64,000 nucleotides of DNA from Alkalispirochaeta sp. (lineage in GTDB: Bacteria; Spirochaetota; Spirochaetia; DSM-27196; Alkalispirochaetaceae). The notes below the pieces were generated by a model. It was not told the DNA's origin. It was given only the letters and a program-made list of their open reading frames with translations, and did not search any database. The translations under genes and the position numbers were made by a program. This document shows, one piece after another, positions 1 through 64,000 of the stretch. The stretch spans positions 2,976,001 through 3,040,000 of the forward strand of contig OZ271854.1 in the NCBI GenBank assembly GCA_965601925.1. The letters run 5' to 3'. Within the stretch, counting starts at the first letter, position 1. Each line of letters begins with the position of its first letter.

Positions 1-1318
1 GGAGTGGGAAGGCTCCGACGGATATATTCAAGGATTGCGCCTCGCCCTCGCCGGCGGTGAGGTGTTCGAGGCGATCATGCCGTGGTCGCAAACCTTTGCT
101 CAGGAGTTGATCGACGCGGGACTGATCATACCGCTTGACGATTTGATACCGCAGTACGAACACATCAACGCCTACTATTCGCCGGAGATTTGGGACGCGA
201 TTCGCGCGCAGCAGGGCGGGAGCATCTATTATATTCCGCAGCCGGCGCCGAGAATCACCGGCAGGGCCGGATTTATCCGTCGCGATTGGTTGGAACGCGT
301 CGGACTCGACGTGCCCACGACGCGCGATGAGCTGTTGACGGTGTATCGCGCCTTTCGCGACCAGGACGCCAATGGAAACGGCGACCCGAACGACGAGATT
401 CCCGTATCGGGGCGTCAGCTCTTTCGGTGGTTTGACGACCTCTTTCTGATGCACGGCGTGGTGATGTTCGAAGGGCACCCCCAGTGGAGTTGGAACGACG
501 AGGAGGGATTCTTCGAGTCGCACCAGGTCTCCGACCAGATGCTTGCGGCGGTACAGTTCATCAATCTCCTGTACGAGGAGGGGCTGATGGATGTGGTGAT
601 GCCGGCGCAACCCAACGCCGACTGGACGGCCAAGATCGCCGACGATCGCATCGGCCACTATTTCCATCTCATCAACGAGATCCACAGCAAGTCGGCCTTC
701 GCCTTTGAGCCGGGAAACGATGCGACCGGATACGAGCATTGGGTGGTGATGCCCCATCCGCCGATCGTCGACGGAGTGGGACGCGTTCCGTATTACTTCC
801 CCAACGTACAGTCGCCGCGCTTGATGATCACGCGTGACGCCCGCGATCCCGGAGCGATTATGGAGTGGCTTGATTTCTCGAGCTCCGAGGAGGGACTCAC
901 CTTCGGAACCTTGGGCGTCCCGGACGTCGATTGGCGGCGTGACGGCGACGGTGAGATCGAGGTGATCAACCAAGTGCAACCCGTGCACTACAAGTATCTC
1001 CTGCTGATGGGCGAAATGCCCGATGAAATCGTCGCGCGTTCTCCCATGGGTGCTCTGAAGGTCGAGATGCTTGAGGCGGTAGCGCCGAACCTCGCACCGA
1101 CGGAAAACATGCTCATGCCCGCTACGGTATACGAGGGCTACGCCGATTTTGCTCCCAACAGCGCCACGATGTATCGCGAGACGATCGGCCGCATGATCAC
1201 CGGAGCGGTGGAGCCGACTTCGGAGAACTGGGAGATCTATCGCCGACAATGGTACGAGGCGGGCGGCCAAGTAGTGACCGATCGTGCAACCCAGTGGTAT
1301 CGTAGCTTTTATCAGTAG
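1..1318 (+). CDS. Carbohydrate ABC transporter extracellular solute-binding protein (LplA-like), 5'-truncated by the window edge
   Basis: Frame is open from base 2. IRRDWLERVGLDVPTTRDEL and DANGNGDPNDEIP are typical of family 1 oligosaccharide-binding proteins. Confidence 0.85.
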   Translation, partial: EWEGSDGYIQGLRLALAGGEVFEAIMPWSQTFAQELIDAGLIIPLDDLIPQYEHINAYYSPEIWDAIRAQQGGSIYYIPQPAPRITGRAGFIRRDWLERVGLDVPTTRDELLTVYRAFRDQDANGNGDPNDEIPVSGRQLFRWFDDLFLMHGVVMFEGHPQWSWNDEEGFFESHQVSDQMLAAVQFINLLYEEGLMDVVMPAQPNADWTAKIADDRIGHYFHLINEIHSKSAFAFEPGNDATGYEHWVVMPHPPIVDGVGRVPYYFPNVQSPRLMITRDARDPGAIMEWLDFSSSEEGLTFGTLGVPDVDWRRDGDGEIEVINQVQPVHYKYLLLMGEMPDEIVARSPMGALKVEMLEAVAPNLAPTENMLMPATVYEGYADFAPNSATMYRETIGRMITGAVEPTSENWEIYRRQWYEAGGQVVTDRATQWYRSFYQ

Positions 1319-1341
1319 ATAGCTCCCACCGCTGCGGGCGG

Positions 1342-1384
1342 TGAGGCGTGTCGAGTGCCGCTCTCGCGTACCTCGACCGCCTCA
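1342..1384 (+). other. Intergenic stem-loop after the solute-binding protein gene (mRNA stabiliser or attenuator)
   Basis: TGAGGCG-T-GTCGAG ... CTCGAC-CGCCTCA inverted repeat with no U-tract. Confidence 0.35.
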
Positions 1385-1445
1385 GCGCGAGCGCCTCGCC
1401 GTGCGCCCGCCCGCGGAATCGACATACGTCGGGAATCGAGAGGTC

Positions 1446-2561
1446 ATGGCCAAGAGTTCGTATCCTGAAACCGGTAGATACCTGTACGAGGAGATTCGCG
1501 ATCAGATACGCGCTCGGATCGAGCGGTCCCGATACCAAGTGGGTGAGCGCCTACCCGGCACAAGAGCCTTCGTAGAAGAGTTCTCCACGACGCCGGTTAC
1601 CATCAACCGCGCCCTGAGCGATCTGGTCGATTCCGGCTACATTCGCCGAGTTGCCAAGTCCGGGTCCTTCGTCAACCCTCGCGAGGAGTGGAGCGTGGGG
1701 GTACGGAAGAAGACCGGCTTGGTGGGGATCATCGCCTTCGACACGAACGTCTCGATCTACTGGACCAAGGTGGTTGAGGCGATGCAGGACGCCTTGGAGG
1801 CGCGCGGATTTCACGCCGTCATCGGCTATTCCGACCACCGCTTCGATAAGGCCGCCTCATACGTGGACGATCTCGCGGAGAAAGGAATCGACGGCCTCAT
1901 CTACGTACCGATCGATGAGGTGAGCCGCGAGGCGTACCAACGTCGCAACGAGGAGGTGTGCCGACGAATTGAGGCGCACGGCATCCCATTTCTGCTTTTC
2001 GACCGCCGCCTCACCAACCAGGGATTCTCGTCGGTAACCGCCGACTTCTACAAAGCGGCGCGCGAGCTCACCAACCGGCTGGCTCACGCGGGATCCAAAC
2101 GACCGCTCTTTTTGACACTCGATTACGCTCAGGCACTGTGGGAGCGGGAACAGGCGTTTCTCGATAACGGACCGCGCTACGGCATGGAGTGCGACGCCTC
2201 CAGATTGGTGCGTTTTCGCGGCACACGTCTGCGTCAGGAGGATACCGATCAGCTTGCTTCACTCCTCGATTCGGCTCCCAACTTCGACGGCTTGTTTATC
2301 GCCAACTCGAGCCTCTATGCTGCGTTTCTGCGCGTCGAGGAGCGGCGGGGAGGCCGGTGGGATGTTCCTATCGTGACCTTTCGCGACATCGAGACGCCGT
2401 ATCCCGACCGACCGGTGGCGCGAGCACTGCAGCCGGTGTATGATTTCGGTTTCGCTGCCGGCGATTTGCTCGCGCGGACGTTGGAGCACGATGTCCCGGG
2501 CGCCGGGTTCGGTGCGGCGATCCACGTTGTGCTTCCGATAGAAGTCGCCGGGGAGGGATAG
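1446..2561 (+). CDS. GntR-HTH / LacI-type sugar-binding chimeric regulator (AraR-like)
   Basis: YLYEEIRDQI...GERLPG..TINRAL..L...GYIRRVAKSGSFV GntR HTH followed by a periplasmic-binding-protein-like domain (KGIDGLIYVP, PFLLFDR). ATG at 1446 follows GAGAGG. Confidence 0.85.
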   Translation: MAKSSYPETGRYLYEEIRDQIRARIERSRYQVGERLPGTRAFVEEFSTTPVTINRALSDLVDSGYIRRVAKSGSFVNPREEWSVGVRKKTGLVGIIAFDTNVSIYWTKVVEAMQDALEARGFHAVIGYSDHRFDKAASYVDDLAEKGIDGLIYVPIDEVSREAYQRRNEEVCRRIEAHGIPFLLFDRRLTNQGFSSVTADFYKAARELTNRLAHAGSKRPLFLTLDYAQALWEREQAFLDNGPRYGMECDASRLVRFRGTRLRQEDTDQLASLLDSAPNFDGLFIANSSLYAAFLRVEERRGGRWDVPIVTFRDIETPYPDRPVARALQPVYDFGFAAGDLLARTLEHDVPGAGFGAAIHVVLPIEVAGEG

Positions 2562-2575
2562 GGTGCACGATCCGT

Positions 2576-4123
2576 ATGAAAACGGTATTGGTATTCTTCG
2601 ATACCCTGAGGCGCGACGCGATATCGCCGTATAACGAACGCGTCAACACGCCCGCCTTCGATCGACTCGCTTCGATGGGATGCACGTTCGACAACCACTA
2701 CGCAGGCAGCATGCCGTGCATGCCCGCCCGGAGAGAGTTGCACACGGGACGCTACAACTTTCTGCACCGTTCCTGGGGCCCTCTGGAACCCTTCGACCGC
2801 TCCATGCCGCGCGCGCTACGCGACGGCGGCGTGCACAGTCACCTGGTAAGCGATCACTACCACTATTGGGAAGGCGGCGGCGCCACCTATCACACGCGAT
2901 ATTCCACCTGGGAGTGCGTGCGTGGTCAGGAGGGAGATCCGTGGATCGCCGATCCGGGATTCGACGATTTCCCCACGGCGATCGGCTGCACTCATCGTTC
3001 CATGACCGAGCAGGACGAGGTCAATCGGCGATGGATGGTAGCCAACGGGTACCATCCGCAACGGGAGACCTTTACCAAAGGACTCTCGTTTTTGACGCGT
3101 AACGCACGGGAGGACAACTGGTTTCTCCAGTTGGAGACGTTCGATCCCCACGAGCCGTTCTGGACCGACGAGGGGGGCACCGACGGTACTCTGCGCGACT
3201 ATGACGGACCGCGCTTCGACTGGCCGGCCTATGGTGCGGTTTCCGAATCGAGCGAACAGATCGCCCACGTGCGCGGGCGCTACCGCGAGTTGGTGGCGAT
3301 GTGCGACCGGCAGCTGGATCGCGTGCTCGACGCCTTCGATCGGTTCAATCTCTGGAAGGACACGGCGCTGATCGTTACCACCGACCACGGATTTCTGTTG
3401 GGAGAGCACCGTCAGTGGGGTAAGGTGGTGCAACCCCTCTTCTCCGAGGTCATTCGACTCCCGCTCCTGGTCTATCTACCGCCGGTCGCCGGCCGCCACG
3501 GAGATCTCCCGGCAACGACACCCGGCTCGCGGTGCGGCGAGCTGACCCAGACCGTCGATCTCGCGCCGACGGTCCTTGCCTATCACGGTCTCGATCGTTC
3601 GGCCGACCACTACGACGGGTTTCCGCTCCACGGCGCTTTGGAAAGGATGCACAGTCCGCTCGCCGATACGTCGCGGTGGGGATCGGCGCGACGGTACGCG
3701 CTCTACGGTATCTTCGGGGCGCACGTTTGCGTCACCGATGGGCGGTACACGTACTTTCGCTCGCCCCGGAACGCCGATAACGGTCCGCTCTACGAGCACA
3801 CTCTCATGCCGTGGAAGATGCGCGATCCCGTCCCGCCCGAGGACCTCGCCGAGGCCGAGTTAGTTCGTCCGGACCGATTTGCGCGGGGAATGCCCGTTCT
3901 GCGATATCCCGGCCGCCCCCATAGCCCCAAAATCGTTCCGTGGCTTCGGGACTTTCTCTTCGACGTGGATGAGGATCCGGGTCAGGACCGTAATATGTTG
4001 GAGGAGGGCACGCGGGAGGCCGACGCGCTTCGCGATCGGTGGAATCGAACGCTTGCCGAGTGCATGGCCGCCGCCGCGGCACCCACGAGTCAGTTTGAGC
4101 GTCTGGGGCTGGACCGACCGTAG
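2576..4123 (+). CDS. Cys-type sulfatase
   Basis: FFDTLRRD start, formylglycine motif CMPARRELHTGR, FDPHEPF and TTDHG motifs. Confidence 0.9.
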   Translation: MKTVLVFFDTLRRDAISPYNERVNTPAFDRLASMGCTFDNHYAGSMPCMPARRELHTGRYNFLHRSWGPLEPFDRSMPRALRDGGVHSHLVSDHYHYWEGGGATYHTRYSTWECVRGQEGDPWIADPGFDDFPTAIGCTHRSMTEQDEVNRRWMVANGYHPQRETFTKGLSFLTRNAREDNWFLQLETFDPHEPFWTDEGGTDGTLRDYDGPRFDWPAYGAVSESSEQIAHVRGRYRELVAMCDRQLDRVLDAFDRFNLWKDTALIVTTDHGFLLGEHRQWGKVVQPLFSEVIRLPLLVYLPPVAGRHGDLPATTPGSRCGELTQTVDLAPTVLAYHGLDRSADHYDGFPLHGALERMHSPLADTSRWGSARRYALYGIFGAHVCVTDGRYTYFRSPRNADNGPLYEHTLMPWKMRDPVPPEDLAEAELVRPDRFARGMPVLRYPGRPHSPKIVPWLRDFLFDVDEDPGQDRNMLEEGTREADALRDRWNRTLAECMAAAAAPTSQFERLGLDRP

Positions 4124-4150
4124 GGCGGAGGGGGCCGATCGTGCGCGCCC

Positions 4151-5494
4151 TTATCCCATCGAACGTGTTTGCGATCTCTCGTATCGGCGTCCCGCTCGGA
4201 GCACGACCAACTGGCTCGCCGCGGCGGTCGTGAGGATGATCGCCGCTACACGCGCGCCGTCCAGATCCGTGGTTATCGGTATTACGATACCGAGGACGAC
4301 CTGAACAATACCGTTGGCGACGGTAGCCGCGACGATGCGTTGCGTCCGCCGGCGCGCCACCAAGACGCCCGCCTCGACGGCGATGAGCGCGACGATGATC
4401 GACATAGGCGTGAGGATGGGCGTCGCCGCCTCCACGTATGAGCGCAGCTGTGCCGGTACACCCAGGGGAAACTCGTACCACCATGAGGTCGCGCCGGTTA
4501 CCATCGCAAGGGCGAACAACGCCGTGAGCGCCGCGCCTACCGTAAGGCCGAATCGCCGCACGCGACGCTCTCCGTACGGTCCCTCGATGTCGACTCGCGC
4601 CACAACGACCTCTTGGTAGGAGTGCGCGATCGCGGTAAACATGAACAGATAGCTCTGGATCAGCGGCCATGAGGCCAACGAGCGTACCGGATCGCGCGAT
4701 CGCGCAATCGCGAAGGCGAGAAGCGGCCTGCCGGCCATCAAGATCATCGCGGTAAGCGCCAGGGGCAGGTAGAAGCGAAACAGTCTCGGCACATCCCACC
4801 GTTCTTCCTCGACTTCGGGAAGAACGGGGAAAAGGTGGCGACGCACCGCCCTGCGCGCCGCGATCGCTCCGGATACGACACCCCCGGTGAGTGCCAGTCC
4901 GGCGACGAGGTGGCCCGGGAGGAGCCGTGAGGCCCGCGTACGAAATGCAAGGAATGCGCCCGCCAGAACGAGTGCCGTCGTCGCAAGGCGTATCACCATG
5001 ATGGAGCTCACCAAGTGGGTCTTTCCGGCTCGTATTAACGCCCCTTGATACATTCGTCTAAACCCCACCGCCGCTGTGAACGGCAGAAACAAGATAAAAC
5101 ACTGATTGGCGATCGGGACGATCTGCGGCGGCACGTTGAGAAGCCCGCCGACCACGACACGAAACACCGGCGGCATGGCGACCAGTGCGTGGACGGCGCT
5201 CAGCGCGAGCGTCACGCGGGTGAGCATACGGGACAGGAGCAAAAACGATTGCCGTCCGCGGACGACCGCCGTTGCCGCCGAAAGCATGTGGACGATCGGA
5301 CTGTGGATGAGGATTGCCAGACCGAACGCGACCTCGAAGGCGGCGAGGCTTCGTGTCGCCTGCGGGAGGCGACTGACGACGGCGTTGATCGCCGGCTGCT
5401 CAATACCCATGACGAGCCACATAAACGCCAGAGGAAGCCAAAAGGCCGACAAGGCCCGGGGAGTGACGCGCGACTCGGCGGGAATCGATGACAT
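4151..5494 (-). CDS. MATE/MOP-superfamily membrane transporter, ANKH-like (447 aa)
   Basis: About 12 hydrophobic segments in two repeats (WLPLAF...SLAAFEVA / YLPLAL...SLASWPLI). Start assigned to ATG 5494 behind a TTGTTC-N17-TACACT promoter. Confidence 0.65.
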   Translation of the reverse strand: MSSIPAESRVTPRALSAFWLPLAFMWLVMGIEQPAINAVVSRLPQATRSLAAFEVAFGLAILIHSPIVHMLSAATAVVRGRQSFLLLSRMLTRVTLALSAVHALVAMPPVFRVVVGGLLNVPPQIVPIANQCFILFLPFTAAVGFRRMYQGALIRAGKTHLVSSIMVIRLATTALVLAGAFLAFRTRASRLLPGHLVAGLALTGGVVSGAIAARRAVRRHLFPVLPEVEEERWDVPRLFRFYLPLALTAMILMAGRPLLAFAIARSRDPVRSLASWPLIQSYLFMFTAIAHSYQEVVVARVDIEGPYGERRVRRFGLTVGAALTALFALAMVTGATSWWYEFPLGVPAQLRSYVEAATPILTPMSIIVALIAVEAGVLVARRRTQRIVAATVANGIVQVVLGIVIPITTDLDGARVAAIILTTAAASQLVVLRAGRRYERSQTRSMG

Positions 5495-5502
5495 GGTTGC
5501 AA

Positions 5503-5531
5503 AGTGTATGAGAACTGACCGACAAGAACAA
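5503..5531 (-). promoter_or_regulatory. Sigma-70 promoter of the ANKH-like gene, leaderless-type geometry
   Basis: TTGTTC-N17-TACACT-N8-ATG on the minus strand, with no SD. Confidence 0.5.
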
Positions 5532-5590
5532 TACAGATAGTCACTAAAACGTTGACACACCTGCCCATCTTGCGGACACTTCTATGCGAT

Positions 5591-6691
5591 ATGGAAGGAC
5601 GGTTTCGATATCAGAGTATCGCGCGACATCTCCGGGAGCGCATTACCTCTCGCATGTATGCGGTCGGCGAGCGCATCCCGGGAGTACGTGCCTTGGGAAA
5701 AGAGTTCGGCGTGACCGCCCAGACGGTCGCGCGCGCCCTCAAAGAGCTCGAGGCTCGCAGCCTCGTCGAGTGTCGCCCCAAACGCGGCGTCTTCGTGCGT
5801 CCTCGCACCGATTGGGATGAGGGTGCCGTCGAGGACGGACGCGGGAGCCGGCTTATCGGGTTCATCGCCTTCGATACGCTCGTCTCACCCTATTGGTCGG
5901 GGGTGGTGAGCAGTTTCGAGGCGCGGTTGACCGAGGACTCCTATCACATGGTATTGGGGAACAGCATGCACGACGCCGATCGGGCGATCTCGTACGTGCG
6001 TTCGCTCTCGGCAAAGGGCATCGACGGTTTGGTCTACGTGCCGTTCGATGGCGTTGACGAGGAGTCGTATACCGTCGAGAACCGACGCGTGATGCGTGAG
6101 ATCGAGACCGCCGGTGTGCCCTTCGTCACGTTGGATCGATCGGTGCCGGGTGTCTCTGCGTGCCGCGTGGGGATCGATAACTACCAGTACGGCCTCACGC
6201 TCGCCGGGCGGCTCCAAAGCACCGGCGCGGTCAATCCGTTGTGCATCTCCGTCGGTTACTCGTCTTCTATCGCCGAGCGCGAGCGAGCCTACGTCGAGCG
6301 CTTCGGTCCGGCGGCGCGACTCGCCACGATTCCGACCAGCCGCGTCACCGAGGAGCACTTGGGACTCATCGCCGAAATCGTCGCGGACGCGAATCCGGAC
6401 GGACTCTTTCTCGTCAACTCGAGCGTACTCAATGGATATCTGCGCGCTCGCGACGCCGGTCTTATGGAGTCGACGCGACAGGTTCCGGTCGTCGCGTTTG
6501 AGGACTTTCCGGTGCGCGGAGCACAGGCGGTCGATTCGCGCTGTCTCCAGGGGATCGAACCGATGGCCCGGGCGGCGGCGGAGCTTATTCTGACGCGGGT
6601 GGACCGAAGGGATCACACCTTGTGGGGGAGCGCCGACATTTCGGTGCGCCTACCGTGTCGCATCATTGTAGGAGAAGGAGTTGAGGCGTGA
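5591..6691 (+). CDS. GntR-HTH / LacI-type chimeric regulator, paralogue of 1446..2561
   Basis: YQSIARHL...GERIPGVRAL...TVARAL..LE...RPKRGVFV HTH. IAFDT.VS.YW and KGIDGL.YVP are shared with the first regulator. TTGACA at 5552. Confidence 0.85.
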   Translation: MEGRFRYQSIARHLRERITSRMYAVGERIPGVRALGKEFGVTAQTVARALKELEARSLVECRPKRGVFVRPRTDWDEGAVEDGRGSRLIGFIAFDTLVSPYWSGVVSSFEARLTEDSYHMVLGNSMHDADRAISYVRSLSAKGIDGLVYVPFDGVDEESYTVENRRVMREIETAGVPFVTLDRSVPGVSACRVGIDNYQYGLTLAGRLQSTGAVNPLCISVGYSSSIAERERAYVERFGPAARLATIPTSRVTEEHLGLIAEIVADANPDGLFLVNSSVLNGYLRARDAGLMESTRQVPVVAFEDFPVRGAQAVDSRCLQGIEPMARAAAELILTRVDRRDHTLWGSADISVRLPCRIIVGEGVEA

Positions 6692-8307
6692 GTGCGTTTG
6701 ACATTGCGATTGTCGGAGGAGGGTTGGGTGCCACCGCATGCGCCCTCGCCGTTACCGATATGGGACTGCGGGCCGTACTCTTAGCCCACGACGAATGGTT
6801 AGGCGGGCAGATTTCCGGACAGGGCGTCCCACCCGACGAGCACCCGTGGATCGAGTCGTTGGGCGCGACAAGGCGCTATGCCGAGCTGCGCTATCGCGTT
6901 CGCGAGCGCTATCGCGCGACGCGGCCCCTGACCGATGCGGCGCGCTACGACCCTCAGCTCAACCCCGGCGCCGGCAGGGTAAGTCGCTTGTGTGCGGAGC
7001 CGGCGGTTTGGGAGCAGTGCATAGAGGATATGCTCTCCCCCGCGGTCGGGCGCGGCCTACTGGAGATCCGCCGAGCCGTGCGTCCCGTCGCGGTAAGTTG
7101 TCACGGCGACACCATAGGCGAGGTCGTAGTCGTAGATCGCGACGGCCGACGCGAGACAGTGGAAGCGTCGTGGTTCATCGACGGTACGGAATGGGGCGAT
7201 CTAATAGCGCTGGCCGATGTCGAGTCGGTCGTCGGTGCCGAGTCCGCTGCCGAGACCGGCGAGCTGCACGGCGCAGCGAATCCCGACGCCACCGACCAGC
7301 AGGCCGCCTCATGGTGCGCAGCGGTCGAACGGTGCCCCGGTGAAGATCACCGTATCGAGCGCCCCGACGATTATGAGCGCTGGAAGCGTCTCTCCCTCCC
7401 CGGATGGCCGGGGCCCCTGTTCAGTTGGACCGACCTCTCCCCCGACACACTCAGACCGCGATTTAAGTCCCTCATGGAGTTCGAGCGAAACGACGAGGGG
7501 CGCGACGAGTTCTCGCTGTGGGTGTATCGGCGCATTCGCGCCGCCGGCGTCTATCGCGACGACCGCTCGATTCGCGAGGCGACACTCATCAACTGGGTCC
7601 AGATCGACTGTACCGGCACTCAGTTCGTCGGCGTCGACGAGGCGGCCCGACGACGCGGTCTCGAGGAGGCGCGACGACAGACCACGGCATTTATCTACTG
7701 GCTCCAGAACGATGCTCCGCGCCACGACGGCGGGGAGGGATATCCGGAGCTGCGACCCGCGGGCGACCTCATGGGGAGCGTCGACGGTCTTGCCCGAGAG
7801 ATCTACGTGCGCGAGTCACGACGCATCCGCGCCCACAGAACGATTACCGAGGCCGATGTCGGCGTCGAGATGCGCGACGGCATGTCCCCTGGGGCGGCGC
7901 AGTTCTCCGATTCCGTGGGCGTAGGGTCATATCGTATCGACCTCCATCCGAGCACCTCGGGCCGTACCTACGTCGACATCAGCACCTGGCCGTTTCAGAT
8001 CCCCCTCGGCTCCCTTGTTCCCGTCGCCGCGCGCAACCTCGTTCCGGCGTCCAAAAACATCGGTACGACCCACGTTACCAACGGGTGCTATCGTCTGCAT
8101 CCGATCGAGTGGAACATCGGCGAGGCGGCGGGCGTGACCGCTGCACATTGCGCGCGCGCCGGCGAGCCGGTGCAAGCGGCCGCCGGGTCGCTCACCGGCG
8201 ATATACAACGGACGATGGAGACCACGTTCGGAGCCGATCTCGCATGGCCGCGTTGGGCGAGGGAGACACCTCGTCTGGGCTCGGAGATGCCGGGGCAGCG
8301 CTCATGA
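6688..8307 (+). CDS. FAD-dependent oxidoreductase (FAD_oxidored / PF12831-like)
   Basis: Rossmann DIAIVGGGLGA, WLGGQ..QGVPPDE, FIDGTEWGDL, YVRESRRI, NGCYRLHPIEWNIGEAAG. Overlaps the upstream stop (GTGA). Confidence 0.85.
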   Translation: MSAFDIAIVGGGLGATACALAVTDMGLRAVLLAHDEWLGGQISGQGVPPDEHPWIESLGATRRYAELRYRVRERYRATRPLTDAARYDPQLNPGAGRVSRLCAEPAVWEQCIEDMLSPAVGRGLLEIRRAVRPVAVSCHGDTIGEVVVVDRDGRRETVEASWFIDGTEWGDLIALADVESVVGAESAAETGELHGAANPDATDQQAASWCAAVERCPGEDHRIERPDDYERWKRLSLPGWPGPLFSWTDLSPDTLRPRFKSLMEFERNDEGRDEFSLWVYRRIRAAGVYRDDRSIREATLINWVQIDCTGTQFVGVDEAARRRGLEEARRQTTAFIYWLQNDAPRHDGGEGYPELRPAGDLMGSVDGLAREIYVRESRRIRAHRTITEADVGVEMRDGMSPGAAQFSDSVGVGSYRIDLHPSTSGRTYVDISTWPFQIPLGSLVPVAARNLVPASKNIGTTHVTNGCYRLHPIEWNIGEAAGVTAAHCARAGEPVQAAAGSLTGDIQRTMETTFGADLAWPRWARETPRLGSEMPGQRS

Positions 8308-9953
8308 GCGGTCGTAACGCGGTACCCGGAAGCCTCGCGGATCGAGGTGAGCTCAACGCGATTCTCTCTCGCGCGGTAACCTGTTCGCGGATATATGAGT
8401 CGGATAGTCTGGATGACGATCTACGCATGATTGCACGGCTCGGCGCGCGGTTTTTGGGACGCGCCGCGTACGCCTGGTTGGTACCCGATGACGAGGAGGC
8501 GCACTTTACCGAGGTCGACACGCTGACTCGGCGCGTCCACACCGAGATCGACGACGGAATCGTCGTCCAGGCGTGTCTTTTTGAAGCGATCTACCCCGGC
8601 ATATCGCGGATTCCCGTGCCGGAGTGGGTCTTTCGCGACCTGGACGAGCCGGTGGAGGCGCGATGCTTCGACTACGAGGCGATGGTCGGCGCAGTGCGGC
8701 CCCCCAACCAAGGGTTGGGAAGCCCGTGGGCGGGAGGCGCGGCGCCGGACCTATCCTTAGACGAGACGCTCCGGTGGTTTTACTACCGCGCCGGGCGGTA
8801 TATGGACGTGGGGTGCGAGGCGCTCCACATCGGACAGATTCACCTTATCGCCGGCGCGGATCGAGGCTATCGTGCGGCCGAGCGGTTGATCGAGGCGATA
8901 CGCCGCCGCGCTGCCGGGCATGCGCGACGGGGATGGGTGATCCTCGACGCCCACAGCCACGGAATTGCGCGCAACGGTCGACTCTTCTTTGATTTCACCA
9001 GTCGTCCACTGAGCGCGCGGGCGGTTCGGTCGTACCCCGAGGGGATTGCGTTGGTGCGTCGCGGCACGCGTCTCGGAGGCCGACACCCCGGCGGCTGGAT
9101 GTGCGACGACGCGCCGGTACTCTTGGAGGTGGATAACTGGCACGGATACTCTCTGGAACCCGACCCGGCACTCTGGCTCGACGGCGATCGTAGAGCCGAG
9201 GCGGGGCGATGGGGATGGGACGACATCAACTGGTTTAGCTATCAAACACCGGATCTGCGACGGGACTTTTTGCGCTACGCCGACTCATGGGCGCGCCTCC
9301 AAGGCGCGGAGTGGCACTTTCAACCGCCGATACGACGGCCGTTGGGGCGCGCAGCGATCCGAAGGCCCGACGGTCCGATCATCCCCTATTATCGGGCAAA
9401 TGAATCGGGACCGGCGTGCCCCGACGGGTTCGGCGACGAGGCGGCGATCGCCTCGTTGTGGAGCGCCGCGCGTTCTTTTGAGCCGGAAACGGCGACCCCA
9501 TCCGCGAGCGAGCCGCCCCGCTCGCCGTCCGGCGTCGATATTGCCGAGCCCGTCGCCCTCGTAGGCGAGATCCAGGAGCACATCGGCGGGATACCCGGCG
9601 ACGCATCGTGCCCCTGGAGCACCCTCCGCCACATCGGGGAGGGGCGATTTGCACGGCGCTACGCCTTTCCCGTCGCCGCCGATCTACGCTGCACGGTAAC
9701 CGTCGGTGGAACCGGTACCGACCCCACTAACGAGGACGGAATCTCAGGCTCTCCCCCGTACACGGTACGCGTTACACGACCCGGACAAGTGTTGGAGTTC
9801 GTGTTCGATTGGGAGACGCGCCGGCTCGCGGTGCGCGACGTCGAGTCCGGCAAGAGCGCGCTCATATCGGCGTCGCGGGCCGTACCCGCCCGGGAGCGCC
9901 GTAGAGCGGGCGCAGTAGCGATACCCGATCCGTTGCCGACCGACTGGTTCTAA
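8304..9953 (+). CDS. Uncharacterised 549-aa protein, possible TIM-barrel glycoside hydrolase-like with a C-terminal beta-sandwich
   Basis: ATGA coupling to the oxidoreductase stop. Natural-looking sequence from MSGRNAV with aromatic/acidic motifs (EALHIGQ, LDAHSHG, LEVDNW, WGWDDINWF) and a Pro/Ser linker before the last domain. Confidence 0.7.
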   Translation: MSGRNAVPGSLADRGELNAILSRAVTCSRIYESDSLDDDLRMIARLGARFLGRAAYAWLVPDDEEAHFTEVDTLTRRVHTEIDDGIVVQACLFEAIYPGISRIPVPEWVFRDLDEPVEARCFDYEAMVGAVRPPNQGLGSPWAGGAAPDLSLDETLRWFYYRAGRYMDVGCEALHIGQIHLIAGADRGYRAAERLIEAIRRRAAGHARRGWVILDAHSHGIARNGRLFFDFTSRPLSARAVRSYPEGIALVRRGTRLGGRHPGGWMCDDAPVLLEVDNWHGYSLEPDPALWLDGDRRAEAGRWGWDDINWFSYQTPDLRRDFLRYADSWARLQGAEWHFQPPIRRPLGRAAIRRPDGPIIPYYRANESGPACPDGFGDEAAIASLWSAARSFEPETATPSASEPPRSPSGVDIAEPVALVGEIQEHIGGIPGDASCPWSTLRHIGEGRFARRYAFPVAADLRCTVTVGGTGTDPTNEDGISGSPPYTVRVTRPGQVLEFVFDWETRRLAVRDVESGKSALISASRAVPARERRRAGAVAIPDPLPTDWF

Positions 9954-10094
9954 GGGCGGAGGTCGTAGGTGGACGAACGAATCCTGCACACAGCGGCATG
10001 GTGCCGATGCGAGGAACGCAGCCTCCGGGCTGCCGAGTGATCGACACCGCCGCACGCTCGTCCGTGTCGAGTCACCGCGGACACGATGCTGTCC

Positions 10095-11036
10095 TCAGGG
10101 CACAGCCACCGCGTAGGCGAGGAAGGCGAGGATGCTTACAACGGTTCCGACGGTTACTACGGCGTTCGCGAGCTCTTCGCCCTTCCTATCTCCATAGCTC
10201 CCTACGAAGATCGGGAGAGAAAAGAGCGGCGGCAGAACGAGGAAGGTGAATACTGCGTGGCCGAAGAGTACGGGATCGCTCGTCACGATACGATCGAGAA
10301 CGAGGACCTTGAAGGTGTAGCCGATACCGAACACCAGGGCGAAGCGCGCCAACGTGAAGGCCGTTCCCACCCTGACGGCCTTCCAATCCAAAGACAATCC
10401 GTAGCCGATGACGATGAGGATTAAGGGCGTCGTCGTCGCTGCAAGGAAGCGAGCCGACTCCATAAGTCCGGCGAAGAAGAAGTTGCCGTTGAGGAACTCC
10501 CGCAGTCCTACGGCGTTCGCCGCAAGACCGACGATAATCGCGATGATGAGGGGCGAACGAAGGATGTTCAGAAGCGATCGAGCACTGAAGCCCTCCCTGT
10601 CGTAGTGCAGCATGATCAGGGGATAGTACAGGAACCACACAAAGAGCTCGTGGCCGACACCCATGACGGAAAAGATTCCAAGATTCTCCTCACCGAAGAC
10701 GATCGCAAACAGTGGGATACCGAGAAACCCAAAGGCGAAACCGGTACCGAAAAAGGGGAGGAGCGGCTCGCCGGGGCGCAGGAGGCGCTGTGCGAAGGCC
10801 CCGACGGCAAAGAAGACGACGAGCATCGCAATGACGGCCAGAACGAGATAGAGAAATTCGAGGCGCAGATGGATGTTGAGAAAGGCGAGGAAAAGCACCG
10901 CCGGAAGTCCCAGGTTCATCACGAGCGTCTTCACGCCGTCGATCGCGTTCCGGTCCAGGAGGTGGGTGCGCCTCACGACGACGCCGAGGCCTATCAGCAC
11001 AACGATGGGAATAACGTTCGATACGACTTGCTGCAT
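10095..11036 (-). CDS. AEC (auxin efflux carrier)-family transporter
   Basis: VIPIVVLIGLG...LVMNLGLPAVLF, GFLGIPL...FGEE, SPLIIAI, PLILIVIG, about 10 TM segments. Starts 4 bp after the GH38 stop. Confidence 0.85.
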   Translation of the reverse strand: MQQVVSNVIPIVVLIGLGVVVRRTHLLDRNAIDGVKTLVMNLGLPAVLFLAFLNIHLRLEFLYLVLAVIAMLVVFFAVGAFAQRLLRPGEPLLPFFGTGFAFGFLGIPLFAIVFGEENLGIFSVMGVGHELFVWFLYYPLIMLHYDREGFSARSLLNILRSPLIIAIIVGLAANAVGLREFLNGNFFFAGLMESARFLAATTTPLILIVIGYGLSLDWKAVRVGTAFTLARFALVFGIGYTFKVLVLDRIVTSDPVLFGHAVFTFLVLPPLFSLPIFVGSYGDRKGEELANAVVTVGTVVSILAFLAYAVAVP

Positions 11037-11040
11037 ATAT

Positions 11041-14000
11041 CTACCTCATCAGAAAGCTACGGATTTCGTACGGGCCGAACGCACTATCTCGGAGCGAGGG
11101 GGCGGCTCCACCGGATTCTTTCTCAATGGGTCGCTCGAGAAGGTCCGTCTCGATGAACTGTGAAGGAATGCGATCGGCGTCGACCGAGGCAGTTACCGCC
11201 GAGCCCGTCGCTTCGTAGGCGCGGACAATCAGTCCCTCGCCCGATTCCGCCTCTTTGATCGTTTCGATGACTATCTCCGGGGCGTCGACACTGAAGCTCG
11301 AATGGTGAGCCGGGAGCGCGTCGTCGCCGGGGGGCGCACTCGACCGCTCGTGCACGATGAGAGGCACGTTGTGCTCGTAGCCTCGGCGGTGGACGCCCCC
11401 TTGGGCCCGATCTCCCTCGTGCGGATAGAGTGCGTAGCGAAACTCGTGTTCACCGATATCGCTTTCCGGATCGGGCCGTACGGGGCTTCGAACGAGGGAG
11501 AGGCGTATCGTGCCGTCGTGTATGTCACAACCGTAACTCCCGTCGTTCAGCAGTGCGACGCCGTACCGGGGTTCAGACAGATCGACCCAGTAGTGCATCG
11601 GTACCTCGTATTTGGCCCGCTCCCACGACGTGTTCCGGTGTGTGGCGCGCTCAACCGCGCCGAACGGGGCGTGGGTTTCGGCGCGACGCGACCGCATAGT
11701 CGTTGGAAAAGCGACCTTTAAGAGCTTCCGGTCGTTTTTCCACGTCACCTTCGTCTCGAACTCGATGTGCCGCTCGTGCCGATACAGCCACATCCGTTGC
11801 TCGATTCTCGAATCGAGAACGGTCCAACTCGCCTCCACTACCACGAAGAGGGGACCGGACGAGACGCGCTTCCACGGACGCTCGAGCTCGACGGGAATGG
11901 GGTGCTCATCGATATGATAGGCGATATCCCAGGCGCTGAACTTCTCGCCCGGGTCGTCGTCAAGGACTTGAAAGGCATTCGCCCGCCCCGCTACCACGTC
12001 CCGTCGAGCCTCACGGTCGAACAGCCGTGAGACGGCGCCCCCTTCGTCCCATTCGAGGAGATAGTGGGGAGTCCGAATCGTGCAGCCCTCCATATGCATC
12101 CACGCGTCGTCACCGCCGTCTCGTTCACTGTGATGGAGGCTCACCGTGCTCCAGCCTACCGACGGCACCTCATCGAGACGAATCCACAGCGCTCCGTTGT
12201 GCTCCTGGCACGGGAGGTCCGCGCCGTTCGGACCGCGTGCCGCAAGCTCGTTCGCAGAAAGCCGGTCGAGGGGGAGTGCTATGTAGCCGCTCCGTCGCCA
12301 CGACAAGGAGTTGTACACCACATACGACCGCAACGCGCCGTGTACTCCGCCGACGCGTTCTCCAATCCACGCCGCCGATCGTGTGAGAATGGTTCGACCC
12401 ACCTCGCGAGCTTCGGCGTACGCCGCGTCGATCTGGTCGTGGGCGGCGGGCACGTGGGTTCCCGTGAGCGTGTCGTGAAACTGGTTCAACAGCAAGAGCT
12501 TCCACCCGACGTTGAGCTCATCCTGAAAAGATGGTGCGCCGTGGATGCGACTGAGGCTTCCGATCACTTCGGCGTTTCGATATAGAACCTCGAGGCTACG
12601 GTTTTCCCGCTTGAGGCGCGCGCGACTGGTGTAGGTCCCGCGATGCGTTTCGAGATACAACTCGTCGTCCCATATCGGCAACGCCTCTCTGCGGGCCGAA
12701 AGTCTGTCGAAAAACGAATCGACCGTGTCGATCGACACATCGGGCAGGCCGGGGAAGGATTCGGTCGTGGTACTTGCGGCGACCATTTCGCGGGTCGGAC
12801 CTCCTCCGCCGTCGGCGGGGCCGTATACGAACATCGTATCCGGGACGGTGTAGCGGTGCCGGTAGCGCTTCCAATGGCGGCGGAGATTCGCTATCGAATA
12901 GTCTTGGCCGAAATGCGTGGACGGGAAGTGGGCGATAACCTCGCTTCCGTCCGGCCCTCGCCAACGGAAGCTGTCGTAGGGAAAGTCATTCGTGTCGTTC
13001 CAGATGTTGAGCTTCACGGTCGAGAAGTACTCGATACCGCTCTTCTTGAGGATTTGCGGGAGTGTATGCATCACGCCGAAGACGTCGGGGAGCCAGCATG
13101 TTCTGGCCTCGACGCCGAACGCTTCATGGAAGAAGCGCTGTCCGAACAGGATGTGCCGAATGAGGCTCTCCGAACCCGGTAGGTTGCCGTCGGGCTCGAT
13201 ATACATGGCGCCTACCGGCTCCCAGCGCCCCTCGGCGACGCGCATGCGCACCTCGTCGAAGAGTTCGGGACAGTCCCGTTTAAGCTGTTCGTAGAGCCAC
13301 GGCTGACTCCAGCTGAACTTGTAATCCGGAAACTCGCGCATGAGGCTGAGCTGGTTGGCCACACTACGACAGTTTTTGCGAAACGTCTCCTTGAGGGGCC
13401 ACAGATACACCAAGTCGAGATGGGAGTGGGCGCAGACCGATATGTGGCCCGGGACGCGAAAGAAATGACCATCGGCGGTAAAGGAACGAAGCGCGGCGTG
13501 AGCCCGTTCTATCTCCTCGAAGTCGATACGGTCGAGGAGCGTCGGCGGTCCGAGTCGGGCGATACTCTGCTCCAGGGCGTGGAGCAGGAGCTCTTCGAGT
13601 TCTCCGTCGGCGTCGTCGTCCCAAAAGGACTCGTAGGCGCCGTAGGCGAGCTCGGCGTCGCGAAGATAGGCCTCGAGGCGGCGATCGATGCGGGCGATAC
13701 GGGCGCGACGAAACTCGTGGATGTTCCGCTCGTCGCCGCGCCTATAGTCGTACGGGTAGTTGATGATGAAGGCTTCAATCTCGATCGTAATCGCCTCGGC
13801 GCGCTCCTTGAGGCCGTGGAGGGGCACGACGCTCCGGTTCCAATCGAGGCCCTGCCACGCCCGGCCGTTCAGTCGTACCAACGCCTCCCCTCCATCCAAA
13901 TCGATATCGAGCACGGCATCGTCGCCGCGATGGGTGGATGGCACGGTCACGGCGGTGCGAAAGAAACAGGTAGTATCCTCGCCACCCCACGTTTCTCCCA

Positions 14001-14196
14001 CGTCGATGGGCGACCAACCCGCATCAACGTGACGGTAGTCCCCGGGGGCGACGTAGCGCGCCCGTCGGTGCTCCCAGTTCGGGATGTCCACCGGGTCGAC
14101 AAGCACCCGTTGTTGCAGTCGATCGAGCACCCGGCGAATGCGGTGAATCGGAAGGTCTGCGCTCCGCTCGGGGTCTATCGGTTTTCGTCTCGCCAT
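11041..14196 (-). CDS. GH38 alpha-mannosidase
   Basis: HSHLDLVYLW Zn motif, WLPDVFG nucleophile, DGGGGPT, ELYLETHRGTYTS, LLNQFHDTL. Confidence 0.95.
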   Translation of the reverse strand: MARRKPIDPERSADLPIHRIRRVLDRLQQRVLVDPVDIPNWEHRRARYVAPGDYRHVDAGWSPIDVGETWGGEDTTCFFRTAVTVPSTHRGDDAVLDIDLDGGEALVRLNGRAWQGLDWNRSVVPLHGLKERAEAITIEIEAFIINYPYDYRRGDERNIHEFRRARIARIDRRLEAYLRDAELAYGAYESFWDDDADGELEELLLHALEQSIARLGPPTLLDRIDFEEIERAHAALRSFTADGHFFRVPGHISVCAHSHLDLVYLWPLKETFRKNCRSVANQLSLMREFPDYKFSWSQPWLYEQLKRDCPELFDEVRMRVAEGRWEPVGAMYIEPDGNLPGSESLIRHILFGQRFFHEAFGVEARTCWLPDVFGVMHTLPQILKKSGIEYFSTVKLNIWNDTNDFPYDSFRWRGPDGSEVIAHFPSTHFGQDYSIANLRRHWKRYRHRYTVPDTMFVYGPADGGGGPTREMVAASTTTESFPGLPDVSIDTVDSFFDRLSARREALPIWDDELYLETHRGTYTSRARLKRENRSLEVLYRNAEVIGSLSRIHGAPSFQDELNVGWKLLLLNQFHDTLTGTHVPAAHDQIDAAYAEAREVGRTILTRSAAWIGERVGGVHGALRSYVVYNSLSWRRSGYIALPLDRLSANELAARGPNGADLPCQEHNGALWIRLDEVPSVGWSTVSLHHSERDGGDDAWMHMEGCTIRTPHYLLEWDEGGAVSRLFDREARRDVVAGRANAFQVLDDDPGEKFSAWDIAYHIDEHPIPVELERPWKRVSSGPLFVVVEASWTVLDSRIEQRMWLYRHERHIEFETKVTWKNDRKLLKVAFPTTMRSRRAETHAPFGAVERATHRNTSWERAKYEVPMHYWVDLSEPRYGVALLNDGSYGCDIHDGTIRLSLVRSPVRPDPESDIGEHEFRYALYPHEGDRAQGGVHRRGYEHNVPLIVHERSSAPPGDDALPAHHSSFSVDAPEIVIETIKEAESGEGLIVRAYEATGSAVTASVDADRIPSQFIETDLLERPIEKESGGAAPSLRDSAFGPYEIRSFLMR

Positions 14197-14203
14197 GGAG
14201 TCC

Positions 14204-15118
14204 TCACTGTTTGACGGCGCCGCTCGTTAGGCCGGCGATGAAGTAGCGTTGAAAGACGGTGAACAAGAGGAGTACGGGAATGCTGGCCAGGATTGAGGCG
14301 GCGGCGATGAGATGCCACGACCCGCTGCCGTACTCACCGAAAAAGTTGTACAGGCCGACGGTGTAGGGCAGCGTTTCCCGTCCGCGGCTGAGAGCGAGGA
14401 CGAGCATGAACTCGTTCCAGGCCCGGGTGAAGGCGAAGATAGCCGCCGTAGCCAGGCCCGGCGACGCCAGAGGAAGCATGATGCTCGCGAAGATGCGCAG
14501 ATGGCCGGCGCCGTCGATGCGCGCCGATTCCATGAGTCCTGTCGGCATGGAGGAGAAATAGCCCATCATGAGCCACGTGCTGAAGGGCGTCACAAAGACG
14601 ATCATCGCGAGCGAGAGGCCGGCAAAACTGAAGGCGAGGCCGAAACTTGCGAGGACCAAAAAGAGGGGCACGATCATCAGCACGATAGGAATCTGCTGCG
14701 CCAACAGGACGAAGACGCGGAAGAAGCCGCGCAGAGGAAAGTGGTAGAGGGCGAGGACGTAGCCCGCCATGGTACTGATGAGCAGGGAGACGACGGTGGT
14801 GACGACGGCGAGGCGAAAACTGTTCCAAAAGGGGCGAACTCCGGGGGGTAACGCCGGCCCCTCGACGGAGAGGCGTCCGATACCGATCGGAGGACGAAAC
14901 TCCTCTCCGCCGCCGAAGCCGCGATCCTGGAGGACACGTCCGAAGTTCTCAAGAGTGAATGTCTCGGGAATAATCGACGGCGGATAGGTTGCCGCCTCTT
15001 CCGGCGTCTTAACCGACGCGCCGACCATCCACAAGAGGGGCGCGATCGAGAACAAGAGCCAGCCCACGATGACCACATACGAGAAGATCTTCCATGGGAG
15101 GGGTGAACGGCCGGTCAT
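14204..15118 (-). CDS. Carbohydrate ABC transporter permease (MalG-like)
   Basis: ESARIDGA EAA loop and AWNEF. ATG at 15118 follows AAGGAG. Confidence 0.9.
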   Translation of the reverse strand: MTGRSPLPWKIFSYVVIVGWLLFSIAPLLWMVGASVKTPEEAATYPPSIIPETFTLENFGRVLQDRGFGGGEEFRPPIGIGRLSVEGPALPPGVRPFWNSFRLAVVTTVVSLLISTMAGYVLALYHFPLRGFFRVFVLLAQQIPIVLMIVPLFLVLASFGLAFSFAGLSLAMIVFVTPFSTWLMMGYFSSMPTGLMESARIDGAGHLRIFASIMLPLASPGLATAAIFAFTRAWNEFMLVLALSRGRETLPYTVGLYNFFGEYGSGSWHLIAAASILASIPVLLLFTVFQRYFIAGLTSGAVKQ

Positions 15119-15141
15119 ACGGGTACTCCTTTCTGCGAGGA

Positions 15142-16044
15142 TCAGTTCTTCTCGCGAAACCATCGAAGAAATACGAAGGTGAGGGCCAGGTTGAATGCCA
15201 ACAGCACCATCGAGATAGCGGCGCCGTATCCGAAGCGGCCCAGGATGAAGGCCTGTTCGTACATGTAGAGTCCCACGACGGAGCTGTTATGGAGCGGTCC
15301 GCCGCCGGTCATGATAAAAATCAGGTCGAAGACGTTGAGTGTCGACATCGTGGCGTACAGGATGTTCAGAAGCGTAAAACGCCGTAGCATCGGCACCGTG
15401 ATACGCGTGATCTTTTGCCAAATCGAGGCCCCGTCGATGGACGCCGCCTCGTAGAGCTGATCGGGGATGCTCTGGAGCCCCGAGGATTGCACAAGCATCG
15501 AGAATGCCGTGCCGCGCCACACATTGGCGACGACAATCGCCGGGATGACCAAGACGCGACTCGTCAAAAGCGACACCGGCTCCATGCCGATATGCAAGAG
15601 GAGTCGATTGATGAGGCCCACGCGACTGTCGTAGATGAAGACCCACGAGTAGGCGACGACGACGTTCGCGACGACCCACGGCAGGAGGACGAGGGAGCGC
15701 ATAAGGCGGCGGCCGACGATGAAGCGTTGGTTCAGCAAAATCGCGAGGGCCGTGCCGAAGAGAACTTGGAGGCTCACCGAGCCTGCAACGAAGACGATCG
15801 TGTTCGGCACGACTTTTTGCCAGAAGGTGGAGTCTCCCAAGAGTTCGGAGTAGTTTTCAAGCCACACGAAGGGCGAGGGCCGCCCGCCGGCGAGTCTCGC
15901 GAGGCTGATGTCCTGCATGCTCCAGAGTGTTCCGCGCGCCAGGGGGTAGAACATCAGCATGACGTACAAGACCACGAGGGGAAGCAGGAACATATAGGCA
16001 AAGGAGACCTGTCGGAATCGATCGCCGAGGACCAATTTTTTCAT
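15142..16044 (-). CDS. Carbohydrate ABC transporter permease (MalF-like)
   Basis: LYEAASIDGA loop, LLPWVV, MTGGGP, FGYGAAIS. ATG at 16044 follows GGAG. Confidence 0.9.
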   Translation of the reverse strand: MKKLVLGDRFRQVSFAYMFLLPLVVLYVMLMFYPLARGTLWSMQDISLARLAGGRPSPFVWLENYSELLGDSTFWQKVVPNTIVFVAGSVSLQVLFGTALAILLNQRFIVGRRLMRSLVLLPWVVANVVVAYSWVFIYDSRVGLINRLLLHIGMEPVSLLTSRVLVIPAIVVANVWRGTAFSMLVQSSGLQSIPDQLYEAASIDGASIWQKITRITVPMLRRFTLLNILYATMSTLNVFDLIFIMTGGGPLHNSSVVGLYMYEQAFILGRFGYGAAISMVLLAFNLALTFVFLRWFREKN

Positions 16045-16069
16045 GTCGATTATCTCCGTAGTACAAAGA

Positions 16070-16098
16070 GTGTCCCCGAGTATCGCCTTCGGGGACAC
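16070..16098 (-). other. Stem-loop between the SBP and permease genes (differential mRNA stability or partial terminator)
   Basis: Perfect 10-bp inverted repeat GTGTCCCCGA-N9-TCGGGGACAC. Confidence 0.55.
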
Positions 16099-16115
16099 GA
16101 AACGGAACGGCGCAC

Positions 16116-17402
16116 CTATCGGATGCGGGCGCCGACCTCCTCGGCCGCGGCATCCAACGCCTCCTCGACTCCCCGTTCACCGACCATGATCGATTGCAGG
16201 GCCGTCTGGAGGGCCGAGCTGATCTGAGGATACTCGGGAGTAGCCGGCCGAGTGCGCGCCATGGGCAGTATCTCTTCGATCACCGGATAGAAGGGGATGG
16301 CCTCGGTGAAGCCCGAATCACCGGCCAAACTTACGCGAACCGGGACGTAGCCGCGGGAGATAGCCCACGTCCTATGGTTTTGCGCATTCATGGCGATCGA
16401 GATAAACTCCCACGCCAAGTCGGCGTTTTGCGCCCCCGACGGAATCGCGACGGTCCATCCGCCGGCGCCCGAGGGACTCACCGAACCGTCGGGGCTCGGT
16501 ACGAAGGAGACGCCGAAGGTGTCGTTGAACTCCTCGACCGTGGTGACACCCGCCTCCCGCGCGAAGTTAAAGAACCACGACCCGACGACGCCCATGGCGT
16601 ATGCGCCGGAGGCGACGGCTCGATCGTTGTCGTCCGCCGACGCGCTGAGCACATCTACGGGAGTAACGCCCGCCTCGATAAGATCGCGATAGAAGGTCGC
16701 GGCCCGCACACCCGCCTCACCGTTGAAGGCGACCCGACCCTCGGCGTCGAGAATTTCTCCTCCGGCGCCCCAGAGGAAGGAGTACCAGCGATGGGCCAGG
16801 TGTTCCGAGCTTCCGCCGGGGACCATCATGCCGTACACGCCGGGGGGGTCGTTGACCGCTTGGGCCGCCGCGAGCAGCTCGTCCCAGGTTTGCGGGCCTC
16901 GGTCGGGATCGAGCCCGGCGCGCTCGAATGCCGCGCGGTTCCAAACGAAGACGCGCAAATCGGTGTTCATGAAGACGGAGTAGGGAACGCCGTCCCAGGA
17001 TCCGGCCTCTCGGAAGTTCGGGAGAATGTCGTTCCAACCGTCCCAGCCGTCGACATAGGGAGTCAGCGGAGCCAGAAGTCCCGCGTCGACCATTTCACCG
17101 ATCGCATTTGAATCGACCATAACGACGTCCGGCGACTCTCCCGCTGCGGCTGAGTTAAGGAACTTCGATTTGACGTTGCCTCCGCCCTGTTGGACATCGA
17201 ATACTACGGTGAGGTTCGGATAGCGCGCCTCGATCTCCCGTTTCGCCGCCTCAAAGGGCGAATCGTCCGCCCCGACCGTCCAGTGGCCGACGAGCACATT
17301 GAGTTCCACGTCCTCCGTCCCCGTATCGGCGGCTCCGCCCGCCCACAGGGATGCAACCAGTAGTACCATGAGTGTCAAAGCAAGTATCGATCTACGAATC
17401 AT
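16116..17402 (-). CDS. Sugar ABC transporter solute-binding protein
   Basis: Signal peptide MIRRSILALTLMVLLVASLWAGG, PDVVMVD, PQTWDEL, GGWTVAI, ARTRP. AAGGAGG SD. Confidence 0.9.
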   Translation of the reverse strand: MIRRSILALTLMVLLVASLWAGGAADTGTEDVELNVLVGHWTVGADDSPFEAAKREIEARYPNLTVVFDVQQGGGNVKSKFLNSAAAGESPDVVMVDSNAIGEMVDAGLLAPLTPYVDGWDGWNDILPNFREAGSWDGVPYSVFMNTDLRVFVWNRAAFERAGLDPDRGPQTWDELLAAAQAVNDPPGVYGMMVPGGSSEHLAHRWYSFLWGAGGEILDAEGRVAFNGEAGVRAATFYRDLIEAGVTPVDVLSASADDNDRAVASGAYAMGVVGSWFFNFAREAGVTTVEEFNDTFGVSFVPSPDGSVSPSGAGGWTVAIPSGAQNADLAWEFISIAMNAQNHRTWAISRGYVPVRVSLAGDSGFTEAIPFYPVIEEILPMARTRPATPEYPQISSALQTALQSIMVGERGVEEALDAAAEEVGARIR

Positions 17403-17432
17403 GGATTGGCCTCCTTACAAACGATTTAGGAA

Positions 17433-17572
17433 AGCATATCATTACATATCAATCATGTAAAATAATTCGCGGATTATTTTTATATGCTTATTATATATGT
17501 TTTTAAGTGAGGGAAAGAAATTGTTATTTTGTTATATCAAAACTTGACCGACATCCCGTTTCGATCTATTAT
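17433..17572. promoter_or_regulatory. AT-rich divergent control region: SBP promoter (minus), regulator promoter (plus) and candidate GntR-type operators
   Basis: Minus strand: TTTACA-N17-TATGCT with TG extension (17433-17461). Plus strand: TTGACC-N17-TATTAT (17544-17572). Inverted repeats TTACAT-N7-ATGTAA (17442-17460), AAAATAAT-N6-ATTATTTT (17459-17480) and near-palindrome TTGTTATATCAA (17529-17540). Confidence 0.6.
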
Positions 17573-17578
17573 GACGAT

Positions 17579-18697
17579 ATGGCAGGACCGACGCCGCTAT
17601 ACCGCGTGATTTACGACGACTTGCTGGTGAAGATTCGAGACGGCGTCTATCGCGCCGGTGACCGTATACCGACGGAGCACCAATGGGCGGAGCAGTTCGG
17701 CGTGAGTCGTATCACCTCCAAAAGGGCCCTCGACATGGCGGCGGAGATGGGACTCATCAAGAAGTTCCCCAAGAAAGGGTCCTTCATCGCCGAGGATGCG
17801 ATTCGCGTGCTCAATCGTACGAGCCCCGTTGACCGAAAGATCGTCGGCATCATCCAACCTGACCTCTCGGACTCCTTCGGCCTCGAAGTCTTTCGGGAGC
17901 TCCAGCGCCTCGCCCAAGAACACGGCATGCTTACCACTACCGGGCTCTCGAGTGACGACAGCAACGTCGAACAATCCCTTATTGCGAGCTTTATCGACTT
18001 CGGCGTCGACGCCCTCGTCATCAAACCGGTCCACAACGAGACCTTCAACAACCAAGTATTGCAGCTCATTATCGACGACTACCCGGTTGTACTCATCGAT
18101 CGTTATCTCAAGGATGTTTCGTGCCCTCACGTCGTATCGAACAATCATCAAGGGGCCGTCGACGGCATGAATTATCTCTACTCTCTGGGCCACACCGATA
18201 TAGCCGTCATGTCGCGGCCAATCGGCGCGACGACGACCCTCGTGGAACGGAAAGCGGGTATTATGGACGCGATCGTACGGCAGGGTCGACGGTTTCGTCC
18301 CGAGTGGATGCTTACCGACCTCCAAGCGCTCGACGTACGTGACGGCCGTTCGTTCGACGAGGCAAAGAAGCGCGTGAAGTCGTTTCTCGTCAAGCACCGC
18401 GAGATAACGGCGGTGTTCGCGCTCAAGTACGTGCTCGTGCCGGTCATAGAAGAGGCGGCTTTTGAACTGGGCCTTTCCATTCCCGAAGACCTCTCGGTAC
18501 TGTGCTTCGACGCTCCGGCACATCTTCTCAACCATATCAAACCCATTACTCATATCAGGCAAAATGAACCGGAGATCGCCTCGCGGGTCTTTGACTCGAT
18601 TCTGAAACGCCTCGAAGGAGCATCGGCGGAAGCTGCCCAGAGTGTCGACGTCGAGCTGGTTATCGGGAGGACTACCGACGTTCCGCGCCGAGCCTGA
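17579..18697 (+). CDS. GntR-HTH / LacI-type chimeric regulator of the GH38 locus
   Basis: PLYRVIYDDL...GDRIPTE...FGVSRITSKRAL HTH, PVVLIDR, IPEDLSVLCFD. Confidence 0.9.
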   Translation: MAGPTPLYRVIYDDLLVKIRDGVYRAGDRIPTEHQWAEQFGVSRITSKRALDMAAEMGLIKKFPKKGSFIAEDAIRVLNRTSPVDRKIVGIIQPDLSDSFGLEVFRELQRLAQEHGMLTTTGLSSDDSNVEQSLIASFIDFGVDALVIKPVHNETFNNQVLQLIIDDYPVVLIDRYLKDVSCPHVVSNNHQGAVDGMNYLYSLGHTDIAVMSRPIGATTTLVERKAGIMDAIVRQGRRFRPEWMLTDLQALDVRDGRSFDEAKKRVKSFLVKHREITAVFALKYVLVPVIEEAAFELGLSIPEDLSVLCFDAPAHLLNHIKPITHIRQNEPEIASRVFDSILKRLEGASAEAAQSVDVELVIGRTTDVPRRA

Positions 18698-18851
18698 GCG
18701 GTACGGCGCCCTCGGCGCGGGGTGATTTCGCGCACCGGGCGTGCGGAAGAGGCGGCGCCGTGCGATATGCCCGAGCGGGAAGTTGGAACCGGAACCCGAC
18801 CTTCTCACCATCCTACCCATTTTCTATAGACGGCGATACAATGAGGGGATC

Positions 18852-19979
18852 ATGCACTACCACGTGGCTATCGATATCGGTGCCGGCCAAAGCACGAAAG
18901 TGGCGATCTGTCCCACTCCGCATGATATCCTCGTAGAGGACGAACTGCCGATCGGCCGATACGGAAGCAATTTCGAAGAGTATAGTGTCGCTCTGGGAAA
19001 ACTCATAGAGGCCGCCGTCCGTCGCGCCGGCGCTACTGTGGATACGATGTTGGGTATCGGCGTAGCCACCGCTGGTATCCTCGCCTCCGACGGCGCGTTT
19101 ATCTTGGTCGCCAACATTCCCTTTCTCAAGGGACACAACTTAAAGGTGTGGCTGGAGACGCAGTTCGACGTTCCGGTCGGAATCGATAACGACGCCAACG
19201 CCGGCGGACTTGCGGAGTGGAGTGTTCTCAATGTCGAGTTGCTCTATTGGGTCTTCGGCGGCGGCTGGGGCGGGGCGTGGATTTCCGGGGACGGTGCGGT
19301 CAGGTTTCCCGCCCTCGACTGGGACGGCGACGACGCCTCGCTCCACCCGACCAACGAGCCGGGCTATTCTATCCCGCTGAGCAAAATGATGTTGCGCCAG
19401 GTCTTTCTCGAGGTCAACGGGAGTTATGAGCGATTCGAGTACGATCTGTTGGAAGAGTTCGACGGCGATCGGAGTGCGCTCCTCGGTCCGGCGGGAGATC
19501 CCGACAGCTTGCGCGCCGAGGTGATACTGAGTGGTCCCGGAAGACGACGACTCTTTCGCACCATGGTAGGAGAGAACGACTTTTATGAGCGTTTTCTCGA
19601 TATGCACGAGTTGGATCAAATGGCCGACCCTACCCGCGCCGGTGAGTACATAAGTAAACTTTCAAGTATGCGCGTCGAGGCGGCTACCAACACCGATCGT
19701 CTTTACGGAAAGATTCTCGCCCACGCGACCCGGACGATGATCAAACGCGCCGCGGCCGACGGTCTTCCCGACGGGGTGCCGATCTGCCTCGGCGGCAAAC
19801 CGAGTTATGCGCTGCCCTATTTCGGGCCCAGTACGCAACGATTTCTCGGTAAGTTCGGCATGCTCAATTATCTCAGGCCGAGCGTCATCGACGAGCGGGG
19901 CCTCAACGCGAACGTGGTCGGCGCGGCGGTACTCTCCCAAAAAGCGGTCGCCGCGGTGCGTGCGCAACCGGCCCTCTAG
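18852..19979 (+). CDS. ROK-family protein (sugar kinase-like, atypical)
   Basis: AIDIG phosphate loop, IGVATAG, IDNDANAGGLAEW, ANVVGAA. Lacks the CxCGxxGC zinc motif. Confidence 0.75.
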   Translation: MHYHVAIDIGAGQSTKVAICPTPHDILVEDELPIGRYGSNFEEYSVALGKLIEAAVRRAGATVDTMLGIGVATAGILASDGAFILVANIPFLKGHNLKVWLETQFDVPVGIDNDANAGGLAEWSVLNVELLYWVFGGGWGGAWISGDGAVRFPALDWDGDDASLHPTNEPGYSIPLSKMMLRQVFLEVNGSYERFEYDLLEEFDGDRSALLGPAGDPDSLRAEVILSGPGRRRLFRTMVGENDFYERFLDMHELDQMADPTRAGEYISKLSSMRVEAATNTDRLYGKILAHATRTMIKRAAADGLPDGVPICLGGKPSYALPYFGPSTQRFLGKFGMLNYLRPSVIDERGLNANVVGAAVLSQKAVAAVRAQPAL

Positions 19980-20015
19980 CGACTCGATACTGTCCTCCGA
20001 CTATACTGCTCCTCT

Positions 20016-21071
20016 ATGAGTATCGATCCTGGTAGAAGATTCATCGTCGCCGCACCGGTCGTCGATACGATGGACGAGTGTCGACGTCTCCTGGACGACT
20101 ACATAGAGCAGCACGTCGGTGGAATCATGGTGGGGGTCGGTGGCCGCCATCCGCTCTTGGAACGGGCCGGCGTCATCGACTTGGAGACGACCGCACGATT
20201 CATCGAGGAACTTCGCGCCGCGAGCCCGGAGCTGATCATCGCCGTCGATGCCGAGGGCGGTTCGATATTCAATATTTTGGAGCATCACTCGCCGCTCCAG
20301 GGCGCTGCACATTACACTCGCCGCGCGGAGCCGGCCGCCGGACAGTTCGAGTCCGATGTTCGCGTGCACGCGGCCTTGCTTCGCGATCTTGGGGTGACGA
20401 TGAACTTCGCGCCGCTTCTGGATGTGGCGCTGCCGGGATACGTCGGATATCCGGCAGCCGACGGCAGAAGCTACGGCGACGAGGTCGCGACCGTGGTCGG
20501 CTACGCCGGGCGGTTTATCTCGATCATGGAGGAGTACGGCATTACCGCGGTAGCGAAACACTTTCCGGGATACGGCGCCCTCATGCGCAATCCGCACCGA
20601 ACCCTTACGACGCCGCCGGCCGAGTACGAGGGAAGTGCGCTGGCTCCCTACCGTACCCTCGCCGTCGACGGGCTTCCTGCGGTCATGACCGGCCACGTAC
20701 CGTGGAGCCGGAGCGACGGACTGCCCGCCAGTTTGAGTACCGCGTCGCTTCGGGCTTTGCGAGACGATATCGGATTTTCGGGCTTAGTCGTCGCCGACGA
20801 GCTCTTCATGGGGGCGGTGACCGAGGCGCTCGTCGCCCGCGGCCACGGCGAGGACCCCGACGGCGCGGCGCGCGCGGTGCTGGCGCTCCAAGCCAACGAT
20901 GTGGCGATCGTCAGCTACCCGATCCAAAACGCCGACGGAACGGTCACGGGACTGCCCGGCGGGGCTGTGCGCTTTCCGGCGATGCGTCGCGCGGTGATGG
21001 AGGCGATGGATCGCGGCGTCGAGTTAGCTCCCTATGAACCGATATCGCACCGTGCGACACAAGACGCCTGA
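20016..21071 (+). CDS. GH3 N-terminal-domain protein (NagZ-like, non-canonical catalytic loop)
   Basis: IAVDAEGG, MNFAPLLDV, RSYG, KHFPGYG, VMTGH, LRDDIGFSGLVVADELFM. Confidence 0.8.
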   Translation: MSIDPGRRFIVAAPVVDTMDECRRLLDDYIEQHVGGIMVGVGGRHPLLERAGVIDLETTARFIEELRAASPELIIAVDAEGGSIFNILEHHSPLQGAAHYTRRAEPAAGQFESDVRVHAALLRDLGVTMNFAPLLDVALPGYVGYPAADGRSYGDEVATVVGYAGRFISIMEEYGITAVAKHFPGYGALMRNPHRTLTTPPAEYEGSALAPYRTLAVDGLPAVMTGHVPWSRSDGLPASLSTASLRALRDDIGFSGLVVADELFMGAVTEALVARGHGEDPDGAARAVLALQANDVAIVSYPIQNADGTVTGLPGGAVRFPAMRRAVMEAMDRGVELAPYEPISHRATQDA

Positions 21072-21117
21072 ACCGCGGTGTCAATGCATCCCGGTAGAAC
21101 CTTTCGCGCCGTAAACA

Positions 21118-21146
21118 TTGCGGACCGCCGTCGTCCCGCCTATCAT
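21118..21146 (+). promoter_or_regulatory. Sigma-70 promoter of vapBC, leaderless-type geometry
   Basis: TTGCGG-N17-TATCAT-N7-ATG. Confidence 0.55.
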
Positions 21147-21153
21147 TGAGTGT

Positions 21154-21396
21154 ATGAAAACCACCGTCGACATTCCCACGGCGTTGTATCGGCGGTCGCG
21201 GAGTATCGCCGCGGCGCGGGGCGTGAGTTTCCGCACCTTTCTTACCGAGGCGTTGCAGGAGAAAGTGCTTCACGGCGATATGCGCGCCTGGACCGATTCG
21301 TTCGGGGCCCTCTCCTCGGCCCACGACGCCCTCGCCGAGGTCGAGCGCGCCATTTCCTTCGTCCGTCGCCCGTCGAACGAGCCAGCCCGACTATGA
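21154..21396 (+). CDS. vapB: RHH-type antitoxin (VapB-like, 80 aa)
   Basis: MKTTVDIPTALYRR...AAARGVSFRTFLTEAL ribbon-helix-helix pattern. ATGA overlap with the PIN gene. Confidence 0.75.
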   Translation: MKTTVDIPTALYRRSRSIAAARGVSFRTFLTEALQEKVLHGDMRAWTDSFGALSSAHDALAEVERAISFVRRPSNEPARL

Positions 21397-21770
21397 TTCT
21401 CGACGCCGGGGCCGTATCGGCGATACTTCGAGGCGACGAATCCATCAAGCCGGTCGTCGAGACCGGGGCGATGCTCGCCATTCCCGTGATCGTGGTCGGC
21501 GAGTACCGCTACGCGCTGATCGATTCCTCCAAAGGGCGAGAGATCGAGCGCGCCTTGGATCGTCTCATACGATCTCTGCACGTTCTCACCGTGGACGAGC
21601 GCACCGCCGAGCACTACGCCGAAATCCGTCGACGGCTCATCGGACGGCCCCGTCCTCTGCCCGAGAACGGTATATGGATCGGCGCGCTCGCGCGTCAATA
21701 CGAACTGCCGATCCTCAGTCGCGAGACCTCCTTCGACGAGATTCCCAAGGTGCGGCGTATCGGTTGGTAG
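21393..21770 (+). CDS. vapC: PIN-domain toxin (VapC-like, 125 aa)
   Basis: MILD start, IPVIVVGEY, AEHYAEIRRRL..RPRPLPENGIWIGALARQY.LPILSR. Confidence 0.8.
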   Translation: MILDAGAVSAILRGDESIKPVVETGAMLAIPVIVVGEYRYALIDSSKGREIERALDRLIRSLHVLTVDERTAEHYAEIRRRLIGRPRPLPENGIWIGALARQYELPILSRETSFDEIPKVRRIGW

Positions 21771-21818
21771 CGGCTCGAGGTGCCGCCGCCTCGGCGGTGT
21801 GCGTCGCCCCGCAAGACG

Positions 21819-22249
21819 TTACGCGTCCTGACGTGCGGCGATAATTGCCGGGATTTCCGATAGCGTATCGACGCGCACTTCGGGTATTTCTCCGGCGTGA
21901 GTCGGTTTTTGGAGACGGTTATTCCCCCGGCGTATCCAGATCGTGTGCCGGCCCATGCACGCGCCGGGACGATATCGTCGTCGATACGGTCTCCCACTAT
22001 CCACACGATCCGTGCATCTCCCGCAACGGCCGCCGCAATATCCAACGGCGCGATGCGACCGAGTGCGTACGTGAATACCGAGGGCACCATCTTCGAGGCG
22101 CCCTCCTCTTGGAGCTCCAGAATACGCTCCGGCGTCGTGGCAACTCGGCGCCGCGCGAAGGCGGCGGCGGCACTCCCGGCGCGGTGCACGTGCGCATCTC
22201 GCTCGTCCTCCAACGTCCACCCGAGTTCTACGAATACGATCGGCCCCAT
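21819..22249 (-). pseudogene. Degraded HAD-family hydrolase (internal deletion plus frameshift)
   Basis: The N-terminus IVFVELGWTLEDE (eroded motif I) joins early to IVGDRIDDDIVPA (motif IV). The expected tail MGRHTIWIRRG...PEVRVDTLSEI continues in another frame from about 21955. Motifs II and III are missing. Confidence 0.65.
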
Positions 22250-22324
22250 GATGGATATCAGTGTACCGCGGAACCGGCCGGGGCACCCGCGGTTCGGCCG
22301 GCCCCTTCCAGTTCCTGAAAAAGC

Positions 22325-24847
22325 CTAAATGAAGAGATTGAGTCCCGCGTGCTCGGTCGCCTCCAGGTAGCTCGCAACGCCGCCGATCTCGACGCCGTCG
22401 ATGAGCTCCTCCGCGGCGACACCCATAACGTCCATCGACATCTGACACGCCACGAGGCGTACACCACTTTCGATCGCCGAGGCGAGCATCGCGTCGATGG
22501 AGTCGATGTTTTTGCGCTTCATGCGGCTTTTCATCATCGTCGCACCCAGTCCCCCGAAGTTCATTTTGCTCATGCCGAGCTCGTCGGTACCTCCCGGAAG
22601 CATCCAACTGAACATGCGACCCATGATGTCTTTCCGTACCCGCGGCTTGCGCGCCCTCTTCAAGAGCGACAGGCCCCAAAAGGTGAAAAAGAGTGTTACC
22701 TCCTTGCCGGCCGCGGCCGCACCGTTGGCGATAACCAAACTTGCCAAGGCGCGATCCATATCGTCCGAGAAGACGACCAGGGTGCTCCCGTTTCTCGTAG
22801 TCTCGCGCCGTTCAACCTCGACGACCGGTTCCGCGTGCGGAAGCGCCTTCTCGACCGTCGCGGTGATGGTAGCACCGTCGTTCTTTAGTTGTACCAGGCG
22901 ATTGCCGGTCATCGAGCACCAACTCTCGACGTCGCGTGCAAAGCCCGGGTCGGTGGCGGTCTCCACCAGGCGGCGGCCCGGTTCCATCCCGTCGATGGCC
23001 CGCTTGAGACGCAGAATCGGCCCCGGGCACTGGAGACCGCGGGCGTCGACGGTGAGCGCCTCGACCTCGATCGTACGGGTGAGCGCTGCGGCCAATGGAT
23101 CCTCCTCGGCTTTCCCGGCGGCGTGTTCGACGTCGGCTTGGTAAATATTGTCGTCCTTGCCGATGTAATCGCGTTCATAGACATCTTCGTTCCCCTGCCT
23201 TTGCGCCGCCGTCTCGAAGGTTCGGTAGCCGCCGGAGAGGTTATACACGTCCGTGAATCCGTGTTGCAGCAATGCGCGCTCGGCGTGGTACGCCCGGAGC
23301 CCGACGCCGCAAAAGACGACGACCGTCTTGCCCTGCGGAATCTCGTCCAGTCGATCGCGCAGTTCGTACAGCGGAATATTGACCGCCCCTTCGATCGTTC
23401 CGATGTCGAACTCTTCCGGCGTCCGCACATCGATGAGCGCCATCTCGTCGAGATCGCAACTCATGAGACTATGCCAATGGATGTGGCGACTGCGCCCGAG
23501 TAAGACGTTCTCGGCGACGAAACCGGCGATATTGACGGGATCCTTGGCGGACGAGTAGGGCGGTGCGTAGGCGTGCTCGATCTCGGTGAGGTCGCGAATC
23601 GTACCGCCGTTGCGGACTACGGTGGCCATGAGGTCGATCCGCTTGTCCACGCCGTCGTATCCTACGATCTGCGCTCCCAGCAGGCGACCGTCTTCGGGCG
23701 AAAAGAGCGTTTTCATGCTCATCGCCGCCGCGTCGGGATAGTAGCCGGCGTGGGAGCTCGAATGGGTGATCGTCGCCCGGTAGGGAAGCCCCGCCGCCTC
23801 CAGCGCCTTTTCACCGGCTCCGGTCGTCGCTACGGTGATATCGAACACCTTGGCGACGGCGGTCTGGATCGATCCACCGTACCGATGGGAGTCGCCGTAT
23901 ACAATGTTGTTCGCCACGATCCGGCCCTGCTTATTGGCGGGACCCGCGAGATAGGTGATCGTCGCCGCGCCGGTGATCGGATTGGGATACTCGATCGCGT
24001 CTCCGCAGGCGTACACGTCGGGGTCGTTCGTCCGGAGGTACTCATCGACTGTGATACCGCCGGTCTCTCCCGTCTCGATTCCCGCCTCGCGCGCAAGGGC
24101 GCTTTCGGGCCGGACGCCGATCGAGAGAATGACCATGTCCGCGGCGATGGTGCGCCCGCTTTTGAGAGTGATGAGAATATCGTCCGCGCGCCGCTCGAAC
24201 GAGGCGACTCCGTCCTGGAGATAGAACTCCACGCTCTTCGTCTTGAGATGCTGGTGCACCATGGCGGCCATCTCAAAGTCGACGACGTTCATCACCTGGT
24301 GCGCCATCTCCACGATCGTGACGAAGACGCCGCGGTGGTGAAGGTTCTCCGCCATCTCCAGACCGATAAATCCAGCTCCGACGATGACCGCCCGCCGCGG
24401 CTTGTGCGCATCGACGAACGCCTTTATGGCGTCGGTCTCCGGGACGCTGCGAAGGGTGAAGATACCCTTCGAGTTGATTCCGGGGATGGGCGGCCGTACC
24501 GGCTCGGCTCCCGGCGAGAGCACGAGCTTATCGTACGATTCGCGGTACTCCTCTCCCGTATCGACCCGCCGGACGTAAACGAGTTTGTTCTCGCGGTCGA
24601 TCGACAGTACTTCCGTGCGGACGCGCACCTCGATGTGATAGTTGTTGAGGAAGTTCTCGGGTGTCTGAACGAAGAGGCGCTCGCGCTCCTCGATGACGCC
24701 GCCGATGTAGTAGGGCAGCCCGCAGTTGGCATAGCTGATGTGTTCGCCGCGCTCAAAGATGATGATCTCGGCGTGTTCGTCTATACGGCGCAGTCTGGCC
24801 GCGGTAGTGGCTCCACCGGCGACACCGCCGACGATGAGAACTCGCAT
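22325..24847 (-). CDS. CoA-disulfide/persulfide reductase-rhodanese-TusA-DsrE2 fusion (840 aa)
   Basis: IVGGVAGG FAD motif, SYANCGLPY redox Cys, GAGFIGLE, YAPPYS, rhodanese FCGVGLRA, TusA DARGLQCPGP, DsrE2 FFTFWGL...ACQMSM. GGAGGG SD. Confidence 0.9.
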   Translation of the reverse strand: MRVLIVGGVAGGATTAARLRRIDEHAEIIIFERGEHISYANCGLPYYIGGVIEERERLFVQTPENFLNNYHIEVRVRTEVLSIDRENKLVYVRRVDTGEEYRESYDKLVLSPGAEPVRPPIPGINSKGIFTLRSVPETDAIKAFVDAHKPRRAVIVGAGFIGLEMAENLHHRGVFVTIVEMAHQVMNVVDFEMAAMVHQHLKTKSVEFYLQDGVASFERRADDILITLKSGRTIAADMVILSIGVRPESALAREAGIETGETGGITVDEYLRTNDPDVYACGDAIEYPNPITGAATITYLAGPANKQGRIVANNIVYGDSHRYGGSIQTAVAKVFDITVATTGAGEKALEAAGLPYRATITHSSSHAGYYPDAAAMSMKTLFSPEDGRLLGAQIVGYDGVDKRIDLMATVVRNGGTIRDLTEIEHAYAPPYSSAKDPVNIAGFVAENVLLGRSRHIHWHSLMSCDLDEMALIDVRTPEEFDIGTIEGAVNIPLYELRDRLDEIPQGKTVVVFCGVGLRAYHAERALLQHGFTDVYNLSGGYRTFETAAQRQGNEDVYERDYIGKDDNIYQADVEHAAGKAEEDPLAAALTRTIEVEALTVDARGLQCPGPILRLKRAIDGMEPGRRLVETATDPGFARDVESWCSMTGNRLVQLKNDGATITATVEKALPHAEPVVEVERRETTRNGSTLVVFSDDMDRALASLVIANGAAAAGKEVTLFFTFWGLSLLKRARKPRVRKDIMGRMFSWMLPGGTDELGMSKMNFGGLGATMMKSRMKRKNIDSIDAMLASAIESGVRLVACQMSMDVMGVAAEELIDGVEIGGVASYLEATEHAGLNLFI

Positions 24848-24896
24848 ATCGTCCCTCCGTTGGGTGTGAGAATAGTAGTTGGTTCGTTGTAGTTGC

Positions 24897-24933
24897 AGGG
24901 TAGCGCCCATTTATAGATATGTCAATATCTATA
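24897..24933 (-). promoter_or_regulatory. Sigma-70 promoter of the reductase fusion with an overlapping palindromic operator
   Basis: TTGACA-N17-TACCCT on the minus strand. A perfect inverted repeat TATAGATAT-N4-ATATCTATA (24912-24933) is centred on the -35. Confidence 0.7.
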
Positions 24934-25116
24934 TAAAAAAAATTTTATTCTGGACGCGAGAGAGATCTTGTCGTCCGGAGCGAGGTGCGTGAATCCGTCG
25001 ACTCGTTGCCGGGTGGGAGCGCGCGACCGTCCACAAGGATATGCGGGCGTTCATCCGGCGGGTTTGTAGATGGGAGAGTTGTCAGCGCAAAATTGGGCGT
25101 GTTAAGATGGCGGCCA

Positions 25117-27009
25117 ATGAGCCGACCCAGTGCGCCGGCAACGCGGAGAGTGTGTTTCTTGGTCTTCCTCGCCGCAGCGTCATTACTCCCGGGACAACAG
25201 AATTACCAGAAGACCTATCCCTTGCGTTCGCCGGAGTACGAGGCGTTACGCACCCTCTATATCGAACAGGGTATCGCCCTTCCCTTTGCCACCGGGCCCT
25301 TCTCGGAAGCGGAACTCCGTCATGCCATGGACCGTCTCGATACTGCGCGCCTGTCTGAGGCGGGACGTACCACCTTCGACTGGTTGCGCGAACGGTTCGA
25401 GGTCGAGGGGGGCTATCGAGAGGAAGAGGGACGCTTTCGGTTTGAGGCCGGGGCGGAGTTCTCCCTGGAGACGTATCTTCACACGGATTCCGACAATCCG
25501 TATTGGGAGTACCGGTGGGAGGATCGCGAGCCCTTCGCCCGCTTCCCCCTCGAGGCGTGGGTCATGGATCACGGCTACGGGATCATGGATTTCTCATTTA
25601 TGAAGAACATTCCCGATTTCAGTATTTATCCGACCTACCAGAGGAGCGGGCAATACGGCTTTGACGAGAACGGGGATTTCGAGTATTCCACTGACGAGGA
25701 AAACCCGTGGAGCAACCTCCCTACGATTCCGAGCACCATTGACGTGCAGTTCCCGCATCGCGCGTTTATCTCCGTCGGCGGCGAGCGGTGGAACGCCCAA
25801 ATCGGACGCGACATCATCGACTGGGGAAACGGCCGCACCGGTAACTTGTACATATCGGATTACACCGACTGGCACGACGCGCTGCAACTCTCGACCTTCT
25901 GGGATCGCTTCAAGTTTTCTTGGATTTGGGTGAGTCTCGACGGGTCGCTCACCGGTGAAGAGCGCGAGTTCGAGACTCATCTTGTCGGGTGGGATACCGA
26001 TGGCGACGGGAGAGTCGACACCTACACCGACCCCGGCGATCCCGACTTCGTTGATTTGGACCCCACCGTCGCGGATCGACAAATCTATGCGTACGAGGCC
26101 GACGAGGAGCACAAGAATCTCATCGCGCACCGGTTCGAACTGCGACTGTGGAATCGCTTGGGCCTGTCATACACCGAGGGCATCATCTTCGGTCGCGAAC
26201 GGATCGAGTTGCGCCACCTTAACCCGGTCTACCACTACCACAGCTTGTATACCAATACGCAGAACGTCGGGAACTCTCACCGCAGTTTCGAGTTCGATCT
26301 CGCGCTCACCGCGGGCCTCAACCTCTACGGGGCGCTGACCCCCGACCAATGGTCGAGTCCTCTCGAGCCGGGGACGAGCACCCAGGAGGAGCCCAACGCC
26401 GTCGCCTATCTCTTGGGGCTCGATTGGCGACGCCCCCGCGGGCGTGGATATCTTAGCGGCACGCTGGAGCTGGTTTATATCACGCCGTGGATGTATATCC
26501 ACAATAGCCCGCTCACCAGCATCACCAACCGACGTTACGTCATGGCGGAACACGGTGACGATCGGACCCAAATCTGGATCGATCGCCCCCTCGGGCACTA
26601 CGGCGGTAACGACTACGCGCTGATCTGGCTCGATCTCTCGTATCACGAGGTCGGGCGCCATCGTTACGGACTCACGACCTACTACGAGGGAGACGGATCG
26701 GTACCGATAAACGCGCTCTTGGAGAGCACCGTGAGCGACGGACTCAGGGACTCCCTCTCGGAGGAGGAGGCGGAACTGACGGCGCCGTCGGACGGCTACG
26801 ACGGGCGAGCCGTGCAATGGCGTACCGCGGCGACCCTCTACGGCGAGGTCTGGCCGCGTCTCTTCGACGGTTTCAACGGCGATCCTGGGGGCCGTACGCT
26901 CCGTGTCGGGTCGCAGTTGTCGGCTCAGTGGATGAAAAATCGTTACAATCGAGTGGGCGACTGGGAGTTTGATGTACAATGGGTCGTCTCTACAACCATC
27001 GGATTTTGA
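25117..27009 (+). CDS. Outer-membrane beta-barrel protein, capsule-assembly Wzi-like (630 aa)
   Basis: Signal peptide, QIGRDIIDWGNGRTGNLYISD and AHRFELRL...LSYTEGII motifs, alternating aromatic strands, C-terminal Phe. Confidence 0.6.
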   Translation: MSRPSAPATRRVCFLVFLAAASLLPGQQNYQKTYPLRSPEYEALRTLYIEQGIALPFATGPFSEAELRHAMDRLDTARLSEAGRTTFDWLRERFEVEGGYREEEGRFRFEAGAEFSLETYLHTDSDNPYWEYRWEDREPFARFPLEAWVMDHGYGIMDFSFMKNIPDFSIYPTYQRSGQYGFDENGDFEYSTDEENPWSNLPTIPSTIDVQFPHRAFISVGGERWNAQIGRDIIDWGNGRTGNLYISDYTDWHDALQLSTFWDRFKFSWIWVSLDGSLTGEEREFETHLVGWDTDGDGRVDTYTDPGDPDFVDLDPTVADRQIYAYEADEEHKNLIAHRFELRLWNRLGLSYTEGIIFGRERIELRHLNPVYHYHSLYTNTQNVGNSHRSFEFDLALTAGLNLYGALTPDQWSSPLEPGTSTQEEPNAVAYLLGLDWRRPRGRGYLSGTLELVYITPWMYIHNSPLTSITNRRYVMAEHGDDRTQIWIDRPLGHYGGNDYALIWLDLSYHEVGRHRYGLTTYYEGDGSVPINALLESTVSDGLRDSLSEEEAELTAPSDGYDGRAVQWRTAATLYGEVWPRLFDGFNGDPGGRTLRVGSQLSAQWMKNRYNRVGDWEFDVQWVVSTTIGF

Positions 27010-27077
27010 GAGAAGAGGATTCTCATGAACAGACTTGATCGGGCTTCCGGCGGCACCGTAGAAAGTTCGGTGCGACG

Positions 27078-28277
27078 ATGAAAATAGCGATCGTATTCGA
27101 GATTTTCTATCCCACCGTCAACGGCATTATCACCTCGTCGGTCAATCTGGCCGAGAATCTCATCGATCGAGGGCACGAGGTGATCTTTATCGCACCTCGT
27201 TGGGAGGCATTTCGGGAACCGCTTATCAACGGCCGGATTCCCGTACGGTATATCCAGAGCCAAGACAACTGGGCCTATCCCGGTATGCGTAACGTCCTAC
27301 CGTGGAATCGTACCGTGGAGGTCATACTGCGTCGCGAAAAGGTAGATGCCATTCACATTACCGGCCCGTGGCTCATTACGTGGGCCTCGATCAGGGCGGC
27401 GAGGCGATTGGGCCTACCGGTGATTCATACCTTTCACACGATGCTCCACGAGCCGAGTTACATCATCTATATGTTTCGCGTGCGCTTGCTGGTGCCGGTC
27501 ATTCAGGCGCTTGCGTGGGGGTACTACTCCCTGTTCGTCAAGCGAAGTACGATCAATACCGGTCCCAGCAGAATGGCGTGTCGCCAGATGCTGCATCACT
27601 TTCCCGACGTCGATATGCGTTTCGTCTCCAACGGCGTCGACGTTGGCCGCTTCGATACGCACGCGACGCGCGAGATGCTGCGCCGTACCTATCCCCGGCA
27701 CAACGATCGCACCTTTATCTTCGTGGGGCGTCTCGGCCAGGAGAAGTCCGTCGACGAGCTCATCGACGCCATGGCGGTGGTGGCCGAACGCCGGGCGGAT
27801 GCGCAGCTCTTTATCGTCGGTGACGGTCCGTCGGCGCGACGCTATCAAGCTCAGGTGCACCGCCTCGGCCTGGAAAAGCACGTCTTTCTCCTGGGCCGTA
27901 TCGCCCACGCGGAGCTGATCGCGAGCGGTCTGATTCACCACGCCCTCGCGTTCGTGACCGCGAGCACCACCGAGAATCAGCCGATGACGGTGATCGAGGC
28001 GGTCTGTTGCAACGTCCCGGTCATCGTGCCGGACGTGCCCGGTATCACCGAGTTGGTAGAGGAGAACGGGGTGCGATTCGAGGCCCACAGCGTAGAGGCG
28101 TTGGCCGATGCGATGGTTCGGCTCATAGACGATGAGGAGCTCCGAGCGCGCTGCATCGAGGCGAGCGAAGGTATGAAGAATCGGTTCGACGGGCGAAACG
28201 TCGCCGGACAGTTCGAGTCGATCTACCGCGACGCCCTCGAGAGTACCTCGTCACGCCACACCGCCGGGCACGGATGA
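27078..28277 (+). CDS. GT4 glycosyltransferase, diacylglycerol glycosyltransferase-like
   Basis: MKIAIVFEIFYPTVNGIITS, IHTFHT, FVGRLGQEK and ASTTENQPMTVIEA (EX7E) match the pattern of monoglycosyl-DAG synthases. Confidence 0.8.
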   Translation: MKIAIVFEIFYPTVNGIITSSVNLAENLIDRGHEVIFIAPRWEAFREPLINGRIPVRYIQSQDNWAYPGMRNVLPWNRTVEVILRREKVDAIHITGPWLITWASIRAARRLGLPVIHTFHTMLHEPSYIIYMFRVRLLVPVIQALAWGYYSLFVKRSTINTGPSRMACRQMLHHFPDVDMRFVSNGVDVGRFDTHATREMLRRTYPRHNDRTFIFVGRLGQEKSVDELIDAMAVVAERRADAQLFIVGDGPSARRYQAQVHRLGLEKHVFLLGRIAHAELIASGLIHHALAFVTASTTENQPMTVIEAVCCNVPVIVPDVPGITELVEENGVRFEAHSVEALADAMVRLIDDEELRARCIEASEGMKNRFDGRNVAGQFESIYRDALESTSSRHTAGHG

Positions 28278-28391
28278 CGCATAACCCGGCCATAGCGCTC
28301 TTGCACAACGCTTCGCGGCTCGCCTACACTACCTGCAGTTGGCCTTCCCGTGTGACACCATCAGTGCTGTAGAGACAAGGAGTCTTCGAGC

Positions 28392-31300
28392 GTGTCTCAA
28401 TCGTATTATCTCGGAATCGACATTGGTTCTACGACGGTAAAAATCGCGTTGGTCGACCCCTCCGACCACCGTGTCATATATCATCGGTATCTTCGCCACG
28501 GCGCGCGTCAACGGCAAACCGTCGTTCGCCTCCTGGAGGAGTTGGACGGCGCCATGCCGGACGCGCAGATTCGCCCGTGCTTTACCGGGAGCGGCGCCCG
28601 CACAATCTCTCAAGGGATCGACCTCGGATATATCCAAGAGGTCGTCGCCAACAGCCTCGCGGTGCGGCGGTTTCATCCCGACGCTCGCGTCGCGATCGAA
28701 CTCGGCGGACAAGATGCCAAGGTCATCTTCTTCCACCCCGACCCGGCGACCGGAGAGCTTCGGGCCTCCGACATGCGGATGAACGGAAGTTGCGCCGGCG
28801 GAACGGGGTCGTTTATCGACGAGGTCGCCAAGTTACTGCAGACGCCGGTCGAACAGTTCGACGACTTGGCGGCGCGAGGGGAGCGACTCCACCAGATTTC
28901 CGGCCGTTGCGGCGTGTTTGCCAAGACGGATATCCAGCCGCTACTCAATCAGGGGGTCGATCGCAGTGAGTTGGCGCTATCGACCTTCCACGCCGTGGCG
29001 CGACAGACGATCGGCGGGTTGGCCCAGGGCCTGCGTATCGAGCCGCCGGTTATCTTTCAAGGCGGGCCGCTGACGTTCAACCACACCTTGGTATCGGTCT
29101 TTGCGGAGCGGTTGGGGCTGGAAAAGCATCAGATCATCCGGCCCGATCGACCCGAGATTTTCGTGGCCCACGGTGCGGCGATGTCGATTCCGTTGATCTT
29201 TCCCGACACACCTACGATGAGTGTCGAGGAGTTGACGCGTCGCATTGAGCGTTCCGCGCGCGGTACTACCGACCCTCACGCCCCGGAGGAGGCCGGGGGA
29301 CGGGAGACGACGGATCGTCTCGATGCAGCGATGTTTTTCGCCGACGCCACCGAACGGGAGGAGTTTGCCGCCCGTCATCGCCGTGCGCACTACGAGCGTG
29401 CGACGTACGCTCCCGGCACCCGCGTTCCCATCTACATCGGGATCGATGCCGGTTCGACCACGACCAAGATGGTCCTTCTCGATGAGCGCGGCGACCTCTT
29501 GGACTCCGCCTACGCCCACAACGAAGGCGACCCGTTGCGTACCGGTGCGCGCCTGTTGGGCGATCTGTTGGAGCGGTACGAGGCCGAAGGGGTCGAGATG
29601 CCGATTCTCGGACTGGGAACGACCGGTTACGGGGAGCGACTCTTTGCCGCCGCCTTCAAGGCCGACTACCACACCGTCGAGACGGTCGCCCACGCCCACG
29701 CCGCACTCCGGGTCGAGCCCGCCGCGAGCTTCGTCCTCGACATCGGCGGTCAGGACATGAAGGCGATTACCGTAACCGACGGTATCGTAACCGCCATCAG
29801 CCTCAATGAGGCGTGCTCCGCCGGGTGCGGATCGTTTCTGGAGAACTTTGCCGCCACCCTTCACGTTCCGGTCGAGGATATCGCCGAGATGGCCTTTGCC
29901 GCGACCTCTCCGAGTCGCCTCGGATCGCGCTGCACCGTCTTTATGAACTCCTCCATTATCACCGAGCAGAAAAACGGCAAGAGCCGCGAGGACATACTCG
30001 CGGGGCTGTGCCGTTCGATCGTGGAGAACGTCTTCACTAAGGTAGTGCGAGTTCCCAACTTCTCGGCGCTTGGCGATACGGTCGTCGTACAGGGCGGCAC
30101 GTTCGAGAACGACGCCGTATTGCGAGCGCTGGAACAGTACACCGACCGGCGGGTCGTCCGCGCGCCCTTTCCCGGGCTGATGGGTGCGATCGGCGTGGGG
30201 CTGCTCACTCGGGACGCCGTAGCGGCTCGACACGACGGGGATGAAACGCCGACGAGCGCCTTTGCCGGTCTCTCGGCCTTGCGCTCCTTCGACTTCGAAC
30301 AGGAGAGCGGGCTGGTATGTCCCTTTTGTGCCAATGCGTGCAATCGTACCGCCGTCCACTTCGCCGACGGGAGCCATTTCGTCACCGGCAATCGGTGTGA
30401 GCGGGGAGAGATTCTGCAACCGCCGGACGCCGAGGCGGGGCGCGAGCGGCTGCGTGCAATCGGACGGCGGCGCGGTGCGGTGCCCAACCTCATGGAAGAG
30501 CGCGCGTCACTCCTCAATGCCCGTCCCAGCGTCGAGACGTTACGAGAGAACGAAACGCGCACGATAGGGATTCCCCGGGCCCTGGAGTTTTGGCACAGCC
30601 TTCCGTTCTGGCGAGCCTTCTGGACCGCGCTGGGATTCAAGGTTGCGGTATCGGCCGAGAGCAGCCGAGAGCTTTTTGAGCGCGGCCTTCCCTCCGTGCC
30701 CTCCGATACGGTCTGTTTTCCCGCCAAACTGAGCCACGGACACCTTCTCGACCTGCTCGATCGCGGCGTGGACCGGATCTTCATGCCGATGATCAACCGG
30801 ATGCCGCCGGAAAACGGCTCGACGACGAGCAACCATGTGTGCGCGGTCGTCAAGGGGTATCCGATGGTGCTCGAGGTGAGCGACGAACCGACGACCCGGC
30901 ACGGCGTGCCCTTCGATCGTCCTATGTTCCACTGGCTCGACGCACGGTCGAGAAAACGGCAGATCGAGCGCTGGGTGCACGGCGAGTTCGGTATCGAATC
31001 GGCCACCGTGCGCCGCGCCATAGCGATCGGTGACGACGCCCAACGCCGTTTCGAAGAAGCGCTGCGTCGCCGCGGCGCCGAAGTACTGGCCGAGCTGGAC
31101 GGAACCGACCGATTCGCGGTGGTCATCGCCGGGAGACCGTACCATAGCGACCGACTCGTCAACCACGATCTCGCCTCGTTTTTCGTCGAGCAGGACATAC
31201 CGGTACTCACCGTCGACAGCCTTCCCGGGCTCAACGACTCCGACCTCGGCGCCACCCGCGCCGAGTTGACGATCAACTTTCACGTACGGATGTACGGCGC

Positions 31301-32849
31301 CGCGGTTCAGACCTCGGCGCACCCGAACCTGGAGCTGGTCCAAGTGGTCAGCTTCGGCTGCGGCCACGACGCGGTGATCTCCGACGAGGTGGTGCGACTC
31401 ATGGAGGAGAGCTCCTCCAAGACGCCGCTGACCCTCAAGCTCGACGAGACCGATGTGCAGGGGCCGCTCGCGATTCGCATCCGTTCCTTCATCGAGACGG
31501 TGAGAAGCCGACGCGAACGGATCGCGCGGGCTCGAGACGCCGAGGACGGGCCGGTGGACGGCGGGTTCGCGTATGGAATCGAACGCTACGAACCGGCCGA
31601 CCCCTTTCCGGTGAAGTATCGCAAGGAACACCGCAAGGAGAAGGTCATCCTCGCACCGAACGTGAGCCGCTCCTTCGCACAGGTCATCACGGCGGCGATC
31701 CGGGCGGAGGGGTACCGCATCGAACCGTTGCCGATGGCCGATCGGCGTGCGATAGAGCTCGGCAAGCGTTACGTTCACAACGACATGTGCTTTCCCGCCC
31801 AGGTGAACGTCGGTGAGACGCTGCGAGCGCTGGAGTTGGGCGTCGTCGATCCCGATATCGCCGTCTGCGGGCTCGCGAAGAGCCAGTGCGACTGTAGACT
31901 TGCACACTATGCGAGCCTCGCGCGCCGCGCCCTCGACGACGCGGGCTATCGGCAGGTACCGATCATTACCACCGATCAGGACACCAAAAACATGCATCCC
32001 GGCTTCTCGTTGGGACCCTTGTTCCAGTTGCGGATGCTGTGGGCCCTGGCGATCATCGACGCTTTGGAGGATCTGCGTCTGAGACTCAGGCCGTACGAGC
32101 GTGAGCAAGGGAGTATCAATCGCGCCTTCGAGGCCGGGACGGAGGCTGTCGCCGCAGCCTTGGAACATTCGATCCGCAAAGCCGTCGCCGCGTACCGCCG
32201 GGCCGTCGATGCACTCTCGGCCGTGCCGCTCCGGGAGGTTCCCGACCGGCCCAAGGTCTTCGTGATCGGAGAGTTCCTGCTCAACTTTCATCCGACGAGC
32301 AACTTCGACATTGTGAACTACTTAGAGGCCAACGGCATGGAGGTGATTCTCCCCAACATTCTCGACTCCTTTCGGCGCGACTTCATGCGCATGAAGACCG
32401 AGCGCAAGGAGTTTTTCATCCGTTACCCGTTGGCCGACACGGTACTCGCCGGCATCACCGATACACTGTTCGACCACGTTTTGGACAAGGTCGCCTCGAT
32501 AGCCGAGACAAATCCGCGGTATGAGCGCCGCGTTCCCCTACCGGAAATTGCGAAGTATTCCGAGGAGATCGTGCACCATACCTTCACCTCCGGAGAGGGG
32601 TGGTTGATCGCCGGTGAGATTCTCCACCACGCGGCCCACGGCGTGCGATCCTTTCTCATTTTGCAGCCCTTCGGGTGTCTGCCCAACCATGTGACCGGGC
32701 GCGGTCTCGTGAAACGGTTCAAGGAGATCCATCCCGATGCGCAGATTCTGAGTCTCGACTACGATCCCGACACGAGTTTCGCCAATATCGAAAATCGTCT
32801 GCAAATGCTTATTTTGAACAGCCGCCTCGGCTCCGGCGTCACGCCGTAG
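28392..32849 (+). CDS. plsA: PlsA/PlsR-type fused activator-reductase (2x BadF/BcrAD ASKHA ATPase + DUF2229 + 2-hydroxyacyl-CoA dehydratase-like domains), putative anaerobic plasmalogen synthase
   Basis: GIDIGSTT...ELGGQDAK...CAGGTG...RCGVF, then GIDAGSTT...DIGGQD...CSAGCG...RCTVF, then CPFCANAC, GNRCE, TVCFPAK, SFGCGHD, NDMCFPA, GEGWL, QPFGCLPNH. AAGGAG SD and TTGCAC-N18-TACACT promoter. The function is inferred from architecture. Confidence 0.75.
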   Translation: MSQSYYLGIDIGSTTVKIALVDPSDHRVIYHRYLRHGARQRQTVVRLLEELDGAMPDAQIRPCFTGSGARTISQGIDLGYIQEVVANSLAVRRFHPDARVAIELGGQDAKVIFFHPDPATGELRASDMRMNGSCAGGTGSFIDEVAKLLQTPVEQFDDLAARGERLHQISGRCGVFAKTDIQPLLNQGVDRSELALSTFHAVARQTIGGLAQGLRIEPPVIFQGGPLTFNHTLVSVFAERLGLEKHQIIRPDRPEIFVAHGAAMSIPLIFPDTPTMSVEELTRRIERSARGTTDPHAPEEAGGRETTDRLDAAMFFADATEREEFAARHRRAHYERATYAPGTRVPIYIGIDAGSTTTKMVLLDERGDLLDSAYAHNEGDPLRTGARLLGDLLERYEAEGVEMPILGLGTTGYGERLFAAAFKADYHTVETVAHAHAALRVEPAASFVLDIGGQDMKAITVTDGIVTAISLNEACSAGCGSFLENFAATLHVPVEDIAEMAFAATSPSRLGSRCTVFMNSSIITEQKNGKSREDILAGLCRSIVENVFTKVVRVPNFSALGDTVVVQGGTFENDAVLRALEQYTDRRVVRAPFPGLMGAIGVGLLTRDAVAARHDGDETPTSAFAGLSALRSFDFEQESGLVCPFCANACNRTAVHFADGSHFVTGNRCERGEILQPPDAEAGRERLRAIGRRRGAVPNLMEERASLLNARPSVETLRENETRTIGIPRALEFWHSLPFWRAFWTALGFKVAVSAESSRELFERGLPSVPSDTVCFPAKLSHGHLLDLLDRGVDRIFMPMINRMPPENGSTTSNHVCAVVKGYPMVLEVSDEPTTRHGVPFDRPMFHWLDARSRKRQIERWVHGEFGIESATVRRAIAIGDDAQRRFEEALRRRGAEVLAELDGTDRFAVVIAGRPYHSDRLVNHDLASFFVEQDIPVLTVDSLPGLNDSDLGATRAELTINFHVRMYGAAVQTSAHPNLELVQVVSFGCGHDAVISDEVVRLMEESSSKTPLTLKLDETDVQGPLAIRIRSFIETVRSRRERIARARDAEDGPVDGGFAYGIERYEPADPFPVKYRKEHRKEKVILAPNVSRSFAQVITAAIRAEGYRIEPLPMADRRAIELGKRYVHNDMCFPAQVNVGETLRALELGVVDPDIAVCGLAKSQCDCRLAHYASLARRALDDAGYRQVPIITTDQDTKNMHPGFSLGPLFQLRMLWALAIIDALEDLRLRLRPYEREQGSINRAFEAGTEAVAAALEHSIRKAVAAYRRAVDALSAVPLREVPDRPKVFVIGEFLLNFHPTSNFDIVNYLEANGMEVILPNILDSFRRDFMRMKTERKEFFIRYPLADTVLAGITDTLFDHVLDKVASIAETNPRYERRVPLPEIAKYSEEIVHHTFTSGEGWLIAGEILHHAAHGVRSFLILQPFGCLPNHVTGRGLVKRFKEIHPDAQILSLDYDPDTSFANIENRLQMLILNSRLGSGVTP

Positions 32850-32928
32850 TCTCTGTCAAACAGGCGTCTGCGTCGTGTGTCACGGTGCCGCCGTCGGTGA
32901 ATGCGTCGCCCCCCTCTACGGGAAGCGG

Positions 32929-32957
32929 TTGCCGTCACGCGTCCCGAGCGCTACACT
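32929..32957 (+). promoter_or_regulatory. Sigma-70 promoter of pgmB-ALDH, leaderless-type geometry
   Basis: TTGCCG-N17-TACACT-N7-ATG. Confidence 0.55.
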
Positions 32958-32964
32958 GCCTTGC

Positions 32965-33618
32965 ATGAAGGCCGTACTATTCGATCTCGACGGCGTCGTC
33001 GTCTACACCGACGCCTATCACTATCGAGCGTGGAAGCGTCTCGCGGATGAGGAAGGATGGCGTTTCGACGAGACGCAGAACGATCGGCTGCGAGGTGTCT
33101 CGCGCCTCGCTTCGCTGCAGATCATCCTCGATCTCAACGGCGTCGAGCTTACGCCGGAGCGCAAAGAGGAGCTCGCTACGCGCAAGAACGAGTATTACAA
33201 GGCGCTCCTCGAAACGATCGACGAGACGGCCCTCGTGCCCGGTGCACTCGATTTTATCCGCGCCCTTCGCCGCGAGAGTATTCTGATCGGCCTGGGTAGC
33301 AGCAGCCGCAACGCTCAGATGGTCCTGGACAAGCTCGGTATCGCGGATCTCTTCGACGCAACGGTCACCGGTCACGATATCAAACGCTCCAAGCCCGATC
33401 CCGAGATATTTCTCCTCGGGGCGCGCACGTTGGGTGTAGAGCCCGCCGAGTGCGTCGTCTTCGAGGATGCGCCGAGCGGTGTCGAGGCGGCCTTGGCCGG
33501 CGGTATGATCGCCGTCGGCTTCGGACCTACCGAGGGGCTGGACGCCGCCGATATCCTCGTCGCCTCCTACGACGGACTCGATTACGCCGAGTTTCTGCGC
33601 CGTCTCGACGCGCGTTGA
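32965..33618 (+). CDS. pgmB: Beta-phosphoglucomutase
   Basis: FDLDGV..T..YHYRAWK, LRGVSR..SL, SSSRNA, SKPDPEIF, VFEDA. Confidence 0.9.
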   Translation: MKAVLFDLDGVVVYTDAYHYRAWKRLADEEGWRFDETQNDRLRGVSRLASLQIILDLNGVELTPERKEELATRKNEYYKALLETIDETALVPGALDFIRALRRESILIGLGSSSRNAQMVLDKLGIADLFDATVTGHDIKRSKPDPEIFLLGARTLGVEPAECVVFEDAPSGVEAALAGGMIAVGFGPTEGLDAADILVASYDGLDYAEFLRRLDAR

Positions 33619-33641
33619 CTTCCCCGCCGAGGAGGTGTTTC

Positions 33642-35051
33642 ATGGCCGATACCGCTGCCGCGCCGACGGTAGATATCGACGCGTTGGTCGAACGACAACG
33701 CACCTTTTTTCGCAGTGCCGCGACGCTGCCCCGCGCTTATCGCCTCGGTGCGCTCTCCACCCTCGCGGCGGCGATCGAGTCTCGAGAGGACGCGATCACC
33801 GATGCGCTGAAGAGCGACCTGGGAAAGGGCGCGTTCGAGGCGTACACCAGCGAGATCGCGCTTCTTTACGAGGAGATCCGTCTCGCGAGAAGGAGTCTGC
33901 GCCGCTGGATGCGTACCGAGCGCGTCTCGACACCGATCGTTCACGCGCCGGGGCGAAGTCGCATTATCCGTCGCCCCCGCGGCGTCTCGGCGGTGTTGAG
34001 CCCGTGGAACTATCCGTTTCAACTCGCCCTTGCGCCGGTCGTCGCCTCGATCGCCGCGGGCAACTGCACCATTCTCAAGCCTTCGGAGTTCGCTCCGGCT
34101 ACCTCGCGGGTCATTGCACGGATGATTCGAGAGCACTTCGACGAGGCGTATCTGGCGTGTGTGGAGGGTGCCGGTGCGCTCGCCGCCCGCCTCACCGCCG
34201 CGGAAGTGGACCACATTTTTTACACCGGAAGCACGCGCATCGGCCGTATCGTCATGCGCACCGCCGCAGAACGTCTCGTGCCGGTATCCCTTGAGCTCGG
34301 CGGCAAGTCGCCGGCAATTGTGAGTTCGACGGCGCGTATCGATGTAGCGGCGCGCAGGGTCATGTGGGGCAAGGTGTTGAACGCCGGACAGACGTGCGTC
34401 GCCCCCGACTACGTGTGCGTCCACCGAACGGTACTCGATGCGTTTCTCGACGGCCTTTCGGCGGCGTTGCACGCCTTTTACCCGAAAGGGCCGGCCGGGA
34501 CCACCGACTACGGACGCATCGTGAACGAGGCCCACTTCGACCGCCTCTCCCAACTTATGGATCGCCAGGCCGATCGGGTGAGCGCCGGAATCGGCGGGAC
34601 GAGAGATCGCGACGAGCGCTATATCGCGCCCACCGTCTACGCACCGGTCGCGTGGGACGATCCCATCATGGAAGACGAGATTTTCGGACCTCTGTTGCCC
34701 GTCATAGTCTACGACGACTTCGAGCGACTGATAGAGACGATCGCGGTACGTCCGACGCCGTTGGCGGCGTATATGTTCAGTGAGGATCGCGCCGAGATAC
34801 GACGCTTCGAGCGCCGGCTACCCTTCGGGGGCGCGACGATTAACGATACGGTGGTGCACCTGACCAATCCCAAGCTCCCGTTCGGAGGGAGCGGTCCGAG
34901 CGGCATGGGAAGTTACCACGGCGTGGCCGGTTTTCGCGAGTTCAGCCATACTGCCGCGGTTCTAAGACGCTCCTCGCGCTTCGACGTGCCGCTCAAATAT
35001 CCGCCCTACGGAGACTCTCTCAAGCTGGTTCGCCGTTTGATGAAGCCGTAA
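33642..35051 (+). CDS. Aldehyde dehydrogenase (ALDH3 / fatty-aldehyde dehydrogenase-like)
   Basis: PWNYPFQL, FYTGS, LELGGKSP, NAGQTCVAPDY, EIFGPLLP, PFGGSG.SGMG.YHG, C-terminal YPPY. GGAGG SD. Confidence 0.9.
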   Translation: MADTAAAPTVDIDALVERQRTFFRSAATLPRAYRLGALSTLAAAIESREDAITDALKSDLGKGAFEAYTSEIALLYEEIRLARRSLRRWMRTERVSTPIVHAPGRSRIIRRPRGVSAVLSPWNYPFQLALAPVVASIAAGNCTILKPSEFAPATSRVIARMIREHFDEAYLACVEGAGALAARLTAAEVDHIFYTGSTRIGRIVMRTAAERLVPVSLELGGKSPAIVSSTARIDVAARRVMWGKVLNAGQTCVAPDYVCVHRTVLDAFLDGLSAALHAFYPKGPAGTTDYGRIVNEAHFDRLSQLMDRQADRVSAGIGGTRDRDERYIAPTVYAPVAWDDPIMEDEIFGPLLPVIVYDDFERLIETIAVRPTPLAAYMFSEDRAEIRRFERRLPFGGATINDTVVHLTNPKLPFGGSGPSGMGSYHGVAGFREFSHTAAVLRRSSRFDVPLKYPPYGDSLKLVRRLMKP

Positions 35052-36081
35052 CGGGGTGGGAGGAGTCTTCCACGCGGGCGCGCTCGATGAGCCGGAGTGC
35101 CGACCGAGCGTCGGCGGTGGCGTAGAGTCGTTCGAGAAGTGCCCGACCCGCTGCGTGATGAACCGGGACGTAGTTGCGATAGAACTTCTTCAAAACCTCG
35201 TAGTTGCGCGTCTTACCCCACCTCATCGTATAGCGCTCAATGTGTTCGGCCGCCATCGACAGACGCGTATCCCAATCGACCTCGGCCCACGCCGCCAGGC
35301 CGGGCGTCACGTCGCGGACAAAGAGCCACGGATCGCGGAATATGCCGCGTCCGACCATGACGCCGTCGATTCCCGTTTGCTCGATGAGCCGTCGGGCGTG
35401 GGAGAGACTTCGCACATCGCCGTTGCCGAGGATCACCGTTTCGGGCGCGAGCTCGTCTCGCAGCAGAACGACGCGCGCCATTTCCCTCCAATCGGCCCAA
35501 CCGTCGGACATTTGCGTCGCCGTGCGCGGATGCACCGTAAGCGCGTCCGGACGTTGGTCGAGCAGAAAGGCGCACCACTGCTCGGTACGGCGATGCTCGA
35601 CGCCGATGCGCGTCTTGACGCTTACCGGTAGCGAGCCGCCCTCGCGACACGCGTGGATGATCTCCGCCGCCAGCGGCGGATCGTCGATCAATGCGGCGCC
35701 GGAGCGCGCTTTTCTGATTTTGCGTACCGGGCATCCCATGTTGATATCGACACCGTCGAAACCCACCGTCTCCAGCGCCGAGGCGGCGCGAAGGAACTCT
35801 TCGGGACGAGTCCCCCACAGTTGGGCGATCAGCGGTCTCTCGTCTTCGGTGAACTGAAGTCGTCCGTTGATCGGCCGCCCGGCAGCCCGATCGTCTACGG
35901 CGCGAAACGCCGCGTCCACCCGCGTAAACTCGGTAAACATCACCGCGGGGCCGCGACTCGCGTCACCGGAGACGCGTAACGACCACAGCCGTACCAAGTG
36001 TCGAAACACCGTGTCGGTGACGTCTTCCATCGGTGCCAGTGAGAATATCGGTTTGGGAAGCTCTTTCCATACGTTGCACAC
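35020..36081 (-). CDS. dus: tRNA-dihydrouridine synthase
   Basis: LAPMEDVTD, AQLWG, DINMGCP, SVKTRIG, LTVHPRT, GNGDV, GVMVGRG. Promoter TTGGAA-N17-TATGAT-N8-GTG. Confidence 0.9.
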   Translation of the reverse strand: MCNVWKELPKPIFSLAPMEDVTDTVFRHLVRLWSLRVSGDASRGPAVMFTEFTRVDAAFRAVDDRAAGRPINGRLQFTEDERPLIAQLWGTRPEEFLRAASALETVGFDGVDINMGCPVRKIRKARSGAALIDDPPLAAEIIHACREGGSLPVSVKTRIGVEHRRTEQWCAFLLDQRPDALTVHPRTATQMSDGWADWREMARVVLLRDELAPETVILGNGDVRSLSHARRLIEQTGIDGVMVGRGIFRDPWLFVRDVTPGLAAWAEVDWDTRLSMAAEHIERYTMRWGKTRNYEVLKKFYRNYVPVHHAAGRALLERLYATADARSALRLIERARVEDSSHPVTASSNGEPA

Positions 36082-36170
36082 GCGCGGTAATCATACGGCA
36101 ATGACTTGAGCGTTCCAAGGCGAAGTACAATACTTACAGTACGCGTCTCGGTGGATACTGCAAAAGGAGC

Positions 36171-37331
36171 GTGTCGGTGGACTCCTATATCGTATTGGTT
36201 GATGATGAGCAGTCGATTCTCAACGCCCTCAGGCGAGAGTTGAGGAAGTGGGCCAAAGAGCGGGGGCTTCAGTTTTTTCTCGCCAACTCGGGTGAGGAGG
36301 CGCTCGAGTTTCTGGGCGAGCACTACCTCGACGTTGTTCTCCTGATGTCGGATCAGAAGATGCCGGGAGTCAAGGGACACGAGCTCCTCTCGACGTGCGC
36401 CCAGCGGTACCCCAACATCATCTTGATGATGCTGACCGGATATACCGATATCAACGACATCGTGAAGACGATCCGCGCCGGGGTGTACAGCTTCATCTTG
36501 AAACCGTGGGATCACGACGATCTGATCTACGAGGTCACCAAGGCGTACAACGTTCACGAGGCGCGGGAAAAGAACGCCGCCTATCTCAAGCGCATAAAAA
36601 ATGAAGTCTCGTTGGCGCGGGCTATCGGAGAGCGTCTGAGTCCTCGGGAGTCGCGCGCAATCGGCCCGCATCGCCTTGTGTCCTACACTGCCCATTCCGC
36701 CGATCATAACGGCACATCCAAAGAGTACTTTCGGTGTCTCGATACCGGCGAGCGTTTGTCGGTGATCTTCTCGATACATGTACAGGCGAATCCGGTGCAG
36801 GGAGCGCTCGTCGGTGCCACCGCCGCGCTGGAGCTTCAGCGGGCGGTATTGGAACCGGCCGAGGCGGAGCCGGCATCCGGCGCGCTTCTCACGAGACTCT
36901 CGAAGACCATGGACGAGGTCTTTACGGTGCAACCCGACCTCCTCGTGGGAATGTCTCTTGCAGTGTTCGATCGAGAGAGCGGGACACTCACCTTCAGTGC
37001 CGAGGGATATCCGCCCTGGGTGCTTATCCGCTCCGACGGGTTCGCCGAAATCGAACCTACCGACGCCTCGGCGGGCGAGTTGGAAGAGCAAACGGTACGT
37101 CTCGACAGCGGCGATATCGTCGCTATACCGGGGCCGGGGCTTCGGGAGGTGTTGGTGGACACCGAGGACGATCCGCGACCGTCACGCAGCCTCGCCCGTT
37201 TGGTGCGCGAGCATCTGGAACGCGAGAGCCCCGAGGAGGCGTGTCGCGCCATCTGTGACGATTCCGGCGCCGAAGACGGTACCCCCCGGGGCGCCACCGA
37301 TCGAAGTCTCGCGCTTCTCATGGTGCAATGA
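36171..37331 (+). CDS. Response regulator with a degenerate SpoIIE/PP2C-like output domain
   Basis: Receiver VDDE, SDQKMP, LTG and KPW are intact. The C-terminus shows the PP2C fold pattern (LTFSAEGYPP, LDSGD) but lacks the metal-binding Asp residues. Confidence 0.8.
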   Translation: MSVDSYIVLVDDEQSILNALRRELRKWAKERGLQFFLANSGEEALEFLGEHYLDVVLLMSDQKMPGVKGHELLSTCAQRYPNIILMMLTGYTDINDIVKTIRAGVYSFILKPWDHDDLIYEVTKAYNVHEAREKNAAYLKRIKNEVSLARAIGERLSPRESRAIGPHRLVSYTAHSADHNGTSKEYFRCLDTGERLSVIFSIHVQANPVQGALVGATAALELQRAVLEPAEAEPASGALLTRLSKTMDEVFTVQPDLLVGMSLAVFDRESGTLTFSAEGYPPWVLIRSDGFAEIEPTDASAGELEEQTVRLDSGDIVAIPGPGLREVLVDTEDDPRPSRSLARLVREHLERESPEEACRAICDDSGAEDGTPRGATDRSLALLMVQ

Positions 37332-39046
37332 AGAGGTTCGAGACGGGGGCGTTCCAGGCGTTCCTTCGGACACTTCCCGATCCGTGCGTCGTGCGCGGCG
37401 AGGATGGTCGTATCGTAGGATGTAACGAGTTGGCCGAGCGACTTTTCGGTCGGTCCGCGCCCGAGCTCCTCCGGTGCCGTCTCACGGACCTCGTATCGAA
37501 ATCGGCGAGACGGCAGTGGCGGTACGCCGACGAGGTGTGTTTACGCGGCGAGAAGGTCATTAAGTTTTCCGTCTCGATGCCCGGACCGTCCGGAACGGTG
37601 CGCGTTCTGGCGGTGCGACAGCGTCGGTCGGTAGATGCTGCGGGCGCGGCGGTACTCGTATCCACCTTGCGAGAGGCCACCGTAGAGCACGAGATTCGGC
37701 ACGAACTCAATCAGCGCGAGCAGTTCGAAGGTATTCTCCTCGGTATCACATCGGAGTTCGTTAATCGAAGCTCGCGGGAGGTCGCACACTCCTTCTCCGG
37801 TGTTCTCGCCGCTGTGGCCCAAGCCCTCGGTGCCGGTGTCGGGCTCTTTTTCGCCTACGACCGAACGCATCACAACTTGGAACCGGAGAGTGCGTGGGTC
37901 GTAGACGGAGACCCGGATGAGCTGGTCGCGAACATCGGCGCGATAGAGACCGGCGAGCTACCGTGGTGGGAGCCGATCGGCCGTCAGGATACGTCGCGAG
38001 AGTCGAACACGCACATTTCGTTTCTTGATGCTCGGTACACCTCCTACGCGGTGTATCCCGTGCATACCCAATACGAGACCCTGGGAGCGCTCTTCTTTGC
38101 TTCGACTGAGGACGAGGTCGTACGGCGTTACGATGAGAGCCTCCATGTGATGAAAGTCGTCGCGCTCCTGTTCGCCAACGTTCTGGCGCGGCGCGAGATC
38201 GAAAAGTTGCTTAACAACTACTCCATCAATCTCGAAAAGAAGGTCCAGGAGCGGACGCAGGATCTGAACGTCGCCTACGAAACGCTCAAGCAAACGCAGA
38301 GTCAACTCCTGCAGGCCGGCAAGATGGCCTCCATCGGCCAACTCGCCGCCGGCGTGGCGCACGAAATCAACAATCCCGTAGGATTCGTCAAGAGCAATCT
38401 TCACAGCCTGCGGGAGTATGCCGATGACTTGCGAAAAACGATGGGAGAGGGGCACGACGAGCTGTTGGACGAGATGGACGAGATCATCGCCGAAAGTATC
38501 GAGGGAACGCGCCGCGTCGACTCGATTGTAAAGAATCTACGCACCTTTTCACGCATGGATCGCGGAGACAGGAGCCTCGGGAACATTAACGATCTTCTGG
38601 AAAATACGCTGACGGTCATTTGGAACGAGTTGAAATACAAAGCCGACGTCGTCAAAGAGTACGGTGAGATTCCGGAAATATACTGTTCTATCGATCAGCT
38701 GAATCAGGTGTTCGTTAATCTGCTGGTAAACGCGGCACAGGCTATCGAAGAGAAGGGGGAAATACGGATCAATACGGGCCTTGACGAGGGGGTAGTGATG
38801 ATCCAGATCGCCGATACCGGCCACGGCATAGAACCGAATAACCTGGAGCGCATATTCGACCCCTTCTTCACGACCAAAGACGTCGGGCAGGGCACCGGAT
38901 TGGGACTCTCGATCGTCTACGACATCATTCGCGCCCACCACGGCACGATCTCCGTGGACAGCACTCCCGGTGAGGGCACCGTGTTTACGATCAGTCTGCC
39001 CACCGATGCCCGGCCGTCCGATCGACTTTCCGACGCAGTCCTGTAG
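37328..39046 (+). CDS. PAS/GAF sensor histidine kinase (cytoplasmic)
   Basis: N-terminal PAS, H-box AGVAHEINNP, N-box NLLVNAAQA, DTGHGI, IFDPFFTTK, GTGLGL. ATGA overlap with the response regulator. Confidence 0.9.
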   Translation: MKRFETGAFQAFLRTLPDPCVVRGEDGRIVGCNELAERLFGRSAPELLRCRLTDLVSKSARRQWRYADEVCLRGEKVIKFSVSMPGPSGTVRVLAVRQRRSVDAAGAAVLVSTLREATVEHEIRHELNQREQFEGILLGITSEFVNRSSREVAHSFSGVLAAVAQALGAGVGLFFAYDRTHHNLEPESAWVVDGDPDELVANIGAIETGELPWWEPIGRQDTSRESNTHISFLDARYTSYAVYPVHTQYETLGALFFASTEDEVVRRYDESLHVMKVVALLFANVLARREIEKLLNNYSINLEKKVQERTQDLNVAYETLKQTQSQLLQAGKMASIGQLAAGVAHEINNPVGFVKSNLHSLREYADDLRKTMGEGHDELLDEMDEIIAESIEGTRRVDSIVKNLRTFSRMDRGDRSLGNINDLLENTLTVIWNELKYKADVVKEYGEIPEIYCSIDQLNQVFVNLLVNAAQAIEEKGEIRINTGLDEGVVMIQIADTGHGIEPNNLERIFDPFFTTKDVGQGTGLGLSIVYDIIRAHHGTISVDSTPGEGTVFTISLPTDARPSDRLSDAVL

Positions 39047-39075
39047 ATCCGAGGCGCGTCGGCGACCGGGTGAGG

Positions 39076-39225
39076 TCACTTCCGCCGTTTGAGCCACACG
39101 AGAAGTGCACCGAGGAGCCAGAATCCCACCGTTGCCAACAGCGCAGGCCATACGGCGCCGGAGTCTCCCGACAAACGGGAGATCCAAACGAGTGCGGTAC
39201 CGACGACGGCGATCACGATTCCCAT
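39076..39225 (-). CDS. Small two-helix membrane protein (49 aa), not in the ORF track
   Basis: MGIVIAVVGTALVWISRLSGDSGAVWPALLATVGFWLLGALLVWLKRRK*: two hydrophobic helices, a short loop and a basic tail. An upstream GTG at 39246 is an alternative start. Confidence 0.55.
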   Translation of the reverse strand: MGIVIAVVGTALVWISRLSGDSGAVWPALLATVGFWLLGALLVWLKRRK

Positions 39226-39268
39226 AACGCTTTGACAGTACACCACGAGCTCTCATAAAATGACAATC

Positions 39269-39511
39269 ATGCCCGTGGGAGAGTGGTTTCGGGCGTTTGG
39301 TACTACATCTCCGGAGGACTACTTCGAAGTCGCTCGTCGCGGAGACGACCGTCGTCTCCTGATTCGACACTTTCAATACGACTCACGATTTCGCCGGGTT
39401 TTACGGTCGTCGGAGCATTACGTGGAAGAGCGAGAGTGGCTCGATCTTATCGCCGCCAACGAGATCGTGCGGGTTGAGCGCGATCGAGTGCCCTTTCTCA
39501 TGCCGATGTGA
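39269..39511 (+). CDS. Small hypothetical protein (80 aa)
   Basis: A near-consensus promoter TTGACA-N18-TAAAAT (39232-39261) lies 7 nt before ATG 39269. The ORF fills an intergenic gap. Confidence 0.6.
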   Translation: MPVGEWFRAFGTTSPEDYFEVARRGDDRRLLIRHFQYDSRFRRVLRSSEHYVEEREWLDLIAANEIVRVERDRVPFLMPM

Positions 39512-39597
39512 CGCGCTGCGGTCATCGTAGTTCGAGTGTATCGGAAATCGTCGCATTAACATGCCCATCACGACACGTCCGCTCACACTGATTACCC

Positions 39598-39755
39598 ATG
39601 AGCGAGGATACACAAAGCGAAGAGGTCTTCATTCTCGGTGCCGGTTTTTTTAGAAGTGGCTACACGGCGCAATGCTTGTTATGGCGGATCTCGCGGCAGT
39701 CATCCAAGGGACCGCCGAGATATCGAGTCGCCTTGAGGATTTGAGCAGCGCTTAA
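39598..39755 (+). pseudogene. Possible N-terminal remnant of a SIR2-like (SIR2_2) gene
   Basis: MSEDTQSEEVFILGAGF, then after a one-base shift KWLHGAMLVMADLAAVI. This resembles the VFxLGAGFSK...MPxxxDL start of SIR2-like domains and ends at an early TAA. Confidence 0.35.
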
Positions 39756-39798
39756 TGATCCGGTCGAACTGAAGTGTGCGGCGCACAGTCGATTTTTC

Positions 39799-39860
39799 TT
39801 GACGAGACCGACATTCAGTTTGATAATACTGATGAAACGTTTCATGAAACGTTTCATCAG
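39799..39860 (+). promoter_or_regulatory. Promoter and tandem LacI-family operator
   Basis: TTGACG-N17-GATAAT followed by the 32-bp perfect palindrome CTGATGAAACGTTTCATGAAACGTTTCATCAG (39829-39860). Confidence 0.8.
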
Positions 39861-39920
39861 AAATCGGTAATTTCGATGCGTACCGTCGGTATGCGCGTTT
39901 CTGCCGACGGCGAGGAGTAT

Positions 39921-40934
39921 ATGACCCGAAGGATTACGATCAGAGACATCGCCAAACACGCCGGGGTATCGGTAGGTACGGTCTCCAACGTCCTCAATGA
40001 ACGGCCCAAGGTCGACGAGACGCTCCGGGACCGGGTGCGCACTGCCGTGGCGGAGTTGAACTATCGTGTGAATGTCCACGCCCGGGGCATGATCCTGCGT
40101 CGTAGCTTCAACATCGGTGTCGTTATCCCCTCGTTGACCGATCCGTTCTTCCCGCAGTTCGCGTCGTCCCTCGAACAGGCGATCGAAGATCGGGGGTCTC
40201 ACGTCATCATCGCCTCATCTCGCAGCGATGCGTCGCGCGAACGGGCGGTGTGCGAATCCCTCGTCGCAAAGCAGATTGACGGTCTCATCCTCACGCCCTG
40301 TTGCCGGGAGAACTGCGAATACTTCAACGGCTTGGTTGCCGACGGGCTCCCGATCGTGCAACTCGGGCGCTACTTTGAGGAGATTCACGCTCCAATCGTC
40401 AGGGCGGAGAACTTCGAGACCGGGCGGGCGGTCGTCGAACGCCTCTATCGTCTCGGACATCGCCGGATATTGCACCTCGCGGGTGTACCCGACAGCAATC
40501 CGGACATCGAACGGGCGCGGGGTTTTCGAGAAACGGTTGCGACCCTCGGTATCCGATCGGGGTGTACCGTCCTCGACGCCGACGACCCGATGTGGCGGGA
40601 GCGTATCACTCGGCTGTTCGCCTCCGACGATCCGCCGACCGCCGTGTTCGCCGTAGACGACCTGATCGCGTTCTCGTTTCTCAAGCTCGCGCGTCGGCTC
40701 GGGGTCGAGGTGCCGAGCGACGCGTCCCTCGTCTCCGTCGGACCCTTCTTTCCCCCTGAAGCCATGGTGATGGACCTCAGTACCTATACACTCGATCCGA
40801 AGCATATGAGCGGCGCTGCGTCCGAACTCCTGTTCTCCCGGATCGACGGAACGGATTCGGGTGCGGCGGATCGCGCGACCGGCGTTGTGGCTCCTACGCT
40901 CTACGTTGAAGGAGAGACAACCCAATCGTTGTAG
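39921..40934 (+). CDS. LacI-family transcriptional regulator
   Basis: ITIRDIAKHAGVSVGTVSNVLN HTH, ELNY, IDGLIL, VPSDASLV. GAGGAG SD. Confidence 0.95.
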   Translation: MTRRITIRDIAKHAGVSVGTVSNVLNERPKVDETLRDRVRTAVAELNYRVNVHARGMILRRSFNIGVVIPSLTDPFFPQFASSLEQAIEDRGSHVIIASSRSDASRERAVCESLVAKQIDGLILTPCCRENCEYFNGLVADGLPIVQLGRYFEEIHAPIVRAENFETGRAVVERLYRLGHRRILHLAGVPDSNPDIERARGFRETVATLGIRSGCTVLDADDPMWRERITRLFASDDPPTAVFAVDDLIAFSFLKLARRLGVEVPSDASLVSVGPFFPPEAMVMDLSTYTLDPKHMSGAASELLFSRIDGTDSGAADRATGVVAPTLYVEGETTQSL

Positions 40935-40985
40935 GAACTTTCCGATGTGATCGGCAAGAAACGTACCAAAAGGAGGAGACGGCGT

Positions 40986-42260
40986 ATGCGCAAGTCAATC
41001 GCTTGGTTTTTTGTACTGATGGTTTCCGCTGCAATGCTGTTCGCCGCCGGCGAACAGGAGGGCGGGGTGGCGGACGAGGTGACCACTCTCCGCGTGTGGG
41101 GGTGGTTGTTCAGCCAGGGAGAGGGCCCCGTGCTGCGCGACCTGATCGCGGAGTTCGACGAGTCTCGGGAAGACATCGTCGTAGAGATCATGGAGATACC
41201 GTGGAACCAGGCCCGCGACCAAATCCTCGTAATGAGTCAGGCCGGAGACCTGCCCGATCTCATCGGCGTGAACCGTAACTGGTTGTTGGAGTTCATCTCG
41301 CTGGGATTGATCGCAGACCTGACGCCCTACGTAGAGCGGGTGCCGGGGCTGCGAACTCAGTTTTTTGAGGCCGTGCGTGGTGAGTACGACGGGCGCGTGT
41401 GGGTCATGCCGTACAGCGGCGGAAACTCGGCTCTGGTGTACAACAAGACGCTTTTTGACGAGCTCGGGTTGGAACCTCCGACGACGATGGACGAGTTCGT
41501 GGAGATCGGACGGCAGATCGCCGATCCGGCTTCAAACCGATTCGCAACGCAGTTCGGTATATCGGAAGCGAATACTACCGGCGCCAACGTCTGCAACATC
41601 GGTCCGATCCTATACAGTTTCGGAGGCGCGTACATCGAGAACCGGCGAGCCGCGTTCAACGGCCCGGCGGGTGTCGCCGCGCTGGAATGGATGATCGAGC
41701 TGGAGCGAAGCGGCATTGCCGCTCCCGGTTCGACGACCGTTGATGCGCGTGGTATGCGCGAGATGATGGCCGGAAATATCGCCGCCATGACCTTCGACGG
41801 TGCATGGGGCACGCCGTTTTACACCAACTACCCCGAGATCGAGATCGGTGTCGCGCCGATGCCGCGCGGCGCCAATGTCGGGACGGTAGTCAATATTGCG
41901 AACTGGGGCATCGCGGAACAGTCGGAGAACAAGGAAGAGGCGTGGGATCTCCTATCCTTCCTGATGGAACCGGAGAATATGCTGCGCCTCTTCCGGGAGG
42001 CCGAAGCCATGCCGATCATCTCGGAGTACGCACAGCTGCCGGAGTTCGCCGAGAAGGCCGGGTTCCTGGATACCCTCGCGGCGTCCGACAACTACTTCCA
42101 GACCGGGTCGGTCCCACGGGAAAGCGAACTCTATCGCCTCGTCGTGCGGGCGTATCAGGAGGCGTTTCTCGGCGTAAAGACGCCGCAGGAAGCGCTCGAC
42201 GATGCGGCTGCTGAGTATGACGCGATCCTCGCCGAGTTTTTCTCGCAGACTCGGTCGTAG
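40986..42260 (+). CDS. Sugar ABC transporter solute-binding protein
   Basis: Signal peptide MRKSIAWFFVLMVSAAMLFAAG, LPDL, YNKTLF, PPTTMDEF, AMTFDGAW, TPQEALD. Confidence 0.9.
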   Translation: MRKSIAWFFVLMVSAAMLFAAGEQEGGVADEVTTLRVWGWLFSQGEGPVLRDLIAEFDESREDIVVEIMEIPWNQARDQILVMSQAGDLPDLIGVNRNWLLEFISLGLIADLTPYVERVPGLRTQFFEAVRGEYDGRVWVMPYSGGNSALVYNKTLFDELGLEPPTTMDEFVEIGRQIADPASNRFATQFGISEANTTGANVCNIGPILYSFGGAYIENRRAAFNGPAGVAALEWMIELERSGIAAPGSTTVDARGMREMMAGNIAAMTFDGAWGTPFYTNYPEIEIGVAPMPRGANVGTVVNIANWGIAEQSENKEEAWDLLSFLMEPENMLRLFREAEAMPIISEYAQLPEFAEKAGFLDTLAASDNYFQTGSVPRESELYRLVVRAYQEAFLGVKTPQEALDDAAAEYDAILAEFFSQTRS

Positions 42261-42345
42261 AGTCGGAATGGTCCGTCGGTCGAACACGCGCCCGTGCGGC
42301 GTCGATCGGCGGAGCGTCGTCGAATAGGCCGAACAGGGGCGTAGC

Positions 42346-43236
42346 GTGCGAACATCAGATGCAAAACACCCGGAGCGCGGATTCATCGTCCCGATGTTGG
42401 TCTTTCTTCTCATGACGACCTTCGTGCCGATCGTGTACGTGGTCGGACTGAGTCTCTTTGACCACTACCTTCCCGCGAATCGCATGACCTTTGCCGGTCT
42501 CGGGAACTATGCACGCTCTCTCCACGACGCGGATTTCTGGCGATCGGTCGGAAACAGTGCGGTCTACGTCGCGGCGTCGACCGTGTTCCATCTGGTCGTC
42601 GCAATCGTGTTGGCGCTCCTCCTGGACCGAACACGCAAGGGGTTCGCACGGACGGCGGCCGGGGTGCGCAACCTCCTCATTGTGCCATGGCTTCTTTCGT
42701 GGGCCGTTGCGGCCGCGTTGTGGCGCCTGATTTTGAGTCCCTCAGGTGTGTTAAACGCGTACCTGATGCGGATCGGCTTGATTGAACGTCGCATTCCGTG
42801 GTTCGGTACGCCCGGCGCGGCCATGGCCTGGATTGTCGCCATCACGGTGTGGAAGGCCTTTCCCTTCTTCATGATGCTGGTCTACGCTGCCGTGACCACC
42901 GTTCCGAACGAGTTGTACGAGTCGGCGGAGATCGACGGTGCCGGCCGCCTGCGACGTTTCGTGCATATCACCCTGCCGGGGATCTACCCGACCGTATTGA
43001 CCCTCGTTGTGCTCGACGTGATCTGGTCGCTGCGGCAGTACGACATCATCTTTCTGACGACGGCGGGCGGACCGTTGGATACGACCCGCACATTGACCCT
43101 CCACGTCTACTTCAGCGCGTACGAGCAGCTTCGATTCGGTCTTGCGGCGGCTCAAGGCGTGTTTATTCTGGCGGCGGCGAGTCTGCTCTCGTTCATATAC
43201 ATCGTGTTGTACGAGCGGTTGGAGGAGGAGCGATGA
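42346..43236 (+). CDS. Carbohydrate ABC transporter permease (MalF-like)
   Basis: LYESAEIDGA loop, IVPW, TAGGP, FGLAAA. Confidence 0.9.
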   Translation: MRTSDAKHPERGFIVPMLVFLLMTTFVPIVYVVGLSLFDHYLPANRMTFAGLGNYARSLHDADFWRSVGNSAVYVAASTVFHLVVAIVLALLLDRTRKGFARTAAGVRNLLIVPWLLSWAVAAALWRLILSPSGVLNAYLMRIGLIERRIPWFGTPGAAMAWIVAITVWKAFPFFMMLVYAAVTTVPNELYESAEIDGAGRLRRFVHITLPGIYPTVLTLVVLDVIWSLRQYDIIFLTTAGGPLDTTRTLTLHVYFSAYEQLRFGLAAAQGVFILAAASLLSFIYIVLYERLEEER

Positions 43237-44075
43237 GGCGGACGACGAAATACTCCCCCGGTGGTGAGGTGCTCTGGTTCGTCTCCGTAGGCCTTACCCT
43301 GATCGTCGTGTTTCTACCGATCTACTGGATGATCGTCGGTTCGCTCCGTCCGAACACCGAACTGTTCCGGTTTCCGCCGCCGCTCTGGCCACAGGACTTC
43401 ACGTTCGAGGCGTATGGCTCCATACTCGCGGACTTCGGGTTCGTTCGATCGCTGACGAACACGGTGCTGGTTGCCGGTCTGACGACCGCGTCGGCCCTCG
43501 CGATCGCAACCTCCGGTGCGTACGGGATGTCGCGCTACCGGTTTCGCGGGCGAAAAGCCCTGCAGTACTATATCCTGGCGACGCAGATGCTGCCGGTCGT
43601 CCTACTGACCCTACCGTTCTTCGTCGCATACTCGGGTCTGGGGCTCTACAACACGCGTATCGGCCTAGTCATTGCCTACGTCTCCTTTACCGTGCCGTTC
43701 TGCGCATTGACGATGCTCGGATTCATCAACGGTATTCCCCGGAGCATGGACGAAGCGGCGTGGATCGACGGCGCCGGCCCGTTCCGCACCTTTGTCGTGG
43801 TCATCGTCCCCCTTAGCAAAGCGGGGATCGTCGGAACCGGTGTGTTTGCGTTCGTCAACGCCTGGAACGAGTACCTCATGGCGGTCGTGCTCACCTCCTC
43901 CGACCGTGCCCGGATGTTGGTCGTCTGGATCGGAAACAAGATAGGGCAGTACGACATCCAATGGAACGAGTTGCTCGCCGCGACCGTCGTTGCCTCGATA
44001 CCGCTCATCGTCCTGTACGGAATCGTGCAAAAATCCTTCGTTCGGGGCGTCACTGCAGGGGCCGTGAAAATGTAG
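43233..44075 (+). CDS. Carbohydrate ABC transporter permease (MalG-like)
   Basis: ATGA overlap after GGAGGAGG, DEAAWIDGA, AWNEYL, GVTAGAVK. Confidence 0.9.
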   Translation: MRRTTKYSPGGEVLWFVSVGLTLIVVFLPIYWMIVGSLRPNTELFRFPPPLWPQDFTFEAYGSILADFGFVRSLTNTVLVAGLTTASALAIATSGAYGMSRYRFRGRKALQYYILATQMLPVVLLTLPFFVAYSGLGLYNTRIGLVIAYVSFTVPFCALTMLGFINGIPRSMDEAAWIDGAGPFRTFVVVIVPLSKAGIVGTGVFAFVNAWNEYLMAVVLTSSDRARMLVVWIGNKIGQYDIQWNELLAATVVASIPLIVLYGIVQKSFVRGVTAGAVKM

Positions 44076-44133
44076 GAGACGGGTCCGACGCACGCCTACG
44101 GGAGTAGAACCGAAAACGGGGAAAGGGATAGAT

Positions 44134-45585
44134 ATGGCGCAACCGAACATCGTCCTGCTGCTGGCCGACGACATGGGCTACGGCGACATCAGTCACTACG
44201 GAACGTCTCGATTCGCCACACCGAACATGGACTATGTGGCGCGTCGCGGCATGACGTTCACCGATATGCACTCGACCTCCGCGGTGTGTACGCCGAGTCG
44301 CTATGGTCTTCTCACGGGACGCTACTGTTGGCGTACATGGCTGCAGAGTTTCGTCCTCGGAGGGTTCGGTGCCCCACTGATCGAACCCCAGCGACCGACG
44401 TTGGCGTCGGTGCTCAAAGGCGTGGGGTATCGCACCGCGGCGGTCGGCAAGTGGCACTTGGGTCTCGAATGGTACACCCGGGGCGGCGCGCCGCTACGGG
44501 AGAGTGACCGCGACGGCTGGAATACCGATGGGTTCGATGTCGACTACGAGCGCGGCTTCGGCGGCGGTCCGTGCGCCCTCGGGTTCGATAGCTGGTTCGG
44601 TATCTCCGGATCGCTCGATATGCCGCCGTACTGCTACCTTCGGGACGATCGCGTGCCGACCATACCGGAGGAAGAGAAGCGGACGTACTACGCCCAACAG
44701 CGTAGAGGGTTGGCTGCGGATGGGTTCGACGACTATCGCGTCGACCTGGACTTCGCCGATCGCGCCGAGGCGATCATCGATCGGCACGCGGCGGCGCACT
44801 CGGACGAGCCGCTTTTCCTGTACTTCGCCACGCCGGCGCCCCATCGCCCGTGCCTCCCTCCTGCCTGGCTCAAGGGGCGTTCCGGCGCCGGGCACCGGGG
44901 GGACATGGTGTTGATGGTCGATCACATCGTCGGGCGTCTGACCGCCGCGCTGGGACGAAACGGGATGGTTGAGGACACGATCTTCATTGTCACGAGCGAC
45001 AACGGCGGCCGCCTGACAAATTACGACGGTAGGGACTACGGACACAAAACGAACGGCGACCTCCGGGGACAGAAGGGTGACATCTACGACGGGGGCCATC
45101 GGGAACCGTTCCTGCTCATGTGGCCGCGGATAGTCGCGCCGGGATCCCGGTGTGACGAGCTACTCTCCCTGGCCGACGTTATGGCGACCTGTGCGGAGCT
45201 GGTCGGCGCTCCCATATCCGACGACGCGGCTGAGGACAGTCGGAGTTTTCTGCGGCTGCTTCAGGGGCAACCTTCCGATGAGCCCATCCACGAGGCCGTC
45301 ATCCACCACGCCCTCGACGGGATGTTTGCCGTGCGTATGGGCCCCTGGAAGGCGGTTCTTGGGATGGGGTCCGGTGGATTCAGCGAGCCCCGCCGATACA
45401 CTCCCGGCGACGGTGAGCCGGAGGGACAGTTGTTCCACATCGTCGACGACATCCGCGAAACAAACAACCTGTGGAAGAGTCGGCCGGACGTTGTAGACCG
45501 TTTGAGAGCGATATTGGATCGTTATCAACGGGACGGACGGAGCAGGCCGACGTATCCGTTGCGGAGCGACCGGCAAAGCCTTTGA
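44134..45585 (+). CDS. Arylsulfatase (Cys-type)
   Basis: PNIVLLLADDMGYGD, CTPSRYGLLTGR, GKWHLG, TSDNG, RGQKGDIYDGGHR. Confidence 0.95.
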   Translation: MAQPNIVLLLADDMGYGDISHYGTSRFATPNMDYVARRGMTFTDMHSTSAVCTPSRYGLLTGRYCWRTWLQSFVLGGFGAPLIEPQRPTLASVLKGVGYRTAAVGKWHLGLEWYTRGGAPLRESDRDGWNTDGFDVDYERGFGGGPCALGFDSWFGISGSLDMPPYCYLRDDRVPTIPEEEKRTYYAQQRRGLAADGFDDYRVDLDFADRAEAIIDRHAAAHSDEPLFLYFATPAPHRPCLPPAWLKGRSGAGHRGDMVLMVDHIVGRLTAALGRNGMVEDTIFIVTSDNGGRLTNYDGRDYGHKTNGDLRGQKGDIYDGGHREPFLLMWPRIVAPGSRCDELLSLADVMATCAELVGAPISDDAAEDSRSFLRLLQGQPSDEPIHEAVIHHALDGMFAVRMGPWKAVLGMGSGGFSEPRRYTPGDGEPEGQLFHIVDDIRETNNLWKSRPDVVDRLRAILDRYQRDGRSRPTYPLRSDRQSL

Positions 45586-45708
45586 CATCGGTGTGGGAGT
45601 ACTCACCGCGTCGGGGCGGCAAAGACTGGCGAAAATGCCAGTTCTTGCGATACCGTTCACACCCCCGTGCGAGGATGGCATTATCGCGCTTGTCGGCATA
45701 TAAAGAAA

Positions 45709-45734
45709 TGGCCACGTAAATATCTACGTGGCCA
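45709..45734 (-). terminator. Rho-independent terminator after tRNA-Asp
   Basis: TGGCCACGTA-N6-TACGTGGCCA hairpin followed by TTTCTTT on the minus strand. Confidence 0.75.
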
Positions 45735-45751
45735 ATGCTTATGGTTATATG

Positions 45752-45825
45752 CGGGAGTGACGGGGATCGAACCCGCGATCTCCGGCTTGACAGGCCGGCG
45801 CGATAACCAACTTCGCTACACCCCC
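45752..45825 (-). tRNA. tRNA-Asp(GTC), CCA not encoded
   Basis: Acceptor stem GGGGGTG/CACTCCC, anticodon arm CCGGC-CTGTCAA-GCCGG, T-loop GGTTCGATCC, discriminator G. Confidence 0.95.
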
Positions 45826-45871
45826 TCATCGTTACGTCACCGATGGTGTCGTAGCGACTCGTGTGGATGGT

Positions 45872-45900
45872 GTTGTACCCCGTTTGGACAGGAGTGTCAA
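45872..45900 (-). promoter_or_regulatory. Sigma-70 promoter of tRNA-Asp
   Basis: TTGACA-N17-TACAAC on the minus strand. Confidence 0.6.
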
Positions 45901-46017
45901 GTCGGTTTTGTCCCTTTGTGCGGGCCTCTGCGTCCCACCCACCGAAGCGTGGCCTCGCTCTTCACCGAGTTATCATTCTCCGGCGGGATCATCCCGTCGA
46001 ATCACCGCAACGTCGCC

Positions 46018-46722
46018 TTACCGCCGCCGAAATACCAACTCATCGCCCTCGCGGTGATGGATGAGGCGCAGCGCATGGTGCTCCTCGATCCATCGGATCG
46101 TCGCGGCGGTGAGAAACCACACGTGCGTCGAATCGCGGCGATACCACCATCGCAGAAACTGTTCGGCATCGGTCGCGCCGTTCGTCGATCTCTCGCGGGG
46201 ACGAAAAACGCCGGTTCGCACCATGAGCGTGCCCGACGGCCGAAGTAATCGGAGCACGCCCTTCAACTCTCGATCCGGGTCGTGTAAGTGTTCCAGTACC
46301 TCGAGGGCGACGATCGCATCGTATCGGCTTGTCCCTTCCAGACACGATCGGTCCGCGGCAAAAAAAGGGTCGAAGCTCTGCACGGACACTCCTTCCTCGG
46401 TGAGCAGTGCACTCAACATCGGCGTCGGACCCGATCCGAAATCGAGCACATCCGCTCCGGCGGGCAGATAGGGAAGAATCGACGACACCATATAGCGATG
46501 TACATACCGCCGGTAATCGGTGTTGTCCGGATCGTTATCGTGCAGGAGATACCGTGCGCGCTCCTCTGCGGGCGAGGGTAGATGAGGCGCAGCCAGCTGT
46601 ACCGCGCCGCATTGCGGGCACCGCTCGTAGCGTCGCGCGGCCTCGTCGCAAACCCAAAAAGCGGCCCCGCCGCCGCAGAGACGGCATGCACTATATGACT
46701 GCGTTGACCGAGATAGCTCCAC
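46018..46722 (-). CDS. Class I SAM-dependent methyltransferase with an N-terminal Zn-ribbon
   Basis: CRLC...CPQC, LDFGSGPT, FDPFF, EVLEHL, WWYRRDSTHVWF. Start codon uncertain. Confidence 0.8.
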   Translation of the reverse strand: MELSRSTQSYSACRLCGGGAAFWVCDEAARRYERCPQCGAVQLAAPHLPSPAEERARYLLHDNDPDNTDYRRYVHRYMVSSILPYLPAGADVLDFGSGPTPMLSALLTEEGVSVQSFDPFFAADRSCLEGTSRYDAIVALEVLEHLHDPDRELKGVLRLLRPSGTLMVRTGVFRPRERSTNGATDAEQFLRWWYRRDSTHVWFLTAATIRWIEEHHALRLIHHREGDELVFRRR

Positions 46723-46738
46723 TTACTATATTGTAACC

Positions 46739-47161
46739 GTGGCCCCCAAGCTGAGAAAGAGCAAACAACGCGATCGCATACTCACACTTCTCCAGTCGCA
46801 GCGCGTGCATGTGACGGCAAACTGGTTGTACGATCAGCTCCGAGTCGACTTTCCGACCCTCAGTTTGGGCAACGTGTACCGGAATCTCAACATTCTCGTT
46901 GAGCAAGGCCTTATAAACCGTCTCGGTTTCGGAAGTACTTTCGACGTATACGAGGCCAAGCGCGAGCCGCATTACCACTTCGTCTGCGACTCCTGCGGCA
47001 CGATCGAAGATGTGCATACACCCAAAGAGCTCCAGGAAGAGGTCGGGCGGTGGGTCGAGCAGCAAGAGGGGCACGTGATTTCCAGCACGACGGTGGAGTT
47101 CCACGGTATCTGCCGTCGGTGCCGTAAGAAGGAAGAGATCGCCGGCAACGACGATTTGTAG
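46739..47161 (+). CDS. Fur-family regulator (PerR-like)
   Basis: SKQRDRIL, HVTA, SLGNVYRNL, HYHFVCDSCG, CRRC. Promoter TTGACC-N17-TATATT-N6-GTG. Confidence 0.9.
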   Translation: MAPKLRKSKQRDRILTLLQSQRVHVTANWLYDQLRVDFPTLSLGNVYRNLNILVEQGLINRLGFGSTFDVYEAKREPHYHFVCDSCGTIEDVHTPKELQEEVGRWVEQQEGHVISSTTVEFHGICRRCRKKEEIAGNDDL

Positions 47162-47191
47162 CCACGACACGTGCGCTCCTTGCAACGCGTT

Positions 47192-47575
47192 TCATCCGTT
47201 TGTCTTTCTGATGTGTCCTCCCGTGTAGACTCGCCCCGACCGAGCTTCCGTATAGGTGATGAATAGATTGCCGTTCAGACCGAGTGAGTCCGAGAGAGAG
47301 CGTGAGATCTCCTCAATGACCGCTGCGATCTGTCCGTCGTCTTTTCCTTCAAAGGCGATGATATCCACGAGGGGAGGGTGCGTGCTTTTCGGCTGAGCGA
47401 ATGCGGGATCGGCCCCCTCCACGTAGAATCCCGGCCGTATCTCGTCCCACGTTGCCCACACCCGGCTCGCGCGGCAGCCGTAAACGCGAGCGACATCAAC
47501 GCATACTGCGGTAAGGGCGGCTTGAATGTCACACCCGGCGTGCTGGGGGAGCCCTCTGATCCGTATGACCGGCAT
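47192..47575 (-). CDS. Tautomerase/MIF-superfamily-like protein (127 aa)
   Basis: Met-Pro start (MPVIRI), two beta-alpha-beta repeats, GGAGGAG SD and TACAAT -10. Confidence 0.55.
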   Translation of the reverse strand: MPVIRIRGLPQHAGCDIQAALTAVCVDVARVYGCRASRVWATWDEIRPGFYVEGADPAFAQPKSTHPPLVDIIAFEGKDDGQIAAVIEEISRSLSDSLGLNGNLFITYTEARSGRVYTGGHIRKTNG

Positions 47576-47690
47576 GTTTCTCCTCCCCTCGTATTGTACC
47601 CCCTTCGTTCCGAGTGCACCGTACACTCGATATCGGCCCCGTGGAGAAATAGCTTTTCCGGCCGACGACACAGTGCTACCTTGTGTAGTA

Positions 47691-48893
47691 ATGGCAAATA
47701 CACTGGATGCTTCCGTCGGCTTCTATCGTTCCCTCGACCCCGTCTTGTCATTCGATCACGTTTTGGATAGCACGCGCTATCGACCGGTTCCCGACGACTG
47801 GTTCGTCGCAATCACCGACGTCGTTGATTCGACACGGGCGATCGAAGAGGGGCGCTACAAAGAGGTGAACGCCGCCGGAGCCGTTGCCGCGGTAGCGATC
47901 GGTAACGAACTCGGTTCTCTGGAGTTTCCGTTCAGTTTCGGCGGCGACGGTATGTTTTATCTCTTGCCCGGTTCTCTCGCAGCGCGGGTGCGCGACATAC
48001 TCGCCGACACGCGCTCGGTGGTCCGCTCCGCCTACGGTCTCGAGCTGCGTGCGGGCATCGTTCCCATGGCGGACGTTCGCGCCGCCGGCCACGAGATTCG
48101 CGTCTCGAAACTCGCCGTAACGGATCGATACGTACAGGCGGTCATCGACGGAGACGGCGTCGATTTTGCCGAGTCTCGTGTGAAACACGCAAGTCTGGGC
48201 AAGCGGTATCGCATCTCGGATGATTACGTCGTGGAGAAGGGCGCAAACTTCGAGGGGTTCACGTGTCGGTGGCAAGGCATCCCCACCGAGAAGGACGAGA
48301 TCGTATCGATTATCGTGAAACCCATGGGCGACAGCGACGAGGAGCGCCGCGAGACGGTTCGACGGGCGATGGCAGAGATCACCGGGACGTTGGGAACCGA
48401 GCAGGAGTATCGTCCCCTTACCGTCGCATCTCACGATCTGAAGAGCTACGGTGACCCAAACGGCGTCGAGGCTGCCGTTCATTCCCGCGGGCGGAGCGGA
48501 ATCGTGTGGCTCTTCAATCGATTTCGCATCTGGTTTGAGTCCAACGTGTTCAAGTTTGTCGTCTCTCACAAACTATCGGTCAAAGTCGAGGGCAAGAATA
48601 TCGGACAAGCGCGCGAGGATAACGTCATGCACTCCGACTTCAGGAAGTACGACGGCACGCTTAAGCTCGTCGCCTCGACGACCTACGCCGCACGCGAACA
48701 GCTCGAGGCGGCGCTCGGCCGTCTGGAGCGGGACGGGAAGATCGTATACGGCCTTCATCGATCGGATCGCGCGCTTTTGACCTGCCTCGTACGACGGCCG
48801 AGCGTCGGTGAGGTGCATTTTGTCGATGCGGCCGACGGAGGATACGCCCTCGCGGCGCGCGCGCTCAAGGCGAAGTTGATTCAGACGCGGTAA
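47691..48893 (+). CDS. DUF3095-family protein
   Basis: VPDDWFVAITDVVDST.AI..GRYK.VN, FGGDG, GFTCRW, SDFRKYDGTL, YGLH, HFVDAADGGYALAA. Confidence 0.8.
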   Translation: MANTLDASVGFYRSLDPVLSFDHVLDSTRYRPVPDDWFVAITDVVDSTRAIEEGRYKEVNAAGAVAAVAIGNELGSLEFPFSFGGDGMFYLLPGSLAARVRDILADTRSVVRSAYGLELRAGIVPMADVRAAGHEIRVSKLAVTDRYVQAVIDGDGVDFAESRVKHASLGKRYRISDDYVVEKGANFEGFTCRWQGIPTEKDEIVSIIVKPMGDSDEERRETVRRAMAEITGTLGTEQEYRPLTVASHDLKSYGDPNGVEAAVHSRGRSGIVWLFNRFRIWFESNVFKFVVSHKLSVKVEGKNIGQAREDNVMHSDFRKYDGTLKLVASTTYAAREQLEAALGRLERDGKIVYGLHRSDRALLTCLVRRPSVGEVHFVDAADGGYALAARALKAKLIQTR

Positions 48894-49000
48894 AACGCAC
48901 TCGTTCACAGTATGCGCCTTGCCCGATATATGCGGGGCCTCCGGAACGCGAACCGGGGGGAGGGTGCGCGACGATTTGCCTCTGGAGCCGTCGTCCGACG

Positions 49001-49058
49001 TTGCGTTGTGCGACACGTGCGTGTAGAATAGATACGTACCAACTACAGTAACACGTGC
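49001..49058 (+). promoter_or_regulatory. Promoter of the RHH-activator operon with repeated ACACGTGC sites
   Basis: TTGCGT-N17-TAGAAT. ACACGTGC (CACGTG core palindrome) at 49013 within the spacer and at 49051 in the leader. Confidence 0.45.
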
Positions 49059-49073
49059 TTCGGAGGCGTATAC

Positions 49074-49547
49074 GTGGCTCATAAGATTACTCTCACGGTC
49101 CCGGACGGCATATACCTCAAGATCGAACGGTGGAGATCGGCTTTCAACCTCTCTCGGGTCTTTCAGGAAGCGATCGAAGAGGCGATCGAACGGAAAGAGG
49201 AGTTTCAGAAGCGACTCGCCCAGGATGTGAGCCTCGCCGATGTCGTCCGCCGGTTGCGCCGAGAGAAGCGAAACTACGAACGGAAGACGTTTCGTAAGGC
49301 GGAGGAGGAGGGGCGTAGGTGGGCCTCTCACGCCCACTACGAGGACTTGGTTGTGATCGCCGGCACTCCCGTTGAGGAGATCGCCGACAATCAAACCGTT
49401 CAGATTCACGTTGCCGATGCGGTCCGCCGGCTTTCGTCGGACCACGAGCGCACCTTTCGTTCTCGTGACGCCTTCCGCGAGACGGTCGTTACCGGCTGGC
49501 ACGCGGGCGTTCGCGCCCTTTGGTCCGCCGTGGAGGATCGGTTATGA
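49074..49547 (+). CDS. Putative RHH/CcdA-like DNA-binding protein with a helical C-terminal domain (157 aa)
   Basis: KITLTVPD..Y.KI.......NLSRVFQEAI ribbon-helix-helix pattern. GGAGG SD and ATGA overlap with the next gene. Confidence 0.65.
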   Translation: MAHKITLTVPDGIYLKIERWRSAFNLSRVFQEAIEEAIERKEEFQKRLAQDVSLADVVRRLRREKRNYERKTFRKAEEEGRRWASHAHYEDLVVIAGTPVEEIADNQTVQIHVADAVRRLSSDHERTFRSRDAFRETVVTGWHAGVRALWSAVEDRL

Positions 49548-52500
49548 GTGCCGCCGGCGCCGTTCTGGGAGTCGACGTCGGTTCCGTGGCGCTCTCCGCC
49601 GTGGTTTTGGAGCGCGACGGGACGATTCGCGGTCGCCACTATGCAATCCACGAGGGCGACATCGGTAACGCCCTCAACGGTATGGAGCGGTGTCTGGATC
49701 TCTCCGACGTCACGGCGTGCGCCCTGACCGGTCGCGCCTCGCACAAGATTCAACACGACTACTTCGCCGATTCGCGCCTGGCGTGCATTCGTTCGGTCAA
49801 AGAACGTTATCCCGAAGTGCGCTCGATGCTTCTGGTCGGCGGTGAGTTTTTTTCTCTCATCCGTTTGGACGCTGAGGGGCGCTACGAGAGCGTACGGACG
49901 AACACCTCCTGCGCCGCAGGGACCGGTAGCTTTCTCGACCAACAGGCGGGCCGCCTAAACATGGCCGACAGCGCCGAGTTGAGCGCCACTGCGTTGGGCA
50001 ATACCGATCCCGTTCCTCCGGTGGCTACGCGCTGCGCGGTGTTCGCCAAGACCGATCTTATCCACGCCCAGCAGGAGGGCTACTCCCTCTCCGGCATCGC
50101 CGAGGGGCTGTGCGTGGGATTGGCGCGTAATCTGGTGGATACGCTCTTTAAGGACGCCGACATGGACGGACCGGTGCTCCTCACCGGCGGCGTTGCGCGA
50201 AACGAGGCGGTTGCTCGTCACATCGATGCGTTGGTGCCGCAGCGTATCGTCGTAGACGCCGACGGCCCGTTTCAGGGAGCGATCGGCGCGGCGTTATCCT
50301 TCCTGGACGAACGGAGCGACGGCGCCGTGACGGACGGGGTCGTCGGTACGGCCGCGTTCGACGTCGTCGATACTCACCGGGAAGAACCGTCGCGTCCGAC
50401 TCTGTCGACCGCGGCGGTCGGCTGCGAGCGTGTAACGGAACGCCACGATCACGGAGCGGTCGATCATCCCGGGAGCGCGGCCGATGTATCCGACGGTTCA
50501 GCGACGCCGTGTTCCGTTGCGGCCTTTCGTGCTCGCAGGCCGGATCGAGGCGGGTTCTATCCGCCGCTCACCCTTCGGTACTCCGACTATCCCTCGTTCG
50601 CCGCCTACAAGCGTTACGAACAGACTATAGAGGGACGGCCCGGGCAACCCTTTGTAGAGGTCGATCTCTATCGTCCGTGGGCGGAGTCGCTGGACGCCTA
50701 CCTCGGTGTAGACATCGGCTCCACGAGCACCAAAGCGGTCGTTACCGACCTACACGGCGAGGTCCTGGGCGGCTTCTACACGCGCACCGCCGGGCGGCCT
50801 CTATCCGCGGCGCAGGCGCTCTTTGATGCGATCGATGCGGCCGCCGGTGCGGAGCAATGCACGCTTGCGATTCACGGAAGTGCGACCACCGGGTCGGGGC
50901 GCAAGTTCATCGGTGAGATCATCCATGCCGACGAGGTTCTGGACGAGATCAGCGCCCACGCCCGCGCGGCGTGCGCGTTGGACCCGCGGGTCGATACGAT
51001 CTTGGAGATCGGCGGCCAGGACGCGAAGTTTACCACCCTCAAACACGGTCGCGTCACCTTGTCGGTGATGAACAACGTCTGCGCCGCCGGGACCGGCAGC
51101 TTCCTGGAAGAGCAGGCCAAACGTCTGGGTGTAGCGGTTCGCGACTATGCGCGGTATACCGCCGATATCCGCGCTCCACGGGTGAGCGACCGTTGTACGG
51201 TGTTCATGGAGCGTGATATCAACCATCTCCTCTCCGAGGGGCATACCGTGCCGGAAGTTCTGGCGGCGGCGCTCCATGCGGTACGCGAGAACTATCTGCA
51301 CAAGGTCGCGGTGGAGAAGAACATCGGTGAGGTGGTCTTTTTTCAGGGTGCCACCGCCAAAAACCGCTCTCTGGTAGCCGCGTTCGAACAGAGATTGAAT
51401 CGCCCCATCCTCGTGTCTCCCTACTGCCACCTCACCGGCGCCCTGGGTGCGGCTCTCACACTCGTCGATCGCGGTGTCGTTTCGACCGAGTTCGCGGGGC
51501 TTGATCTCCACCGCACGTCGATACCGGTCGGGCGCGAGGTCTGTCGGCTATGTGCCAACCATTGCAAACTCTCGGTGGTGGAGGTCGATGGTCGGACCGT
51601 CGCTTTCGGATTTCTCTGCGGGCGGGATTACCGGACCGAGCGGTACGTCGATCGCAATACGAGCGGTTTCGACCTTCTTACGGCGCGGCGCAATGTGGAG
51701 CGCACGCTTCAGGGAAACGTCTCGTCGGAGCCGATTGAAGAAAAGACGCTCGGCGCCGGTGCTGCCTCTCCCACGATCGGCCTTCCCGACGGCCTCTTCA
51801 TGACGGAGGATCTCGCCTACTGGCAGGTGTTCTTCCGCGTACTGGGCATCACTACCAAGACCGGTCGCGGGTTGAAGAATCCGATTCAGCGGGGTAAGCC
51901 GCTGGTGGGTGCCGAGTTCTGTGCGCCGATGTCGGCGCTCCACGGCCGGGCGGCGGCGCTCCTGGAGGAGGTCGATTATCTCTTTCTCCCGACCTACCTC
52001 GAACGCAAGCCGGAGAAGAGCGGCGCGTTGCGTAAGTTCTGCTACTTCTCGCAGTTTGCCGCGTCGTTGATCCGTTACATCGGCGACGACAAGCGCGTTC
52101 TTACGCCGCTCGCAGCCACACGCTATTCGTCCTTTCACCTCGTCGGTGAGCTCCACAAGACGCTGGGTGTGCTCGCCGACCGCCGGCCTACCATCTTGAA
52201 GATCTCGGCCGCCTTGGAAAAAGCGGACGCCTTCCGTCGCAGTCTGACGCGGTCGTTTAAAGAGCTGTATCGCGAGTATATGACCGCCGCGGATACCGTT
52301 GATGTCGTACTACTCGGCCGACCCTACTCGGTGCTGCCGAAAGAGATGAACAAAGGGATTCCCGACATTTTTTCTTCCCTCGGCGTGCGCGTCTTTTACC
52401 AAGACATGATCGACTACGAGCCGCACGATGTGGCCGCGATCGAGCCGCTTCTGCGGGAGATCAACTGGGCGTACGGCGCAAAGATTCTGGAAGCGGCGGA

Positions 52501-54007
52501 GGTTGCGGCTCGGACACCGGGACTGTATCCCGTTTTCCTAACCTCGTTCAAATGCGGTCCCGACTCCTTCATTACCGAGTACGTGAGGCGTATATTGGAC
52601 GCCCACGACAAACCGTATTTGATTCTTGAACTGGACGAGCACGATTCGGCGGTGGGATACGAGACGCGCATCGAAGCTGCGATCCGTTCGTTTCGCAATC
52701 ACATCGAGGAGGGCTCCGGGACGCGATGCGTGTCGGTTGACGGATCGAACTATCGGGGCGTTAATCCGCGCTACGTTCGCGAGCTCACGAGGGACAAGAC
52801 GCTCATTATTCCCAATTGGGACGATTACTCGATCCCTCTGATCGCCGCCGTATTGAACGGCCAGGGATACCGGACGCTCATCATGGAGGAGACCGACGAG
52901 ACCATTCGCCGGAGCCTGAGATGGAACAATGGGCAGTGCATTCCAATGAACGCTCTGGTGGAGGGGTGCGTGGCCACTATCAGGAGCCACATGGTTCAGC
53001 CGGAACGGTGCCTCCTCTGGATACCGATGGCCGCCTTTTCGTGCAACATTCGCCTCTTTCCCCACCACGTGCAGGAGATCCTCAAAGGATACGGTGATGG
53101 AATGGACAAGGTCGGCGTATATCTCGGCGACATGACCTATACCGACCTTTCGCCGGTCGTCACCGCCAACGCCTATCTGGCCTACATGTTCTCCGGCCTC
53201 ATCCGACGGATCGCCTGTCGCATTCGACCGTACGAGCACCACCCCGGAGAAACGGACGAAGTGGTACGGGAGGCGTTGGAAGTATTGAGCGGGGCGTTTC
53301 GGGACGCGGGCGGAAACAAGACGCAGGCGGTGCGAGACATCATGGATCGGTTCGAGCGTATTCCGTACGACCGCGATCGAGAACGGCCCAAGGTAGCTCT
53401 TTTCGGCGACATTTACGTCCGCGACAATCCCGTTATGAACCAGGACGTAATTCGCTATATCGAACGGAACGGCGGGGAGGTCGTTACCATGCCGTTCCAC
53501 GAGTTCACTCGCATGACCGCGAATACGTACTTTTACCGCTGGTTTCGAGAGCGGCGACTCGGGCGCCTTCTGACGTTGAAACCCCTCATGGCGGGGCTGG
53601 CTGCGATGGAGAAATGGTACTACCGTCACTTCGAGCGAGTGATTCGGGAGCCGGCTCCGCAATTTGAGGATGATCCGGCCGAAGTTCTGGGGAGATTCGG
53701 TGTGAGTATCGACCACGAGGGAGAGTCGCAGGACAATCTGCTCAAGACGTGGTACATCAGTCGACAGCACCCCGACCTGTCGCTCTTCGTCCAGCTCAAT
53801 CCGGGATTTTGCTGCGCCGGCCTGGTAACCGAGGCGATGTCAAAGAAGATTCGTGAGGTTACCGGTGTCCCGGTCCTCCCGATCACCTACGACGGTACCG
53901 GCGGCCTCAAAAACGACGCGATCCTGCCTTACTTGAGGTATCCCAGGGACGTCAAGGAGCAACGTGTCTCACCGGAAAAGCGGTCGGACACGTTACGGGT
54001 CGGCTAA
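49544..54007 (+). CDS. Second PlsA/Ger-like fused activator-reductase (1487 aa)
   Basis: GVDVGS...CAAGTGSFLDQQ...RCAVFAKTD, then GVDIGSTSTK...EIGGQDAK...CAAGTG...RCTVF, then CRLCANHC, GFLCG, EFCAP, FKCGPD, GQCIP, FCCAG, YDG. Confidence 0.75.
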   Translation: MSAAGAVLGVDVGSVALSAVVLERDGTIRGRHYAIHEGDIGNALNGMERCLDLSDVTACALTGRASHKIQHDYFADSRLACIRSVKERYPEVRSMLLVGGEFFSLIRLDAEGRYESVRTNTSCAAGTGSFLDQQAGRLNMADSAELSATALGNTDPVPPVATRCAVFAKTDLIHAQQEGYSLSGIAEGLCVGLARNLVDTLFKDADMDGPVLLTGGVARNEAVARHIDALVPQRIVVDADGPFQGAIGAALSFLDERSDGAVTDGVVGTAAFDVVDTHREEPSRPTLSTAAVGCERVTERHDHGAVDHPGSAADVSDGSATPCSVAAFRARRPDRGGFYPPLTLRYSDYPSFAAYKRYEQTIEGRPGQPFVEVDLYRPWAESLDAYLGVDIGSTSTKAVVTDLHGEVLGGFYTRTAGRPLSAAQALFDAIDAAAGAEQCTLAIHGSATTGSGRKFIGEIIHADEVLDEISAHARAACALDPRVDTILEIGGQDAKFTTLKHGRVTLSVMNNVCAAGTGSFLEEQAKRLGVAVRDYARYTADIRAPRVSDRCTVFMERDINHLLSEGHTVPEVLAAALHAVRENYLHKVAVEKNIGEVVFFQGATAKNRSLVAAFEQRLNRPILVSPYCHLTGALGAALTLVDRGVVSTEFAGLDLHRTSIPVGREVCRLCANHCKLSVVEVDGRTVAFGFLCGRDYRTERYVDRNTSGFDLLTARRNVERTLQGNVSSEPIEEKTLGAGAASPTIGLPDGLFMTEDLAYWQVFFRVLGITTKTGRGLKNPIQRGKPLVGAEFCAPMSALHGRAAALLEEVDYLFLPTYLERKPEKSGALRKFCYFSQFAASLIRYIGDDKRVLTPLAATRYSSFHLVGELHKTLGVLADRRPTILKISAALEKADAFRRSLTRSFKELYREYMTAADTVDVVLLGRPYSVLPKEMNKGIPDIFSSLGVRVFYQDMIDYEPHDVAAIEPLLREINWAYGAKILEAAEVAARTPGLYPVFLTSFKCGPDSFITEYVRRILDAHDKPYLILELDEHDSAVGYETRIEAAIRSFRNHIEEGSGTRCVSVDGSNYRGVNPRYVRELTRDKTLIIPNWDDYSIPLIAAVLNGQGYRTLIMEETDETIRRSLRWNNGQCIPMNALVEGCVATIRSHMVQPERCLLWIPMAAFSCNIRLFPHHVQEILKGYGDGMDKVGVYLGDMTYTDLSPVVTANAYLAYMFSGLIRRIACRIRPYEHHPGETDEVVREALEVLSGAFRDAGGNKTQAVRDIMDRFERIPYDRDRERPKVALFGDIYVRDNPVMNQDVIRYIERNGGEVVTMPFHEFTRMTANTYFYRWFRERRLGRLLTLKPLMAGLAAMEKWYYRHFERVIREPAPQFEDDPAEVLGRFGVSIDHEGESQDNLLKTWYISRQHPDLSLFVQLNPGFCCAGLVTEAMSKKIREVTGVPVLPITYDGTGGLKNDAILPYLRYPRDVKEQRVSPEKRSDTLRVG

Positions 54008-54176
54008 GCTCAGATGTCACGGGTACCTCTCCGCGTACTGCCGCCGCACGTTCGTCCGTCCGGCGATACCGGCGTGCAGCGCAATCCGACCAAACGGCGT
54101 CTGCGACGATCGCCGACTCGCTCCCGCCGCGGCAAGCTTCGGTGGAGGAACGGTGCGACCGCGCAGACGTGAGGCG

Positions 54177-55457
54177 TCAGATTTTCGTGTCGTCGGGAAT
54201 GACGGCGTTCTTCGGTACGATGATGATACCGTCGCGCACGAAATAGCGGTCGTAGTCGCCTTCCGGTGGAATGCCGTCCCAGCCGATCGAGCAACCGTTT
54301 CCGATACGGGCGTTTTTATCGATGATGGCGCCTTTGATGCGGCAGTTCGCGCCAATTCCGATCGGCGGTAACGCCTTGCCCTTGTCCGTGCGCTTCGGGC
54401 CCGGCTCCTCGTAGTAGTCGGCCCCCATACATATGACGCCGTCCAGTTTGCAACCCTCGCGGATGATGGTGCGAATGCCCACGACCGAGCGGTTGATTTC
54501 GCTTTCGGTGATAATGCACCCGTCGGCGGCAAGGGAGCGCGATATCGTACACGAGTTGAACTTACCCGGCGGCAGATCGCGACGATGCGTATAGATGGGC
54601 ATCCCCTCGTCAAAGAGGTTGAAGGCCGGGTAAATTTCGGCGAGCTCCAAACTCGTCTTGTAGAAGCTCTCGATCGTCCCTATGTCCTCCCAGAAGCCGT
54701 CGAACATGTAGGCGTTGACGTGCATCGTCTCGATCATCATCGGGATTACCTCTTTCCCGAAGTCGGTGTACGTGTTGTCGAGCGCTCGTTCCAACGCCTC
54801 GGCCTTGAAGGCGTAAATCCCCATCGACGCCAAGTAATCGCGTCCTTCATGGTAGTTGGGAAGGTCGTCTCGCGCCGCTTCCGGGATTTTCATCGATGTG
54901 ATATCGACATCGAGGGGCGGCTTTTCGGTGAACTCACGGATACGCAGCGACTCATCGACGGTGAGAATCCCGAATCCGACGGCATCCTCACGCGTCACCG
55001 GGAGCACCGCCACACTTGCGTCCGCGCCGCTTTCCACGTGCCGGTCGTAGAAGTCGCGCAGATCCATCCGATAGAGCTGATCGCCGGAGAGAATCAGATA
55101 GTGGCTCGGTTTTTGCGTTCGAAAGTGAACTAAGTTCTTGCGCACCGCATCGGCGGTGCCCTCGTACCAGCCCGAGTGCGCGAACGTCTGCTCGGCGGCG
55201 AGAATCTCGACGTAACCTTTCGAAAAGGAGTCGAAAATGTAGGTGTTGGCTATGTGCAGGTGGAGCGACGCGGAGTTGAATTGCGTCAACACGTAGATCT
55301 GTTTGAAGTTGGCGGCAATACTGTTGGAGAGCGGGATATCCACCAGGCGATACTTTCCCCCGAACGGGACCGCCGGCTTCGAGCGCTCCGCGGTGAGTGG
55401 GTACAGACGGGTACCTTTCCCGCCTCCCATAACTACTGTCAATACATCGTCTGCCAT
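54177..55457 (-). CDS. glgC: Glucose-1-phosphate adenylyltransferase
   Basis: GGGKGTRLYPLT..RSKPAVPFGGKYRL, TQFNS, GTADAV, LSGDQLYRMD, DFGKEVIP, WEDIGT. Promoter TTGACC-N17-TACACT-N8-ATG. Confidence 0.95.
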   Translation of the reverse strand: MADDVLTVVMGGGKGTRLYPLTAERSKPAVPFGGKYRLVDIPLSNSIAANFKQIYVLTQFNSASLHLHIANTYIFDSFSKGYVEILAAEQTFAHSGWYEGTADAVRKNLVHFRTQKPSHYLILSGDQLYRMDLRDFYDRHVESGADASVAVLPVTREDAVGFGILTVDESLRIREFTEKPPLDVDITSMKIPEAARDDLPNYHEGRDYLASMGIYAFKAEALERALDNTYTDFGKEVIPMMIETMHVNAYMFDGFWEDIGTIESFYKTSLELAEIYPAFNLFDEGMPIYTHRRDLPPGKFNSCTISRSLAADGCIITESEINRSVVGIRTIIREGCKLDGVICMGADYYEEPGPKRTDKGKALPPIGIGANCRIKGAIIDKNARIGNGCSIGWDGIPPEGDYDRYFVRDGIIIVPKNAVIPDDTKI

Positions 55458-55543
55458 ATGAGTTGAGTGTACGCCCGCCCCGACGGCCGGTCAAGGAATA
55501 GCTTTTGTCTCCGAGGGCTTCGGTATGGTATTCTCATCCCGTC

Positions 55544-57868
55544 ATGGTCAGCGAACTGGTAGACGAACTACGCGACGACGGAACCTTCTTCGAAAACGTG
55601 AGTCATTGGGAGACAATCCCGAAGCGCGACGGAGTCTATGCACCGATTCCCGACGCGATCGACGAGCGCATCGTCGCCGCACTGAAGCGGCGCGGCATCA
55701 CGCAGCTGTACTCCCACCAGAGCGAGGTGATCGCCCACGCCCAGGCGGGTCGCAACGCCGTCGTCGTTACGCCGACCGCCTCCGGTAAGACGTTGTGTTA
55801 CAACCTGCCGGTCCTCGACGCCATACTCAAGGATCCCGACACACGTTCGTTGTACCTCTTTCCCACCAAAGCGCTCAGTCAAGACCAGCAAGCGGAGCTC
55901 AACATGACCGTCGGGGAGGGTGGGCTCGAGGTGGCGGTGATGACATACGACGGTGATACACCGCGCTCCGTGCGCTCTTCCGCGCGGACGCGGGGCCAAA
56001 TCATCATCTCGAATCCCGACATGTTGCACGCCGGGATACTCCCCAACCACACCAAATGGGTGCAGTTTTTTCAGAACCTGCGCTATGTGGTGATCGACGA
56101 GCTTCACGTCTACCGCGGGATTTTCGGATCCCACGTATGCAACGTCATTCGAAGGCTGAAGCGGATCGCCGCGTTTTACGGATCGAGTCCGCAGTTCATC
56201 CTGTGTTCGGCGACGATCGGCAATCCGAAGGAGCTCGCCGAGGCGGTCATTGAGGAGTCGGTCGAAGCGGTCGACCGTAACGGCGCACCCGCCGGCGAGA
56301 AGCATCTCGTACTCTACAATCCGCCGCTTGTGGACCGAGTCCAAGGGATCAGGCAGGGCATTGTCCACGCGTCGAGGCTCCTGGCGCTCCGCTTTCTGCG
56401 GCGCGGCATCAAGACGATCGTCTTTGCCCGCTCGCGGCAGCGTACGGAACTCATTGCGAGTTACATTCGATCCAGCTTACGAAACGTGTACAACGCCGAC
56501 GAGGGAATCCGCGTAGAGTCGTACCGCGGCGGATACCTTCCCACCGAGCGCCGGGCGATTGAGAGGGGGCTGCGGGAGGGGACGATTCAGGGGGTGGTGA
56601 GCACCAACGCTCTGGAGCTCGGGATCGATATCGGGGGACTCGACGCGGCGATTTTGGGCGGGTTTCCGGGAACCGTGGCCAGTAGTCTCCAGCAGGCGGG
56701 GAGAGCGGGCCGACGGCAATCGATCTCTCTGGCCGTTTTGGTGGCGAACGCGTCGCCCCTCGACCAGTTCGTCGTGGACCATCCCGAGTACTTCTTGGAG
56801 CGCTCGCCCGAGAGCGCATATATCAACCCCGACAATCCGTTCGTCCTCTTCGATCAGCTCAAGAGCGCCGTATTCGAGCTCCCGATGCGCATCGACGAAC
56901 CGTTTGCACCGGGGGTCGGAGATATGCTCGCCGTACTCGAGGAGCACGGTGTCATTCGACGCAGCGGCGAGACCTTCCATTGGTCCGACCAGTCCTACCC
57001 CGCCGAAGGGACGAGCTTGCGCAGCGCCACGACCGACAACGTCGTCATCGTCGACGTAACCGACGGAGCCGATCGGGTAATCGGTGAGATGGATCGACCG
57101 TCGGCAAAGGAGCTCCTGTTCGACAACGCGATTTATATTCATCGCGGGGAACAGTACGTCGTGAAGCGCCTGGACATCGATAACAGGCGGTGTACGGTAG
57201 AGCGTACGGATGTGAACTACTTTACCGACGCACTGGTCAAGCTCGACGTCAAGATACTGACGGAGGACGACAGAAGCGAGGTCGCCGGAGTAGAGGTGAC
57301 CGTCGGCGATATCCTCGTGCGCAGCATCGTTGCCAAGTTCAAGAAGATTCGATTTCAGAGCCACGAAAACGTCGGCTACGGCGATATCAGCCTCCCGGAG
57401 GAGCAGATGCATACACGCTCGGCGATGATCGTGTTGCGACCCGGTCGCCCGCCGCGCGCGGTCTACGACTCGCTGCCGGCCCCTGCGCGCCCGGTGGCGT
57501 TAGCGCGGCTGGGGCGGCTCCTGCGCGACGTCGCCCCGGTGTACCTGATGTCCGTCGTACAGGACCTCGGTGTACACCACACGGTGCGCGATCCGCATTT
57601 CGGGGAGCCGGCGTTGTATCTCTACGATCGGTACCCCGGTGGGAGCGGTCTGTCCGACGCCTTAGCGAGCATCCTTCCCGACATCATCGCCGCTGCCGAC
57701 GAGCGTGTTCTCGGCTGTAGCTGTAGCTCGGGGTGTCCTTCGTGCGTCGGCCCCGTCGACGCCGCCGACGGATGGGAGGGCAGCCCGAAAGAGGCGGTTG
57801 CGGCGCTTTTGGCGGCGTGGCGCGACGTCCCGCGGCACGGAGACGAGGCGGGTGTCGGATCTCTATAG
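55544..57868 (+). CDS. mrfA: DEAD/DEAH helicase with DUF1998 (MrfA/YprA/Hrq1-like)
   Basis: TPTASGKT, PTKALSQDQ, IDELH, SATIGNP, ALELGIDIG, QQAGRAGRR, YDRYPGGSG, CSCSSGCPSC. Confidence 0.85.
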   Translation: MVSELVDELRDDGTFFENVSHWETIPKRDGVYAPIPDAIDERIVAALKRRGITQLYSHQSEVIAHAQAGRNAVVVTPTASGKTLCYNLPVLDAILKDPDTRSLYLFPTKALSQDQQAELNMTVGEGGLEVAVMTYDGDTPRSVRSSARTRGQIIISNPDMLHAGILPNHTKWVQFFQNLRYVVIDELHVYRGIFGSHVCNVIRRLKRIAAFYGSSPQFILCSATIGNPKELAEAVIEESVEAVDRNGAPAGEKHLVLYNPPLVDRVQGIRQGIVHASRLLALRFLRRGIKTIVFARSRQRTELIASYIRSSLRNVYNADEGIRVESYRGGYLPTERRAIERGLREGTIQGVVSTNALELGIDIGGLDAAILGGFPGTVASSLQQAGRAGRRQSISLAVLVANASPLDQFVVDHPEYFLERSPESAYINPDNPFVLFDQLKSAVFELPMRIDEPFAPGVGDMLAVLEEHGVIRRSGETFHWSDQSYPAEGTSLRSATTDNVVIVDVTDGADRVIGEMDRPSAKELLFDNAIYIHRGEQYVVKRLDIDNRRCTVERTDVNYFTDALVKLDVKILTEDDRSEVAGVEVTVGDILVRSIVAKFKKIRFQSHENVGYGDISLPEEQMHTRSAMIVLRPGRPPRAVYDSLPAPARPVALARLGRLLRDVAPVYLMSVVQDLGVHHTVRDPHFGEPALYLYDRYPGGSGLSDALASILPDIIAAADERVLGCSCSSGCPSCVGPVDAADGWEGSPKEAVAALLAAWRDVPRHGDEAGVGSL

Positions 57869-59222
57869 CCGGCTCCGCGAGATTCGCGACCGTCGTTCGC
57901 ACGCTCCGTATGGGAACGCAGAAGACGCCGCGCAGAATCGGCGTTCAAGTCCGTCGCCGCCGCCCGGGCCCGATTGGCGCGAGATTACCCATGGAGTGTT
58001 TACCCGTACCGCGTCGGTGCCGCTGCCGTACGGCGCCGATCAGTTCGACAGTGACGGGCGGTGGCGCGCTCTGTCGCCCCTGGCACGCGCGGGCGCGAGT
58101 CCGACTCCCCTGTTCATCGATATCGAGACGAGCGGGCGCTCCGGAGGCGCCGGTAGCGTGGCCTTTCTCATCGGGGTCGGCCGCATCGCGGTAGGCACCG
58201 GCGCGTGCGACGTCGTGGTAACGCAGCTGTTCCTTACCGATTTTGCGTCGGAGGCGGACCAGCTCGACGAGTTGGATCGACTTCTTTCCACCGCACCTCG
58301 CGCCGTCGGGGCCGCCGCCGCAGGGGCGCGAGGTGGAGCGGCGGAGGGTCCGCAGGGCCGCGTGTTGTACGTGACCTACAACGGCGCGGGATTCGATCTG
58401 CCGGTACTGCGCACGCGCCACATCATGCACCGCCGCCGCTTCAGCGAGGCGGACCACTTCGATCTCCTCCATCCGACGCGTCGTCTGTTCGCTCCGATAA
58501 TCGGAAGCTGCACCCTCTCGGCGGTCGAGCGTTCCGTTCTCGGTGTCGGACGGGAGACGGATGTTCCCGGTATCGAGGTGCCGGGCCGGTACCACCAATT
58601 TCTCATGAGCGGTGATGCGAGCGTACTCACCGACGTGGTTGCCCACCACCATTACGATGTCGCCCACCTCGCTCTGCTTGGAGTGCGTATCAACGCCATA
58701 TTGCTTGGCGTCGACGACCGGCGCCCCGCCGCCGACCGGCTCGGCCTCGTCGCGCTATTGCTTCGCGGCGGTGACGAGTACGAGGATCGCGCCGTTCGGC
58801 TCCTTGACGAGGAGGTCGACGAGAGTCGTCGGCGCCGAGAGGAGATAGGGCGCCTTGCACAACGCGGCGGGTTGACTGCGCGTCTCGCCTCGCGCCCGTC
58901 GAGCAGTTGGGGAGCGGCCCGAGAGTTGCGTGCCCGTCTCGCACGCCGGCGGGGAGAGGGCGCACGTCTGTTGGAGCTGCGGCGCGAACTCTTTCGCGTC
59001 CGCGCCACCCGGCATGATCTCGTGGAGCTCGCGAAGGTCCTGGAGCATCGGGAGAACGACTTCGCCGCGGCGATCGATCTCATCGCGATGTGGGAGGCCG
59101 AGCACCCAATGGACGACGAGTTGACCCACCGCCTGGCGCGATTGCGACGGAAAGCGAAGCGTGCGATCAGCGCGCGCTCCGGTACAGCGCCTCGTACTCC
59201 TCGGCGGAGTGGCGCCAGCTGA
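57852..59222 (+). CDS. mrfB: RNase_H_2 (DEDD) exonuclease with a TPR-like tail (MrfB/YprB-like)
   Basis: FIDIETSG, TYNG.GFDLP, HFDLLH, CTLS.VE..LG..R..DVPG, ELAK.LEH. GTG start overlaps the helicase end. Confidence 0.8.
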   Translation: MSDLYSRLREIRDRRSHAPYGNAEDAAQNRRSSPSPPPGPDWREITHGVFTRTASVPLPYGADQFDSDGRWRALSPLARAGASPTPLFIDIETSGRSGGAGSVAFLIGVGRIAVGTGACDVVVTQLFLTDFASEADQLDELDRLLSTAPRAVGAAAAGARGGAAEGPQGRVLYVTYNGAGFDLPVLRTRHIMHRRRFSEADHFDLLHPTRRLFAPIIGSCTLSAVERSVLGVGRETDVPGIEVPGRYHQFLMSGDASVLTDVVAHHHYDVAHLALLGVRINAILLGVDDRRPAADRLGLVALLLRGGDEYEDRAVRLLDEEVDESRRRREEIGRLAQRGGLTARLASRPSSSWGAARELRARLARRRGEGARLLELRRELFRVRATRHDLVELAKVLEHRENDFAAAIDLIAMWEAEHPMDDELTHRLARLRRKAKRAISARSGTAPRTPRRSGAS

Positions 59223-60588
59223 AGTCGCGGCCCATCGCGCGTCGTCGCATCGTCTCGATCTCGCCGAGGCGTTGCGCGGCCTTCGTTACGGTCCGAACGA
59301 TGCCCTCGCTGCTATTGTCTTCGATGAAGAAACCGGTCTCGACATCGACCGTATCGGCGAGCCCGCCGGTGCGTGTCACGATCGGCAGGGTGCCGTATCG
59401 CATCGAGTACATCTGGTTGAGGCCGCACGGCTCGTACACGCTCGGCATGAGAAAGAAGTCGCTTCCCGCCTCGATTCTATGGGCGAGGTCGGCATCGTAT
59501 CCGATGCGCGCCGCCATGGTCGGATACGTATCGCGCAACACTTCGATCTCCCGTTCGCACCACCGCTCGCCGCTACCCAGTAGGGCAATCTGGACGGGCA
59601 GCTCGTCGAGGAGCGTGCGAATCGCGCCGTGTCGCCGGTCGAAGAGGGGAATGATTCCCTTCTGATCGACCAAACGCGTTATCATTCCCACCAGCGGCAC
59701 ACGCGAATCGACGGGTAAGCCGAGCTCCCGCTGGAGCGCCTCTTTGCACACCGCCTTTCCCGAAAGGTCGTCCGCGGAGAACCGTTCCGGTATCCGTGCG
59801 TCGGTCTCGGGATTCCACTCGTCGATGTCGATCCCGTTGAGAATCCCCGAAACGCGTTCGGTGTGGCGTTGAATCTCCAAGTGCAGACCGAATCCGAATC
59901 GTGGTTGTTGTATCTCCTGTGCATAGCGCGGGCTGACGGCGACCAAGCGATCGCTGTGGCGGATGGCTCCGCGCATCATGTTAATGTCCTCCCCCTGCCG
60001 GAGATCGCTCTCCCCCAGTTGCTTCTCAGTAAGGCCGATCTCCTCTCCGTCTCGACCCGCGAATATACCCTGATAGCCGAAGTTGTGGATCGAGAAGACC
60101 ATCCCCGTATCGCGAAAAAAACCGCGGGGACGATAGATCTGATCGACATAGACCGGGACCAGGGCGGTCGGCCAATCGTGGGCGTGGATGATATCCGGCG
60201 TTATGCGAAGGGCGAGGGCGAGTTGTAGCGCTCCGCGAGAGAGGAACGCGAAACGGCGCGCATTATCGTGAAACGCCGACGCCGGGCCGCCTCCGTAGAG
60301 TCCGTTGCGCTCGCCGAAGAGTGCCAGGTGCTCCAAAAAATAGAGTTCGACTCCGTTGTGGACGGTGTGGAAGACGTCGCACCACTCCTCGCGTCGGCCC
60401 ATGGGCACCCCGAGGGGCATCGCGAGACGACGGAGGTTCGCGTCGTCGATACTTCGATAACGGGGAAGCACGACGGTGAGACGGTGCCCCTTATCCGCGA
60501 GGGCCTGTGCCAGAGCCGCGACCGCGTCGGCAAGGCCTCCCGCCTTCGCAAATGGATGATACTCACTGGTGACAAAGAAGACGTTCAC
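59167..60588 (-). CDS. glgA: Glycogen synthase
   Basis: AKAGGLAD, HAHDW, IHNFGYQG, GILNGID..EWNP, RLVDQKG, PSVYEPCGLNQ. Confidence 0.95.
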   Translation of the reverse strand: MNVFFVTSEYHPFAKAGGLADAVAALAQALADKGHRLTVVLPRYRSIDDANLRRLAMPLGVPMGRREEWCDVFHTVHNGVELYFLEHLALFGERNGLYGGGPASAFHDNARRFAFLSRGALQLALALRITPDIIHAHDWPTALVPVYVDQIYRPRGFFRDTGMVFSIHNFGYQGIFAGRDGEEIGLTEKQLGESDLRQGEDINMMRGAIRHSDRLVAVSPRYAQEIQQPRFGFGLHLEIQRHTERVSGILNGIDIDEWNPETDARIPERFSADDLSGKAVCKEALQRELGLPVDSRVPLVGMITRLVDQKGIIPLFDRRHGAIRTLLDELPVQIALLGSGERWCEREIEVLRDTYPTMAARIGYDADLAHRIEAGSDFFLMPSVYEPCGLNQMYSMRYGTLPIVTRTGGLADTVDVETGFFIEDNSSEGIVRTVTKAAQRLGEIETMRRRAMGRDFSWRHSAEEYEALYRSAR

Positions 60589-60590
60589 GC

Positions 60591-61451
60591 CTACAGATAG
60601 TAACTGATGCGGAAGTCTGACTCAAACAAAAAATTCAAGCTTCGATAGAGCGCCTGAGCGGCTTCGTTGTCCAATTTCACGAATAGTGACGCGTTGCGAC
60701 GCGTTTTTTGCATCTCCGTCAGCAGATGCGTCATGAGCCACCGCGCGACGCCCTTGCCGCGCCACGCCGGATCGGTGAACACGCCGCCGAGTTGGTCGCC
60801 GGCGTATCCGCGCGCGTTCGTCGCGACTCTGGCGATCGCCTCGCCGCGATAGACCGCCACCAACACGAGCTGTGTGTTGAGGCTGTGGGTAAGACTGGTT
60901 TTGCTCGTCGAGAGGCTCGGACTTCTACCCGGCAGGAGGACCTCCTCGACTTCGTAGGCGATTTGTAGCTGGAGGAGGCGTCGCCACTCGGAGGGCGACG
61001 GTTGAACGATCCGCAGGCCCGGATCCGGAGGTGAGTCCGGCGGCGGAAAGCGGCGCCAATCGAGGCTCAATAACGCGTAATCGATGCTATGGCGCGGTGT
61101 CGAGGCGAAACTATCGGCCAACAGTTCTACGTCCTCCCGGTTTCCCATGATCGAGTGCAGTCGAACAAAAGAACCGGTCGCCCGCCGGAGTTCATCTTGG
61201 AGATCGATACGCGCGCCGTGTCGCCTCAGGGCCGAGGCGAAGCCTGCGGTGTAGAAGAAACCGCCGGGGCCGTGATACACCACCGCCGCGTCGGGAAGAT
61301 AGTAGAATCGCCCGCCGTTTCTAAGCGTGCGATCCAGCCGTCCGTGTCGGAGCTTTTCGCTCATGACGACCGATGCCGGCTCGCTCGCCGCGAGAAATCG
61401 CTCGAGGGCCGCCGCCTCGTGGTGTGCGATGACCTGCCAGGTGGAGCCCAT
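60591..61451 (-). CDS. GNAT-family acetyltransferase
   Basis: C-terminal QLGGVFTDPAWRGKGVA and LFVK..N.AA..LY..L.F acetyl-CoA motifs. Confidence 0.85.
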   Translation of the reverse strand: MGSTWQVIAHHEAAALERFLAASEPASVVMSEKLRHGRLDRTLRNGGRFYYLPDAAVVYHGPGGFFYTAGFASALRRHGARIDLQDELRRATGSFVRLHSIMGNREDVELLADSFASTPRHSIDYALLSLDWRRFPPPDSPPDPGLRIVQPSPSEWRRLLQLQIAYEVEEVLLPGRSPSLSTSKTSLTHSLNTQLVLVAVYRGEAIARVATNARGYAGDQLGGVFTDPAWRGKGVARWLMTHLLTEMQKTRRNASLFVKLDNEAAQALYRSLNFLFESDFRISYYL

Positions 61452-61457
61452 CGGAAC

Positions 61458-63266
61458 CTACCGATCGGGCGGCGCAGTAAGCTCGATGGGCAGGCGGCCG
61501 ACGGCGGGAATGTCTCCGCCGAGGGCTGCGAATCCCCCCTCGAAACTCTCGACGCCCCATCCGTAGACCGCAAGGGCGCTGTCCACCCAGGGAAGCTGGG
61601 CGAGGTAAATCGGCGTCAGGATACTGTATACGATGACGTTTGCAGGCGTTGAGCGCGCCGCCTGGAGCACCTCCAGGGAGGCTTGGTCGCTCAGGAGAAA
61701 GATCACCGTATCGTAGGCGTCGGCCATGCGCGCGAAGCGGTCCCGATCGGCCGCCGCCGAGGCGTAGGGAAAGAAGTCGGTAAATCTGAACTCGCCCGCC
61801 CCCGGGAAGAAGCGTCGTCCCACACGAAAGAAGTCCGGATCCTTTCCCGCCAAGAGGATACGCTCGCCGCTGTCCGGGGCAAACGGTATCGATGCATCGC
61901 GAATGACCGTCACGCTTCGCCCGGCCTGGTCGAGAAAGAACTCCCGCGCCTCGGCGGTGCGCATGAATCGTTCGATACCACGATGGTCGGGGAAGAGCGG
62001 GACACGCCAAGAGGGGGTGAGGTAGCCGAGCTTCACGCGCAAAATGCGGCGCACCGATTCGTCGACTTGGTTGCGAAAAGAGGGCTCCTCGCGATATGCG
62101 GTGATGAGCGTGTTCCAAATCGGGCCGTCGAACTCGGGAGTCTGGGAGAGCATGACGATGTCGTTACCCGCCTCTATCGCCTGTTTTACGATTCGTGCAA
62201 AGCTCCAACCTCGCACACGGCCGTACTCCAACGCGCCGCCCATGTACAGATCGTCGGTAATGACCACTCCCTCGAACTCGAGCTCGTCTCGCAGTATCCG
62301 TTGCTTGAAGTACGGAGAGATGCTCGCGGGCGTGTCGTTTCCGGCGATAACCGGAAAGCTGAGGTGTCCCGAGAGCACCGCCGGCACGCCCTCGCGAATG
62401 AGCATACGAAAGGGAACCATGTCGCGATTCCACAACGTCTCGAAGTCGTCCTCGATAACCGGCAGAACACCGTGACTGTCACCGACGGCGTTGCCGTGCC
62501 CCGGAAAGTGTTTCGCCGTCGCGATCACACCGGTCTGCTCGAGTCCGTGGAAGAAGGCGGTGCCGAGTATTCCGCTTTGGACGGCGTCGCCTGAGAAGGC
62601 GCGCGGCCCGATCACGTGCGCCTCGGGGTTGATGTAGACGTCCACCGTCGGGGCAAAGTTCATGTTGATCCCCAACGCGCGGAGCTCCAATCCGATATAC
62701 CGAGCCGTCATAAGGGCGTCGTACGGTAGATCGCTCGCGCCGATCGCCATGTTTCCGGGAGTGATGGACGTGCCGCCCTTTACGTGGCGCACCCACCCAC
62801 CCTCTTGGTCGGTGGCGGTAAAGAGGGGAATCGCCGTCCCGGTCGAGAGACTCGCGGCTTGCATCTCGGTAATGGTACGTGCAAGGGTGGCGAGATTGTT
62901 GCCGTTCCAGCCGAATACCTTCACCCCGCCGATGTTCCGTTCGGTAATCCAACGCATGATCTCGGGATTCGTCGTTTCGGTATTCCATCCGACCAACAAC
63001 AGTTGCGCAACGCGCTCCTCGTCGCTCATTCCTTCGAGTATGCTCTCGATGTGGTGCTCTACCGCGGGCGTCACGGCGCGCCAATCGACGGCCACGCCGG
63101 TATCGGGGAGTTGCCAGAACAGTCCGTCCGAGGGCCGCTCGACCGCCGAGTCGACGGGAATCGCAATGCGCTCTTGCGTTAGGGCGACCGTGAGGGCGCA
63201 CGCGGTAAGAAGTGTGAGTGACAGGAGCGCCACCGGTCGGCGGCGGGGTTGAGCGCGACTCGCCAT
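61458..63266 (-). CDS. Secreted GH3 beta-N-acetylhexosaminidase
   Basis: Signal peptide, DQEGGWVR, canonical KHFPGHGNAVGDSH, ITDDLYM, C-terminal GH3 domain. Confidence 0.9.
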   Translation of the reverse strand: MASRAQPRRRPVALLSLTLLTACALTVALTQERIAIPVDSAVERPSDGLFWQLPDTGVAVDWRAVTPAVEHHIESILEGMSDEERVAQLLLVGWNTETTNPEIMRWITERNIGGVKVFGWNGNNLATLARTITEMQAASLSTGTAIPLFTATDQEGGWVRHVKGGTSITPGNMAIGASDLPYDALMTARYIGLELRALGINMNFAPTVDVYINPEAHVIGPRAFSGDAVQSGILGTAFFHGLEQTGVIATAKHFPGHGNAVGDSHGVLPVIEDDFETLWNRDMVPFRMLIREGVPAVLSGHLSFPVIAGNDTPASISPYFKQRILRDELEFEGVVITDDLYMGGALEYGRVRGWSFARIVKQAIEAGNDIVMLSQTPEFDGPIWNTLITAYREEPSFRNQVDESVRRILRVKLGYLTPSWRVPLFPDHRGIERFMRTAEAREFFLDQAGRSVTVIRDASIPFAPDSGERILLAGKDPDFFRVGRRFFPGAGEFRFTDFFPYASAAADRDRFARMADAYDTVIFLLSDQASLEVLQAARSTPANVIVYSILTPIYLAQLPWVDSALAVYGWGVESFEGGFAALGGDIPAVGRLPIELTAPPDR

Positions 63267-63380
63267 GGCCGGACCATATCACGCTATAACCGAACGTCTC
63301 AACTAACGCACGATCGGCTGCACGGTCCCGTCTCGCCCGTGGGGCGATACGGAGCCCACGTTCCATTGTCGAGCGAGACT

Positions 63381-63407
63381 TAACAAGGCGCCGTTGTCGG
63401 CCGATAC
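63381..63407 (+). promoter_or_regulatory. Sigma-28 (FliA) promoter of flgN-flgK
   Basis: TAAC-N15-GCCGATAC upstream of the flagellar genes. Confidence 0.6.
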
Positions 63408-63422
63408 ACAAAACGGAGGCAT

Positions 63423-63920
63423 GTGGTGAAAGATACGAACGCTATCCGTACGTTTGTCACTCTTCTTGAGCGACAAGCGACGTTAATCGAGGCGCTCGCT
63501 GAGCGCGAGGCCGATCTGCAGGAGCTCGTAACCAAGCGGGCGTGGGATGACCTTGAAACCTTGATCCCTCAAATGACCGATCTCGGCGAGGCGATCAATC
63601 ACGCCGAGGAGGAACGCAGCGCAGTGTACGAGGAGATCGTCGCGGCCGTCGGTGGAGAGCGCTCCTTCGCGTATATTCTCTCCCATCTGCCGATAGAGGT
63701 GCGTACGACCCTCTCCGGGGCGTACCGACGCCTCAAGGTCGCCGTCCTCAGACTACAAAGTCGGACCTCCAGCGTCGATACCTATCTCAACTCGACGATC
63801 TCCACGACCCGCGGCGTCCTTCGGGAGCTCTATCCCGAGCACGCGTCGGTCGGGTATTCGCGTAGCGGCCGCAATCGCTTCGGGAACGGCTCGCCCGTCA
63901 TGGTCGATCGCGCGCTCTAG
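63423..63920 (+). CDS. flgN: Flagellar export chaperone FlgN-like protein
   Basis: Helical 165-aa protein (W..LE, EEER, YSRSG tail) directly before flgK, with GGAGG SD. Confidence 0.65.
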   Translation: MVKDTNAIRTFVTLLERQATLIEALAEREADLQELVTKRAWDDLETLIPQMTDLGEAINHAEEERSAVYEEIVAAVGGERSFAYILSHLPIEVRTTLSGAYRRLKVAVLRLQSRTSSVDTYLNSTISTTRGVLRELYPEHASVGYSRSGRNRFGNGSPVMVDRAL

Positions 63921-63946
63921 AAGGGCGGGCGCGAAGGGAGGAGGAT

Positions 63947-64000
63947 ATGCAGTCGACGTTTTCCGGAATCGAACTCGGTAAAAGAGGCGTCTTTGCCCAT
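63947..64000 (+). CDS. flgK: Flagellar hook-associated protein FlgK, 5' end only
   Basis: MQSTFSGIELGKRGVFAH after GGAGGAGG matches the spirochaete FlgK N-terminus. Confidence 0.8.
   Translation, partial: MQSTFSGIELGKRGVFAH

Follow-up and report, generated by a model that had tools for sequence, protein, structure and literature searches.

A sister-clade relative of PlsA, probably a plasmalogen synthase, and its loose link to a GT4 glycosyltransferase in Alkalispirochaeta sp.

The plasmalogen synthase PlsA is known as CPE1195/CPE1194 of C. perfringens and as a single chain in E. faecalis, L. cremoris and B. longum (PMC12838417). Ger (T. maritima Tmari_0479, D. alkenivorans SHJ90043) likewise performs anaerobic ester-to-ether chemistry, but its products are saturated alkyl ethers (PMC13159169), and according to a 2026 paper PlsA and Ger are not yet separable from primary sequence (PMC13274423). 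The HgdC-HgdAB, BzdNOPQ and DCCP enzymes also combine HgdC-like activators with a HAD/BCR fold. However, they do so in separate subunits that act on soluble CoA esters.

We analysed a window of 64,000 nucleotides (the whole stretch of DNA under study) from Alkalispirochaeta sp. A sequence-only reading had placed four open reading frames on one strand there, for a GT4 glycosyltransferase, a 1485-aa protein (hereafter protein A), a PgmB and an aldehyde dehydrogenase (ALDH). All four were recovered on the plus strand where that reading had put them. The features discussed below are:

24985–27009, plus strand: upstream open reading frame of 674 aa; true start probably later, no Pfam match
27078–28277, plus strand: GT4 glycosyltransferase (GT4a), 399 aa, an open reading frame at the coordinates first given
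28301–28330, plus strand: promoter-like TTGCAC-18-TACACT, 5' of the protein A gene
28377–28382, plus strand: AAGGAG, 5' of the protein A gene
28392–32849, plus strand: protein A, 1485 aa, PlsA/Ger family, an Act1-Act2-CxxCxxxC-Red1-Red2 fusion
32929–32957, plus strand: promoter-like TTGCCG-17-TACACT, 7 nt ahead of the pgmB ATG
32965–33618, plus strand: pgmB, 217 aa counted from ATG, above the TIGR01990 cut-off
33642–35051, plus strand: class-3-like ALDH, 469 aa counted from ATG, GAGGAGG upstream
35020–36081, minus strand: dus, tRNA-dihydrouridine synthase, convergent, within the family-level gene order
49520–54007, plus strand: protein B, the second PlsA/Ger-family protein in the window, with the architecture of protein A

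The locus itself is no new kind of system. The 1485-aa protein had been described as two activator domains joined to reductase/dehydratase domains, and this description proved sound. Profile searches place two PF01869 (BcrAD_BadFG) domains ahead of PF09989 (DUF2229), the model fold agrees, and the protein scores above the TIGR00241 cut-off. The activator domains match HgdC (1hux) with an E-value of 1e-31. A predicted model of residues 700–1485 (pLDDT 91) has its best fold matches in BzdNO, DCCP and 2-hydroxyisocaproyl-CoA dehydratase, whereas identity with this family in the catalytic part is 11–14%; no solved PlsA structure was found by sequence or fold search. In the alignment, protein A retains all 11 cysteines that are invariant across the PlsA/Ger family. 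Its retained cysteines include C134, C173, C475, C514, C643, C646, C650, C669, C775, C817, C990, C1133, C1168 and C1429, with two partial sequences missing from the alignment in the columns of C134 and C173. Two activators followed by DUF2229, and two HAD/BCR-fold domains with conserved Fe-S cysteines, make protein A a member of the PlsA/Ger family in the broad sense.

The earlier assignment of a PlsA/PlsR architecture holds for family membership but not for orthology. Protein A is colinear with E. faecalis PlsA over its full length of ~1480 residues, in the same single-chain order Act1-Act2-Red1-Red2, but the two are 35% identical (29% in the PlsR-like part), whereas canonical PlsA members reach 51–54% among themselves. 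In FastTree and IQ-TREE phylogenies, the A clade and the clade of E. faecalis PlsA are sisters; they group together at 100% support, to the exclusion of the B/D/E types. Measured against a canonical PlsA, defined by a place inside the E. faecalis clade and about 50% identity, protein A falls into the sister clade; because it lies outside the E. faecalis PlsA clade, the phylogeny refutes the earlier assignment in the narrow sense. Judged by sequence, protein A and validated PlsA are not orthologues. Among the subtypes of its genome, protein A nevertheless comes nearest to validated PlsA, and it has many residues in common with PlsA that lack a counterpart in the B/D/E types, including Cys479. 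At the position of Cys1350 in E. faecalis PlsA, the A-clade proteins carry Ile (39/39). The A clade is a widespread sister group of validated PlsA, and it occurs beside the canonical clade in Collinsella and Mediterraneibacter. No assayed member of the A clade turned up in the literature examined, and literature searches found no spirochaete or Fibrobacter plsA study.

Family, clade, cysteines, fold and synteny pattern were computed directly, and from them we infer product and substrate. Protein A probably acts under anoxia on membrane lipids that are already assembled, turning their sn-1 acyl ester into a vinyl ether (plasmalogen). By analogy with PlsA and the HAD/BCR family, its two activator domains would hydrolyse ATP and thereby push low-potential electrons via the CxxCxxxC-C linker site into the pair of cluster-bearing reductase/dehydratase domains, where the ester would be reduced and dehydrated. 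Vinyl-ether synthesis is favoured indirectly by Fibrobacter, which was among the first bacteria shown to contain plasmalogens. Exactly one PF09989 gene is present in each of 51 of 51 Fibrobacter-genus genomes, and all 30 of the 30 proteins fetched belong to the A clade (45–48% identity to protein A vs 33–36% to E. faecalis PlsA). In 4 of 4 genomes tested, the only PF01869 matches are the two activator domains of that same protein. Since a classic producer, F. succinogenes, belongs to a genus whose only family gene is of the A clade, protein A probably makes plasmalogens. Plasmenylethanolamine is a major lipid of Bacteroides (= Fibrobacter) succinogenes according to a secondary source (PMC9702350), and the argument joins these 1963 lipid data to present genomes among which the type strain was not identified. 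Related free-living spirochaetes contain ~18% dimethylacetals; among named type strains, values are high in S. africana and S. dissipatitropha and near zero in Salinispira pacifica. The source genome encodes three PlsA/Ger-family paralogues, two besides protein A and one of these in the window, so that native plasmalogens alone would not point to protein A.

Monoglycosyl-diacylglycerol-synthase motifs had been read in the neighbouring GT4, and this assignment survives in part. The best NCBIfam match of GT4a, over its full length, is the Mgs equivalog (NF049988, alpha-monoglucosyl-DAG synthase), but its score is 111.6 bits against a curated cut-off of 400 bits, with BshA close behind at 101.7. 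GT4a and its orthologues score 110–115 bits on the Mgs model, one orthologue being nearer to BshA. A second subfamily, GT4b, which is 26–29% alike with GT4a, reaches 169–193 bits. The motifs have diverged, GT4a carrying FEIFYPTVNGIITS and ENQPMTVIE where GT4b has FTDTYRPEINGVVTS and ETQGLVLLE. The plasmid search gave no named characterised relative of the GT4 above 33%. Within the source genome GT4a is the top candidate, the next-best Mgs score being 43.8 bits, and there is no match to a GT28 MGDG synthase. On this sequence evidence GT4a likely glycosylates diacylglycerol, which makes plasmenyl glycolipids a plausible product in this lineage; like this acceptor, the transcription units described below are predictions.

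The claim that the GT4 stands beside plsA is borne out across the order, with a GT4 within 1.5 kb of the A-clade gene in 7/12 family loci and 12/22 other order-level loci. Beyond the family and order sets, the pairing occurs in 1/87 loci (0/11 in other spirochaete orders, absent from 75/76 named loci). Within the order, no GT4 adjoins B, D or canonical genes (0/10 loci). The proposed separate promoters before plsA and pgmB were also confirmed, as motifs similar to both recur at the same places in relatives in a conservation analysis; a generic sigma70 scan picked up neither. A motif like TTGCAC-18-TACACT lies 59–70 nt upstream of the A gene in 4 relatives, and some promoter motif lies within 200 nt upstream in 10/17 loci, against a background of 4%. 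The GT4-A link is thus a loose one, restricted to the order, with separate promoters and with each gene also found alone. Our literature search found no paper joining plsA, a glycosyltransferase and an operon.

It is conceivable, if on balance unlikely, that this adjacency is a leftover of order-level gene order and that GT4a and a Wzi-like protein together serve a surface glycan or some acceptor other than diacylglycerol, which would be compatible with protein A as a plasmalogen synthase. The 674-aa upstream open reading frame is a lead only for such a Wzi-like outer-membrane protein (in Atlas clusters at 0.98, PF14052 marks 13% of the members of one cluster set). It is likely co-transcribed with the GT4, and in three relatives (G003, G013 and G008) the end of its homologue and the GT4 start lie no more than 10 bp apart. 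Three observations are consistent with this view: at least 7 family genomes have GT4a but no A gene, GT4a scores far under the Mgs cut-off, and the link is nearly absent outside the order. Against it, the adjacency survives inversions, occurring in at least four arrangements of varied orientation, and draws on two GT4 subfamilies, the second of them more Mgs-like. Moreover, no other gene of the genome is as good a candidate for Mgs as GT4a, GT28 offers no substitute there, and a major glycolipid occurs in the genus.

Returning to protein A as a vinyl-ether enzyme, an improbable alternative is a Ger-type activity, with complete reduction of the ester to a saturated alkyl ether or with mixed products. 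The core of two PF01869 activators and PF09989 is common to Ger, and the two activities are so far indistinguishable at the sequence level (PMC13159169, PMC13274423). In trees that cover PlsA-family sequences other than Ger, protein A falls outside the clade of validated PlsA. Moreover, the retention of both clades in Collinsella and Mediterraneibacter would follow from different products. However, Fibrobacter, which has the A clade only, is reported as a plasmenyl-PE producer, and the residues common to protein A and PlsA, Cys479 among them, argue for the vinyl ether. The Pfam micro-architecture codes BBDH/BBDHDDH, published as a PlsA/Ger discriminator, were not reproduced at a loose threshold, where weak HGD-D matches were limited to E. 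faecalis PlsA, protein B and one B-type protein, and were therefore not used.

That GT4, protein A and ALDH form one unit coupling glycolipid synthesis, vinyl-ether formation and fatty aldehyde recycling, as first proposed, is very unlikely, and as a conserved module it is largely refuted. The ALDH is of class 3 (closest solved relatives in the PDB with E-values down to 1e-125; motifs PWNYP, ELGGKS, GQTC and EIFGP; no strongly hydrophobic segment), a class that includes fatty aldehyde dehydrogenase, and the order GT4-A-pgmB-ALDH is kept in 5/12 family loci from three genera. However, whereas the GT4 part of the proposed GT4-plsA-ALDH synteny extends across the order, ALDH never adjoins the A-clade gene outside the family (0/22 other order, 0/11 phylum and 0/76 named loci). 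Nor does it co-occur beyond close kin, being present in 21/35 genomes with an A-clade gene vs 20/35 without, and in 12/20 genomes without a PlsA-family match. The aldehyde-recycling leg fails on these counts, and the 96.7% complete source genome has no YhhN lysoplasmalogenase match. In 7 family genomes GT4-pgmB-(ALDH)-dus occurs without plsA, with ALDH included in three of them (G008, G013 and G015), so the four genes do not make up an obligate unit. The local synteny of dus equals that of ALDH and pgmB, as background synteny.

The conserved promoter ahead of pgmB also speaks against a single unit. Its motif lies 6–7 nt ahead of the aligned pgmB start in 7/15 relatives and within 40 nt in 13/15, against a background of 0.08% for a motif 5–8 nt ahead of a given position, and the pgmB transcript is likely leaderless. 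PgmB scores 231.7 bits on the beta-phosphoglucomutase model TIGR01990 (cut-off 189.4) and has the DxDGV motif; its gene adjoins the A-clade gene in 8/12 family loci and in none elsewhere. The likely partners of PgmB are the two GH65 phosphorylases whose genes lie elsewhere in the source genome. A role as UDP-glucose supplier was rejected, since beta-glucose 1-phosphate is not a usual UGPase substrate and the two GH65 genes explain pgmB. ALDH is likely co-transcribed with pgmB, and the pair likely forms a separate unit under a leaderless promoter, kept by family-level gene order and no part of an ether-lipid module. A carotenoid role for ALDH is only a lead, because the one SQS_PSY gene of the genome lies far from it and in no evident carotenoid cluster.

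It is most improbable that protein A acts on soluble acyl-CoA or on some other substrate outside the membrane, as a "CoA activase" annotation would suggest: its modelled fold is that of CoA-ester dehydratases/reductases and it has no transmembrane segment, but full-length colinearity with validated PlsA, the single copy in all Fibrobacter-genus genomes and the recurring lipid-type GT4 neighbours argue against it.

Protein B, in the same window, went unmentioned in the sequence-only reading. It is 25% identical to protein A and falls outside the group of PlsA and the A clade; its sequence makes it a candidate for a putative alkyl-ether (Ger-like) enzyme.

The split of the family into a validated PlsA clade, its sister clade and the deeper B/D/E types offers a testable frame for PlsA-Ger assignment. 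In Fibrobacter the A clade supplies the sole candidate. In Collinsella aerofaciens it is present as a second copy that has gone unremarked; the plasmenyl glycolipid of this species, from which a TLR2-active lipid derives, has been credited to one ORF (PMC10080676). Read jointly, though as a whole doubtful, two ancient plasmalogen-synthase clades of anaerobes might split their work by head group. The A clade would have been repeatedly recruited beside DAG glycosyltransferases in this spirochaete order to give plasmenyl glycolipids, and would stand behind the vinyl-ether galactolipid leading to the Collinsella immunogen in gut Coriobacteriia with both clades, while protein B would be a third, Ger-like alkyl-ether enzyme here. 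Since three divergent paralogues occur in one genome together with a linked glycosyltransferase, product and head-group specificity are testable in E. coli.

The four genes of the locus, GT4, A, pgmB and ALDH, all have their reading frames at the positions proposed in the sequence-only reading. The features considered here are:

27078-28277, GT4 glycosyltransferase with GT4 Pfam matches; best NCBIfam family alpha-monoglucosyl-DAG synthase (Mgs)
28392-32849, protein A with two BcrAD_BadFG domains and DUF2229
7 nt before the pgmB ATG, promoter-like TTGCCG-17-TACACT
49520-54007 (+), paralogue B, PlsA/Ger family, 25% identity to A
C1:502323-506696 (-), elsewhere in the genome, paralogue C, 46.6% identity to A, basal within the A clade

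The reductase/dehydratase domains ascribed to A were confirmed by an AlphaFold model of residues 700-1485 (pLDDT 91; alignment of 41 sequences), whose best fold matches are the benzoyl-CoA reductase BzdNO, DCCP and 2-hydroxyisocaproyl-CoA dehydratase. Named close homologues of A belong to Alkalispirochaeta and other spirochaetes. The pgmB product scores above the beta-PGM cut-off, and the nearest relatives of the ALDH are class-3 enzymes. The GT4 had been called a DAG glycosyltransferase; Mgs is indeed its best NCBIfam family, but the score of 111.6 bits falls short of the cut-off, 400.

Upstream, an ORF of 18 codons that has a purine-rich site of its own (27026-27081) overlaps the GT4 start with its end (ATGA); its spacer is absent in relatives, where the upstream gene ends ≤10 bp from GT4. 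A lead for a Wzi-like outer-membrane protein lies at 24985-27009, and in other families of the order distant homologues (27-35%) recur close to GT4 and A-clade genes (loci L057, L064, L076, L197, L207). An 861-aa fusion of a CoA-disulfide-reductase-like domain with rhodanese, TusA and DsrE domains (22325-24910, -) is divergent from the A locus and stays nearby in some relatives, and a likely toxin-antitoxin pair lies at 21118-21770 (+), where, as judged by eye, a PIN-like ORF comes after a small antitoxin-like one.

A is a member of the known PlsA/Ger family, homologues of which have already been noted in Spirochaetes (PMC13159169). As E. faecalis PlsA reference we used the ORF (locus L097) matching both plsA cloning primers of PMC12838417, with the stated 4,248 bp. 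A shares 35.4% identity with this reference, compared with 54% for a Listeria protein and 51% for one Collinsella protein. Trees of 66 and 42 proteins were built with FastTree and with IQ-TREE (quick LG+G4, SH-aLRT only), leaving out proteins <1250 aa, except that the first tree kept three PlsA-only halves. One clade (support 100) unites A and C with proteins of Fibrobacter, Lachnospiraceae, Coriobacteriia, Haliovirga and many spirochaetes. Rather than falling inside the PlsA clade, as had been expected, this A clade is sister to the group with E. faecalis PlsA (support 99-100), and both are separated from types B, D and E of the family (support 100), on which the root was set by assumption in trees holding no Ger sequence. 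A keeps all family-invariant cysteines and has many residues in common with PlsA that are absent from the B/D/E types, whereas C1350 of E. faecalis PlsA is Ile in 39/39 A-clade proteins. According to a 2026 paper, sequence cannot yet separate PlsA from Ger (PMC13274423).

Both clades coexist in C. aerofaciens (including ATCC 25986) and in a Mediterraneibacter MAG (L122), whose convergent A-clade and canonical plsA genes lie within 6 kb, ~1 kb apart; the two clades are thus old paralogues. In C. aerofaciens (L003, L110, L148/G328) the canonical and the A-clade gene are both full-length, and a TetR gene neighbours each of them; PMC10080676 names one ORF for the plasmenyl galactolipid of this species. 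Spirochaete families f12 and f31 (L088-L094) carry PlsA-side genes instead (~52% or 45% identity to the first 850 residues of E. faecalis PlsA), and thus both clades occur in Spirochaetota.

The source genome (single contig, 96.7% complete) holds three PF09989 genes: A, B and C. Upstream of C lies a TetR-like gene, its family judged by eye from sequence, as is reported for E. faecalis plsA. B is a candidate Ger-like enzyme; its orthologues in family genomes (43-63%) are without the glgC- and helicase-like neighbours of B. In the window, what look like genes for glgC and a DEAD/DEAH helicase come directly after B.

The sequence-only reading had proposed a three-part module of GT4, plsA and an aldehyde-recycling ALDH, which does not hold. 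We counted neighbours by tblastn, allowing up to 1.5 kb from the family gene for GT4 or pgmB and up to 3 kb for ALDH. Among 12 A-clade loci of the family, GT4 is adjacent at 7, pgmB at 8 and ALDH at 5; at the 22 loci of other families of the order, GT4 recurs at 12, and pgmB and ALDH at none. Three loci (L200, L201, L203) had been fetched for their GT4 match, and without them the GT4 counts are 6/11 and 10/20; with both flanks assembled, they are 6/8 and 5/11. In controls, GT4 adjacency was seen at 0/10 in-order B/D/canonical loci, 0/11 A-clade loci of other orders, 0/9 canonical/E loci and 1/76 named loci, the one being a spirochaete. One A orthologue (L044, G016:C26:54996-59087) has stop codons inside the match and a partial GT4 match beside it, possibly through decay or assembly error.

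ALDH was rejected as a module part: besides its absence from those 22 loci, class-3 ALDH occurs in 21/35 order genomes with an A-clade gene vs 20/35 without (70 order genomes), and in 12/20 order genomes without a PlsA/Ger-family match. No YhhN lysoplasmalogenase was found in the source genome. In seven family genomes pgmB and dus come immediately after GT4, plsA being absent from the interval; ALDH is also present in three of the seven. Of these three, G008 (96% complete) and G015 (88%) contain no match to A anywhere in the genome. Separate promoters, as predicted, are indicated by a promoter-like motif at both A and pgmB. The pgmB motif recurs 6-7 nt ahead of the aligned start in 7/15 relatives (background at this spacing 0.08%) and within 40 nt in 13/15, also where plsA is absent. 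Two GH65 phosphorylase genes elsewhere in the source genome point to an ordinary role for pgmB. In genus g2 (L045/G017, L046/G019), a divergent HAD (35% identity) occupies the pgmB slot and ~900 bp of inserted DNA follows the A-clade gene.

Relative to the A-clade gene, GT4 is found upstream, either co-directional or divergent, and downstream, either convergent or co-directional. These neighbours come from two GT4 subfamilies that are 26-29% alike. On the Mgs model, the second subfamily reaches 169-193 bits vs 110-115 for the window type; the window GT4 is the best Mgs candidate in the source genome, where a GT28 MGDG synthase search gave no match. A major glycolipid is known from the genus (PMC13286283). 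Synteny, varied arrangements, the two subfamilies, the Mgs rank and this glycolipid together favour a loose functional link between GT4 and A, limited to one order, with DAG the somewhat favoured acceptor. Our literature search found no paper separating or testing the A clade or reporting the GT4 link; Jackson 2021 and the trees of the Ger paper, outside its scope, may include such sequences.

In the genus of Fibrobacter succinogenes (L169, G324), each of the 51 genomes searched has one PF09989 gene and no more. The 30 loci fetched from this set all resemble A (45-48%) more than E. faecalis PlsA (33-36%), and the two activator domains of the gene are the sole PF01869 matches in 4/4 genomes tested. 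Plasmenylethanolamine is a major lipid of Bacteroides succinogenes in Goldfine's review (PMC9702350); this species is F. succinogenes. A classic producer of plasmalogens thus has no family candidate outside the A clade, and this clade is not confined to glycolipids, although these genomes are kin and their link to the product of A is indirect. Alk-1-enyl glycolipids occur in some anaerobic spirochaetes; our literature search found no report of them there. There are records of plasmenyl glycolipids from Gram-positives and Collinsella. Among related spirochaetes, dimethylacetals reach ~18% in S. africana and S. dissipatitropha and 0.8% in Salinispira pacifica (PMC4511686).

By analogy with established family chemistry, the activators would pass electrons to Fe-S sites in an ATP-driven step, and the sn-1 ester of an already assembled lipid would then be reduced and dehydrated (PMC8788747, PMC9702350). 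The product of A is probably a vinyl ether, and a plasmenyl glycolipid may tentatively be considered as one product in the source lineage.
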